Shown: positions 1 through 64,000, counted from the first letter of the stretch. The stretch is 64,000 nt of DNA from Setoptus koraiensis (GCA_048013815.1 CM106586.1:9176001-9240000), one strand, 5' to 3'. Made by a program: numbers and translations. The notes: a model not told the origin generated them from the sequence alone.

Positions 1-234
1 CAACAAAACAAATCAATTTTGACCTAGTCAGACCTCTTCAGGTTGAATTTAAAATTTAAGATTTAGCTGCTGAAGTCTCCCTACGTTCCAATAATAAACT
101 GGCGGTGTATTCTGCAGACGTTTTTATTTTAAGTAACGCATATAGAGAAAACATGTGGGTTAAAGGATTACTGTTACATAATAACAATACAAGAAAAAGT
201 ATAACAAATGTAGTATAATGCCAGTGTAGCAAAG

Positions 235-2697
235 TTAGCTGTGATGATCGTTGAGGCTAGAAGTGGTAGGAATCCTGGAATGATATATAATACAAAACAT
301 AATGGCTGCCATTGTGATGGCCACCAACTGTACAAACACAGAGGCCGCGCTAAATCCGGCCGCCATACCTGCTCGAATATCGAATAGTTCTCTGAAGGCT
401 CGGCCACAGCCCTGGGTCGGATACAATGAGCAATGATTGCGATTGAGAACATATAGCAATGGAATAATTTAAAGTTTAGTTACAACTCTTGTTAGATTAA
501 ATATTATTCTGCGTACATTGTGAGAGATAATGACTGCCGACAGACAATGATCAACTTACCGGCGCGTTGACGTAGTTTCTATTAACGGCATAACAGCTAA
601 TAGGCGGATTCATGCCGAGGTTTGCGTAATCTAGGAATGAGGAGGCGCCGCAACACTTCATCTGAGATGGGCGAGATGAGAAAAGCAATGAATATTAATG
701 ATGTTGCTTGACTTGATGGATCATGAGCAGCAACAGGTGCCGCGTCATAATGCCGACAGACATAGTGAGAGGCTGGGGGTGGTGGGGCGAATTTAGACTC
801 TCACCTTGATTTGTATAAAATCTAGAAATTGCGCCGATCTGTCGCTTCTTGTTTTGTTTTGTATTTGCTGATAAACCTCCTTGGTGGCGAACCGTTCCAA
901 CGAATCGCCCAGTCCGTACACGGTCACTAAAACGAGCGAGCCCATGAGCAGCAGAGTTATTATTGCCACCATTACAAAATAGTAGATAAGGTGGCCAGGT
1001 TTGCTCTTTGAGGCCGCTCTAAAGCCGATCAGAGCCGTGATGGCAACCACGAAACCGGCAAACAACATTATGTAGCCGGCACTGGTGTAATTGTTGGTCT
1101 GGATGTATTTGTGCAATTCGTACACTTTTGGATCTATCCTGAACCAGAGGCCCATGCCAAAATTGGCCACGCCAAACAGTAGAACAAGAAAGTTGAATAC
1201 AAAGAATATCACTTTAAATCTGTGTAAATAACGCATACTAGGCGCCAATTCGCATGCCAATCCGCAACACCGGCACACATAAACAGGCTCGGGATCTTGG
1301 TCATCTTGCAGATCTAGATCATCCGATTCGCTTTTGGCCAGCATACTTTGCGTGGGCGGCGGATAACTGGCCAGATTATTGTTATTGTTAGTGGTTATTA
1401 CTGTGGGATAATACTTGCTGTTGGCATTGCCGTTGCCGTTGCTATTGTTGTTGTCTATGTTGTTGTTGTAGTTGTTGTTGTTGTTGTTTCGCTTGTAACG
1501 TCTCGATTGCGACTCGTTGCTACTGCCATTGATTGATTGCTGTTCGTCGACGACAGGTGCACGATATTTGTATTGCGATTGCGTGTGTAACACTGGCGAT
1601 TGTCTTGTTATCATGGGTTTAGCGTTTATTTCGCGATGTCTTGGCGTCGGCGACGACAGAACGTGCGGCGATCTGGCGCGCTTGTCCATGTCTATGGGAT
1701 ATATCATGTGGTCATGTTGGTCAACGTCGTCATTAAAGCTCCTTCGACGACTGTATGCTGAGTGCTCGTTTGTTGCTGCGTCTTGGTATCGTTGCTGATA
1801 TGCGACACTGTCGCTGTTGATTTGGTTGTTGTTGTTGCTGTCGTTGTGTTTGTCTTTGTGCTCGTCGTCGTCGTCGTCGTCTAAGTTCCACGATATTCGA
1901 GACGGGCTTCTCTTGATGACAACAGTGTCATTGCATGTATTGTCGCTGTCGTTTGATTGATTTGACGGCCCGAACCATTTGTTGGCGGTGTCCGCCTGGG
2001 CACGGGCTTGCTTGTTTTCAATAAATACGGCGGCACGTTGTTGTTGAAGGTGGTGACGATGTTTTATCGGATCTTCAATGTTGCTGGCCTCAATTGTTGT
2101 CAGTGTGACTGGCTCTTGATCTGCCAAATGACGCTGTGACGTGTCTGCATGACGATATTGTCGCATTGTGGCATCATTGTTGCTGTTACAGGCGACAGTT
2201 ACAGGTGCCGACACTTTGGCCAACAATTGCTCAGATTCGGCTGTGTCACGTAGATGATTTGCAGTAGTGTTTGCGTTGTACCATTCATTGTTGTTTGTTT
2301 CCTGTTCCACATGCTGCTGTTGTTGCTGTTGCTGCTGTTGTTGTTGTTCTTTGTGACGTTCGTTATGATGTTGCTGTTTGTTGTTCTTCAGAATGGATCG
2401 CTTAGACGACGACGACGACGATCGCCAATAGAAGGTCTCTTTTCGTTTTGTTGTTTTGTTTGTCGCTGCAAAATCAACAATGGCTGCTGCTCTGTTGTTT
2501 GTTTCAATGTTTCTACTATCATAATCGTCATAGTCGTCAAGTGTCGACTCTCTGTGTCTAGCTGGCTGGCCCACTAAACCAACAAGCGGTTGAGCGCCCG
2601 ATGCCAGCAACCTGTCGCGCAGTTGTTTACTGTCACCTGTTGTTGTCGATGTTGTTGTTGTTGATGCTGCTGCTGCTGCTGTTCTGTTATTATTCAT
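235..2697 (-). CDS. Tetraspanin with long Q/N/D-rich N-terminal extension; join(complement 2697..805, 661..560, 411..235), ~723 aa
   Basis: Three hydrophobic TMs at the end of ORF 793..2697 (FKVIFFVFNFLVLLFG..., SAGYIMLFAGFVVAITALIGF, LIYYFVMVAIITLLLMG). Donor AAG|GTGAGA at 804. Exon 2 encodes MKCCGASSF...SCY...NAP with the tetraspanin CCG motif. Exon 3 encodes GCGRAF... and TM4 (AASVFVQLVAITMAAIMFCII). All junctions are phase 0 and in frame. Confidence 0.92.
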
Positions 2698-4711
2698 TGT
2701 TAGTTGTCACACTAACTAACTAGAAAATGTCTCACTATTACAACCCGTTGCAAATGAGTGATTGTTTTTGTCGCCACTTGCACAGGCTCACATTTGTTTA
2801 TTGATGTTGCGCAATATATCTGTCTAATTGTCTCTGTTGCTCTCAAACGGACATATATTTGTATTTGTTGTGTGTGGTTTCTATTTCAATCGACGATGAA
2901 TATCATATCATGTTGACTGTGATGGTGGCCCGCTGGCGCCAGAGTTGACATTATGCAATTAAACATATAAATTATTCAGATTAGGCTCGCATGGAATGCA
3001 TGCCATCTATTCAGGCAAGGCTGCACTGGCGCTCATTAATTGGGAATAACTTTAGTATAACTTTGAATAATGCAACAACAATAATAGCGTGTTGTTACTG
3101 TTGTTGGACTTGCTGTTGTGGTTGGGCTTGTTGTTGTGGTAGTGGTGCTGGTGGTGCTGGTGGTAGCGGCGGTGGCGGCGGTGGTTGTGCTCGTTGTTGC
3201 GGGCGGCAGTGCAGTTGTTGATTGGCAGTTATTCTAATATCGTTTTATTAATAGTTGCGGCTCGTTTATATTTTGCAACCGCCACAACAACATAATTGTT
3301 AGCAATGTGCCAGCAACAGGTAACCTTATTCTTTGACTAGCTGTCGCTCATGTGTGAGCCATTGTGGGCCGTCCAATCAGTCAGTGCTGGCTGCACTTGG
3401 TGGCTGGCGAGCTAACAAAGTTTAAGTGCTAACAAACAACACACACACAATTCAATCATCGTTTGTTGTGCAACGACCACCATCACTGCTAATAACGAAT
3501 CCTCTCCAACTCTCTGATGATGAGTCATTTCAAACAAATAAATAAATGCACTTGTTTGCCATGGGGGCAGCAACTTTTCTCTCAAACTTCCGTTACATTA
3601 TGCCTATGAGTGGCTAGCCAAGCGGCACACAGGCAATCAATTATCCGCTTGAATCAATCATGTTGTAAAAAGTCGAGATGAAGCACACACACACATACAC
3701 AAACAAACACATTAATCGGTGTGATTCCGATGGATTCATGTGTAGAGCATTATTATTATGCATTAGCATTCTAATTGTTGTTGCTATTTTTTGTTCACTT
3801 ACACAACAACGACAACAACGCTCGTCGCAGTGATTCATCTCTCATGTATGCGAGCTCACTGTTTAAAACTGTTCTGTTTTGTTCTCCTCTCTTATGTCAG
3901 ACTTTGCTTATTATGCTGGCTGCCTGTATAGACGCCATATACCGCATTGCATGACGGTAGCATACGTCACCCACTCAAACGGTTGTCTTGCCAAAGTGCT
4001 GCCAGTTCATTTATAGAAAGAGGGCGCCACTCGACGCCTTGAATCAGGTCGTGGTGGCCAGGCAAAACGGCATGCCTAGACGGTCAAATCGAATCGATTG
4101 ACAATTGTTTCAAAACTTTTCATTCATTCATCAGCTATTTCCAATGAGCCGACCGTTATCTCGATGTGCAACTCGTTATCCGGGGGAGGAGACAACAACA
4201 GTAAAGCGACGAATGATGTTGTTAGCAATCTGGCATGCGGGAAAAAGGTAAAACTTGGATTTATTCACATTGTGAAGGGCACCATTGAGAGGCAGCGTAA
4301 AAGATAAAGAAAGCTGACGATAGCCAGCTCGATATAACTATTATAATGAAGCAAATCAACTATAAATTATTGGGTCAAAACAGCCATAATCCTCCATGGT
4401 GACATTGTCGCCAAAATTGGGCCTCCAAGACAAATTTCTTCTCTCTGGCCTGAACACATTTGCGCCCGGAGTGGACCATGCAACTATCAAATTTATTAAA
4501 CTGACTGATGCCAGGGAAGGTAGCGTTAAATTCATTGGCTACATGTCGCTAACTGAGGAAACAACTTCCGATTTTGTATGATTTGTTCTGATAAAATAGG
4601 AGAATTGTTTTCAGACGATGAAGTGGGGGATGAGTCGTGATTTATATATTTTTTCTTTAATTTGAACACATCATAAACAATACTATCCTCTATTAGACTG
4701 TTGTTAATATT

Positions 4712-5542
4712 TTAGAATTCTTTCTTTTTTCTTTGACAAGAACACGAAGATCTCAGACGTTGTATTTCTTTACATGCCTCCTCGAGCCTATTATGCAAAT
4801 CAGCATTTTGTTCCTGGAGTTGCATTATAGTCTCTGTTTTTCTTCTGCGACATTTAGAAGCGGCCAATCTGTTTCTTTCGCGCTTTCGTTCAACTTTCAT
4901 TCTATCTTGATCGGACATGTCTATTGGACTGTAGGAATCTCTTACTGATGATGCGTTTGAATTTTGACTTGTTGTAGAGGATCGACTAGATACACGTCGC
5001 GCCTTAGTTGGTGTTACATGTAGAGAACTTTTTTCTTGTGGCTTGTAGTTATTCTTGAAGGTATACTTAGTATCATCAATCTCAAAGTCGTATCTATCAT
5101 TGCTAATTGCATATAAATTTGCGGGTAAGAGACCAACTTTTGTGAAATCATTCCTTTTATTTCCTGAATCTTCGTTGATGGATTTACCTTTTGAGTTAAG
5201 TTGCAATAAATCGTCTTCGACTAGTGTTCCCAGAATTGAATTATGTTTTGTTTCACCACCATGAATTGCGGTAGGAGGGTTGTTTGTTACGTTTGATAAC
5301 GAACAGTGATTGGACATGTTTAGGTCAGAAGTTTCTTGATCTAGACTTTTGTTTACGGATGGATTAATATTGGATGGCGTTGATAACGGCGTTGTCGAGG
5401 ATAAGATATCTTTGATAGGCCCGAACAGGGGTGTGTGCAACGATTGAAAAGACTGTCTCTCGCCATCAGGAGTTTGTTGCGGTAACACTGATGATATCAA
5501 CGATGAGGTCAATCCTATTAGCTCATCGTTGCTATCTATCAT
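4712..5542 (-). CDS. Jun/AP-1-family bZIP transcription factor; first in-frame ATG at 5542, frame open to 5656
   Basis: SPIDMSDQDRMKVERKRERNRLAASKCRRRK closely matches the Jun basic region ([31 protein letters not shown]) and is followed by leucine heptads. The true start is uncertain. Confidence 0.85.
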   Translation of the reverse strand: MIDSNDELIGLTSSLISSVLPQQTPDGERQSFQSLHTPLFGPIKDILSSTTPLSTPSNINPSVNKSLDQETSDLNMSNHCSLSNVTNNPPTAIHGGETKHNSILGTLVEDDLLQLNSKGKSINEDSGNKRNDFTKVGLLPANLYAISNDRYDFEIDDTKYTFKNNYKPQEKSSLHVTPTKARRVSSRSSTTSQNSNASSVRDSYSPIDMSDQDRMKVERKRERNRLAASKCRRRKTETIMQLQEQNADLHNRLEEACKEIQRLRSSCSCQRKKKEF

Positions 5543-6112
5543 CTGCCTCTTCTCTCTGCCAACAGGTCCACCTCCCTTTGGGGGTTCCCAGGCTTCATTC
5601 ACAACCTTCCCATCCGTACAAACCTCCGACACAATCCAATACAGAAAGAGTAACAAAGTAATGAGAGTATAGCCAGTAAAGTCACTTGCACATGTGCATA
5701 AACTTGAAAGACAGCAATATTATCGCAGTAGCTGATAAACAGCATCAATTTCTTCTTTGATGCTTTTTACATAAATAACCCATCACTAAAGTAGTTATAA
5801 CAACAATTGACAACAACTCTCGCCTCTTTCTCCGACTGCCAGCCTTGCTCTGGTGACGCTGACCTTCAAGTTGTTTGCATGATAGTAAGAGAGTTACTTT
5901 CTGATAATGTTGGTGTTGTTGTTGCCGTTATACATGACTTGCGTAAAATGCATTGTACGCTTGTTGTTGTCGAAACACGGTTATAATAAATATAATAATA
6001 ATATAGTGAAAAATCAATTTGCATCTTCGAAGATAATTCGTGCCTGATATATAATTTGTCGTGTTGTTGTCGGTGTTGATCCTACACAACCCGTTAATCA
6101 TAACGAATCAAT

Positions 6113-6373
6113 TCACTGCGGCTGACGTCTCTTTACTGCCGGTTGCCACTTTAGAGGGTGCCTTCTGTAAATCGGCCACGCCGGTAGACAAAGTAAACAG
6201 GCCAGGGTGACCCCAATCGCGTGACACATTATTGCCATGGAGAAGCGCTGAGATAGATAGGCCCATAGTGTTCCAATCAAGACGAATACTATAATTATGC
6301 CCTGAGACCATTGTTCGGCGTTATATTGGCCCCTGTAGTCCATGTGGGTTTGAATGTTTGGCAACCAGCGCAT
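6113..6373 (-). CDS. SPCS1: Signal peptidase complex subunit 1 (SPC12), 86 aa, intronless
   Basis: THMDYRGQ..AEQ..QGII, two TM segments and the diagnostic LPAWPIYRRHPLKW. The ORF-track start at 6397 is TTG; the ATG is at 6373. Confidence 0.93.
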   Translation of the reverse strand: MRWLPNIQTHMDYRGQYNAEQWSQGIIIVFVLIGTLWAYLSQRFSMAIMCHAIGVTLACLLCLPAWPIYRRHPLKWQPAVKRRQPQ

Positions 6374-6883
6374 CTCGCCCAAGTCCAATAATGTCAATAG
6401 GGTATCGAATAAATTTATACTGATAACAATTATTGATTGATATATTATTAATTAATAACTATATTAATGGTGATAAGTGTGTCTCTTGTTTTCACATACA
6501 ATCCATCAATATGCGAACCGTTATCTCGAGTGCAAATGTGTCTGACGCGTTGCCAAATATTTACAATACCATATGGTGGCCATTCATACAAGTAGAAACG
6601 TGCTTTTGCTTGTTTATCCAATGCACAAATTACTGCACCCATGCCCTTCATCCTACAGCAATGGGAACGCGCTAATTTAGAAAAATTACAACATTATCAG
6701 TGAGCGTCATGTATGAAACTTTGTCAGCGACAAAAATTCATTCACTAACCGCCTCACATGGGCTAAACAGAATCATGCAAATTTGTTAGTTGTTCATAGT
6801 TGAAAATAATAATAAATAGTTCAGTTCTGGCCAGTGGGCTGTTGCCAAGTTGTGGATGAGATTTCAAACCGGTGTTACAGTCA

Positions 6884-8068
6884 TCAATAGTTGAATCGTC
6901 TACCGAATTTATCTGTAAAACCCTCAAAAATTTCTTCTAGAGAGTCCTTTAGAAAGCGTCGATACGCCGAACTTGACTCGTCCATCTTGTTGCGTTTCAC
7001 TAGATAATAGTCTCTCTTGCTGAGTCGTCTTCCTGCTTTTAGCAATGCATTCAGCATGCAAATTCTGTCGTTGCACCATTCATCCGATTCGTCGTCGAAA
7101 TGATACTCGACATCTTCGTTGTACTGATCGACCCACTTCATCCTCCAATCCACATCCATTTTAATTCGCTGTGGCCTTGGCCAATCGTCTGGCAATGGAG
7201 ACGCCAGCCATGGATCTGTTTGGAGGTTGCCTCTAAGAACGAGCTCTTCCAGGTCCTTGCACGCCATCATCATGTCAGACACAATAGTAATCCAATTATC
7301 TCCCACAGAGTATAGCAATCGTTTCAAATTTTTACGAGCCAGGACCAAAGGTAACCATTCATCATCAGCGCCTAGTTCTAAATGGGACACACAGGTGAAT
7401 TCATTTTAATAGTTAAGATCAACCTGACCAGTCGATACAATAAATTTGAAATTTACTTACTTTTAGGCACATGGTTCAATGTAGGGAAAATATTCTTCTC
7501 GTATGTTGAGATACTCAAGAGCAAATGTCTTGGGAATTGGGGCCAGAAACTGTTCTGTGTTGTCGCGGGCACTCAGATACAACAATCGGTAGTGAGCAAC
7601 GTTCAGCATCATACTCAATTCCCATCTGTCGCCTAAGAATTTCACAGAGTCAATAGTGAGTGATGTAATTTTGTCACAAATAGTCACAATTCTAGTCAAT
7701 TGTCCGGGTCCAATAGACATTTTACTCAAATTCAAAGTTGTCAGCATGGCACAGTTGTCGGCGATGATTCCATGAGTGCCAGGTTTAATGCGATCAATAA
7801 CATTGACAAGATTGAGGCATCTCAATTGGGGCACTCTCTTCAACAGCCTTTCTAACACCTCTATGTCCGGTTGTCGTTGGAATTTTTGGCTGGTTTCGAT
7901 GTGTTTTAATCGGAATAAATGTTCGGCTACGATGCTATTGAGCGCCTTCGATACCATGGCCAGACGGCCCAGATCAACGATATCGGGTACATGGTCCATA
8001 ATACGAAGCCAGAGTTCGGCCGGCAAACAACTGTAAGATCTGTTTTCTTCCTCTTTGCTTTTCTCCAT
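6884..8068 (-). pseudogene. F-box/LRR paralog 1; exons 8068..7461 and 7377..6884; +1 frameshift and stop before the donor (probable pseudogene, or sequence error)
   Basis: F-box LPAELWLRIMDHVPDIVDLGRLAMVSKALN plus LRRs. Same 83-nt intron (7460..7378) as paralogs 2 and 3, but exon 1 is 608 nt rather than 607 and ends ...GCC TAA AA|GTAAGT. Confidence 0.65.
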
Positions 8069-8460
8069 GGTTTCCTTTTCTTGCACTTTTCTTCCGTGTC
8101 GACGTTATTATCAAATTCAATCATATTCAAATTATATTCCTAGACGCTAAATGTCGAGCAAATGTATAAATAAATGTGATACTGACATACAAACAACGAT
8201 GGATTTATAACGACGCGTGAGACATTATAATCTCAATAATCGTAGCTTTATCGCACCACGGAAACTTTTCAAATTTCATTGCAGGGGAATTCCATGGTTT
8301 GCGTGGGTTCGAAAGACGTGATGAACTTGCTTCGTTTGAGGCAGAAATGACAGTTTCAATTAGATGGAGAGAGCACAGGATAGGACATGTGACCAGTCAC
8401 GATGAGACAGCCACTCTTTATTGTAACTGACTAATGACTTGTGAGAAGATTGAAATTGAT

Positions 8461-8790
8461 ATCATGACAGGACAATTTAAACCTTATGAATTCGTCCATT
8501 CATGAATATCGTTGGACATTCATGAACCAATGGCTTCCGTCGTAATGACAACAATTTCTCCTGCCTCTTTCACAAGTAGCCTCGCAAAATTGCATCTAGC
8601 AATGGGATGGGCCAGAGAAACCGGATGTTGGCCGGCCAGTATAAGTTGTGTAATTTACAATTCAGCTTGTAGTGTCAATGAGTTGAGTTTAATAGCGATT
8701 TTATTGTGCTTCGGTGACAGCTGAAAAAATTGAAAAGATTCATTTAATGAAATGAAATCAAGATTGCAAAATGTCGCATAATAAAGTGAT
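8461..8790. repeat. Repeated non-coding ~300-bp module; copies at ~12117..12445 and ~22111..22385, partial at ~26098..26150
   Basis: Shared ATCATGAC.G..CAATT...ATGAATTC...TTCATGAA...AGAAACCGGA...GTGTCA.TGAGTTGAGT...GACAGCTGAA..GATTGAAAAGATT. No ORF is conserved across copies. Confidence 0.7.
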
Positions 8791-9013
8791 AATTGACATT
8801 TTCTGTTGGCGATCGCGCGTATCACCCACCTAATTTTCTCTGTTTGCCTGGGGCATTGCTCAGCCCAATCAAGTGAGAATTACTGCCCTCGTTGCGGTTT
8901 AGACTGGTTCGATTGCACGAAAATTTATTGCGTAGCTAGGCGCCGCCACTTATAGATTGGTCGGCTTTATCAGCATCTTGCGTTGCTCAAAATTAGCCGC
9001 ACTTCCGGTCGTC

Positions 9014-10230
9014 TTAGTGGCCTCTGCATTCCGGCTCACAGTCCTCACAGTCCGCGTAATATCGTCGGCCTAATCGATCTGTAATACCCTCAAAAATATA
9101 ATCTGGCGACTCGAGAAAGCGTTGATACTCATCACTTGACTCGTCCATCTTGTGGCGTTTCACTAAATAATAGTCTCTCTTGCTGAGCCGTCTTCCTGCT
9201 CTTAGCAATGCATTCAGCATGCAAATTCTTGCGTTGCACCATTCATCCGATTCGTCGTCGAAATGAAACTCGACATTTTCGTTGTACTGATCGACCCACT
9301 TCATCCTCCAATCCACATCCATTTTAATTCGCTGTGGTCTTGGCGAATCGTCTGGCAATGGAGACCCCAGCCATGGATCTGTCTGGAGGTTTCCTCTGAG
9401 AACGAGCTCTTCCAGGTCCTTGCACGCGCTCATCATTTCAGGCACATTATCTATCCAACAATCCCCCATAGAGTAAAGCAATCGTTTCAAATTTTTACTA
9501 GACAGGACCAAAGGTAACCATTCATTATTGGTGCCTTCACCTAAATGCGACACAGAGGTAAATTCGTTTTAATGGTTTAGATCAACCTGACCAGTCTATA
9601 CAATCATTTTAAAATGTACTCACGTCTAAACATCCCATAGGAATAATATACTTGTCGTATGTCGAGATACTCAAAAGCAAAAGTCTTGTCTCTGAGAATT
9701 GGGGCCAGAAACTGTTTTGTGTTGTCGCGGGCACTCAGATACAACAATCGGTCGTGAGCAGCGTTCAACATCATACTCAATTCCCATCTGTCGCCTAAGA
9801 ATTTCACAGAGTCAATAGTGAGTGATGTAATTTTGTCACAAATAGTCACAATTTTAGTCAATTGTCCGGGTCCAATAGACATTTTACTCAAATTCAGAGT
9901 GGTCAGCATGGCACAGTTGTCGGTAATGATTCCATGAGTGCCAGGTTTAATGCGATCAATAACATTGACAAGATTGAGGCATCTCAATTGGGGCACTCTC
10001 CTCAATAGCCTTTCTAACATCTCTATGTCCGGTTGTCGTTGGAATTTTTGGCTGGTTTCCATGTGTTTTAATCGGAATAAATGTTCGGCTGCGATGCTAT
10101 TGAGCGCCTTCGATACCATGGCCAGACGGCCCAGATCAACGATATCGGGTACATGGTCCATAATACGAAGCCAGAGTTCGGCCGGCAAACAACTGTAAGA
10201 TCTGTTTTCTTCCTCTTTGCTTTTCTCCAT
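9014..10230 (-). CDS. F-box/LRR paralog 2; join(complement 10230..9624, 9540..9014), 377 aa
   Basis: F-box motif and LRR units (LRCLNL, LTTLNLS, ITSLTID, LLYLSAR, LEELVLRG). An 83-nt phase-1 intron GTGAGT...TTTAG joins ORFs 9604..10248 and 9014..9553 in frame (MFR-R-EGTNNEW). Confidence 0.88.
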
Positions 10231-10870
10231 GGTTTTCTTTTCTTGCACTTTTCTTCCGTGTCGACGTTATTACCAAATTCAATCATATTCAAATTATATT
10301 CCTAGACGCTAAATGTCGAGCAAATGTATAAATAAATGTGCTAATGACATACAAACAACGATGGATTTATAACGACGCGTGAGACATTATTATAATCTCA
10401 ATGATCACAGTTTTATCGCACCACGGCAACTTTTCAAATTTCATTGCAGGGGAATTCCATGGTAGAGCTCGAAAGACGTGATCAATTTGCTTCGTTTCAG
10501 GCACAAATGATAGTTTTATTCAGATAGAGAGACGGGCCGGATAAGATGTGAATGAGTTACAAGTTACGCATATACACACCACGGATTTGTTATCACTGAT
10601 TGGCATTATCGACGGCAAATGTAAAACGACACGAGTAAAAATGGAAATCGCTCCTGATAAATCAATGCTAATTTGATTTTTGGCAAACGAGTCAACATCA
10701 CATCTCGAATAGTGAATTGTTTGAAATTGTTTAGGACAACAGATGTAAAGTAGATTCAAATAGGATAGATGTTTTTTTTAAGTGTAGTCAGCGTTGCACT
10801 AATTAGATTTTAATATTTGTCAATCAAGATCAATCAAAAGAACATCAAAAGAATATTACTGAGTAGCGGC

Positions 10871-11916
10871 ATGAAGCTGTTTGATACTACTGTACCAACC
10901 GAAAAGGCCACTTTTGCATTGGTCAGTATTGTCTCAGATTTTTCGCTAATGAAACAATTACCAGAAAACAATAATTACTCACTATCTCTTAACTGTCTGT
11001 ATGTATAGGGTTGCTTCTGGGAAGTGGAGGCTATTTTCGGCGCGGTGAGGGGCGTCATCAGAGTGCGAAGTGGCTACACGGGAGGAAGTAAGCTCAATCC
11101 AACAGAGGATGATCTCGGCGATCACACGGAGGCAGTGGACATTGATTACAATCCGAAAGTAATCAAGTACAAGGTACTGCTGCTAACAATATCACTTATG
11201 ATCACGAGACAATCGCAATCCAACCGGATCACAACTGACAATTGACTTGTAAATTCACCATCTAATATTCAATATGTAACATTTTACTGATTTCAATTTA
11301 ATATCTGCAGAGGCTGCTGGATATGTTTTGGGCCAATCACGATCCGACACACTATTTCAAGCGACAATACATGTCGGCCATATATTATCACAATGACAGA
11401 CAGAGGATACTGGCCGAGAAAACTAGGCGCCGACAAGCGAAAATGATAGAGTATGCCAGCAAGGAAATCAAGACACAAATCGCGCCGGCGTGCACATTTT
11501 ACAATGCCGAAGATCATCATCAGAAGTATCGATTGCGTAACGTTTGTGCAGAATTATTCGACTCACTGCATTTGACAAGTGGACAACAGGTGATTGAGTC
11601 TCACGTTGCGGCTCGACTAAATAGCTGGATAGCCCAGTACGGTTGGCACGATTACTATTGGAATCCCGATTTGGGAAGGAAACAAAACCCATGTACCGCT
11701 CGGAGAAGTTCATGGACTAATATGAAATATCATGGTTTGAGCGACAGCCTGTCGGATGGGCGCCTGGTGGATCCCGTTGTTCCTAAGGGGTGCGAAAACA
11801 CTTGCCGGAATGGTTGGTGTAGACGAAAAAGTCGATTCATGCAAGAGCAATACCATGCCAAACGTTTCGGTCGAAGTCCGAGTTTTGATGGGTTCATTCG
11901 AGCCATAGTGTATTAA
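10871..11916 (+). CDS. MsrA: Peptide methionine sulfoxide reductase A paralog 1; join(10871..10921, 11009..11173, 11311..11916), 273 aa
   Basis: EKATFAL|GCFWE..., SGYTGG, GDHTEAV, NHDPT, RQYMSAIYYH, FYNAEDHHQKY. GT-AG introns of 87 and 137 nt, both phase 0. Confidence 0.92.
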
Positions 11917-12668
11917 AAAATATTTATATTCATTTATAACTTGTGTGATTGCTTATGTGACTAACATGTATTCAGTTTAGAGGTTATTTCATTTGCGACT
12001 CGAACTCAACCAGCCCAGGTGACTCACCACCAGACTATCTCACCTCGCTGTTCTCTCTCCAATTTGTCCCATCGTTACTTGAGATCCAAGTTTTGTGATT
12101 GTTATCAATGGTAACTTATCATGACGGTGCAATTCTAGCCCCCAGAATTCATCTATTCATGAATATCGCCGGATGAATCATGAATTCACGACTTCTGTGG
12201 TAAATAACAAACTGTGGTTTTTCCGGCTCCTTTCACAAGCAGCCTCTCTGATATGTCAGAGTTTCTCAGAAACCGGAAGTAAGCCCAGCAAGTTTAAAAT
12301 GTGCAATTTACTATTTAGCTTGTAGTGTCAATGAGTTGAGTTTAGTAACAATTTTATTGTGCTTTGGTGACAGCTGAAAAGATTGAAAAGATTCATTTAA
12401 TGAAATGAAATCAAGATTGCAAAATGTCGCATAATTAATTGATAATTGACATTTTCTGCTGGCGATCGCGTGTATCACCCACCTAATTTTCTCTGTTTGC
12501 CTGGGGCATTGCTCAGCTCAATCGAGTACTCAGTGGACAAGCTAGAGTTTGAGGATCACTGCCCTCGTTGCGGTTTAGACTGGTTCGATTGCACGAAAAT
12601 TCATTGCGTAGCTAGGCGCCGCCACTTATAGATTGGTCGGCCATATCGGCATCTTGCGTTGCTCAAAG

Positions 12669-13906
12669 TTAGGCCATCTCCCAGTCGCCTAGGTGGCCTC
12701 TGCATTCCGGCTCACAGTACTCACAGTCCGCGTAATATCGGTAGCCTACTCGATCTGTAATACCCTCAAAAATTTTTTCTGGCGACTCGAGAAAGCGTTG
12801 ATACTCATCACTTGACTCTTCCATCTTGTGGCGTTTCACTAGATAATGGTCTCTCTTGCTTAGCCGTCTTCCTGCTCTTAGCAATGCATTCAGCATGCAA
12901 ATTCTTGCGTTGCACCATTCATCCGATTCGTCGTCGAAATGATACTCGACATCTTCGTTGTACTCATTGACCCACTCAATTCTCCAATCCACATCCATTT
13001 TAATTCGCTGTGGTCTTGGCGAATCGTCTGGCAATGGAGACCCCAGCCATGGATCGCTCTGGAGGTTTCCTCTGAGAACGAGCTCTTCTAGGTCCTTGCA
13101 CACAGTCACCATTGCAACCACATTATCCATCCAATCATCCCCCGCAGAGTATAGTAATCGTTTCAAATTTTTACTTGCCAGGACCAAATGTAACCATTCA
13201 TTATTGGTGCCTTCACCTAAATGCGACACAGAGGTGAATTCGTTTTAATGGTTTAGATCAACCTAACCAGTCGATACAATAATTTTAAAATGTACTCACG
13301 TCTAAACATCCCATAGGAATAATATACTTGTCGTATGTCGAGATACTCAAAAGCAAAAGTCTTGTCTCTGAGAATTGGGGCCAGAAACTGTTTTGTGTTG
13401 TCGCGGGCACTCAGATACAACAATCGGTCGTGAGCAGCGTTCAGCATCATACTCAATTCCCATCTGTCGCCTAAGAATTTCACAGAGTCAATAGTGAGTG
13501 ATGTAATTTTGTCACAAATAGTCACAATTCTAGTCAATTGTCCGGGTCCAATAGACATTTTACTCAAATTCAAAGTGGTCAGCATGGCACAGTTGTCGGT
13601 GATTATTCCATGAGTGCCAGGTTTAATGCGATCAATAACATTGACAAGATTGAGGCATCTCAATTGGGGCACTCTTTTCAACAGCCTTTCTAACACCTCT
13701 ATGTCCGGTTGTCGATGGAATTTTTGGCTGGTTTCCATGTGTTTTAATCTGAATAAATGTTCGGCTACGATGCTATTGAGCGCCTTCGATACCATGGCCA
13801 GACGGCCCAGATCAACAATATCGGTCAGATGGTTCATGATACGAAGCCAGAGTTCGGCCGGCAAGCAACCATAAGATCTGTTTTCTTCCTCTTTGCTTTT
13901 CTCCAT
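12669..13906 (-). CDS. F-box/LRR paralog 3; join(complement 13906..13300, 13216..12669), 384 aa
   Basis: Near-identical to paralog 2, with the same 83-nt phase-1 intron (13299..13217). Confidence 0.88.
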
Positions 13907-14592
13907 GGTTTTCTTTTCTTGCACTTTTCTTCCGTGTCGACGTTATTATCAAATTCAATCATATTCAAATTATATAACTAGACGCTAAATGTCGAGCAAA
14001 TGTATAAATAAATGTGCTAATGACATACAAACAACGATGGATTTATAACGACGCGTGAGACATTATTATAATCTCAATGATCACAGTTTTATCGCACCAC
14101 GGCAACTTTTCAAATTTCATTGCAGGGGGATTCCGTGGTTTGCGTGGGTTCGACAGACGTGATGAACTTGCTTCGTTTGAGGCAGAAATGACAGTTTCAA
14201 TTAGATGGAGAGAGCACAGGATAAGACATGTGACCAGCCACAATGAGACAGCCACTCTTTATTGTAATTGACAAGTGACTTGTGAGAAGATTGAAAAGAC
14301 TAATTGTGCCGCATTAATTGTGGCTTCTACGCGGGAATCACTGGGCCCCAATCGTCCTATATCGTCTTTTACACAGTCAGCGGGCTGTCATTCAAAATTT
14401 AGAAATTGTTGGCCTCCATTACAGAAACGAAAGAGAAGCGAAATTTGGCTGTCATATGTACCGTTCGAAACAGTTTCTGAACATCGCATGTATTCTCGAA
14501 TAAAATGCATTTACAGACACTTAATGGTCGGACCCGTGGGCCTCGGGAGGGCCTCAGTCTGGTCCGGCGCACATTATAAACTTATGAAAAAA

Positions 14593-15394
14593 TTATCTGT
14601 TTTGAGGAGTCAATCTACTCTTGAACCATTCGTCTTTTTCTCGTCGTTTTTCCGCTAAACGCTCATCCCTTTGGATGCGGTTTAGGCTTGGTTGCGGATG
14701 TTTCCTGATGAAAATTATAAGCACGGTAAAGAAAAGAACGAAACCGACAACTACGGCTGCTGCTACCGCTAATTCTTTCGGAAGAGGCATATGATGTGCA
14801 TGTGTATCCCACGGATAATGGGTGACTGCGTGATGACCAACGGCTGCCCCACTGTGTACGACAGCACCAGCGAATTGTACATCTCGCTCAGGATCTTCCT
14901 CTCTTGCCATCAATGATTGCTTGATGGACTCATCGAACACGGATAATTTCAGATATTTCGCCAATAAGCGTTCGGCGCCAGCACGTTTCAACAGCCAACC
15001 GGACAGACCCTTTGATTGCGTGTAGCACTTTAGGTCGGCATCAAACGAATCGAAGATGTCTGGCTGCTCGAATTTGTGCACCGGATCACTAACGATCTCG
15101 TCGGGTGATTCTTTGGTGGTGTTGACGATGAAAATCCGTTCGTCGTTCACTATTTCCCTGTCGAGTTTGTCCACTACATCGCTGTCTAAATCTAGATTTG
15201 CTTGCACAATGAGAACACCTTGGCAATATTGAACGGCTTGTATCCAGTTGAGAAGTCTCACATTTTTGCTTAAGCTTTTTTCTAGATCGCCCGTGTCGTC
15301 GCGTGCCAGATATCCCTTCATGGCCAACAGCGGAATGGTGTAAATGGATGCTCGTGCATATCGCTCTATTATTTTGCAAGCTTTCTTAAGTTGG
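14593..15394 (-). pseudogene. 5'-truncated duplicate of the novel membrane-protein gene at 22460..23956
   Basis: High identity to the C-terminal half (QLKKACKIIERY...TM...EKDEW). Homology stops at 15394 (AAGTTGG), where it joins F-box 3'-flank sequence also found at ~19025. No signal peptide; an in-frame stop lies just upstream. Confidence 0.75.
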
Positions 15395-15732
15395 ATTTCT
15401 CCAGCTTCTTACAAGCCGAATACAGGTCTTCTTACCTGTAACCTGGTTGCGAGGAACAGCGATTGTCGATGATGAATTGAGCTGCGTTGCCGATGGGTTT
15501 ACCCAGCTGGGTCGACCCCGGGGTTGAGTTGGGTGGGTCGACCCTGTGAGTCACATCTACCCACTGGGTTGAGCGGCTGAGTAACCCAACCCAGTGGGCG
15601 AGCCTCGATCACTGACATTGAAGCCGCCGAAATACGGTCGTACGCTCGGCGAATGTTTGCTCGTATGACGCCAGCTCCGGATTCGCTAGCCAATCGAACA
15701 GCCAAGAATATTGCGAAAATCTTGTGCCCAAA

Positions 15733-16797
15733 TCATTCCTCACTCGGATCGATGTCGGAGAACTCTTCTAGAAAGCGTTGATACGCCCAACCTGGCTTGA
15801 CCATCTTGTGGCGTTTCACTAGATAGTAGTCTCTCTCGCTGAGCCGCGATCCTCTTCTGAGCCAATAATTCAAACTGACAATCCTCTCGTTGCACCATTC
15901 ATCCGATTCGTGCTCGAAATGATACTCGGCTGTTTCGTTGTAATCTTTGATTTTTTTTTCTCTCCAATCCAGCTCCAATTTGATTCGTGGCCTAGGCAAG
16001 TTGGCTGGCCAGTCGAAGGCCATCCAACAAAGCCATCCCTCTGTCAGGTCTGTCCCTTTGATGACGAGCTCTTCCAGGTTCTTGCAAGCCATCACTGTGT
16101 GAGTCACATCAGAGCCACACCAAGACCCCATGGAACATAGCAGTCGTCTCAAATTTTTACTAGAGCTACTCACAGGAAACCATATATCCAGGTGACTGGG
16201 ATAATAACGATCAAAACTTTCGCATCGTATGTCGAGATACTCAAGAGCGAAACTCCTGCCTTGGAGACTAGAGGCGAGACGCTGTTTTGTATTGTCGCGC
16301 GCACTCAGATACAACAATCGGTCGTGAACAACGTTCAACATCATGCTCAATTCCCATCTGTCGCCTAAGAATTTCACAGAGTCAATGGTGAGTGATGTAA
16401 TCTTGTCACAAATAGTCACAATTTTAGTCAATTGTCCGGGTCCAATAGACATTTTACTCAAATTCAAAGTGGTCAGCATGACACAGTTGTCAGTGATGAC
16501 TCCATGTGTGCCAGGTTCAATGCGCGTAACATTGATAAGATCGAGGCATTTCAATCTGGGCACTCTCTTCAACAGCCTCTCTAACACCTCTATGTCCGGC
16601 TGTCGCGAGAAGTGTTCGCTGGCTTGTAATCGTCTCAATCCAGATAAATGTTCGCTCACGATGCGATTGAGTGCCTTGGACACCATGGCCAGACTGCCCA
16701 GATCAACGATATCAGGTAGATGGTTCATGATACGAAGCCAGAGTTCGGCCGGCAAGCAACCATAAGATCTGTTTTCTTCCTCTTTGCTTTTCTCCAT
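15733..16797 (-). CDS. F-box/LRR paralog 4, intronless, 354 aa
   Basis: Single ORF with F-box (LPAELWLRIMNHLPD), LRRs and the shared C-terminal WREKKI..Y..HFEHESDEWCNERI..RDYYLVKRHKM block. Confidence 0.9.
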   Translation of the reverse strand: MEKSKEEENRSYGCLPAELWLRIMNHLPDIVDLGSLAMVSKALNRIVSEHLSGLRRLQASEHFSRQPDIEVLERLLKRVPRLKCLDLINVTRIEPGTHGVITDNCVMLTTLNLSKMSIGPGQLTKIVTICDKITSLTIDSVKFLGDRWELSMMLNVVHDRLLYLSARDNTKQRLASSLQGRSFALEYLDIRCESFDRYYPSHLDIWFPVSSSSKNLRRLLCSMGSWCGSDVTHTVMACKNLEELVIKGTDLTEGWLCWMAFDWPANLPRPRIKLELDWREKKIKDYNETAEYHFEHESDEWCNERIVSLNYWLRRGSRLSERDYYLVKRHKMVKPGWAYQRFLEEFSDIDPSEE

Positions 16798-17158
16798 GGT
16801 TTTCTTCTTTTACTGCTACTTTTTTCAGTGTCGACGTTATTAACAAATTCAATCATATTCAAATCATATTCCAAGACGCCTCCTGTCGAGGAAATGTATG
16901 AATAAATGCGATGAGGATGTACAAACAACGATGGATTCATAACGACATTTGTGACATTATTGCACGCAAGAGCATAGTAGTTTGAGCGCACCACGGCGAA
17001 GCGTCATTTTCGACTCCGTTGCAAGGGATTTGCAGGTGGTTTAGGTGAGTTACGTAATGAACATGCTGCGATTGAGGCAGGAATGATTGTTTTGATTAGA
17101 TAGAGAGATGGGACAAAGTTACAAGCTGCTCATTTAGACACCGTTGATTTGTTATCAC

Positions 17159-17474
17159 TAGTGTGGCGGAAAAAACTACTTTAATACAAGGTGTTCAATT
17201 CGTTTAAGACAATTGGATTTTTAAACACATGTGTTTTAAATGTATTTAACGCATAAAGGGTTTAAACCTTTCTAAAAATGTCTCATTCAAAAAAAGAGTG
17301 AGTTTTTTATTCCGAGAAAAATGTATTTTACTGTCTCAAACTCGAAATAAAAGACACTTTAAGACGGGTTTAAACCCTTTTTGCGTTAAATACGTTTAAG
17401 ACACATTTGTATTGAAGTGTACTGAATTCTGCCATATAAAAGAAATGTGTTTTAGACGGTATTCCGCCACACTA
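17159..17474. mobile_element. hAT-like MITE, 316 bp
   Basis: Perfect 13-bp TIRs (TAGTGTGGCGGAA 17159..17171 / TTCCGCCACACTA 17462..17474). 8-bp TSD GTTATCAC (17151..17158 and 17475..17482). Internal ~48-bp inverted repeat (~17221-17268 vs ~17367-17412). Empty sites with a single GTTATCAC at 10589 and 20677. Confidence 0.9.
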
Positions 17475-17482
17475 GTTATCAC

Positions 17483-18514
17483 TGATTGGCATCATCGACA
17501 ACAAATGTAAAACAACACGAGTAAAAAAAAATGAAAAACGCCGCTGATAAATTAATACTAATTCAGTTCTAGCTAGGCTTTTTGTCTCTCTTTTTGAAAC
17601 TAGTCTAGTTCAACAACTCCACGCTTGGTTTATCATATTTCGAATAGTGAATTGTATGAAATTATTGGCGACAGCCAAAGTAAAGTAGATCTGAATAGGA
17701 CAGGTTATTCGTGAACATGGTCACTGTTGCACTTATTTGATTTCGATATTTATCAATCCGGGTCATTCAAAACAATGGCGTCCAACATGAGTCACCTTAA
17801 TCCGACTGTGGCAACCGAAAAGGCCACTTTTGCATTGGTCAGTATTGTCTCAGATTTTTCGCTAATGATAAACTTTTAATGAAACGATCGACAGACAACG
17901 ATAATTACCCACTATCTCTTAACTGTCTGTATGTATAGGGTTGCTTCTGGGAAGCGGAGGCTCTTTTTGGTGCCGTAAGAGGCGTCAGCAGAGTGAGAAG
18001 TGGCTACACGGGAGGAAGTAAGCTTAATCCGACCGAGTATGATCTTGGCGATCACACAGAGGCAGTAGACATTGATTACAATCCGAAAGTAATCAAATAC
18101 AAGGTACTGTTGCAAACAATATCACTGATCATCAAGAGACAATTGCAATCTGACAGATCACAACTGAATTCAAATTAACTATCTTTTATCCAATATTTAA
18201 TATCCATAAATTTAAATTTAATAATATCTCTAGAGGCTGCTGGATATGTTTTGGGCCAATCACGACCCGACATACAATTTCAGGCGACAATACATGTCAG
18301 CCATATATTATCACAATGACAGACAGAGGATGCTGGCCGAAAAAACTAAGCGCAGACAAGCGAAAATGACACAATATGCCAGTAGGGATATCAAGACACA
18401 AATAGTGCAGGCGTGTACATTTTACAATGCCGAAGATTATAATCAGAAGTATTATTTGCGCAACGTTTGCACAGATTTATTTGACTCTATGCAATTCACA
18501 AGTGGACAACAGGT
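17483..18514 (+). repeat. ~1-kb near-identical segment shared with ~20685..21713 (MsrA2/MsrA3 upstream region, introns and 5' CDS)
   Basis: Introns and promoter match almost base for base apart from small indels. Divergence begins abruptly after GGACAACAGGT. Confidence 0.85.
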
Positions 18515-18764
18515 AATTGAATCGCAACTTGCGGCTCGACTCAATAGCTGGACAGCCCAGTACGGATTGCACCAATTCCGGTATGAGCGCGGACGTCAAG
18601 TTCACAACTTACACGCATCAGGCCGTGAATTTGTAAGAAGTCAAGGTTTCAGGAGAGACCTGGAGCCCTTGGTGGCCGATGTTGTTTGGTCTGGCAGCAA
18701 AGGTGATTGCCGAAATGAGTGGTGCTTACGAAAGAACAAAGCTTACCACAAACAAAGGAGTTAA
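17775..18764 (+). CDS. MsrA: MsrA paralog 2; join(17775..17837, 17939..18103, 18234..18764), 252 aa
   Basis: Same exon structure and motifs as paralog 1 (GCFWE, GYTGG, DHTE, HDPT, QYMSAI); AEDYNQKY variant. Confidence 0.9.
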
Positions 18765-19298
18765 TCAAGCGGTCTTTCATTAGAACCGTTCTATGTTTAT
18801 TTCTTCATACTTATGTACATGTTCGCGCAAATAACATGCATCCAATTTTTTGTATTTCGTTTGCGACTCGAACTCAACCATCCCTAGCTACTCTGCTGCT
18901 ACCCCTTCTATGCTCTATCTTTTTCACTTTCTTCTATGCCTCACAATCAAGTTTCTGTCGGTCAATCTCATTTTTTCATTCTTCTCATCCATCTATAGCA
19001 TTCGGGCGTCAGCAAGGATTCCTCCAGCTTCTTACAAGCCGAATACAGGTTTCACCTGTAACCTGGTTGCGAGGGACAACGATTGTCGATAATGATTCGA
19101 GCTGTGTCAGGCTTAATGTGATCGGTTCATCTACTCATGTAATATCGTCGGATGAATTATGAGTTCACGACTCCGGCTCGGTTGCCCTCGACAATGAAGG
19201 CTCGGGTCGTCTGCCCGACAGTCACTTGCTTGTATGACGCTCGCTCCAAATTCGCTACATCGAACAGCCAAGAATGTTCCGAAAATCTTTTGCCCAAA

Positions 19299-20372
19299 TC
19301 ATTCCTCGTCCCGATCAATATCTGGAAACGCTTCCAAGAGGCGTCGGTAGGCCCAACCTGACTTGACCATCTTGTGGCTTTTCACTAGATAGTAGTCTCT
19401 CTCGTTGAGCCTCGTTCCTCTTTTGAGCCAATAATTCAAATGGACAATTCTGTCGTTGCACCATTCATCCGATTCATGCTCGAAATGATACTCGGCTGTC
19501 TCGTGATATTCTTGGATCCTTTCTCCTCTCCAATCCACTTCCAATTTGATTCGTGGCCCGGACCAGTTTGCTGGCCTCTTGAAGGCTTCCCAAACAAAGT
19601 GACCCCTTGTCAGGTCTGTCCCTTTAAGAACGAGCTCTTCCAGGTTCTTGCAATCCTTCGCTATGCGAGTCACATCACGTTCATCCCAAAACCACATGGG
19701 ACATAGCAATCGTTTCAAATTTTTACTAGAGCTAATCACAGGAAACCATATATCCGGGAGACTGGGAAAATAACGATCAAAACTTTCGCATCGTATGTCG
19801 AGATACTCAAGAGCGAAACTCCTGCCTCGGAGACTAGAGGCGAGAAGCTGTTTTGTATTGTCGCGCGCACTCAGATACAACAATCGGTCGTGAACAACGT
19901 TCAACATCATGCTCAATTCCCAGTCGTTGCCTTCAAATTTTACACCGTCAATGGTGAGTGATGTAATCTTGTCACAAATAGTCACAATTTTAGTCAATTG
20001 TCCGGGTCCAATAGACATTTTACTCAAATTCAAAGTGGTCAGCATGACACAGTTGTCAGTGATGACTCCATGTGTGCCAGGTTTAATGCGTGCAATGACG
20101 TTGGCAAGATTGAGGTACCTCAATTGGGGCATCCCCTTCAATAGCTTCTCTAGCACCTCTATATCCAGCCCCCGCCGGAAGTTCCCGCTGGATTCTGACT
20201 GTTCCAATCCAGATAAATGTTCCGCTACTATACGATTGAGCGCCCTGGAAACCATGGACAAACGGCATAAATCAACAATATCTGGTAGATGGTTCATGAT
20301 ACGAGGCCACAGTTCGGCCGGCAAGCAACTGTAAGACATATCCTCTCCTTTTTTTCTTTCCTCCATGCTCAT
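19299..20372 (-). CDS. F-box/LRR paralog 5, intronless, 357 aa
   Basis: F-box LPAELWPRIMNHLPDIVDLCRLSMVSRALN, LRRs and the shared C-terminal block; most similar to paralog 4. Confidence 0.9.
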   Translation of the reverse strand: MSMEERKKGEDMSYSCLPAELWPRIMNHLPDIVDLCRLSMVSRALNRIVAEHLSGLEQSESSGNFRRGLDIEVLEKLLKGMPQLRYLNLANVIARIKPGTHGVITDNCVMLTTLNLSKMSIGPGQLTKIVTICDKITSLTIDGVKFEGNDWELSMMLNVVHDRLLYLSARDNTKQLLASSLRGRSFALEYLDIRCESFDRYFPSLPDIWFPVISSSKNLKRLLCPMWFWDERDVTRIAKDCKNLEELVLKGTDLTRGHFVWEAFKRPANWSGPRIKLEVDWRGERIQEYHETAEYHFEHESDEWCNDRIVHLNYWLKRGTRLNERDYYLVKSHKMVKSGWAYRRLLEAFPDIDRDEE

Positions 20373-20976
20373 TTTGCCAGTATCGATGTTATTACCAAAA
20401 TGACATCCTGTGAGGAAACGTTGATATCAATATAATAATACACGTTCGGATATACAAGCAACGATAGATTTATACCGACACGTGAGATGCTGGTATTAGC
20501 TAAATTTTATTAGTTTTGTTGCACCACGACGACGCACCTTTTCCAATTCTATTGCAGGGGAATTCCAACGCACGCATGGGTTAGAGCTACGTAATGAACA
20601 TGCTGCGATTGAGGCAGAAATGACAGTTTCGATTAGATAGAGAGATGGGCAGGATAAGATGGGACACCACCGGATCGTTATCACTAATTGGCATCATCGA
20701 CAACAAATGTAAAACAACACGAGTAAAAATGAAAAACGCCGCTGATAAATTAATACTAATTCAGTTCTAGCTAGGCTTTTTGTCTCTCTTTTTGTTTGAA
20801 ACTAGTCTCGTTCAACAACTCCACGCTTGGTTTATCATATTTCGAATAGTGAATTGTATGAAATTATTGGCGACAGCCAAAGTAAAGTAGATCTGAATAG
20901 GACAGGTTATTCGTGAACATGGTCACTGTTGCACTTATTTGATTTCGATATTTATCAATCCGGGTCATTCAAAACA

Positions 20977-21996
20977 ATGGCGTCCAACATGAGTCACCTT
21001 AATCCGACCGTGGCAACCGAAAAGGCCACTTTTGCATTGGTCAGTATTGTCTCGGATTTTTCGCTAATGATAAACTTTTAATGAAACGATCGACAGACAA
21101 CGATAATTACCCACTATCTCTTAACTGTCTGTATGTATAGGGTTGCTTCTGGGAAGCGGAGGCTCTTTTTGGTGCCGTAAGAGGCGTCAGCAGAGTGAGA
21201 AGTGGCTACACGGGAGGAAGTAAGCTTAATCCGACCGAGTATGATCTTGGCGATCACACAGAGGCAGTAGACATTGATTACAATCCGAAAGTAATCAAAT
21301 ACAAGGTACTGTTGCAAACAATATCACTGATCATCAAGAGACAATTGCAATCTGACAGATCACAACTGAATTCAAATTAACTATCTTTTATCCAATATTT
21401 AATATCCATAAATTTAAATTTAATATCTCTAGAGGCTGCTGGATATGTTTTGGGCCAATCACGACCCGACATACAATTTCAGGCGACAATACATGTCAGC
21501 CATATATTATCACAATGACAGACAGAGGATGCTGGCCGAAAAAACTAAGCGCAGACAAGCGAAAATGACACAATATGCCAGTAGGGATATCAAGACACAA
21601 ATAGTGCAGGCGTGTACATTTTACAATGCCGAAGATTATAATCAGAAGTATTATTTGCGCAACGTTTGCACAGATTTATTTGACTCTATGCAATTCACAA
21701 GTGGACAACAGGTGATTGAATCTTACGTCGCGGCTCTATTAAATAGCTGGATAGCCCGGTACGGTTTGCACTGCCTCCGGTATGAGCGCGGTTACGAATC
21801 CCGATACGGGTATAGGTATGGCTATCTATACAGATTCTTGGACGATTTTGGTATCTTGGACGTTCATCAAACTGAGATCGCTAGTATTGTTCGTCAAGCC
21901 ACCAAAAAGTGTTGCCGCAATAGATGGTGCAGACGAAAAAATAAATACTACAATGAACGAATGGACATAAGCAACTCAGAATCATTGTCAGATTAA
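20977..21996 (+). CDS. MsrA: MsrA paralog 3; join(20977..21039, 21141..21305, 21433..21996), 263 aa
   Basis: Same structure as paralog 2, with an identical N-terminal ~175 aa and a distinct C-terminus. Confidence 0.9.
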
Positions 21997-22459
21997 CAAG
22001 TTACCTGTGCAAACATGTTAGTTGTTCGATATAAAATAAAATGAAATATCCAACTCTTTTGTCTGGGCAAACGTACCAATTAATAAATGTTGTCAGTTTT
22101 TTGGTTGTTATCATGACGGGACAATTTAAATATTATGAATTCGTTCATTCATGAAGATCCTTGGACATTCATGAATCACTGGCTTCCGTCGTAAATGAGG
22201 ACAATTACTCCCGCTTAAATCACAATGACATCTAGCAATGAGATAAGTCAGAGAAACCGGATGTCAGCCAGCCAGTACATGTATGGGCTGTCTAATTTAC
22301 AATTTAGCTTTTAGTGTCAGTGAGTTGAGTATAATAATAATTTTATTGTTGTTAGGTGGCGGCTGAATAGATTGAAAAGATTAATTGTGCCGCATCAATT
22401 GTGAGATCGTGGCGTATTAGATCGTCTTTCACACAGTCGGTGGCCCATCATTAAAAAGT

Positions 22460-23956
22460 TTAGTTTTTTTTAGTTTCGAGCCATTCATCTTTTTCTTGTC
22501 GTTTTTCCGCTAAACGCTCGTCTATTTGAATGCGGTTAAGATATGGTTTCGGATTTTTCCTGACAAAAATTATAAGCATGGTAAAGAAAAGGACGAAACC
22601 GACAACCACGGCTGCTGCTACCGCTAATTCTTTTGGAAGAGGCATATGATGTGCATGTGTATCCCACGGATAATGGGTGACTGCGTGATGAGCAACGGTT
22701 GCCCCATTGTGTACGACAGCACCAGCGAATTTTACATCTCGCTCGGAATCTTGTTCGCTTGCCATCAATGATTGCTTGATGGACTCATCGAACACGGATA
22801 ATTTCAGATATTTGGCCAATAAGCGTTCGGCGCCAGCACGTTTCAACAGCCAACCGGACAGACCCTTTGATTGCGTGTAGCACTTTAGGTCGGCATCAAA
22901 CGAATCGAAGGTGTCTGGCTGCTCGAATTTGTGCACCGGATTATCAGCGATCTGATTGGGTGATTCTTTGGTGATGTTGACAATGAAAATTCGTTCGTCG
23001 TTCACTATTTCCCTGTCGAGTTTGTCCACTACATCGCTGTCTAAATCTAGATTTGCTTGCACAATGAGAACACCTTGGCAATATTGAACGGCTTGTATCC
23101 AGTTGAGCAGTCTCACATTTTCGCTTAAGCTTTTTTCTAGATCGCCCGTGTCGTCGCGTGCCAGATACCCCTTCATGGCCAGCAGCGGAATGGTGTAAAT
23201 GGATGCTCGCGCATATCGCTCTATTATTTTGCAAGCCTTCTTAAGTTGGTAGAATTGCTCGATTGACTGTTGCGTATTGAATGTCATTCTGATTGATACG
23301 TCTGAATCTGGCGTGGGCTTCAACGAATCTGCCAGAATGATATTCTCGGCCTTGTTGAACACTGTCGGAGTGAACTTCATGGCCACACTGAGCACCTTTC
23401 TCATGGGCACACTCAATTTCTGAAAGCCTCTGTCATCAATTGGAGCTTGCGACACCTCAGTGATCTTGGCCAGACTAGCCACCAGCGCTTCGTCTTTCTC
23501 TGCTGACTTCAGTTTTTCTGCCAGCGACTTTTTACAAGTCAATATAACTTGACCTGCAAACAATCGGAAAAACGGAACTAGTCGGTGGGTGTGCTTCCGT
23601 TTGAGATGCTTTCCACGACTGGCATTGGCTTTCAATTGTTTATCAACAGCCAACAATTGATCCGCAAATCCTGGTTCGCATACCGACGAAGTTTCTGCTT
23701 GCTCTACGACACCTTGCAACAATTTCAGATCAGAGTATCCATCTACACTGCGAAGACACTTGTTCAATATTTCCTCCTGTTCTTCTCCCAGCCAGCTAGA
23801 AAAGTCCGCCAAAAATAAGAATGAGACAACCTTATCTAGTCTCCTGACCAAATCAACACATTGTGGCGTATTTATTGCATTGACTTTGTTGTGGAATGCA
23901 ATTTCTCCAACACACATCAGACACAACATCAACAGGCTGCTTCGCGACACGATCAT
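22460..23956 (-). CDS. Uncharacterised type-I membrane protein, 498 aa, intronless
   Basis: N-terminal signal-like MIVSRSSLLMLCLMCVGEIAF, Cys-containing ectodomain, His-rich juxtamembrane stretch, C-terminal TM (LAVAAAVVVGFVLFFTMLIIFV) and short basic tail. Confidence 0.85.
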   Translation of the reverse strand: MIVSRSSLLMLCLMCVGEIAFHNKVNAINTPQCVDLVRRLDKVVSFLFLADFSSWLGEEQEEILNKCLRSVDGYSDLKLLQGVVEQAETSSVCEPGFADQLLAVDKQLKANASRGKHLKRKHTHRLVPFFRLFAGQVILTCKKSLAEKLKSAEKDEALVASLAKITEVSQAPIDDRGFQKLSVPMRKVLSVAMKFTPTVFNKAENIILADSLKPTPDSDVSIRMTFNTQQSIEQFYQLKKACKIIERYARASIYTIPLLAMKGYLARDDTGDLEKSLSENVRLLNWIQAVQYCQGVLIVQANLDLDSDVVDKLDREIVNDERIFIVNITKESPNQIADNPVHKFEQPDTFDSFDADLKCYTQSKGLSGWLLKRAGAERLLAKYLKLSVFDESIKQSLMASEQDSERDVKFAGAVVHNGATVAHHAVTHYPWDTHAHHMPLPKELAVAAAVVVGFVLFFTMLIIFVRKNPKPYLNRIQIDERLAEKRQEKDEWLETKKN

Positions 23957-24269
23957 TTATTTGCCTAGCTGTTCCTGGTTTATGGCGCAACAAACTATCT
24001 GAATGAGTTGGTTTAATGATGGACTTATTCGGTCAATTTGTGATCATTACTTTTCGCTCGGCCCTTTGATTGCTTCGATTGGCAGAGATCGCCCACTATT
24101 TATACTTCGGATTCGCGTCATGAAATTACAGCAAGCTTACAGGTTCGCATACGAATCTATTCTTGTCTATTCCGAAAATAGTTCAATCATGAGACATTTA
24201 TACGAAAAGATCCAATCGACATCTTTCCATTTGTCGATTTAAATGTCACCAAAATCAACTAACAATCAT

Positions 24270-24621
24270 TGTGCTGCTAGTCGATATAGCCCCACAAAAT
24301 GGTCTGTGTCTCGGGTTGGTTACGACGATCATCATTTGCATGGCATCTAACCAGTTTCAGCCACATGATGCCGCAATTGTCGGGCCGGAAATTCTCTGAT
24401 GAAATTCTCTGTGAGGCCTCTTAATACTTAATACTAAACACCTGACCTTCAGTCAGAAATCTTGGTTTTGCGAAGTACCGTTTGATGAGGCGAGAATAGT
24501 CAAATGAAGAGGGATAATTTGGCGAATGTTTCAAAGTAATAGAGGCCGTGGTGCGATCATATGTTAATATTTGCACAAACAAGTGAGTGACTTGTGCATG
24601 ACAACCGATACAACTTTTCAA
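24270..24621 (-). pseudogene. Possible decayed PEX6 (peroxin-6) N2-domain fragment
   Basis: SITLKHSPNYPSSFDYSRLIKRYFAKPRFLTEGQVFSI resembles remembered human PEX6 [38 protein letters not shown]. It is interrupted by a TATTAAG tandem duplication and stop, followed by IMWLKLVRC...GYID* in another frame. Confidence 0.45.
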
Positions 24622-24972
24622 CGAGAGTTACAGTTTTCGGTTGGATATTCATTGGGTGAATCGTATGCTCGTCAATCTCTAGTTCAATACTGTTCGAATT
24701 ATCCGCCAGTCAATCGACTCACTCACTTGTCAGGGAAAACCGTTCAATTTGTTCATCGCATTGTTCGTCCTTGATGCAACCTTAACTAAAAAATCGAGCA
24801 TGGATTATTGGCGTCGCAGTCGAGACTGCCATATCACGTACAGTAGACTGCTGCACGCATCGTTACAACCAACGATTACATTTTTGGGTTGTTACACAAC
24901 TGCATGCTTCAATTACATTATTGTATTAATACTTCGTGTTTGCAAATTTATTTACACGACAAGTGAAAAGCA

Positions 24973-25824
24973 ATGGATAAATTACCCAACGAACTCTGGC
25001 TGAAGATCTTCAGCTATTTGAACGATTTCAAGGACCATGGCCGACTTTCAATGGTATCCAAGGAAATGAACTCACTGGTCTCCTATCATCTCGGCAAGCT
25101 AAAGAGGTTCGACGCGGGAGATCTTGGATTTGGAGACATCACGACTTTAGAGCCACTTTTCATGAAGCTCTCCAATTTGAGAGAAGTCGACCTCAGTGGA
25201 TATGTCCTGGAATTTCCTAAGGACTCGCACCGCTACTTGAGTGACAATTGTCCCATGTTGACCGATTTGGAACTACGAAGTATAGAATTCGCTCCGTCAG
25301 AGCTATTTAACCTCGTGACCAAGTGCCGGCATGTGACTACGCTCCGGATTAATTCCATCGTACTGGAAAGTGAGGATGAGTTAAGCAGGCTGTTACCTGA
25401 GGTCAAATCAAGACTCCTCCATCTTGATATGCCCTTTATTGATGGGCAACGTAATCTTGTCGTCGAAGGAGAGTATAACCTGCGATCGCTTGATATCAGA
25501 CATACTTTGCATGACGATTATCTAGATTTAATATGTGCCTGCCCGGAACTTAAAGTGTTGTCGGCTTCTTTAGTCTCAAGAGAATCGCTTGACAAGGTAA
25601 TCGCCAGCTGCCCTAAACTTGAGAGCTTCACATTGGAGGGATATCACCAAGATATTCCACAGCTTGAGACACCAAAAATCTATGTACGAAATATATTTAG
25701 ACAAAGTATACATCATGGATTTTCCGATGACGACGACCGTGAGAAATACTACGATCCATACCCCCCCGACGTGGAAACCCGGTACTCGGAAACTCCTTCC
25801 GATCGTACATGGTCGAATAGTTAA
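24973..25824 (+). CDS. Divergent F-box/LRR paralog 6, intronless, 283 aa
   Basis: MDKLPNELWLKIFSYLNDFKDHGRLSMVSKEMN F-box; LREVDLSG, LTDLELRS, LRSLDIR and LESFTLEG LRRs. Confidence 0.88.
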   Translation: MDKLPNELWLKIFSYLNDFKDHGRLSMVSKEMNSLVSYHLGKLKRFDAGDLGFGDITTLEPLFMKLSNLREVDLSGYVLEFPKDSHRYLSDNCPMLTDLELRSIEFAPSELFNLVTKCRHVTTLRINSIVLESEDELSRLLPEVKSRLLHLDMPFIDGQRNLVVEGEYNLRSLDIRHTLHDDYLDLICACPELKVLSASLVSRESLDKVIASCPKLESFTLEGYHQDIPQLETPKIYVRNIFRQSIHHGFSDDDDREKYYDPYPPDVETRYSETPSDRTWSNS

Positions 25825-25896
25825 TAGAAATACCGAGGCCTCGTATGAATCAAAAATATACAGAATGTTGTTTACACTCAAAATGCATGTTGAGCA

Positions 25897-26042
25897 CAGT
25901 GATCGGGGCAGGTTGCGAGGCGACCTCCCCGCTGGGAGGCGGGAGGCCAAGTGGGAGGGGAAAGCGGGAGGTTCAAGCCCATATAGTGGGAGGTTCAAGC
26001 CCATATAGCGGGAGGTGGGAGGAATACCTGCCCCGATCACTA
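25897..26042. mobile_element. Small hAT-like MITE, 146 bp
   Basis: 17-bp TIRs (CAGTGATCGGGGCAGGT / ACCTGCCCCGATCACTA, 1 mismatch). 8-bp flanking direct repeats GTTGAGCA/GTTGAGCT. Internal GGGAGG-rich tandem units (GGGAGGTTCAAGCCCATATAG x2). Confidence 0.75.
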
Positions 26043-26285
26043 GTTGAGCTCGATTTTTTGTAACTGCCACGGAAACGCTATACGGATAATAATAATTTTA
26101 TTGCGGTTTGGTGACAGCTGAAGAGATTGAAAAGATTTATTTGATGGAATGGGGGATCATTGCTGTTGTTGTTACATAATAATAATTCACGTTTTTTTTT
26201 CTGTTAACTTTCACACGTATTTACATCACCGATTGACTGATTAAGACTGCTCGATCGATTGCGTAGTCTTAATCATTTGTGTTGG

Positions 26286-29200
26286 TCAGTGTTGGGCGCT
26301 TGTGGCGGTCTTGTTTGGCGGAGGCCAGGGATAGGCGACACCACGAACTAAATTGATTGCCTTTATGAATTCCTGTTTCGGTTCAACTCGCTCACCTGTT
26401 GTGCTGGCCGTTGTGTCTTGCTGCTGGTCAACAGGTTTGCTAGTTGTTGTGTCATTTCTGTTTGTTTGCATCGATGCTGTTGTTGTTGTTGTTGTTGCCA
26501 CTGGTGTCGTTGGCCTCTCTGGATTCATTTCACTCGGTTCCCATAGATTGTCTATTTGGCTTTGTTCTGTCACAATGGTTGTTGCCTTGGTTGTTGTTGT
26601 TGCATCGTTCGTGAAAAAATCACTCAATGTAGATGGCGGTGCAACCGTTGTAACGGTTGTGTCTGTTGTTGTTGTTGTCGTCGTCGGTATGGTGGTTGTT
26701 GTGCTTGTTGTTGTTGAACTTGATCTGTATTCATGTGGCCGCTGTTGTTGGTGCTCGCTGTCGTTATTAATTATATCGTTTGATTTATCCCTCATGGGCA
26801 CAAAACCTCCATCGCTTCCGGTGCTCCGTCGACCGGCCATCGAGCGCATACCTCGCATTTGTTGATTGTCCGCCTGTTTATCATCTGTTGTTGTTGTTGA
26901 CATACGATTGTTGTTGCTGTCTCTGCTGACCAGAGTGTAAGCCGACTCCATGAGCAGCTTGTCCGGGGCCCCATTGGCGTTCTTGGCCACTGGGCGCTGC
27001 TCTTTGCTGGCGTCGCCCTGATAACTTTGATGAATCTCTGGCTGTCGGGCACGGTGCTGATCGGGTGAGGGATATCTTTTGTCATTGTCGTAAATGGCCC
27101 CATTTTGGGCCCGCTTGCTCGCTTGTTGTTTGTCGCCACCGGAAGCATCGGTGCGATTGTGAGCGACCGTGAGGCGTTCGTTTTCTCTGCTCGGCTCAAC
27201 CACTGGGGCCATGTTCGAGTAGTCGGTGTACAAGTGGGCCGAGTTTGACACTTGCTGCTGCCGATACTGATCGTCCGCACTCATTTGCATGTTGTCCGAC
27301 GGTGGCGCCGCGCCCTCGGGCGACGACCACGTTCTCACTAGCTCGTGACCCGAGCTTTGGCTGTCCGCCGGCATCATCAAGTTTTGCGGGCCGTCCGCTG
27401 GCATCATCAAGTTTTGCGGGCCGTCCGCTGGCATCGTCGGGTTTTGCGCCGCAAACGAGGCCGCCGCCGCCGCCTGAGCGTATCGGGCCTGTTGTTGTTT
27501 GGTTGCGCGATACGGTTGCTGTTGGTGGTAGTTGCCGTGATGAAACTGCTGGTTCCACTTGGAGTTCAAGCGGCGCGATGGGCCGCTCACCGGGGCCAGC
27601 CGCACCCGATGCGGCTCGTCGTCGCTGCCGAAATTGATGGCCTCGAAGAATTTGCTCGAACGCAGCGCCTGATCCTGTATCATGCGCGACAAATCCATTG
27701 CGCTCGCGCCGGGCCCGAAATCCATTTTTGGCTTCAGTTTCTTCTCGGTGCCCGCGACAATTGCGCCCGTCAGGGCGGACGCGGCCGACGAAGCCACCGA
27801 CGACGCGGCAGAGGCGGCCGCCGATGTTGCCGCGGCGCTCAACACTGCGCGAGCCGGCGATTTAGGCGCCGACGGCCTACTACTGGCCACACCGGCCAGC
27901 GGCCTGGCCGCGTGTCCGCCGGGCACCATCGATCTGAGCACGTTGCGCAGACGACTTCCGCTCGGGGCGCTTTCGGTGCCCTTGTTGCCCGTGGGCCGCC
28001 GTCTGAGGCCGCCAAACAGCCGGTTTGCACCGCTGCCGGAACCCGCGCCGCCGCCCGACGACGACGACGATGGATTTCGGTCGCGATTGTTTCTGTTGGC
28101 TCTGGCCAATGCAAACGGCAACATCATTCCGGCCATTTGCATCATACTTGGCGGCGGCGGAAACGGAATATTGGGTATCTGGGGCGCGTTGGGTATGCTG
28201 GGTATGTTGGGCATGGAGGGCAGGCGACTTTGCAGTGAGCGCATTTGATCGCGCAATTGTCTCGACAATCGCACCATAGCGGTCACATTGTTTGCGTCGG
28301 GCCCGTTGACGGACGCACTAAGACCGCTGTGAACACCGCGCAACGTGTTCATGTTTGCCAGCGCATTCAGTCCGTCGTCGTCCCAGTTGATGGGGCCCGA
28401 AATGGGGCCCACGCCGCTCGAACCGATGAACGGGGCACCGACCGCTGCCTGTTGGCCCTGGGCGGCGGCCGAGGCAAATCCGCCTATGGGAATGGTTTGT
28501 TTTGCGGGCGACGCGGACGCCATTTGCATGTGCTGCTGTTGCGCCAAACTGGCCATTGAGGGCCGCTGATAGGTGGCGACACCGTACGGTGGCGACATCA
28601 CCTTAACGGATGGCTGCCAGTTGAGTTGTTGCTGTTTGTGGCCCGTCCCGCCTTGCACGCTGTCCGCCAGCACGGGATTATGCGAATACCCGAGCGGATA
28701 CGCGACGACGGGCCGCTGCGCTACCGTGTGCTGCTGCTGAGATTGCTGGCCCAACATGAGCCAGGGCGCCTTGTTCTGCTGGCCGTTGGGCTGGCTTGAA
28801 TCGGGCGACATGCTGCTGTGCGATACCGTTGGCTCGCTCGAGGCCCAACTGATACCGGGCCCGTACTGATGGGGCCGCTTGTCGGGCTTGCCGTCGCCCT
28901 GCTGGGGCTCCTGGAAATACTGACCGTGCGGCCGCTGGGGCCGGTTGAGGGCGCTGTAGGCGGCCTCTGACCATTGCTGGGGCGACATGGGGAACTCGAG
29001 TTGTTGCTGCTGCTGGCCCGGCGGGCTGGCGTAATTGGCCAGCATCATGGCGGGCTCCGTGGACGCCACACTGTTGAACGGGCCGGCGCCCGCGGGATAG
29101 TGACCGGCAAACGCAAACTGCGACGGAATGGAGCCCATGCCCATGTCCGGCCCGTAGACGCTGGCGTCGGTGTTGGGGTTGAAATTGACATAGCCGCTAA

Positions 29201-32200
29201 AGTTGGAGCTGGCGGCCACTTGTTGCTGGCTGGCAGCGGCCGCTGCGGCCATTTGCGCCATCATCGAGTGCATGATGGAGGCCGGGTGCTGCGGGCTGCC
29301 GCTCATCGATTGGGCAGCCATGTCGGCCGCTTGCGGCATCATATGGTGCTGGTTTGCGTAAAATTGCTGATACGATTCCATGGTGGGCGCCATCATCGGG
29401 CCGGCGGCGAACATTGACTGGTGCTGGCCGAACATGGGCTCGGCGCCGGCGCCCAGTTGGTCGGCCAGCGATTGCGTAAAGTTGGCCGGTCCCTCGATCG
29501 ATTGGCCCGCGTCCGCGTCTTGCCCGGCGCCGCTGTCCTGGGTGGCGCCCGCGGCCGCCGCGTCCGCGTCCTGGTTGAATTGATACTGCTGCGCCTCTGA
29601 GCTGTCCAGCGGCTTCAGCTCGCCCGTGTTGACGTCCAGAGTGAACTGTTTCGCGGACCCGTCCGACGAGCTGCTCAGCTGATCGGTGTCAATCACGTGG
29701 TTCTTGGTGTCGCCGGCGTCTTGCGTCACGGGCTCACCTGTCGTCGACTGGCCCCTGTTTTGTTTGTTCGCGTTGGACTGCTGCTGCTGCTGTTGTTGTT
29801 GCTGCTGTTTGCTCTTCAGTCGCTTGTCCATCTTGCGGGTGTTGGCGGTCCGCGAGCTCAACCCGAACGGCTGCTGATTGAGCAGCATGGCCGCGGCCGC
29901 CATGAACTTTTCGCCCTGCTGAATGTCGCCCACGGCATTCGATATCAGGCTGGTGGTCAGTGCGGACGGCGACAACATGACCGCCGACTGGGGCATCATA
30001 ACGGTGTCCATCATTGCGGGCTCGCCGCTGAACGGGCCGCCCTCGTTCGGGCCGCTCCGCGTTTGTCGATGCTGGTGGTGGGGCGCGCTGGCGGTCACAA
30101 TGGCCGGCGATGAGGCCGCGCCCTGCAGATAGTCGGCGCTCGTGCTGGCACCGGTCGGCGCGTAGCCGGCCACCGGCCGGGCCCAGCGGGCCGGGTACTT
30201 GTTGTAGCCCGCCGCGGCATACATGCCGGGCCCGTACATGCCGGCATAGTGGGCCGGTTGGAGCGCAAGGGCGTGGTCCGCGGCGCCGCTAGCTCCCTTG
30301 CGTCGGAGTGCCGCGTTGCGCGATACCAACGCAAACAGCCGCATGGGCGACAGGTATTTGGACAGGTGATCGTGGTTGTGGCGTCTCGACGACGATTTCA
30401 GCAGTCTGAAGCGGAGATTCCTGAACAATGGCGAGCTGCTGTTCGAGCTCGGGCCGGCCGGCGCGCTTGTGTTGGTGGTGGCGGCCGCCTCCTTTAGCGA
30501 CTTGAGCACCATCTGTCGGGCCGCTTGTCCCGCCAGGGCGGTCATGGACGCTATCGCTTGCGATTCCGCGCCTATGGGCTCCATGGACATGGCGCTCATG
30601 AGCTGTTGATCGATGAACTGTTGCTGCTGCTGGCCGCTTGGCGGCCCGTTAAATTGACTGATGGCCGCATTGTGGCCGTTCCACGAACTAAATGGTGGGC
30701 CCACCACGGAGCTTTCAGCCGAATGTTGGGCCCAATCGGGCGCCGGTGCGACTCGGCTGGCGTGCCTGCCGCTCGACGCCACCGGCCTGTACGCGTACAG
30801 CTGACTCGGCTGGCTGATTGTGTGGGGCCACTTTGAGGCCTCTTGCGCCTCGTGAGTTTCTAGCATGTCGAGAGTGGGCAGCAGAGTTGGAATTGGCTTT
30901 TGTTGTTTGTTGTTGCCATTGTTGTTGTTGCTCGATTTGTTGCCTGGCGGATAATGATGACCGGAAGTGGGCGCAAAATCCGACGGCACTTGCATCAGTT
31001 GCGTTGAGTTGTGCGTGTGTCGCATCATCATTTTCATTTGATTTGATTGATTGAGCGAGTTGGCTCGCATCGACGAACTGACCTCAATGTCGGCCCCATT
31101 CTGTTGCTGTTGTTGCTGTTGCTGTCGCGAATCGTCTTGCTGCTGACCGAGCAGCTGACTCAATGGCTTCACCACGAGCGTACGTGGCAATCGCTGGTCG
31201 CCGGTGCTGTCGCCCACGCTGTACCTGCTGTTGTATAACTGGCTCAAATCAGAAGCCGACAGCGAGTCGCCGCCGTCAATTGACTTCAGTTGATCCGATA
31301 CAGAGTCTGCGCCGCCGTCGGCCAACAATTTGGTTATTTTGTCATTGAACGAGTTGCTTGCTGAAGTGTCCGCTTCCGCCGCGGCCGCGGCCGCAGCCGC
31401 TGTTTGCCGCTCACTTCCGGTCAGTGTGTCCGATGTGGGCAGCCCAGTTGGTTGTTGATATTCATTCATAAAGGTCGGGCTGATTGTCGCACGATATCTG
31501 GCCAGCGTCACGGGCAGTGACACTGGCAGCAATGGGGGAGCCGGCGAGCTCATCAGGAGATTCGATGGGGCCGCCACGGTGTCCTCGTAGCGGCGCGAAT
31601 GGTCGCCGCTGCTGAAGTGACCCTCGTAATTGTGAGGCTTATACTTTTTCACCCAATGGTGCACAACAACCGGCTTAGGCACATACTTGAGATGATGGTG
31701 ATGGTGGTGACAGTGCACCACCGGCCAGGGTATGGGCATGGGTTGCGGGTGGCCGTGCGAGCCGCCGCCGCCGCCATCGATCGCTATAACGGTCGTTTTG
31801 GAGCCCTTGCTCTTGTCGCTCTTGCCCGCCTCCGCGAACAAAATCATGCCGGCCCGCTTGTGGCGGGCGCCGGTCATTCGGGCAAGCAACGAGGCCACCA
31901 AATTGCCGTCTTGTCGGTTGTCGTTGTGGTGGCCAGCGCGCGATTGTTGGTTTGGGTCTTCTGAGATAAAGCTAATTGCTGATAGTAATAGTGAGCCGCC
32001 CATCAATGCGATTGTGACAATAAATATACTGTTGAGTTGGGGCCGCTTTGATTTGGTGCAATATTGGTGGCGCGTAGTGGTCATTTTGTGCTCGGTCAGC
32101 TTGCAATTGTTGTGTCTTGTCGACGATGGATGCTCGCTGGCGAGCAATGCACAATTATCCGTATTCATTTGATGATGATGGTGATTAGTATTCATTTGAT

Positions 32201-32483
32201 TAACTGGCTGTGATGGTGATTGATTAATTAACTTTGATGGTGATTGATTAACTGGCTTTGACGGTGATTGATCGATTAGCTCTGATAGTGATTGATTGAG
32301 ATATTGATGACTGTTGTTGTTGTTGTTGTTGTGATTGTTGCGTGCGTTTGATTGCGTCATTGTCATTGTTGACACTTGTTGTTTATTTGGTTGATGATGC
32401 AACCCGCTGATGCTGTGGTGCTGATCTAAAATGGCGGGCTGTTTGCGTTTGCGGCGGCACTTGCCACTGCTATCGGTCGTCAT
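26286..32483 (-). CDS. Very large intronless low-complexity (Q/A/S/T/P-rich) protein, ~2,065 aa, with one signal/TM-like segment; putative secreted or structural protein
   Basis: 6.2-kb uninterrupted ORF; first ATG at 32483 (ORF-track start 32507 is GTG). Hydrophobic IFIVTIALMGGSLLLSAISFI, RHKR site, Gly/His-rich motif, mucin-like Thr-rich tail, and a 30-bp coding repeat (MPADGPQNLM) at ~27360-27435. Confidence 0.85.
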   Translation of the reverse strand: MTTDSSGKCRRKRKQPAILDQHHSISGLHHQPNKQQVSTMTMTQSNARNNHNNNNNNSHQYLNQSLSELIDQSPSKPVNQSPSKLINQSPSQPVNQMNTNHHHHQMNTDNCALLASEHPSSTRHNNCKLTEHKMTTTRHQYCTKSKRPQLNSIFIVTIALMGGSLLLSAISFISEDPNQQSRAGHHNDNRQDGNLVASLLARMTGARHKRAGMILFAEAGKSDKSKGSKTTVIAIDGGGGGSHGHPQPMPIPWPVVHCHHHHHHLKYVPKPVVVHHWVKKYKPHNYEGHFSSGDHSRRYEDTVAAPSNLLMSSPAPPLLPVSLPVTLARYRATISPTFMNEYQQPTGLPTSDTLTGSERQTAAAAAAAAEADTSASNSFNDKITKLLADGGADSVSDQLKSIDGGDSLSASDLSQLYNSRYSVGDSTGDQRLPRTLVVKPLSQLLGQQQDDSRQQQQQQQQNGADIEVSSSMRANSLNQSNQMKMMMRHTHNSTQLMQVPSDFAPTSGHHYPPGNKSSNNNNGNNKQQKPIPTLLPTLDMLETHEAQEASKWPHTISQPSQLYAYRPVASSGRHASRVAPAPDWAQHSAESSVVGPPFSSWNGHNAAISQFNGPPSGQQQQQFIDQQLMSAMSMEPIGAESQAIASMTALAGQAARQMVLKSLKEAAATTNTSAPAGPSSNSSSPLFRNLRFRLLKSSSRRHNHDHLSKYLSPMRLFALVSRNAALRRKGASGAADHALALQPAHYAGMYGPGMYAAAGYNKYPARWARPVAGYAPTGASTSADYLQGAASSPAIVTASAPHHQHRQTRSGPNEGGPFSGEPAMMDTVMMPQSAVMLSPSALTTSLISNAVGDIQQGEKFMAAAAMLLNQQPFGLSSRTANTRKMDKRLKSKQQQQQQQQQQSNANKQNRGQSTTGEPVTQDAGDTKNHVIDTDQLSSSSDGSAKQFTLDVNTGELKPLDSSEAQQYQFNQDADAAAAGATQDSGAGQDADAGQSIEGPANFTQSLADQLGAGAEPMFGQHQSMFAAGPMMAPTMESYQQFYANQHHMMPQAADMAAQSMSGSPQHPASIMHSMMAQMAAAAAASQQQVAASSNFSGYVNFNPNTDASVYGPDMGMGSIPSQFAFAGHYPAGAGPFNSVASTEPAMMLANYASPPGQQQQQLEFPMSPQQWSEAAYSALNRPQRPHGQYFQEPQQGDGKPDKRPHQYGPGISWASSEPTVSHSSMSPDSSQPNGQQNKAPWLMLGQQSQQQHTVAQRPVVAYPLGYSHNPVLADSVQGGTGHKQQQLNWQPSVKVMSPPYGVATYQRPSMASLAQQQHMQMASASPAKQTIPIGGFASAAAQGQQAAVGAPFIGSSGVGPISGPINWDDDGLNALANMNTLRGVHSGLSASVNGPDANNVTAMVRLSRQLRDQMRSLQSRLPSMPNIPSIPNAPQIPNIPFPPPPSMMQMAGMMLPFALARANRNNRDRNPSSSSSGGGAGSGSGANRLFGGLRRRPTGNKGTESAPSGSRLRNVLRSMVPGGHAARPLAGVASSRPSAPKSPARAVLSAAATSAAASAASSVASSAASALTGAIVAGTEKKLKPKMDFGPGASAMDLSRMIQDQALRSSKFFEAINFGSDDEPHRVRLAPVSGPSRRLNSKWNQQFHHGNYHQQQPYRATKQQQARYAQAAAAASFAAQNPTMPADGPQNLMMPADGPQNLMMPADSQSSGHELVRTWSSPEGAAPPSDNMQMSADDQYRQQQVSNSAHLYTDYSNMAPVVEPSRENERLTVAHNRTDASGGDKQQASKRAQNGAIYDNDKRYPSPDQHRARQPEIHQSYQGDASKEQRPVAKNANGAPDKLLMESAYTLVSRDSNNNRMSTTTTDDKQADNQQMRGMRSMAGRRSTGSDGGFVPMRDKSNDIINNDSEHQQQRPHEYRSSSTTTSTTTTIPTTTTTTTDTTVTTVAPPSTLSDFFTNDATTTTKATTIVTEQSQIDNLWEPSEMNPERPTTPVATTTTTTASMQTNRNDTTTSKPVDQQQDTTASTTGERVEPKQEFIKAINLVRGVAYPWPPPNKTATSAQH

Positions 32484-35400
32484 GGTGACACACTCTGACA
32501 ACTTCACAATGTGAAGGGTGCCGAGAAAACCTTTGCACCAATCGTTTGATGTAATGACCCGGCGGGGATTTTATTGAGCACTCAGGTGAAATTGTTGCGC
32601 AATTGTTGCTAGAATTTTGTTTGATTGTTTTCGCCAGTGATTGAGTTCATCAGCTGTTAGATTCAGGTTGACACTTTGATTGATGATGCACCTTGTCGAT
32701 GGTGCACGTTGTCGATGCTGGACTTTGTCGATGATGCTACTTGTTGTCGACTTTAATTGGCTCGGCGTCGCGCTGACCAATGGCTCGCGATGGCTCGCGA
32801 TTGAATTAATTAACTGACTCGTTGTCTTGTTGCTCGCTTTGCACACTGTGTCCGACTGATTATTGTTATTACGTTGGTCCGACAGACTGTGATAAATGGT
32901 TGTGCCAGCTCGCAAATGTCTCCGTTGGCCGCTCAATTGTCAGAGACGAATAAAATGAGACGAAAAGAAAATCGGGCGACTTGTTGCAGCGTCTAAGTTG
33001 CTGTCGACTAACTGTCGATTCACTAATTGTTGCTTATTGCCTCCCATCTCGGCCGAGCCGCTGCAAATGAGACACTGTTAATGACATTCATTTTATCTCG
33101 GCCAAACAATTATTAGCCTCGCAACTTATCCGTCCATTATTATCTACATATGGCATGCGTGTGTCTCTGGCTGGCAATGGCGCAATTACAATTATTGTAT
33201 TACGTTATTAGCAGAGGGTGGCAAACAAAGTGACTCCGTTGTGTGTGTTGTGCAACTAGGTCAGTCTCATCTATTTTTAAGACTGTGCCATCGATGTATT
33301 ATTAGCGTCGGTGTTATCAGTACATGACACCGCTGAAACTGCTGCGACAATATGCGACAATATTGACCCTCATTCGCGCCGCTAAACGTCTCAGTGTTTT
33401 TCTAAACGCACCGTCTCAGCAACTGTCTCAGCGCTGTCAGATTGGCCAGCTGATTGTCAACTGTGTGTGTGTTGTGTCTTAACTAACTATTGTCATAATT
33501 TGATGGCATCGGTTGCATCAGCAGTGGCCAGCAGTTAAGCGTCAGGTGAGCGGGGCGGGGGGGCGGCGGCGAGTGTTAACTGTGCAAATTGTTGTGTTTG
33601 TAACTGTGTTGTTGTTTACGATACCAATTTGCAACTTGCTGCAATGGGCACAATCGGCACTGGCTGTCAGTGGCTGTCATTGGGCTGTCACCTGGCTGTC
33701 ATTTGGCCGCTCGAGTTGCGCCTGCTCGAGTTGCGCCCCCAAATACAACTGATGGCGCCAGCAACTGATGAATAGGCTGATTGGTGACTTATGCTGTGAC
33801 TAGATTAATTATATACACTGTATATACACTATTACACACTGTTATATAACATGCTGCTGCTGCTACTACGACTGCACTCCCATCTGACAGGCGCAGCATC
33901 TTGCGAGATAACTAACTAACTATTGTAACAACTAACTGTTTGCGGCGCCGTCGCGCCTCTCAAAACTTTTTCTCCTCGCTGGCGCCGATGCACCGTCGCA
34001 CCGTTGCACCGTTGCACCGACTGCACCGTTGCGCGGCAAGGTGGCGTTGTGACCCATTTGCGTCTTGTTTGTTTGTTGTCGCTGCCGTTGCTGCTGCCGT
34101 TGTCGTTGTTGTCGCTGGTGTCGTTGTTGTCGCTGTTGTCGTTGTTGTCGCTGTTGTCGTTGTTGCCGCTGTTGTCGCTGTTGGTGTCGCTGGCGCTGTC
34201 GCAGCCGATCAATTAAATACAATATCGCCAGCAGGTAATAACAATGCCGAAGGAGACACCCACACAAGCGTGTCTGGCGAACAAAACAAGCAAAAGTGAC
34301 TAGCCGCTGTGTGTCGCTACAAAAAGCTGCTGCATTACGCAACTGTCACAACAGGTAAATCCCTGTAAATCCAGAGATGGGGCTGTCGGTGCATTATTAT
34401 GTGTATAGGCCAGCGATATATGGATATGACATGATATCGGGAATAAACGATGCTCTTGCTTCTTTTGCAGCAGCAGCTTCACTCATCCGTGCACTGGCCG
34501 CCGTTGCGCACCACACCAACCATGGCCAACAATGGCCGCCAACTTGCCACCGTCTACTTGCCGGCTAACAAACATACTTAATTATCGATTACCTGGCGCA
34601 TAATATCTGGCGCTGCCAGACTGGCCCGATGCAATACGGCAAGGCACGGCACCGTTCATTACCTGGCGCGGGGCTCTCGCTACAGATACGCAACATAGAT
34701 AGGTAAGATGGATACGTAATATAGATGCGTAATGAGCCATATCGGGCCGACCGCCCGACTGGCCGGCCCGCCAGCGCACCATCGAAGTCAGCAGACTGAA
34801 GCTAAAAACTGAAACCTGAACCGTATGGCATGCAGTTTGGGTTGTATAGTGACTGGCTTGTTAACAAACGAACGCTGCCATTCGGCTGAAATATCGGACA
34901 CACGGGGCCGACGGCGCAACTCTTGAGCGGACTCTCGCCGATGCCACAACGGTCACAATGGCCGCAGCGGCTGCAGTGTCCGCACTGTTTTCCAATGGAC
35001 GACTCAGCAACGACAGCAACGACAACAGCGACAGCGACAACAGTGACTGTAACGACAACAGCAACTGTAACGACAACAACAACAAGTGAAATGGCGATCT
35101 GTTTGACATGGTCATTCTTGCGGCGATTGAAAGTTGCAATCACAATGCAAATTCGCTGCCATTTGCTGTGTGTCCAGTCGGGGTGACTGGCCTGCCGCTG
35201 GCCCGTCAGCTTACAACTTGTAAGCTACAAGACAGGTGACAGGTGAGCGCGACATCATTTGCATATTGCCGTGACATATCGAGATTTGTGACGGGGCGCC
35301 TAATGATGGTGCCGGCGCACTTGTTGGCGCTGTCGCAAATGATTCCAAATGATTGCGTCGGGCAAAAAGAGCCGTTCGCTTGCGAAAGAGACTCCTTTTT

Positions 35401-36304
35401 TTGGTTTGTTCACTTTCTTTCGAAGGTCACTTTCGGCTTTCGCACTTGTGCGCCTCATGCCTTTTCCAGTCGGCGGCCAGTCGATACTGCTCTGCCGAGC
35501 TGGCCGGCAGATTGGCCAGACTCCGAGGGGGCAGTTGCAACGTAAACCGATCCAGAGTCTGGACTCCAGACTAACGAGTGAGTCGGGCCGGCACGCAGAG
35601 ACGAGCCAAGCTGAGAATGACGATATCCAACGCTCGGCAATGTGGCGCAGGGGGCGCTCACACACTGTTGGAACACGAATTATCTAGGCACTATTACGTA
35701 ACAGAATGACGGTATTGTTGCAAACAAGCGACAGTGCAACAATTGTCGCATAGTTGCATTTGCATTCTCGCAATTGGCACTCACCGTTGAACAATGACAA
35801 ACAAAAGCGCATACAACAAAACAGTTTTGAGAAGCTCACTGGCACTGGCACTGGCGCTGGCACAACGCAAACAACCGGCAACAGGTGAATTTGGGCGCCA
35901 GCGGCAGCAATCACGACAGCAATTGGCACAATTGGCCCGCCAGCCAGACACAGCGCATCGGCTGGCAGCCGATTGGTCGCAAAACAACAGGCCGGACATG
36001 ACGAAATTGCCGCAATATGCCGGCGTGCAGTTGCGAGATGTGTTTGTTTCGAAGTATATTTGTCTCGAAGTTTGTTTGTCTCGAAGTTTGTTTGTCGCAA
36101 TTAGACGCCCGAAAACAACCGAAAGAACAAGCGCAGAATCAACTGCAGAAACAACCGCCAAAACAACCGCAGAAACGACCGCAGAAACAAAGGAACGGCA
36201 GCGACGCAAGATGTGGAGAGGCGATTTATGGATATATTATAATACATTAATACACACAGACATCCGATGGGACAGCCGGCAAATCGCGGCCGATCGCAAG
36301 CGGC

Positions 36305-39300
36305 TCACAAGTCGCCGCCAATGACAAACTGAAAAACAACAACGAGATACACATTGGCCAGCGCCAGCGATATCAGCGTGACCGGAGTGGCGAATTTCAG
36401 GAAGTACCCAAAGCCGATGGGGTAGCCGAAGCGCTCGGACGCGGCCGCCGTCACCAAATTGGCCGACGCTCCTATGAGCGTGCCGTTTCCGCCCAAGCAA
36501 GCGCCAAATATCAGCGCGAATATCATTGCGGTGAACGGGAGCGCGGCTTCCAGCGGTTCCGGTGGGCCAAACATGCCGGCGTGCGACGCTTGCATTGTGT
36601 GCAATGTCGATGCGAGGGGCGACTGCTGAGACGCCAGCTCCAACTGGCGCCGCTCGTTTATAATGGAGCTCAGTATCTTGACCATCATGGTGGTGAAGGG
36701 CACGTTGTCGATGAGGCCCGAGGCGATTCCCGACGCCCACAGCACGATCGTTATGGCGCCCAGCGAGCGCACGGTGCCGCCCGGTAACAGGTTGATGGCG
36801 AAAATTATCCTTTGGCCGATGTAGGCGATGAGGCCCAGCTCAGACACTATTTCCATCACTATGAACAGCGCGGCGAAGAACAGCAACGTCGACCACTCGA
36901 TTTTGCCCAGAATGGCGTCGAAGTAATTCTCGTCGGCGTGCTCCTCGCCGGCGGGCGACTGGCGCTTGTCAGCGGCCGGTTTGGCGGGACCCGACGACGA
37001 CATGAACGCCAGCAGCCCGAAGCCGCCGAACAGACTTATCCAGGCCAAGCTGTTCAGGTGAGACCAGGGAAACGATTCCAAAAAGAACAGCACTATTGTG
37101 ACCAGCAGCACCGCCAACGGAACTATCAGCACGTTCATGTTGTCGATGGCGTATTTGTCCTCCAGCTCGTTGACGGTCTTCTCGAATATGGCCCTCATGT
37201 TCAGATAATTCCTCACCCTCTTCTGGTTGTCGGCGGGCCCCATTTGGCCCTGCTCATTGTCCTGCTGCTGCTGTTGCTGCTTGCCTGCTGCTGCTGCTGC
37301 CTGGTGGTCACTTTGTGCACCAGTGGGCAGATAAAAGTTGGTATCCTGGCCAATGGCAACGTGACGGCAATCGATGGGATCCTCGTAATACAGCCGCTTG
37401 TTTAGGCACGTTCTCAGCTGCTTTATCTGGTTGTCGATGTGATCGCGAACTGTGGCGTGTTCCTTGGTGAGGCCCGCCAAATGGCCCTTCATCTTTGTCC
37501 AAACGTCGATCTCGTGCTCGATTTCTGTTCGTGTTCAGAGGGCGATAAAAACGCGACGGTAAATACGCGACGGTAAATACGCGACGATAAATATGCGACG
37601 AGGGTCAAACGATTAGCAAATATTCGGCAAATGATCATTGAAAAACGAGCCGTGGCGCGGCGCGCGAGGATGGGCCCCGACCGCAAACAAGCGGCCGGTG
37701 CAGATATAAAAGATGCAGATATAAAAGATGCAGATATGATAGGTGCAGATATGATAGGTGCAGATATGATAGGTGCAGATATGATAGGTGCAGATATGAT
37801 AGGTGCAGATATGATAGGTGCAGATATGATAGATGCAGCAAATCGCAGCGGATATTCCAGCGATGCGCCGATGATTTCGTCGGGCTTCGATGATTTCGTG
37901 GGGCATCGATTCGTTTCGCTAGTCGGTATGTTGTTTACCTTGGTGGCTCATTTGTTCTTCTGCTTCTAAACATTCAGAGGGCGCCATTGTTGCACGACAA
38001 GGGGACAGTTAGACAGATATCAGACAGATTGATTGGCCGGTTTAAAACGTGGACAGAGCGATTGAAAAGACATTTGCTCGGCCGACACTCAATTGATTGA
38101 TGGCAACATCGCGACAGGTAACACTACTCACCCACAACGGCCGCCGGCTTATTGTGCCGGAAACTGTCCATGTTGCTGTATTTGAACCGGATGTAGATGA
38201 ATTCGACCACCATTATGATGACCACTGCCGGTAGGCACACTTTCACGAAGCTCAGAAAATTGACGCCCTGCACAAGTTGCGCCCGCGCAAATGGGGTGCG
38301 CGCGCCGAGTGTAATATTTTCGGGTATTTTTGGATATTTTCGGATGTTTTCGGATATTTTCGGATATTTTCAGATATTTTCGGATATTGTCAGTCACGTT
38401 GTCAGGGGTGTTTTTAGAGAGGGGTGTTTTCGAGGGATTTTTGGTGAGAGAGGCCCCAGGCGGGGCATTTGTAGCGTACGCACCTGCTGTTGCATCGTTG
38501 GCTCGGATATGACTATTATGTTTGGCGGGTCGCCGACCGGCGTGGCCAGACCGCCAATGTTGCTCACAACGACCATTATCATCAATATGAGGCGCGGATC
38601 GAGCTGCTGCAGATCGCTGAGACGGATGACGATGGGCGCCATGAACAGCATCGTGGACACGTTGTCGATGAAGGCCGACAGTACGGCAGTTGTGACGTAC
38701 ATAGTGGCCAACAGCAACCAGAAGCGGCCCCTCGATTTCTTGTAGCACCAAATGGCCAGATAATTGAAAATGCCCGTTTCGCTCAGCACGGCCACCATTA
38801 TCATCATGCCAAACAACAGGCCGATGGTCTCAATGTTGACCCACGCCACCACATGCTCCAGCTCGGGCACCTGTTGCGCAACGTCCGGTGGGTGGGTGCA
38901 AGCCGGATATTTATATTATAATTAGTATACAATTGTGATGGAGTGTTTGGCGAGATCCGGCCCGACTCTCCTGTGTCGAAACTGGCTCGCGAGTGCCTCG
39001 CGGTACAAGAGGGCATAACTAGGGTCTATCTGGGGCACAACTAGGGTGTGACAGGGGTGTATTTAGGGCGCTATAAGGCTTACCTGTCGGAGGCACGAGT
39101 ACAGGGTGATGGCCACCAGGGCGCCCATTACTGCGGCCAGCGTCCGGTGACACAGCTCGAATATTATCAGCGTGTTCATGAAGACGACCACGGCCCCTGA
39201 CCAGGCCACCTCGTTGGCGTCGGGAAAATGTTTGTTGGCGAAGGTGGTGAGCGCAAAGCAGGCCATCACGAGCAGCCCAAAGAGGGCGCCCTTGAGATGA

Positions 39301-40556
39301 TATCGTTGACAAAATTGAGACAAATTCAGCCCCATGCTGGCTCGATAAATACGACCGTTTGGGCAAATTTGGTTGTTGTTGTTGGCGTTTAAATATTGTA
39401 AATCTACGACTGAGTCACCTAGGCGACTTATTTTAGATATGGATCCGTAGCTGGGCGGCCCGCGGCGTGTGGCAGGCGATTTGTTGTTGTTGTTGGTGGT
39501 GGCTTGCTGTTGTTGGTCGAGTTGCGATTCGTAGTTCCATCTCATGTCGCTAGAAGATATCAAATGAAACTCGTTGGACAATGTCATGCTCGAAAACAGT
39601 GTCTCCCTAGCGAAACTGTCACCACGCCGCGCTTTGTCATCCACTAATAATTGTAAGTTTCGTTGTTTATTTCCACCAAAATCCAGTGGCTCAGCTGCTA
39701 CCTTGGCTTGCATTTCCACTGGCGGCTTTGCACTGTCGTCGGCATTGGTGTCGCCAGCCAGCTGATTGGAGCTGCTAATTAATGTTTATTAATTGTCAGT
39801 GTCAGCGATTTGGCAATGTTTATTACATCGTAATGAATATTTTATTGTTCAATGACTCTGTTAATCTACTCTATTCTATTCTAATCTAGCGCACTCTAAT
39901 GTCCTGCACCCAAGTTAGGGCAAGAGTTACGTCAGAGGCCCTTACCTGATATTGCTCAATACCTGAGCTGTTGTCTCGTGACAAGCGACGCCATTTGCTG
40001 ACGTAGGGGCGCCAGGTTCGTTGACAGTTTGGGCGCATGTCACTAAGCTATTGAGTCGCTGCAACGTCCTCTCAATAACTGTTTCCGTTGTTGTCCCATA
40101 GGTGGACATGGCCGACGACGAACTGGACGATTGTATAAATAATTTGCACGCCGTGCCCTGCCTATTCGACTGTCCCGCTTGCGAATAATTGGGGCCAACC
40201 GGGTGATTGGGGCCGGCCGAGTGATCGGGGCCAGCCGAGTGATCGGGGCCTGCTGTGGCCGATAACTGGAGCCTCGGATCGGATGGAACTGCATCGACAG
40301 CTGACGAGGCCAATCCAATCGAGGGGCTTCGGTCTGCACTCGTTTCAGGCGGAGGCTCGCAGCTAGATTTAATTTGTTTATCGGCGCCAAGCTTGGCTGG
40401 CACATTCGCGGATAAATTGGGGCTGGCTGCTTGTTCTTGTTTGTGCTGTTTGCTTGAATTGGCCACTTGCTGTGCATTGGTGGTGACTCTCGATGTGTTT
40501 GTGGGCCCTCTGTGCCTCTGATTGGCGTGTGTTTGTTTGCGTTTCGTCGGACCCAT
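36305..40556 (-). CDS. OCA2: OCA2/P-protein (hoepel-like, ArsB/NhaD superfamily) transporter; join(complement 40556..39946, 39774..39084, 38870..38484, 38267..38132, 37524..36305), ~1,014 aa
   Basis: LIIFELCHRTLAA, ETIGLLFGMMIMV, SAFIDNVST, NIGGLATPVGDPPNII, EIEHEIDVW, IEWSTLLFFAALF, IDNVPFTTMM and GACLGGNGTLIGASAN. All four GT-AG junctions keep the frame. Confidence 0.93.
37700..37838. repeat. 15-bp tandem repeat (TGCAGATATGATAGG, ~9 copies) in OCA2 intron 4
   Basis: Read directly; it generates the spurious MIGAD/ICTYH repeat ORFs. Confidence 0.9.
38314..38388. repeat. 10-bp tandem repeat (ATATTTTCGG, ~7 copies) in OCA2 intron 3
   Basis: Read directly. Confidence 0.9.
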
Positions 40557-43500
40557 CGTTTGGTTTAGTTAGAAAGATTCAGTTTAAATATAATAATATT
40601 TCAAAATTTTCAAAGTGGCCCGAATGAACGAGCTAATGTCTGATATTGGCTATCATGCAAAGTTTATAGCTACCGTCGGACACTAGCGGCGGTCTGATCA
40701 GTGACCAATTGACCAACAAGTGATGATTGCCAACGAGAATGTCGTATAGAGGTGTCAATCGCACCTATTCATGGATTTGTTGTACGGACCGCCCTAGTTC
40801 AGTCAATATTTATAAATAAATTTGTGCATTCGCCAACAATTGTCCATCTGGTTGTGCAAGACATATTTTTATATCCCTGATGATGTTATGGATATTGTGT
40901 ATGTTTGTGACATCAAACGCAAATTATAACACAAAACAAGACAATTGTATCAGTGTCAGATCGTGCGCCATGAAGCGCTATTAGAGCCATCTTGCGTCTT
41001 GGCGACATCGGAGCTTGACAAGTCCAATAAATGAACTGCAATCAATCAAAAAATCAAGATGTAAACGCAAAATCACGTCAATTGTCGACTGCAGCGCGTG
41101 AAAAGATGCCGATGCGTCTGGATGAAGTTCGAGGAAAAACCGTTCGAGGTCGCTTTTGTGTATGCTGTGTGAGCGAGATGCAATGAGCTGTCGAAAAACA
41201 AATGAATACAAAAAAGAAAAAAAAAATAACAAACGTAACATTTATTGAAACACTTCAGGCCTTATAATGCATTTTTGGGCTGGCGAGAGCGCCCCTCGCT
41301 CTTCTTTCTTGAACTACGCTCGGCTCCAGTCATACAGACGCTATTTGATAGCGGCTATTGTGTGTTTTTGTCGACACACTCGAGCTTATCGTGTGATCTG
41401 ATTTTGTGCAAAACACGGCTTATCTTGTACTTAATCAGATAAATCTTGATTTATCTCTTGTTTATCTCACAAGTGAGATAAATTATCCGGCCGACGACTG
41501 GTTGCCGTGCGTTTATTTATGTTGGCATAATAATAGTATTCCTGCATGATGATGCCATGATGTAATGTGATGCATTAAAAGCAATATGAATAGTATAATG
41601 ATGAATAAAATGAGGCATTTAGACTGTAAATTTTAGAGTGGTCATAACGTATTATGGCGAGTATGAATATGCGTGCATATCCGTGTCGACTCGTCTTGAC
41701 TCATGCAGGAATAGAGCCGAAAGTTATTAAAAGTTGACCGGTCATCATAATGCGCGATCACACGCCGTCGAGCCGGACAATGGTAGCTCGTCGAGTGGCT
41801 CGCCAACGAATTGCTGCCAACAATTATCGGGCAACAAATGACGATGCAACTGCGATGGCGATGTCATTCACAGCATGCGAACGCAAACAAAGGAAACCGT
41901 CGTAATCAATTGGCACGAATGCACCAGAAGCAGAATAGAATGGCGTTTTTGTCGTAATGGGGCTCGTATAATATCAGCGTGGTCATTATTTTGATACCAG
42001 GCTGATATATTATTTTGATTGCGCTTGTTGTATTAGTGGCGATTGCGTCATAATAATGATAATGACATGAGCACATCCGCTGCGCTGAGCTGAGCACGAT
42101 GGCATCGATGGCTCGCCGTGGCCGGCTCAATCAATTCGGCTGGCATCATTTGGTTTGAATTGCTGTTGCATTGTGATTCACAATTTGTGAAGAATGGCGA
42201 TATTATCGTCATGGCAACTGGCCACTCGGCATGCACAATGGGCATGCCGAGTGGCAAGTGGCAAGCGCAAGTCGGATCAACGATTAAACAGGTGAATATT
42301 GTGCGACTGCGAGGATAAATGCTCGCAATGAATATCACTGAATGCAAGGGCATGAGCGAGATCTGAGTCACTCAGACTGAGTGAGTCGCATCGGCGAATA
42401 TCGCAAAAATCGGAGACTCGTTTCGGGATTACAATACACACGTATGTATGCATAATACTCAGGCTGCGGATATTATAGACGGATATTGCGGACGGATGTT
42501 GCTGACAGATGCTGCTGACGGATGTCGCAGACGCGCAGTGCGCACGGATATCGCCAGAGATAGGGCAGACGAAGGCAGAGCAACTAGGAACAGGAACAAT
42601 TCAATTGGTCGCTTGCGTCATCGTCGTTGCATGAATTATAATATAAATTGTTTATTTCTTACTTAGACCCAAATTGTGCGTTGTTGTCGTGAACAATAAT
42701 TGACTGATACACATATCATATATCGTAAATCGTATATGATATATGATATATGTAACATGTTGTATCTATATCATTTGTTGCGTCATACAAACAGTTGTCA
42801 ATGACAGGCGTGATATACATAAGTGTGCTCAGTGAGATAAGCCAATGCGAGAATAAGTGCAGTGAAATATGCGCCAGTGGTCACGAGATTGACTGGTCAG
42901 GTTGACTGGCCGTCGTTTGACAAGCGTTTCACTGGTCAGTGAGTGGCGGTGGATGGACGACAATCGACAACAAAGCAACAGGTCGCTGCTCGCAATTGTG
43001 TCGTGGTGGCATTCAATTTGTTTATCTCTCTCTCTCTCTCTCTCGACTGCACAACAAGTGGATGTCGCCGGAACGTAAACACTGACCGTTTGTGAGGCCA
43101 GTCGCTTTGTTGCGACTCACAAGTTGTGACTCAAAACTTGTGAGCGATTGTGTCAGACGTGACGGCAGACATCGGCGCTGTCGGCCGGCAACTAGAGCAG
43201 TGACGGCCAGTGATTAGCTCGGCTGACATTTAACCTTAGTGCTGCTGCGACATGATATCCGGCCAATGCGTCAATTGATTACATGATGCAGCACAAGCAA
43301 CAAACAAACAACAGCGACAACGGCAACAAACAGCAACAACAACAACAGCAACAAACAGCAACAACGACGACAACAAACAAACAAACAAACGGGCAAACAA
43401 CAACAAATGCGCATGCGATCTTGCCACATCGGTGCAATTCGAGCCAGCATAATGATAGACTGTCCAGCTCGACAGTTCGAGCTGGCCGCTGGCGAGATCG

Positions 43501-45900
43501 TGCGCGAGTGTTGCGTCACTCGCGAGCCGTCGGTTGGCATTGGGGTCATTGCTAGCACGACCGAGCAATTGTTTGTGTGGCGATGAGGAAGACACCGGTT
43601 GCGATCCATTTGTCCGTGTTCGTTGTTGTTGTTTGTTTATTGTTGGTTGTTGTTGTTTGTTGTTGTTTGTTGTTGTTGTTTGTTGTTGTTGTTTGTTGTT
43701 GTTGTTTGTTGCTGCGGGTCGCGGATTGCGCATGACTGCGAGCAGCGATAATGCAACGGCCATAATAACAGTTATGTAACAGTGTGGTCACTTGCGATGT
43801 AACAGTGTGCGTGTGATATCGCTGTCATATCAATTGGACATTAGATCTGACATTAGATTAAATCTGACAAGTCAAGTCTGACGCGCTTAGTCAGCGCTGT
43901 TTGCGCGTCATCAGACGCGATGACCAATGAAAGTGAGTCTGTTGATATTGCGCACACGAGACGCACATTCGGTCAATTTCAATCGAATTTCAATTGTGCA
44001 ACCATTGTGCAGTGACACTCCAACGGTTGGGCCTGAAATGATTGGAAATGGGATGGAAAGATCAAAAAACCGGCACAACCAAAGGAAATTTTCCCTTTTC
44101 CTTCGAAGTTCGAACGGCCAACCAAGTGAATTGTTGGCGCCACTTCCTAGAGCCACCACAGTGAATTGTCACAGGCAACCGACAATTATCCGTTATGTCG
44201 CTGTCGTGGTTTTTCTGCACATACATATCAGACAGAAATCACTTAGCATACAATCTTACTTACACACAATCCGACAAATCACAAACAATCCTCAGGTTGC
44301 AACAACTACATTACAATTATTATGCTAAATACCATCTCCATATACAAAGAGAGCTCTATATACAACTCTATGCAACCGGAGTGTTGGCAGCTTTTTTGGC
44401 GACGCCGCAAAGTTGTTGCTGGCATCGGCAATTGACTAAAGACACAAGTTACAACACACTGACATTTAGCTGACATTTTTTCTCAATTGCCCATCGTGCA
44501 CGATTGTCACCATTACCTGGCGGCTGACAACGTTGCCAGACAGAGACACGATCAGTGACAAGTTATCATTGGTAAGTATGGTGCGATATGCGACACTATG
44601 TGACTCATACGATATGAGCATGGCCGCCGACCCTGATATCTTGTTACATGTTATGCAAATCTGTCGCATGCAGATCAAGCGAACCGGTCACGTATCAACG
44701 TATCTCCCATTTGATATCCGATATCTCACATCGTATATCTCACATCGTATATCTCGCATCGTATATATTGTGTATTTGGTACATGTGGAATTATGCGATT
44801 GCGAGACAAGACAACGCTTTGCGACAAACGGTCGGGGCGCCCGCCAGAGGGCTCTTGCAGCGCTCACTGTCAACGAGGCAGCCGAACAGGCGTCGCCACA
44901 AACAGTGCGCCAGCCGAGAGTTGTGCCCAGTCCGCCGATCAACTCGCATGAACCGACTCGCCTTATCCGACTCGCATTATCCGACTCGCATTATCCGACT
45001 CGGGTGATCCGAGAAATTTGTTCGGCAATGACAGGCCGATTCATGAATCCATGATTCCATGATTCCGTGGCTCTGCGAATGGAGAGTCGCGAGTTGACCC
45101 ACAGCGACAAGGTGCGAATGGCCTCAGCTTTTTTGCGTCTCCGACGGAGACTCTCCATTCACCTGCCTCACAACTTGTCGGTACGTATTCACCGGCGGTT
45201 TGTGTGTATTCACGAGCGCCAGTGTAATTGACACTGGCAGTCGCGAAAAGTGCAAGCGACACTTACATTTACAACGATGCGACGGTGCGACGATGCGACG
45301 ATGCAGCGATGCAACGATGCAACGGAGGCGTGAATCGCGGCGTGCGATAAATGTCGCAAACGATGGGGTTCGTGTGAGTGTCGAACTTCGACAGTCGAAG
45401 CCACCAAGCGACACACAAACGGAGCTGCAAAGAACGGATAATGCGTCCGACGAGAGTTTTTTGTTCGCTGTTGTCGGCCGTGCGAGCCACACACACTGTC
45501 GCTGGCCCGGTTGCCTTGCACCGAACGACAAATCGAACGGAGCCAACGAATGCACGCCAACAAGTGCAAGGCTCATGATTCTTTTTATTCTTATCTTTAT
45601 CCGCTTCTTTGCTGTGCGTCTGCGTTGATTATTGCCCATATGCGCTTGTTGCAAGCGTCTTGTTGCTCGCAAGCCTTGCTCTTGCGCAACTCTTACGCAA
45701 CAAACTCGATGCCGGCTGGCTGGCTGCAACTGGATGACAGCAACAGTAACAATGTAATATCGCCACTGGCAACTTTGTCCGTTGGTTCCGCTCACTGTCT
45801 CTCCATTATCTCAAATCACTGTTAACCGGCAACAGTTGCCAGCTTTGAGCTTTTGAGTGGCTGCCTATCACCCCTGCTGCTACCTGTTGCCTCTTACCTC

Positions 45901-46002
45901 TTACCTGTCGCTTGGTACCTGTCGCCTGTTACCTGTCGCCTGTTACCTGTCGCCTGATACCTGTCGCCTGATACCTGTCGCCTGATACCTGTTGCCTGTT
46001 AC
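45901..46002. repeat. 14-bp tandem repeat (ACCTGTCGCCTGWT, ~7 copies)
   Basis: Read directly. Confidence 0.9.
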
Positions 46003-47487
46003 CGTTGCTCACCTGGCGGCCACATTACACTGTCATTAGGCATTCTGCGCCATTGCATCACACTTGAGCCATGTTATTCAATGGAGTGTGTTCATGTCTC
46101 AAAAAAGTGTTAGCGTTATTTGAGGCAACGGTGGCCAAGTATATTTTTAGCTCGGCCAAGTTCGCCGGTGTCGCCTCTGATGCATTGGCCCGTACGACAA
46201 ATATGGCGCTTACATATCGATGATATGATATCACACATTGTGTGCACCGTCGCAGGATACAGTCGCCGTGGGGATGTTGCCTGCAGTGTCCGGTGGTGAC
46301 CGGATGCGCGCCATCGCGACAGGTGATATCCGCTGACTGGCCTCAGCGGATATTACCTGTCGTGCCGCCTTGTGTCGCTCTGCCTCGTGTCGCTCTGTCG
46401 CGGCACAGGCGAGCTCGCCAACTGCGCCAACTGTGCCGACTGTGCCAGCAACTGTGCCGTATGGAGCAAAAGGGTGCATCCGGTGGCTGCACCTGTCGCC
46501 GCCGCCGTCGTCGTTATTGCTGTTGTTGTTGCTGTTGCTGGCTGTCGTTGTTGCTGGCTGTTGTTGCTGGCTGTTGTTGTTGTTGAGCACGACGAATTGG
46601 CCGGCCGGCGGGCTCGATCGCTGCGCCGGCGCCAATCGCACGCCGGCCAACAACAAGCTCGATGCGGGCTCGCAAATTACTTTTACAAATTTACAAATAT
46701 CGTCTGTTATTGCCTCCATTATCGGCGCTTGTCGTCCATCTAGCCGCGCACTTGCGCACTGCCGGATAAATGATAAATAAATGATGGTGCCAGCCACCGG
46801 CAACTAGCGGACTCAGCAGACTCGACGGGCTCGCCGGACTCGACGGTCGCACTGGGCGAGCGAACCGAGCGAATATCTGGATATGCCAATGATGATAATT
46901 CGAGCTTTTATCGGCGGCAACAGCAACAACAGCGGCCGACCATTGGCCAGCAGGGCAACAACAATGGACTGCGAGCAACCATGAGGCTCATCTCCGACGC
47001 TCCGCCGCTCATATAACAAGCAATAAATAATGAAATTAGCGATAAGTCGACAGACTTTCACTTTATCTCCTCGTCGGCCATTACGCAATGGCCGGCATGC
47101 CGCGTTTGCTGTTGTTGGTGCTGTGGTTGCTGTTGTTGCTGTCGCTGTTGCCGTCGCTGTTTGCGGAACAGTTAAAGGGCAGTTTATTTGCAACAATTTA
47201 TCACATGCAATTTATCATTTACAAGCCCACTTTGCTCATTTTGTCGGTTTGTTGTTGCTGTTGTTGTTCTTTATTTATGGTGTGCGCTTATTTTTTATTG
47301 TTTGTACCACTTACATATTATTGTGCGTTCGTTTCCATGGCCGGTTAGCTCAACGACGACGCTGCGAGTATCTCGGCCGGGCACAATGTTTACCATGGCT
47401 CAGATCGTATCGCCATAGATCACGAGACGAGCACATTTCTCAATGGCAGCGACTGTTTGTATACTGTGAGCTCGTTTATGAACTCTT

Positions 47488-47600
47488 GTTGTCGCCGATG
47501 AGCAATAGTTGTTGCCGATGAGCAATAGTTGTTGCCGATGAGCAATAGTTGTCGCCGATGAGCAATAGTTGTCGCCGATGAGCAATAGTTGTCGCCGATG
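47488..47600. repeat. 20-bp tandem repeat (GCCGATGAGCAATAGTTGTY, ~5.5 copies)
   Basis: Read directly; contiguous units with no spacers. Confidence 0.9.
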
Positions 47601-49143
47601 ACAGCGCGCGCTCGGCATCGGCCACAACCATTGCCGCAATGGCATTGCATAACAGCTCATCGCATAATCGTTGCATAACCATCGCACAATCGTTGCGTAA
47701 CCATTCACCGCATAACCGCTCGGCTTGGATAGCCGCTCATTGCGACGCAACGCTGACTCAGGGGGCTCGAGTCAGCATCGGTTTGTCGCTTTTTTCGCTG
47801 CTAATCAGCGCTGCTAATTAGTGCTGCTCATCAGTGCTGCTCATCAGTGCTGCCAACTAGCGCTGCTGACTAGCGCTGCCGACTGGTGCCGCTGATCAGC
47901 TGTGGCAGCACTAATTAGCGGCAGCCAATCAGCCTGGCGGTCGCTCGCGGAAACTGAGCGAGCCACTTGTTGCAGGCTGCCCCCGTGGCTGTGAACTTGA
48001 TCAACGTATCAAAAGTTGAGCGTAGTATACGATGTAAATGTGTATCAATTTGCGCATACTGCACACACATTTGCTGGCATGCATGATGATGCAACAATGA
48101 TGCTCATGATGCTGTTACGCTGTCGCTATTGTGCAACGGCACTATTACGCAACAGCAGCAGCAACAACAACAACAATGTTGTTGTTGCATAATGATGTTG
48201 TTGCACAATGGCAACAGCACGCCAGCCCAAGTGCGCATTGTGTTGGCCTGTCGCTAATAACGTTGTAAGTCAATGTTGGTTTTGGCATGCGCTCATATGC
48301 ATACTACATGTAAGCTCAACAAGTGTTATGTTGATATATGCATGATGACCGGTTGCCGGCAGCCAACGGCTCGCCAAGGCTTAGCTGGCGAGCCAGCCAG
48401 AGCAAGGCGAAAGGGAAAGGGAAGTGAGCGAGCGAAGATTAATTGATATGATTGACAAACGAGATGCAAGCTGACAAGTTGGCGCCGTTGTCGTCGCTGC
48501 TTAGGAAGAGGAAACGGCCGCTGAGCCATTTTGCAGCCAGCAAAGCTCAGCGAGCAACTCGGTAATCATGGGCTAAGTATAAGTTTGCTAATCATACAAA
48601 AAAGGATTACCTTGCCATTTCTTATTGCGTAAACGGCGACCATCCATTCCAACAAGTTGGCGCGCACGCCATGTTGTTGCAATGTATACTATGCTGTACT
48701 ATAATATGCTGTATATGCTGCTGTAACGGGCCGGCCGGGCGCCATAAAAATGGCCAGACGAAAGTAGCGGTAAAAGCGGACATTGGTGGTCATTGTGTGC
48801 CACAACAACCACTCTATGCGCACTCTATGTCTACCTGTACCTGTTGTCACAGGTAGACTCAGATTCAGTGGCTGCAGTTGAGCAGCAAACCGTTGTGTTG
48901 GCCATGTTACGCAGGCCATGTTACCCAGGCCATATTACGTAAGCCGTGTTGTGTTGTGTTGTGTTGGCTGGCTGATAAAATGAATGGGACACCGCTGGCG
49001 AGCGCGTCCCGTTCATTTTGTCTTTTGTATTGTTGGCCGTCGAGCGTGAAGACACTGAAAGCCTGTCAGCGAAAGGCCCTGCTCATGCTCACCATTACGC
49101 AACATCCGTCGCGCTGCCGACTGGCCATTGATGGCTCAAATTG

Positions 49144-49233
49144 ATGAATACTGCCACGCATGAATACTGCCACGCATAAATACAGCCACGCATGGATACT
49201 GCCACGCATAAATACTGCCACGCATGAATACTG
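49144..49233. repeat. 16-bp tandem repeat (ATGAATACTGCCACGC, ~5.5 copies)
   Basis: Read directly. Confidence 0.9.
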
Positions 49234-52200
49234 AGCGCGCGAGCCGAGCATGAATAGTGCTCGCGCGCCGTATTATCCGGCAAGAGTGAAACTCTAATCC
49301 GACGGTCTCTGATGATCAGACTCTGATGATCAGACTGCGATCATCAGAGTCTGATGAGCCCCAAAACGCAAGACTCCGCGACAAGGGACTAGGTTGGTTG
49401 ACAAGTAACGAGAGTGAGCTGCGGCCGGGCGAGGGACAAATGTTGAGACTGAATGTTTAATTGACGGATTTAATTAGCCAGCGCGTCAACATTGTTGACG
49501 CGCTCAAACGCACCGCTCGCTGATTGAGCGACGCACTGTGACCGCCGGTCATTGTTGTGGCGCCATTAATATTTTATCCGCGCTTTTATTTTATCCGCGC
49601 TTTTATTTTGGCCGCACTCTTAGTTTGTGCGCGCTTTTATCTTATGGCTTTCGGCACACTTTCGCTGGGTGCGCGGCTCGCGCGCTTTTATCCGCATCGC
49701 ATCGCGTCTCGACGCGATGCGATGCGGACAAAGACGCTCGCTCGTCTCGGCGTTTCAAATATTTATTCGGCGCTGCTCGATTCGGTGTGCACAAGAACGG
49801 AGCGGAACAGGTTATAAATATCCAATAATTGTTCTCGGTTATATGGCTTAGATGTCTTAGATGTCTTAGATGACGCAACTTATACGGCCAAGCCGCAGTG
49901 GGCACAACACAGGTGAGCTGAGCCGAGCCATCTTGTAGCCTTTACAAGTTGTGGTGACTACACTTGTTGCGGCGACTACAAGTTGCGCCAACTACACTTG
50001 TTGTGCTGGCCAGTGTGTGGCGGCAGGTGAGTTGGGCGAGCAGCGTGTACCGAAAAGGTTCATTTGGTGGCGGCCGGGGGAATCAGGTATTTTTATTGTT
50101 GGCATGCATTGTGTTGTTGGCTGGCCGCCGATCGACAGGCTGCGGGCGTCATCCTATTTCGTCATAAGCGCTCTTATGTAATCTTATAATTAAGACGACA
50201 GACGCAGCAACAATGGTCGATATACTATTATTATTATTATTGCTATTATTTAGACAGCAGATTGGACTGACAGTTGATTGTTGTGACTCTCACTGATTGT
50301 GTGGCGAGTCGCGCACACAATCAGCGCGCCACCTCAACGAGTCACAATGAGCTCTGGCTTGTGTCTCGCAACTTGTGAGACAATCAAAATCAAAACTAAT
50401 CATTGTCTGCGCTCGATCGCTGCCGAGCTCGCACTGCCGTCGCCAGGTGAGACGCACTCTGGCGGCCGTCGCTGTCGCCGTTGCGGCTCTCGCGGTTGGG
50501 GCTGTTGCTGTTGCGGTTGTGGCGACTCTGGCGGCTCGGGCGGCCGTCGCGGCTCGGCCAGCAACAGGTTGCTGCAAAACGCTGTGGCATTGACGAGCAG
50601 GCGAGTGCGGCCCGGCGAGCCGTTCTTGCCGGCGAGCGATTCTCCCGCCGGCCCGTTGTGCCCGCCACTAGACGACAAACAACAGCAGACAACAATCATC
50701 TTTATTTTCCACATTATTGGTACGTTGCGTCTTTATTAGCCCACTGCGTGTGTTTGTTTTTGCCCGGCTGCTGGCGCATTTACCCGGCCGCTGGCGCATT
50801 TACCTGGCCGCTGCCGCATTCACCCGGCCGCTGGCGCATTTATCTGGAGCACGCAATCACAGCGGCCGGGCTCGGCGTGCCGCCATCGGTGGCCACTGTC
50901 GGCCGCCGTCCGCCATCAGCTGCTCGTTTGCGGCCGCTTGAGCGGGCCGCAGAGCTCGCCAATTGTGTCGAGCTCGCCGCGCAAAATTGCAGCCCGCTCG
51001 CCTACTCACTAATGGTCGTGCTCTTGGCGGGCCCTCGCACACAAAAGCTCGCTCTCGATGTTTGGTTGCAATCTCGAGAGCTCGCTCTCAAAAGCTCGCT
51101 CTCAAAACTTTGCTCTCAAAAGTTTGCTCAAAATTTCAAAAGTTTGCTCGCAATTTCGAGAGCTCGCCACTCTAAAATCGTCCAAACTCTCGCCGCAATG
51201 AGCGCAAAGTCATGAGGCGAGCGAGTCATGAGCTCGAGCAGATCCCGGCCGCTCTGCGACCGGATTTTGTTGAGACAAATCGCTGGCAAAAACGCCGCTG
51301 ATTACACACACGCTCGCTATTATTATTATTGCACATAGTAATGGTACACGGTGCGAGCCGCGAGATATCATTTTCAATTACGCAACACATTTATCATTCA
51401 TACTCGGCGAGCTGGCCCGACTGGCGGACGGGGGGACGGCAGCGCAAATTGAGATCTTACAATTGCGAATTGGCTCGGGTTGGCGCAGTAGCCAACAGCG
51501 GCTACTCATTGGAGCATGCATGCCGGCATGCGGGACTTTCGTTTATGCGAGCGCCAGCCTCTAAACCCTTGCAAGTGTTTATAAACAGAACAGAGTTTAT
51601 AAACGACACGAAGAGGCTTGCGAGAAACAAAAAGAAAAGTTTGCATAAATTATCACTAAAATTACATAATACTACTGTATTATGTAATTTTAGCAACAAC
51701 AAAAGACAATCTGCACACAAAAATCTGTGCCAGATCGTCTGTGCCGTCATGCAATCGGCAGCCACAGTGGGCACAGTTGGGCTCGTCGTTGGCCGACCGT
51801 CCAGTTGATTTATGCGAAAAGCGTTGTTGCGTAATGCAACCACGGTAGTCCAATGACGCCACTAGTGGCAGCCAGCGAGCGAGCGAGAGTCTGGCCAAAT
51901 TAGATCTGGGTTATATATGGGTGACGACAGGTGTGGAACAGAACAAAGCAGCCAGATGAAACAATGAGACAGGACAAAATAAAGCGACCAGACAAAATAA
52001 AGATAGATATTGGAGCTGAAGTGGTCAGCGGCGGCTCTGGCGCTGCATCAGCTGGCCACCGACAATGTCGCTGTTGGTGGCGCCTATTTGTCTCAATTTT
52101 GTGACAAGTCACTCGCATTCACTCGCATTGTAAACAAGCAATTTGTATTTTATGCGCCGCCAGATATTGTATTTATGCTTGCATTAAGCAAACAGAGGCG

Positions 52201-54426
52201 AGCATGTGACAGGTGACAGCCACAGCGAGCCAGACGGAGCCAAAGACAAAGAGCTAACGGTGTGATTGCGCAACCACGGTGATTGTTTTGGGATTTGAGC
52301 CATTTGTGTGTCAGTGTGCGCCACTGGTCTGGCCCACTGACGGACACTGCACGGATTATCATTATTATCATCTAGTGCATCGGACAATCGCCAGACGAGC
52401 CAGCGAGACAATGCGAGCATTGTGTCGTTGCTTGCACTCTCGGCAGCCACTCTCTCCCAACGGCAACAACAACAACGGCCGCGGCAACAGCAACGACAAC
52501 AACGACAACAACAACGCCAGCAAAGACAACGACGCCAACTGCGCCGGCAAGCGCACAAATCTGCATAATGATGATGATAATAACAGTAATAATGATCATG
52601 TGTCTCTCTCGCTCATTGTGATTTCCATTGTTCATAAGCATCACCACCGAATTACGTCAACATCGTCAGCGGTGGCGCCGCTCGGACCGTGCCCACCGCC
52701 GCCGTATCCATCCCTGCCCGCTGACCAGCTCGGCCAGCCCGGCCATCTCGAGCGTCTCGAGCGTCTTGACATAATCGCATTCGAAGGCGCTCTCCTTGTT
52801 TCAGGCGCTCGTTGTCTCGTTGTGGCGCATCTGCAGTGCGCCGTCTCGCCAAAATAGCTCGCATCTTGAGATCTTCAAAATAACTCTCGTTCGGGCAGCT
52901 CCCATCGAGCGGCCACTTTGCGCACACTCTCCTGTGTCTTAAACTGAATAATAATCGCCTCTCGTTACATAACAAGCGGCCATTATTACCATTGCGAGTC
53001 GAGTTGAGCCAAGCGAGTTATTCTTAGTTCTTTGTTTGGCCGGCTCGCTTGGAGATGGGCCAAAATGCGTTGGTCAAATGAGCGGCCAATTGACGGTGGT
53101 CCCCGGCCGATGCTCTCGTAGGCTCTCGTAGGCTCTCGTTGGCTCTCGTTGGCTCTCGGCGACACTTGGCGCAATATGCTCGCCGGCGCCATCCAAACAC
53201 GATAATAATACACGATAATCTGACGATACATACATGATGTAACACAGGTGAACGGAGACAATGCTGCAACAGGTGAGCCGCTCGCAAGCTCGACACTCAC
53301 ACACACACACACAAGTGGCTCGTCGCAATGCTCGTCGGCGTCGTCGGCGTCGTCGTAGACTTTCCAGAATAATCTATTACGTAATAAGCTATTATATTTT
53401 GCTTATTATATTTCTGTTGGCGGCACCGTCGGCCGCCAGCAGCCAGATGAAGCCGCTCGAAAACGTTGTGTCTGTGTGTGTGTGTCGGTGTAAACAGAAA
53501 CAACTGACAACCATTTACAAACACTTTTTTCACAGGAGGAGTGGCCACTTTCGTTTGCAGCCCGCTCACTGACGCAAGCCGCTCGCTCACCTGTCTGGCT
53601 GGCTACTGGCACTTGTTGCCAGCGTTTGTTGCTGTTGCGCTTTTCGATGTGCTCGGTGCGTTCATTTCGAAGCGTTCTTTCGTTGGCCGTGTTTACTTTT
53701 TCCTCTCTTTGGTCGCTTCTTTGGCGCCACTTTACTCGACACACACACACACACACTCCAATGGACTCGCCAACAGACATACAATCGGCATCTACAATAA
53801 ATCAGTGCGGTGCGACAATAATAACGGCCGACAATAATAACGGTTGCTCACAAGTCAGTTAAACATGTTGCAAACATGATGCAAAAAGTGCAACGACAAT
53901 AACAGTGCTCAACAACGGTGATCAAGTGTCAGCCAAAAGAAGACTGTATTATTGATATACTTTTATACTATATTTTTAATCAACTAACCAGCACACACAA
54001 CAATGCAATATCTGCCATACTGTGTCAACATAAATAGCAAAAGCCGTTTCATTATTTAAATCCAGTCCCACTTTCCTGTGTGTGCACTGCAAATACCTTA
54101 TGCAAATACCCAAACTGGCAACAACTAGCAACAATAAAAGCAACAACAACCTGTCTCTGACCACTTCCTGAGACACTGTTGGCCGTTATTCATTAGTATC
54201 CACTGTCTGCGGTGACTCTTCACACTTCAATAAACTGCCGAGACAGCACACACTCTGACACAATAGCAAAGTTGGACAGCAGTCACAGCTGTATGAAATA
54301 AACATATAGAAAATATAGTTATAATATTATATAATAACTAGCGAGAGAATCGCAACTTGAAAGCACCGGCATCACAAGTGGCAACGGTGGTCGCATAAGA
54401 GCGTGCACAACGAACCACTCACAACA

Positions 54427-54517
54427 ATAACTGTCCATGATAACTGTTAATAACAACTGTTGATGATAACTGTCAATAACAACTGTTAATAATAACTGTC
54501 AATAACAACCGTTAATA
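54427..54517. repeat. ~12-bp AT-rich tandem repeat (AACTGTYAATAA-like, ~7 copies) just upstream of the 54585 gene
   Basis: Read directly; degenerate units. Confidence 0.7.
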
Positions 54518-54584
54518 AGTGAATCGACAGGTAAATCGACGAGTCACACACACAATCTACATTTAGTCTGCATTCGCGTCAGTT

Positions 54585-56770
54585 ATGGCCGGCAATTGCG
54601 AGGGTGCCATTTTGCTGCAAAACTATCCGCTATATTCCATGTCGACAACATCGCGCCGCTACGAACGCGATAGAGGCCAAACAACGAGAGCCAATCAACA
54701 AAACAAGCGACTAGTTACCCGAAAAAGCACCGCAACAAATCGAATTGACACGACTCATGCTACTTGTGACAACTTGATCGTAACGTCAACAAAAATGTCG
54801 CAATGTTGCCACAACAGTGCACCAGACAAGCGCCAATTAAGCGCCGCAAGTGGACCAATCAATAGAGGCGTCACTCATCTTGCCACTTTGTCACCTATGC
54901 CATCAATCAAACTCACATCATCAAATTTTGTGTCGCAGTTACATGGTGCATTCAACAGCTTGCCAAACACCAAACAACCGTTGTTGACCAGCAACAGCAA
55001 CAACAGCAGCAACAGCATCAACAAAAGCGCCAAGCAACGCAACAACGTCAAGCGATTGCTCACCGTGCTGACCATCGCCTTTATATCACTGTCCAATGTT
55101 CATAATAATGGGGCCCGCATGATTCTCTGTGATAAAGTTTCTTCATATTCAAATGATAAACAAACAATTTCAACGGGGCCACTGTGGAACGAAGCACAAG
55201 CTGTTGCGTCATCAACATTTAAATCGCCAACAATTAAACAACAACCGATACAGCCCTATGATACTAATTTGAAACGCATGGGCATTGGGTACCCAACGAA
55301 CAAGGATGACAATAACAACGATGAGACATCTTTGAATGGTCGCACTTCTACGATTGGTGCAATTGGCAGCGGTCAACAATCAGCTCAGCAGCAGCACCAC
55401 CACCAAAAGGCCAGTTTGACTAATCAGCTGCTACTACTATTGGCTCATCCGTTCATCAATAACGATAATAAGCAGCAAATTTATTATCATCATCAGCAGC
55501 AGCACAATAGAAACGATAATGATGACAAATTGTTGCAAGATAGAAATTCCATCGTGGCAAACAACCAGCGAAACAATGACAACAATGGCGTGCACAGTTT
55601 TAATTCACATTTCTTGCCGGTCACAACTAGCCCTGTCACCGCCACCTTGATGGCGCCCAATTTATTCACTCCGGTCACACCACCGACATTTGCACAAACG
55701 GCAACCAGCGCAATAACGCCAGACCACACCAAATTGCCACCACCACCGAACAGCCAAACAAACAGAATGTTTCAAACCGACGCAGCCGATATTGAGGCAG
55801 CAAATCTTTTCGCCAACAATCAAGCCAATTTAGAGCAGTCAGATCTGGCAATGGCCATGTCAGAGTTGAGTCCCTCACTAGTCTTGTCAGATCAGAAAGA
55901 TCAAGCGTTCGATACAGACCTGGCCTCAAATTTGGTCAACTCAGCCATGTACGAGAAACAATTGCATCAGCATAACATGGCTTTGCCACTGCCAACTTTG
56001 TTGCAGCCAACTTTTCTCGATGGACACCAATTCACTTCCGGTGCCATCCACGACTCAAACTCGTGGCCGCCAATGATGGTGGCGGACAGAAACTCGGTTG
56101 GCTCCGCTTCGAACACAGCTGAGCACTTTGGTCACAGTTTGCTAGCTAATGCAGCAGCAGCAGCAGCAACGGACAATCAGCAGCAGCAAGGTTCGAGCAG
56201 AGTGGCCAGAAAATTGAGATCATTACATGACAAGAGTGTCCAATCGTCGAAACACGCCGGCCTCACGCCCAACAAGAATTCTGCAAAACCGCGCGGTATA
56301 ATGTGGGAAATGGCCACAGATACCTCCTTGGGAGTGACGCTGCTCCACATGATGGACAGAGCCTCGTTCGCTCTGCCATTGGGTAAGCAACAAATCTAAT
56401 TTTTTCAAATTCAATTATACCCTTTAACCTTTGCACCAGCCAATCGTGGTTACTTGGCACTAGAGAAGAAATAATAATTGTTGACACTGTTGATTGTTCT
56501 TTCAATTAATTTTTATTTAACATTTGATCTAAATGCTCAAACACAGGATTCTTTCTCATGCCAATCATACAAATGATGAAGAGTCCCTCTGGCGGTGCTG
56601 GGGGTGCCGCTAGTGGCGCTCTTAGCCTGGCACGTTTTCTACCCGCTCGCGCCAGCCATAGATCAGTGGATTATGAGGACCTGGTGAAACGTATTGACTA
56701 CGTGGACAAGTTGCTCAGCAAGGCACTAAGGCCATCTCACCGAAGTGCAGTGGTGGGCAGGAAAAGATGA
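54585..56770 (+). CDS. Uncharacterised N/Q-rich putative secreted or membrane protein; join(54585..56382, 56547..56770)
   Basis: Long ORF with hydrophobic LLTVLTIAFISL segment and RKLR site. A phase-1 intron GTAAGC...ACAG (164 nt) joins ...ASFALPL-G-FFLMPIIQMMK... in frame. Start codon uncertain. Confidence 0.78.
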
Positions 56771-58152
56771 ACAAGTTTTGCAAATAACAACAATAGTCAA
56801 AGGGTCTAGGTCCGTCAGAAACAGGAGCAATCGTTATAGCAAATAACATCACGTTAAGATACAATTAACTAGAGAGCGCTCTCTGGTTTGAATCATTGTA
56901 AATTGATATGAGAGTAGAATCACAGAAAAAGATAATTGCAACAAGTTGCTCGGGTGTTTGGGTAATTGCATGCGTGCGTGTGTGTGTATTCATTTGTTGT
57001 TACCTTATCTCATCATGTAGTCATGTATAATGGTTCCTTGAATGGAATAGGAATCATTCGAAATTGTATAAAACACAAACCAAAAATAAAGTGTCAATCA
57101 AAAGACTTACTTTCCCGTATAACATACCTACAAGAGCCCCATTGCCATTTCCGGTGCATCGTTTATCCCAGCTCATTCAGTAAAGTTACTTACCTTTTAT
57201 ATGATACCTTCTACAGCAACACCCCTACACAACTGACAACAATTGTCAATTGGGGATGACAAGCTCTTGATAGAGAGCGTACTTTTGAGAGAAAGACTTC
57301 GCCAAGGCCATTGGGACTAAACAGACATACCTCAGATAAATAAAATCATATACAACTTGTATATAGTACAAAAACTTTGCCTCAATTAGGACCAACAGCA
57401 ATGTTGTTCAGTGAGGATAAAACCAAATGTGGAAAATTTGACTTTTGTGTAGCTCTACTACAGATAGAAAACATTTGTTAAGTTGTGTATGAGTTGAGAA
57501 TTATTATATATACATATATATATAGAAAGATACACATGTTCAGTATTTAGTATATGAAGATTAGAAGATAGATTATATTAAATCATTCAAATTCTAGTCT
57601 TCAAGATGTGAATTGTTTTCTCTTTTGTTTGTATAAAGATCTAAAAATTTGTTAAATGAAGTAAAATATGTTTTTGCTAATAATGAATCGCTATTAAAGG
57701 TTTAAGTTATTATATCTCTAGAGCATTGCGTTTGGTTTAAGTTTAGGGCTTTGGTTGGTATCAGTAGCAGTTGAGTTTTGGTTGATTTGTTTTCCTGTTC
57801 CTCTAGGTGCTTACTTAAAGGACACAATAAGATTGGCCTAAGAGAGATATCTGTGTTTAACTGAATATATAAATAGTTAGTGGTCTTTAACTAAAGTTGG
57901 AAAACTATTGTAGTACTCGACCCATAAAAGTTTTAGCCTATTATCAAACAACAATTAGTTCTCATAACATGTCGAATTCGACATCATTTGGCTAGTTAGT
58001 TAATTATATATACATTAAGTTGATGAGTTTTATTATATATAATCATCGATTTATGTTGCCTCTCAATATCTGAAAGAAGAGCAGCTAGGTAGATGCCTTA
58101 CCCGATGATCTGCGTTGCAAATGAAAAAAACAAGTAAGCTGATAAAAATCTG

Positions 58153-60361
58153 TCACTGTTTATGCTGTGTTGTTGTTTGTTGTTGTTTCTTCATCTGCTC
58201 AATGATAGCCTCTGCCTCTTTCTGAGGATAACCCATTGCCTTATAATACTCTACCCATTGAGCTGAATAATCTGCTTGTTGCGAAGTTTGACCTGTCCCA
58301 GATGCTGTCGTATCGCTTGGAGTTGATTTCTGTTGCTGCTGTTGTGGGATGTTTGTGGCGGTTGGCACAGTCAGAGCTGCCTGTCCAGGATAAGCGACAC
58401 TAGGTATAGCTTGAGCATGGGCCTGATATTGAGCATAATATGCTTGTTGGGCGTAGTATGCTGTCCAGGCGGCTGCACTGTCTGATGTAGCTTGAGATTG
58501 ACCTATGAAACGCATAAGAAAAGTTGATAAATCGGATCTAGGTATCTAGGCAATATTACAATACTCTTAAAATACTTACCAGCAGCAGGCATACCCTGTG
58601 TCGCTCCTCCCGATCCCACACCTGCTTGTTGCTGAGGCCAAGAACCTGGATAAGCAGATGGGTAATCACTACATGATGAAAGGTAGAAAATTGTTTTAGA
58701 AAGTTTGTCGGACAGTAAAAGTGAATCAATGTGAACGCCATCTATCAATAAAGTAACTTACTTGTAAGATGCTAGTGGTGCGGCATTCGCTCCTGTAGCC
58801 ACAGCTTTCTGTCTTTGTTGACCTCCACCTCCACCAGTATGCTGAGCCCCACCACTGGAAGGAGGTCCACGACCGGAAGCGAGTTTGGCTTGTATAAGTT
58901 CTCGAGCGTTTTGAATTCTTTCTTGGGTACCCCTTATAATGAATACTGTCTCATCTGGACCACAATCTTTGGCGTTTTTATCTAGTTCTATATCGCAACC
59001 TGATTGTTGCTTTATAGTCCTGATAGTGTCGCCACCACGACCAATAATGGCCCCTGTTCTCTGTGCAGGTATCCTAAGACGGTACTCATCACCACCTTCA
59101 ATTGGTGCGCGAGGCCTTTTACTTGCCTGATCATACAAGATAAGTGTGTTGTGAGATAACGTTTTTCCAGTAAAGTGCATTTCGTTTCGATTTTGTATAG
59201 AAAATTTTTAGGTGTTTCGTATAGAAACAGGTCATCAATTTAAGGAGCATGTTCAGTTGAGAGGTGTGTAGAAGTGATGGGCCCGTGTATTAACAACACA
59301 GAAGTTTAGAGTAATGTGTTTTTTCAAATTTAAGACGCAAATGAAGATATGTATACGCCATATTTTTAGCAGGCATGATTGAGAGGAATATAGAGATATA
59401 ATGGTTATCCTATCCATATACTCACACTGGAGTAATTGATATAACTGGATCATTGCTCACAGGGCAAAGCTCTACAGTTTTCAATCTAACTCACTAAAAC
59501 TAACGCGAACAAGCGTGTATTAAGATTAAGATTTTTACTTACCAATGCGTTTTCAATTATATCATTCACTAAGGTAGATGCACGCTTCACAGAGTCAGCA
59601 CTTCCGTTTATGTTACACATTTTGTTGCCTTGCTCATCCATTGTGCTTGGATCGACCCTAACAGTTGCCCCAGTTTCGTTTTGAATACGTTTGATATTTT
59701 CACCCCCTTTACCGATGACCAAGCCGATGACTTGCTGTGGTATCAGAATATCTATTTTGTTTTGATTAACAGTTCCATAGTCGCTCGATCCACTAGTGGT
59801 ATGTGGATGTTGGTCAGATGGTGGTAATAATCTGGTTGTCCCTGAAGGATTCGCTAGATTTGAATAAATGTCTAAGGGTGCCGCTGTGGTTGGTCCATGC
59901 TGATAGCTAACAGGGCCAGCGGATTTGTCAGCTCTACCAATAGATGTGTTATTGTAATAATTATTTGAATCTGAATTATTATAGTTTCTAGTTTGATATC
60001 CACCATATGAGGTATTATCATTATTTGAAGTGCCATTAGAGCTCATATTAGTATTCTTATTGTCTGTGTTGTTATTATTTCCCCCATTGCTGTTGTTGTC
60101 ATTATTATCCGAACCTGGCGACGATTCGCCCCTCTCGATCCGAGCCTTCTTCAAGATGGCACCATAATCAACCGTCTCCTGTTTACCAGCGCCACTATCT
60201 TGCTTGTGTGACGATTGATATTGATTGGAGTTGGATTCCGATCGATTGCCGTCGTTGCTAGTCAATTCTTCGGCGCCCCTTTTATTTGGTGGATGTCCTA
60301 TCTTGGCGGCCAATTGTCGTGCTCGTTGGATAGCCTCTTGTAAAGCGGCGGGATCTCCCAT
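58153..60361 (-). CDS. FUBP/KHSRP/Psi-family KH RNA-binding protein; join(complement 60361..59543, 59126..58762, 58668..58580, 58502..58153), ~540 aa
   Basis: N-terminal ALQEAIQRARQLAAKIG helix, two KH domains (GLVIGKGGENIK, GAIIGRGGDTIR) and two Tyr-rich DUF1897-type motifs (AAWTAYYAQ, DYSAQWVEYYK). Junctions are in frame; a further 3' micro-exon near 58110 is possible. Confidence 0.92.
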
Positions 60362-61673
60362 AATAGAAGAGAAACGCTGAGAGATCGAGTGATAATAATA
60401 ATATTACTAATTGTTTCTAATCACACAAATAATACAAACGAGAGCAGGCGAGTCCAGTTGCTAAAGGTTTTGTCGTTTATGGTTGCAACGGGATAATAAT
60501 GAAATAATAATAGAAAAATAGCACTTCTCTGATTGATTCCCAGGTTACAGATGACATAAATAGCGATTTAAGGGCTCACATAGAAATTGTGTGACGACAA
60601 TATATTAATAATATATTTATAATTAATGATAATATAATAATCAATGATAGTATTAATAGCATCCAGTATTAATAATTGAGCAATGGTAGTAGTAATTGTA
60701 TAGCGTTGAGTGTGTGTGGCTATAATATTGTTGCATTGCCCTATACTCAATTATAGCAGAAAGAATGCAGCATCTATACACAGAACTGGACACGCATACA
60801 AGCTTTTGTTGCTCCTAGCTGTACAAATCTTCATTGTAATGTTAGCACTGTCACAGGTAGCCAATGGTTATTTCTGGACCGAAGCGCGTTTTTCAAACGC
60901 AAAAAATAAATAAAAATAAGAGAGAGGATAATTCTTTTTCTATACTCATTCAGTATCCTTCCCGTCAGAACGCAATGTTCCGTGTGTCAATCGAGGGATA
61001 GTTGCAACTTGCAACGTTGTTATTATGTGTGCTTGTTGAGAATAGATCTAAAACAGTATTTTTCTTGTTCACATTTCAATATACAATAGCAGAAGTGGTA
61101 CTTCTAGTTGTTGTTGATGTGAAATTCGTAAAATCATATATCACAACAAGCCATCGATACAGTTCTGTATTGTATCAAACTGCAGGCCAGCATAATATAT
61201 TTATATACATATCAGAGTGTGGAATCAGGTTATCCGGTCCACATACGCTCGATAGAGCATAGCTGAACGCTCAAGGCAAAAACTAATGGCTCACTAGAAG
61301 CCTTTACTACAGTTAATCTAAAAGCCAGGAATATAAAATACGAAAAAACAAATTTCGCTTTTTGCACTGTCAACATGACACATGGACACAAAGCTATGTT
61401 ATTATGGGATCAATTTTAAAATATTAGCATTATTATTATAATATTACTGGTAGCTGCATACCTATGCTACATATCTAAAACGCATGCATGTAATCTAATT
61501 CGACATAGCAGGACTACACAATCTCAATTACAGTTAGTTGATTAGCAATTGTTAAAACTAGCAATCACTATAGATTTCCCACTTAGGGGAACTCGCCTCA
61601 GTTATAGCGACATCTTTAGCACCTAGTGAGACTTATTATTATTTAAACCCCCAAAAATTGCAAGCAACGCATA

Positions 61674-62819
61674 ATGAGGCCTACAACATTTAGTTTAGCC
61701 TGTTTAATCGGATTGGCACTGGTAGAAACAGTGCTTTCATTCCAAGGCATACCTGGGATCTATTGTGGCCTTGACGATTGTTACGAGAGTAAGTAGTGCA
61801 ACTAGGGAGCGCCATGCAATATAATCTCAATCTCAACAAATTGCTAGACTAAATCATCTTTTTCTTTTTTCGTTTTAAAAACAGTTCTTGGTGCCACGCG
61901 AGAATCTAACAAGTCAGACATACACAAGCTATACAAGAAGCTAGCGGTGAAATGGCACCCGGACAGAGCCAGGACAGCGGAGGACAAAGCAATTGCTCAA
62001 GACAAATTTAGAGCGGTGGCCCAGGCTTATGAGGTCTTGAAGGATGACGACACTCGTAAGGACTATAACGATATGATGGATGATCCAGAACACTATTACA
62101 GGCATTATTATCGTTACTATCGCAGAGCATTCCCCAAGGTCGATGCAAGACTTGTTATTATTTGCACGATACTCGTCATCTCGGGCTTTCAATACTGGGT
62201 TGGTCAATACAGGTATAACGAAGCTATCAACTATTTTGTTACCGTTCCTAAATACAGATTTAAAGCACAAGACATCGCCAGGCAGAAAGGGTTGTTGCCA
62301 ATCAATGAGAAGCACTTCGCTGGGGACAGATCAGATAGAAAAGAAAAAGATAAGAAGAGTCGGCACCGATCTAAGGACGAGATTCGTGCAGCGGAAGAGT
62401 CGGTGATACGTCAAATTATAGAGAACAATATGGATATTAGAGGGGGTTTCGCCAAGCCCGATATCAAAAGTATTCTACTGATTCAAATATTTCTATTACC
62501 TTGGAGTTTATATCAATTTATCAGATGGTATGTCAGATGGATATGGCTGTTCGACATAATGAAGCAACCTTATGGCAGAGAAGAACAAATCTACCTTATT
62601 TGTAAATATTTCAATATGAAGTTGGAACAACTAGAAACCACTGAGGATATCGAATCATTGTTGCGGCAGGAGTTATATGTTAAGGATAAATTCTTAAAGT
62701 GGAAGCTTAAACGTGATGATGAGATGAAGGAAAAACTTTTAGAATCTTCCAACTACAAAAGAATGAAGAGGTATATGAAAAAAGGCGGCCCTGGCCAGAT
62801 AACATTCTTGGATGATTAA
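61674..62819 (+). CDS. DNAJC25: DnaJ homolog subfamily C member 25; join(61674..61788, 61885..62819), 349 aa
   Basis: Signal-like MRPTTFSLACLIGLALV, GIYCGLDDCYE|ILG, J-domain WHPDR, YYRHYYRYYRR, PKVD.R.V TM segment and C-terminal YKRMKRYMKKGGPGQITF. Confidence 0.92.
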
Positions 62820-63608
62820 TTAGATTAAGAAACATAAATGAATTTGAATATTTAAATTGATTCAATGTTTATTTTACTATGATTAGACATCCCAATTAAA
62901 TTAGGCATCATAAATTTTGAATTCAAATTGTTGCGGGCCTCATCAATGAATTGACTACCATTTAGATCTCAAGCCGAGTTTTTTGCTATGATATTGATCC
63001 CCCTTTTGTCGTTGACGTTGATTAATTGTAGAGGAACTCGATGGTTTTTTAACTAGTTATTGCGCACACGTTCGCTGCGGCCGTCGTGAGAAAATTTCAA
63101 AAATGGCGCATCTAAATGCATCTCGTTCACTCCAAAACTACAAATTCATCGGGGCCTGTCGTTTACATCAACAATTTATACAATATCTGTATCGTCGGTA
63201 TTCTAACGATACACTTACATGTATGAAATGTATATGAAAACCACAGTATTATTAGATCATCATAGATATTAAATAAATTTTGCGTTATTATCGGTGACTA
63301 CGATGATAATCATTACAATCTAACATCTAAATCACAAGTTCTCAATCGTCTTGAAACAATGTGATGCAAAAATTTAAAAGTCCCATCGAGTAATTATACA
63401 CCGGATAATCATATTGCACTTATACACTGATCCTATTGAACTGAATACCATTTATTATTTGACGATTTATGTTTTATCCTGAATTGCAATATATTTGAGT
63501 TGTTGTCCTATTGATCCAAAATGACATCAAGCTTCAACTAATACTAACAAAGGATTAACGGTATACATATAGTAATCAGAATTGAAAATTAACACTAATT
63601 TATTCGCA

Positions 63609-64000
63609 ATGTTCGGCCAATCGTGTGCTTCTTGCAACTCTACAGACCTTGAGTCGGATCCGAGTAGAGGGGATACCTTTTGTACTAAATGTGGTGCAGT
63701 GCTAGAAGAAAATCTTATTGTTAGCGAGTTGCAATTTGAAGAGGGAAGCCATGGGGCAGCAAATCTTATTGGTAGAATGGTTTCCAGTGATGCCAACTAC
63801 AAGAGTTTATCATCTGGAACCTTCGGTAACAGTCTTGCAGTGAATAGCAGGGAATCACGAGAGATAACGCTAGCAAATGCAAAAGATAAGATCAAACGAC
63901 TAGGTCAAATACTGAGGCTCAATCAACATTGCATAGCCACTGCTTTCAATTTTTACAAAATGGCTTTATCGAGACGTCTGACTTATGGTCGTAAGCAGAA
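63609..64000 (+). CDS. BRF1: TFIIIB 90-kDa subunit BRF1, 5' part truncated by the window end
   Basis: MFGQSCASCNSTDLESDPSRGDTFCTKCGAVLEENLIVSELQFEE zinc ribbon, then ESREITL...LNQHCIATAFNFYKMALSRRLTYGRK. Absent from the ORF track because it runs off the edge. Confidence 0.93.
   Translation, partial: MFGQSCASCNSTDLESDPSRGDTFCTKCGAVLEENLIVSELQFEEGSHGAANLIGRMVSSDANYKSLSSGTFGNSLAVNSRESREITLANAKDKIKRLGQILRLNQHCIATAFNFYKMALSRRLTYGRKQ

Follow-up and report, generated by a model that had tools for sequence, protein, structure and literature searches.

A lineage-specific tandem array of F-box/LRR and MsrA genes in the mite Setoptus koraiensis, probably formed by segmental duplication

When two unrelated genes stand head-to-head several times within one array, are they coupled in function, or were they copied together because they were neighbours? 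This question is raised by a stretch of 64,000 nucleotides from Setoptus koraiensis (GCA_048013815.1, CM106586.1:9176001-9240000; hereafter the window), which contains, between positions 6,884 and 25,824, six F-box/LRR genes, three MsrA genes whose active site is intact, and two copies of a further gene, X, one full and one truncated. The sequence-only reading of this DNA had proposed that the F-box gene and MsrA form a co-regulated repair-or-degrade unit for oxidised proteins, in a rapidly evolving array, and had offered passive co-duplication of neighbours as the alternative.

Gene content and identity

The gene order and orientations of that reading were reproduced by open reading frames and Pfam matches. 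FBX1 (6884..8068, minus strand, ATG at 8068) is followed by FBX2 (9014..10230, minus; 377 aa; exons 10230-9624 and 9540-9014), which faces MsrA1 (10871..11916, plus; 273 aa; exons 10871-10921, 11009-11173 and 11311-11916) across the head-to-head spacer of module 2 (10231..10870). Then come FBX3 (12669..13906, minus; 384 aa; exons 13906-13300 and 13216-12669), a truncated X (14593..15393, minus), the intronless FBX4 (15733..16797, minus; 354 aa) facing MsrA2 (17775..18764, plus; 252 aa; exons 17775-17837, 17939-18103 and 18234-18764), and FBX5, also intronless (19299..20372, minus; 357 aa), facing MsrA3 (20977..21996, plus; 263 aa; exons 20977-21039, 21141-21305 and 21433-21996). The last pair joins X (22460..23956, minus) to the divergent F-box/LRR gene FBX6 (24973..25824, plus; 283 aa; 33-35% identical to FBX1-5), which is thus head-to-head with X and not with MsrA. 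The ATG-to-ATG distances of the three F-box/MsrA pairs are 640, 977 and 604 bp, within the 0.6-1.0 kb announced, and the three spacers are homologous to one another, also as claimed.

The F-box is recognised by PF12937 in FBX1, FBX4, FBX5 and FBX6 (25-37 bits; cut-off 24.3), and in that region FBX2 and FBX3 share about 80% identity with these genes. Full-length products of FBX2 and FBX3 are predicted only with splicing of an 83-nt GT..AG intron (predicted boundaries GTGAGT..TTTAG in FBX2). FBX1 is likely to be a pseudogene or to yield a shortened product of 201 aa, because a 7-nt insertion is present and the frame is interrupted by a TAA at 7463-7465, two bases ahead of the intron donor (intron 7378-7460). 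The LRR part of the F-box/LRR assignment holds for FBX1-5 by a profile search, which matches LRR proteins, and by an AlphaFold model, the Pfam LRR matches being below threshold. The model of FBX4 (pLDDT 73) has an F-box, about eight strand-helix LRR repeats and a C-terminal region with three helices; its top Foldseek matches are SKP2, FBXL2 and TIR1 (E 1e-7). By the profile matches and the predicted fold, these genes encode a putative receptor of the SCF type, of the FBXL kind. As in SKP2, FBXL2, TIR1 and COI1, an N-terminal F-box precedes a predicted curved array of about eight LRRs, but the array proteins are only 13-19% identical to the SKP2, FBXL2 and TIR1 structures, and FBX1-5 have at the C-terminus a helical region, about 90 residues long, that is private to them. 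For FBX4, an exact-sequence look-up matched no record and no word-sharing homologue was found among 5.8 billion proteins; the matches of an exhaustive profile search were confined to an FBX6-like protein, generic LRR proteins, and F-box/LRR proteins bearing a UPF1-like module. The closest relatives are F-box/LRR proteins of mites, a part of which are fusions with UPF1-like modules.

The MsrA genes give PMSR (PF01625) scores of 43 bits for exon 2 and 49-52 bits for exon 3 (cut-off 23.7). The GCFWE active site is present in MsrA1, MsrA2 and MsrA3. The GY.GG, DHTEA and RQYMS motifs and GCFW align to PDB 7c13 and 4u66, which with 4lwj are the nearest solved structures; GCFW, which contains the catalytic Cys, falls on chain residues 15-18, and the Tyr/Glu/Tyr positions of the sulfoxide pocket also align to solved MsrA structures. 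The PMSR domain, GY.GG, H.E and RQYMS are conserved as in arthropod and other invertebrate MsrA (Drosophila Eip71CD type), and identity to insect and mite MsrA is 44-51% over about 180 residues. These matches show the MsrA of the array to be an ordinary arthropod-type MsrA. A sequence search returned no close relative, the best match to exon 3 being 55%. Two features set the copies apart from arthropod MsrA: there are three in tandem, and the usual C-terminal region (PF20939, terminal Cys at the end) is replaced by tails of 60-90 residues with a C-R-N-x-W-C motif, tails that resist alignment to the usual C-terminal Cys. The MsrA2 and MsrA3 proteins are identical to about residue 171 and unrelated beyond it; the tail of MsrA1 is divergent too.

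X encodes a 498-aa protein of no Pfam family, with a likely N-terminal signal peptide and C-terminal membrane helix (hydrophobic stretches judged by eye). The truncated copy keeps only the C-terminal 260 codons, the signal peptide missing, and is 94% identical to X in nucleotides (dN 0.048, dS 0.136). Homologues of X were found only among Logan-contig proteins, five in all with 41-63% identity; three of their contigs were looked up, and these belong to one run.

Duplication, loss and gene conversion

Could the modules be alleles or mis-joined copies instead of true tandem paralogues? The near-identical 1-kb tract of MsrA2 and MsrA3 is of the type that assemblers duplicate. In the DNA run, unique parts have a unitig depth of about 100 and this common tract one of 176-197, a twofold ratio that on its own fits an artefact as well as paralogues. 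Against this, the copies diverge by 20-50% in flanking sequence and are further told apart by a transposon insertion, an intron and unrelated 3' tails; Logan unitigs from the raw reads of other runs independently reproduce the junctions, for instance 18504-19798, from MsrA2 to FBX5, with zero mismatch; and an RNA contig carries MsrA2-specific bases. An assembly or haplotype artefact is extremely improbable, and it was rejected on the structural differences between copies and the independent unitigs.

The alignment between 9655-11649 and 19791-21771 runs without a break through F-box gene, spacer and MsrA, and the FBX4/MsrA2 module aligns likewise once its transposon is removed. The claim of a co-amplified module is thus borne out by unbroken homology in all three modules: F-box gene, spacer and MsrA were copied as a single piece at least twice. 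The duplication units differ in their boundaries. About 320 bp of spacer on the F-box side is common to all of FBX1-5, while about 300 bp on the MsrA side is common only to the three modules that bear MsrA. Beside FBX1 and FBX3 no remnant of MsrA was found, and the MsrA-side half of the spacer is also gone: the spacer homology of FBX3 ends at 14296, which matches 8455 at FBX1, and beyond this common left breakpoint each runs on into a different portion of the segment that lies downstream of MsrA. The 977-bp spacer between FBX4 and MsrA2 contains a hAT-like miniature transposon of 316 bp (17159..17474), with perfect terminal inverted repeats of 13 bp and an 8-bp target-site duplication (17151-17158 and 17475-17482).

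A comparison of MsrA2 with MsrA3 over 1032 bp gives 5 substitutions and 3 indels, so that 17483..18514 is 99.5% identical to 20685-21713. This tract takes in the spacer on the MsrA side, the first two exons, both introns and the exon 3 core, and its edges are sharp: on the left the transposon site, beyond which identity is 65-80%, and on the right the start of the variable tail, beyond which the sequences cannot be aligned. Immediately beside it FBX4 and FBX5 differ by 20-35%. This pattern points to gene conversion, not to common descent at one rate. The F-box genes are mosaics as judged from their alignments: dS between FBX4 and FBX5 runs along the gene as 0.72, 0.57, 0.12, 0.06, 0.00, 0.13, 0.34, 0.26 and 0.64, and the 5' end of FBX4 with its proximal spacer is nearer to FBX1-3 (82-91%) than to FBX5 (70-81%). 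In the F-box region FBX4 groups with FBX2, in conflict with the MsrA relationships (1,(2,3)). The divergence of the partners is uncoupled, which counts against the proposal that they diversify together.

The locus is best explained as a lineage-specific tandem array that arose by repeated segmental duplication of two divergently transcribed neighbours, a reading to which we give a probability of roughly 0.78. Unequal crossing-over would have generated the duplications, and some of the copies took part of the downstream gene X with them. Two units are without MsrA and its half of the spacer, FBX1 bears its frameshift and early stop, and the transposon has inserted in one spacer. Gene conversion would have homogenised the core shared by MsrA2 and MsrA3, the central part of FBX4 and FBX5 and, between FBX4 and FBX1-3, the 5' end of FBX4, other segments staying diverged. 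Each gene would retain its own proximal promoter half, so that the pairing would reflect adjacency at the time of copying and not functional coupling. The alternative named by the sequence-only reading itself, passive co-duplication, fits best: the unit was copied whole and its later histories are uncoupled.

Pairing, selection and the retention of the copies

Selection on the array genes looks ordinary. Purifying selection acts on the MsrA core (dN/dS 0.25). Pairwise dN/dS of the F-box genes is 0.47-0.63, raised to 0.53-0.82 in the C-terminal half, and no F-box or MsrA comparison detected dN/dS above 1 across a whole gene; "rapidly evolving" is therefore right in part only. Between the FBX1-3 and FBX4-5 groups, short windows at codons 161-260 reach about 0.9-1.4, which counts against the duplication reading. 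The head-to-head layout of about 600 bp, kept in three modules, would also be expected under common regulation.

A co-regulated pair that shares a bidirectional promoter, and whose amplification and joint diversification were driven by oxidative pressure from the host, would account for the three head-to-head pairs 604-977 bp apart with homologous spacers, for the three intact MsrA genes and for the raised dN/dS of the F-box C-terminal half. MsrA2 is moreover transcribed and spliced: a spliced RNA contig supports its exon 2-3 junction. Yet FBX1 and FBX3, two of the five FBX1-5, lost MsrA and kept only the F-box half of the spacer, FBX6 is paired with X, and the MsrA core is not diversifying. 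The one RNA run covering the stretch assembled MsrA2 and no F-box contig; because its depth is low, the absence of FBX4, FBX5 and MsrA3 is weak evidence. Nor is the pairing present in the mite Halotydeus, whose MsrA locus has a single copy flanked by MAP7 and cystatin genes, without an F-box neighbour. Literature searches for MsrA linked to an adjoining F-box protein, and for eriophyoid F-box or MsrA expansions, gave nothing relevant. Such a pair is very unlikely, and functional coupling of F-box and MsrA is unsupported. In Logan contigs of one run, an FBX6-like gene adjoins an RRM-like gene and threonyl-tRNA synthetase, and X-like genes adjoin dymeclin or nothing; no MsrA was found on these contigs, which speak neither for nor against the array in relatives because they are short and the genes may be paralogues.

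A further proposal is that the hypervariable MsrA tail with its conserved C-R-N-x-W-C motif is read by the private C-terminal region of the adjoining F-box receptor, selection keeping both parts distinct while conversion homogenises the rest. The conversion tracts do stop precisely where the MsrA tail starts and leave out the two ends of FBX4 and FBX5, which could reflect selection for difference and in that respect counts against the duplication reading; random tract ends give the same pattern, however, and we lend hardly any credence to such cognate pairs. It is somewhat more conceivable, though still doubtful, that MsrA copies were kept for a gain in dosage, more or tail-variant activity helping a plant-feeding mite, the F-box genes having hitch-hiked or belonging to a separate genome-wide expansion. 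This agrees with the duplication reading on the origin of the array and differs only on why copies were retained. In its favour, catalytic residues, splice sites and open frames are kept in all three MsrA genes, conversion keeps two cores identical, and duplicates might be expected to be purged from a genome reported as compact and intron-poor (PMC7738191); but two units lost MsrA, and the support from expression is one transcript, that of MsrA2. With the catalytic residues in place and purifying selection acting on the core, all three MsrA genes have probably been kept as functional enzymes, and extra dosage or tail-specific variants may be of benefit.

Significance of the array

Tandem duplication with conversion recalls the F-box expansions of Caenorhabditis and plants, which evolve by birth-and-death and concerted evolution. 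The likeness lies in variable unit boundaries, one likely pseudogene, conversion mosaics and a higher dN/dS in the presumed substrate-binding half. The array differs in being small (six genes), in the unrelated enzyme gene that accompanies three copies, and in the lack of any detected gene-wide dN/dS above 1. Adjacency that recurs within a duplicated array stems from a single event multiplied by copying and should not be taken as independent evidence of coupling. If the pairing were functional, it would be a novelty: a plant-parasitic mite in which oxidised-methionine repair is tied to targeted degradation. On the present evidence the array is real, lineage-specific and dynamic, yet an ordinary tandem array. 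Animals usually carry one MsrA, and the locus offers an unusual threefold set with replaced C-terminal tails, as well as a compact case, within a compact and gene-dense stretch, of tandem duplication and loss combined with transposon insertion and gene conversion.

F-box, MsrA and X genes of the array

The window is animal DNA, with a tetraspanin, a bZIP factor and KH- and DnaJ-domain proteins among its other genes. An ORF list and a Pfam scan reproduced the gene order that the sequence-only reading had proposed at 6.9-25.8 kb, although corrections were needed; gene models were derived from the sequence. FBX4 (16797-15733, minus strand, 354 aa), FBX5 (20372-19299, minus, 357 aa) and FBX6 (24973-25824, plus, 283 aa) are intronless F-box/LRR genes. 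FBX2 (exons 10230-9624 and 9540-9014, minus, 377 aa) and FBX3 (exons 13906-13300 and 13216-12669, minus, 384 aa) each have a predicted 83-nt intron whose GTGAGT..TTTAG signals, judged on sequence only, are good and whose phase is compatible. The same intron is predicted in FBX1. That gene also carries 7 inserted nucleotides and, 2 bases ahead of the donor, an in-frame TAA, and so is either a pseudogene or cut short at 201 aa. The 83-nt GT..AG segments lie at 7378-7460, 9541-9623 and 13217-13299 (FBX1-3), where the coding sequence of FBX4 and FBX5 runs on uninterrupted; they are a candidate for recent intron gain or intronisation, in a lineage that is reportedly extremely poor in introns.

The F-box proteins pass the F-box-like Pfam threshold narrowly, and FBX1-5 stay below threshold for the Pfam LRR models. 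A profile built from the six paralogues nevertheless matches many LRR proteins, and in the AlphaFold model of FBX4 (mean pLDDT 73) the F-box helices are followed by about eight strand-helix repeats and then by three helices at the C-terminus; the best structural matches of this model are SKP2, FBXL2, TIR1, COI1 and FBXL17. A word-based homologue search with FBX4 among 5.8 billion proteins gave no match. An exhaustive profile search found one FBX6-like protein (50% identity) and four proteins of 670-723 aa matching over their first ~240-270 residues; P0072, the one of these four that was scanned, has an F-box and a weak AAA_11 match. Judged by these searches, the F-box family of the array is very private.

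Three plus-strand genes encode methionine-sulfoxide reductases, each in three exons with canonical splice sites: MsrA1 (10871-10921, 11009-11173, 11311-11916; 273 aa), MsrA2 (17775-17837, 17939-18103, 18234-18764; 252 aa) and MsrA3 (20977-21039, 21141-21305, 21433-21996; 263 aa). Their exons match Pfam PMSR well above threshold, and alignment to solved MsrA structures places GCFW (catalytic cysteine), GY.GG, H.E and RQYMS at matching positions. Identity to insect and mite MsrA is 44-51% over ~180 residues. Past a conserved "AARLN" helix the three proteins lack the usual C-terminal region and end instead in a tail of 60-90 residues that cannot be aligned. A C-R-N-x-W-C motif lies near the end of this tail in all three copies; these cysteines may be substitute resolving cysteines. 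The tails (11640-11916, 18563-18764 and 21762-21996) stay open for 60-90 codons and align neither to one another nor to other MsrA.

Gene X (23956-22460, minus, 498 aa) belongs to no Pfam family; its product likely has an N-terminal signal peptide and a C-terminal membrane helix, as judged by eye from hydrophobic stretches. A truncated copy (15393-14614, minus) keeps the last 260 codons (dN 0.048, dS 0.136 relative to X). The only relatives of X detected were five proteins (41-63% identity) on Logan contigs, and the three of the five that were looked up (L003, L004, L005) come from a single run; X appears to be a private multi-copy family. Next to the array, the minus strand of 26286-32507 holds a single open frame of 2073 codons, with 54-63% G+C vs ~42% in its surroundings, for a low-complexity protein rich in glutamine, alanine and serine.

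Duplication of the F-box/MsrA pair

The structure of the array was examined by self-comparison, by finer alignments and by comparing the five modules in sliding windows. In FBX2/MsrA1, FBX4/MsrA2 and FBX5/MsrA3 the alignment runs unbroken from the F-box gene through the spacer into MsrA. Thus the pair was duplicated as one piece. The ~320 bp of spacer adjoining the F-box ATG are common to all of FBX1-5, the 300 bp adjoining the MsrA ATG to the three MsrA-bearing modules only. FBX1 and FBX3 homology ends at one shared point (8455 matches 14296), past which it jumps into the segment normally downstream of MsrA, and no MsrA remnant was found beside either gene. Since the truncated X is flanked by FBX3 and FBX4, at least one duplication took in part of X. 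The FBX4/MsrA2 spacer contains a 316-bp hAT-like miniature transposon (17159-17474), of which the window has no second copy. Its 13-bp terminal inverted repeats are perfect, and it is flanked by a target-site duplication of 8 bp (GTTATCAC).

Four public sequencing runs were mapped on 16000-21999 (6000 nt, covering most of FBX4 and all of MsrA2, FBX5 and MsrA3; MsrA1 lies outside). An array of this kind could be an assembly or haplotype artefact. Unitig depth in the DNA run X2 is about 93-114 in unique parts but 176-197 where MsrA2 and MsrA3 share a tract, and DNA unitigs span the MsrA2-to-FBX5 junction with zero mismatches. Taken with the ways in which the copies differ in structure, these results speak against an artefact. 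In the RNA run X7 one contig skips 18104-18233 with GT..AG ends, i.e. the modelled intron 2 of MsrA2, and at the 16 sites in 18515-18590 that tell MsrA2 from MsrA3 a second contig (18326-18590, one mismatch) agrees with MsrA2. This shows that MsrA2 is both transcribed and spliced. FBX4, FBX5 and MsrA3 are not among the contigs assembled from this small run, in which contigs show presence, not absence.

Mosaic divergence and selection

Only 5 substitutions and 3 small indels separate MsrA2 from MsrA3 over 17483-18514 / 20685-21713, a tract that takes in promoter-side spacer and both introns. To its left, from the transposon, which sits exactly at the edge, identity drops to 65-80%; to its right, within exon 3, the sequences are unalignable. 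Between their partners FBX4 and FBX5, dS starts at 0.72 and 0.57 over the first 100 codons, drops to 0.00-0.13 for codons 81-260 and is back at 0.26-0.64 towards the end. FBX4 is 82-91% identical to FBX1-3 vs 70-81% to FBX5 across the F-box region and proximal spacer. Such sharp-edged mosaics at neutral sites are the hallmark of gene conversion or unequal exchange, and joint divergence of two genes would not produce this pattern. It also means that there is no single F-box tree to set against that of MsrA (1,(2,3)). A ~200-bp block (16290-16500 and equivalents) in the LRR-coding middle is 89-99% identical among FBX1-5, synonymous sites included, and could be either a conversion hot spot or a site of nucleotide-level constraint.

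Pairwise Nei-Gojobori dN/dS is 0.47-0.63 for whole F-box genes (0.19-0.42 in the N-terminal half, 0.53-0.82 in the C-terminal half), values that point to relaxed or mixed constraint. Short windows in codons 161-260, FBX1-3 vs FBX4-5, reach about 0.9-1.4, but are small and confounded by conversion. The MsrA core, at 0.25, is under clear purifying selection; the tail gives about 1, on an unreliable alignment. The F-box and MsrA genes had been proposed to diversify together; these values do not demonstrate joint diversification.

Origin of the array

Each F-box/MsrA pair had been proposed to be a co-regulated repair-or-degrade unit. What speaks for such coupling is the adjacency of the two genes and nothing further, and in an array that arose by duplication the repeated adjacency goes back to a single event and does not count as three independent observations. 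A single annotated mite genome, that of Halotydeus destructor, gave a match; there MsrA is flanked by MAP7-like and cystatin genes, and no F-box gene adjoins it. About 1.7 kb downstream of this single MsrA (L002, 10442-11738) lies a DCAF15-like WD40 gene; DCAF15 is a CRL4 substrate receptor, and the proximity is probably a coincidence. Logan contigs of one run, from an apparently related mite, carry an FBX6-like gene and X-like genes with no MsrA or FBX1-5-like neighbour, on contigs that are short and of uncertain orthology. The Aculops lycopersici genome paper mentions neither F-box nor Msr genes, and our literature search found no paper that connects MsrA to an F-box protein encoded beside it.

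The array is best read as co-duplicated neighbours, the alternative that the sequence-only reading had itself named: passive co-duplication best fits the module alignment, the MsrA losses and the conversion mosaics. A neighbouring F-box gene and MsrA would have been copied together as a segment, and loss, transposon insertion and gene conversion would then have reshaped the copies. Coupled repair-or-degrade units are unsupported beyond adjacency. Of mild interest are three intact MsrA genes with replaced tails in one animal, a private subfamily of F-box/LRR proteins that has a C-terminal region of its own, and conversion tracts that end exactly at the MsrA tails and the F-box C-terminal region, i.e. 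at the variable parts.
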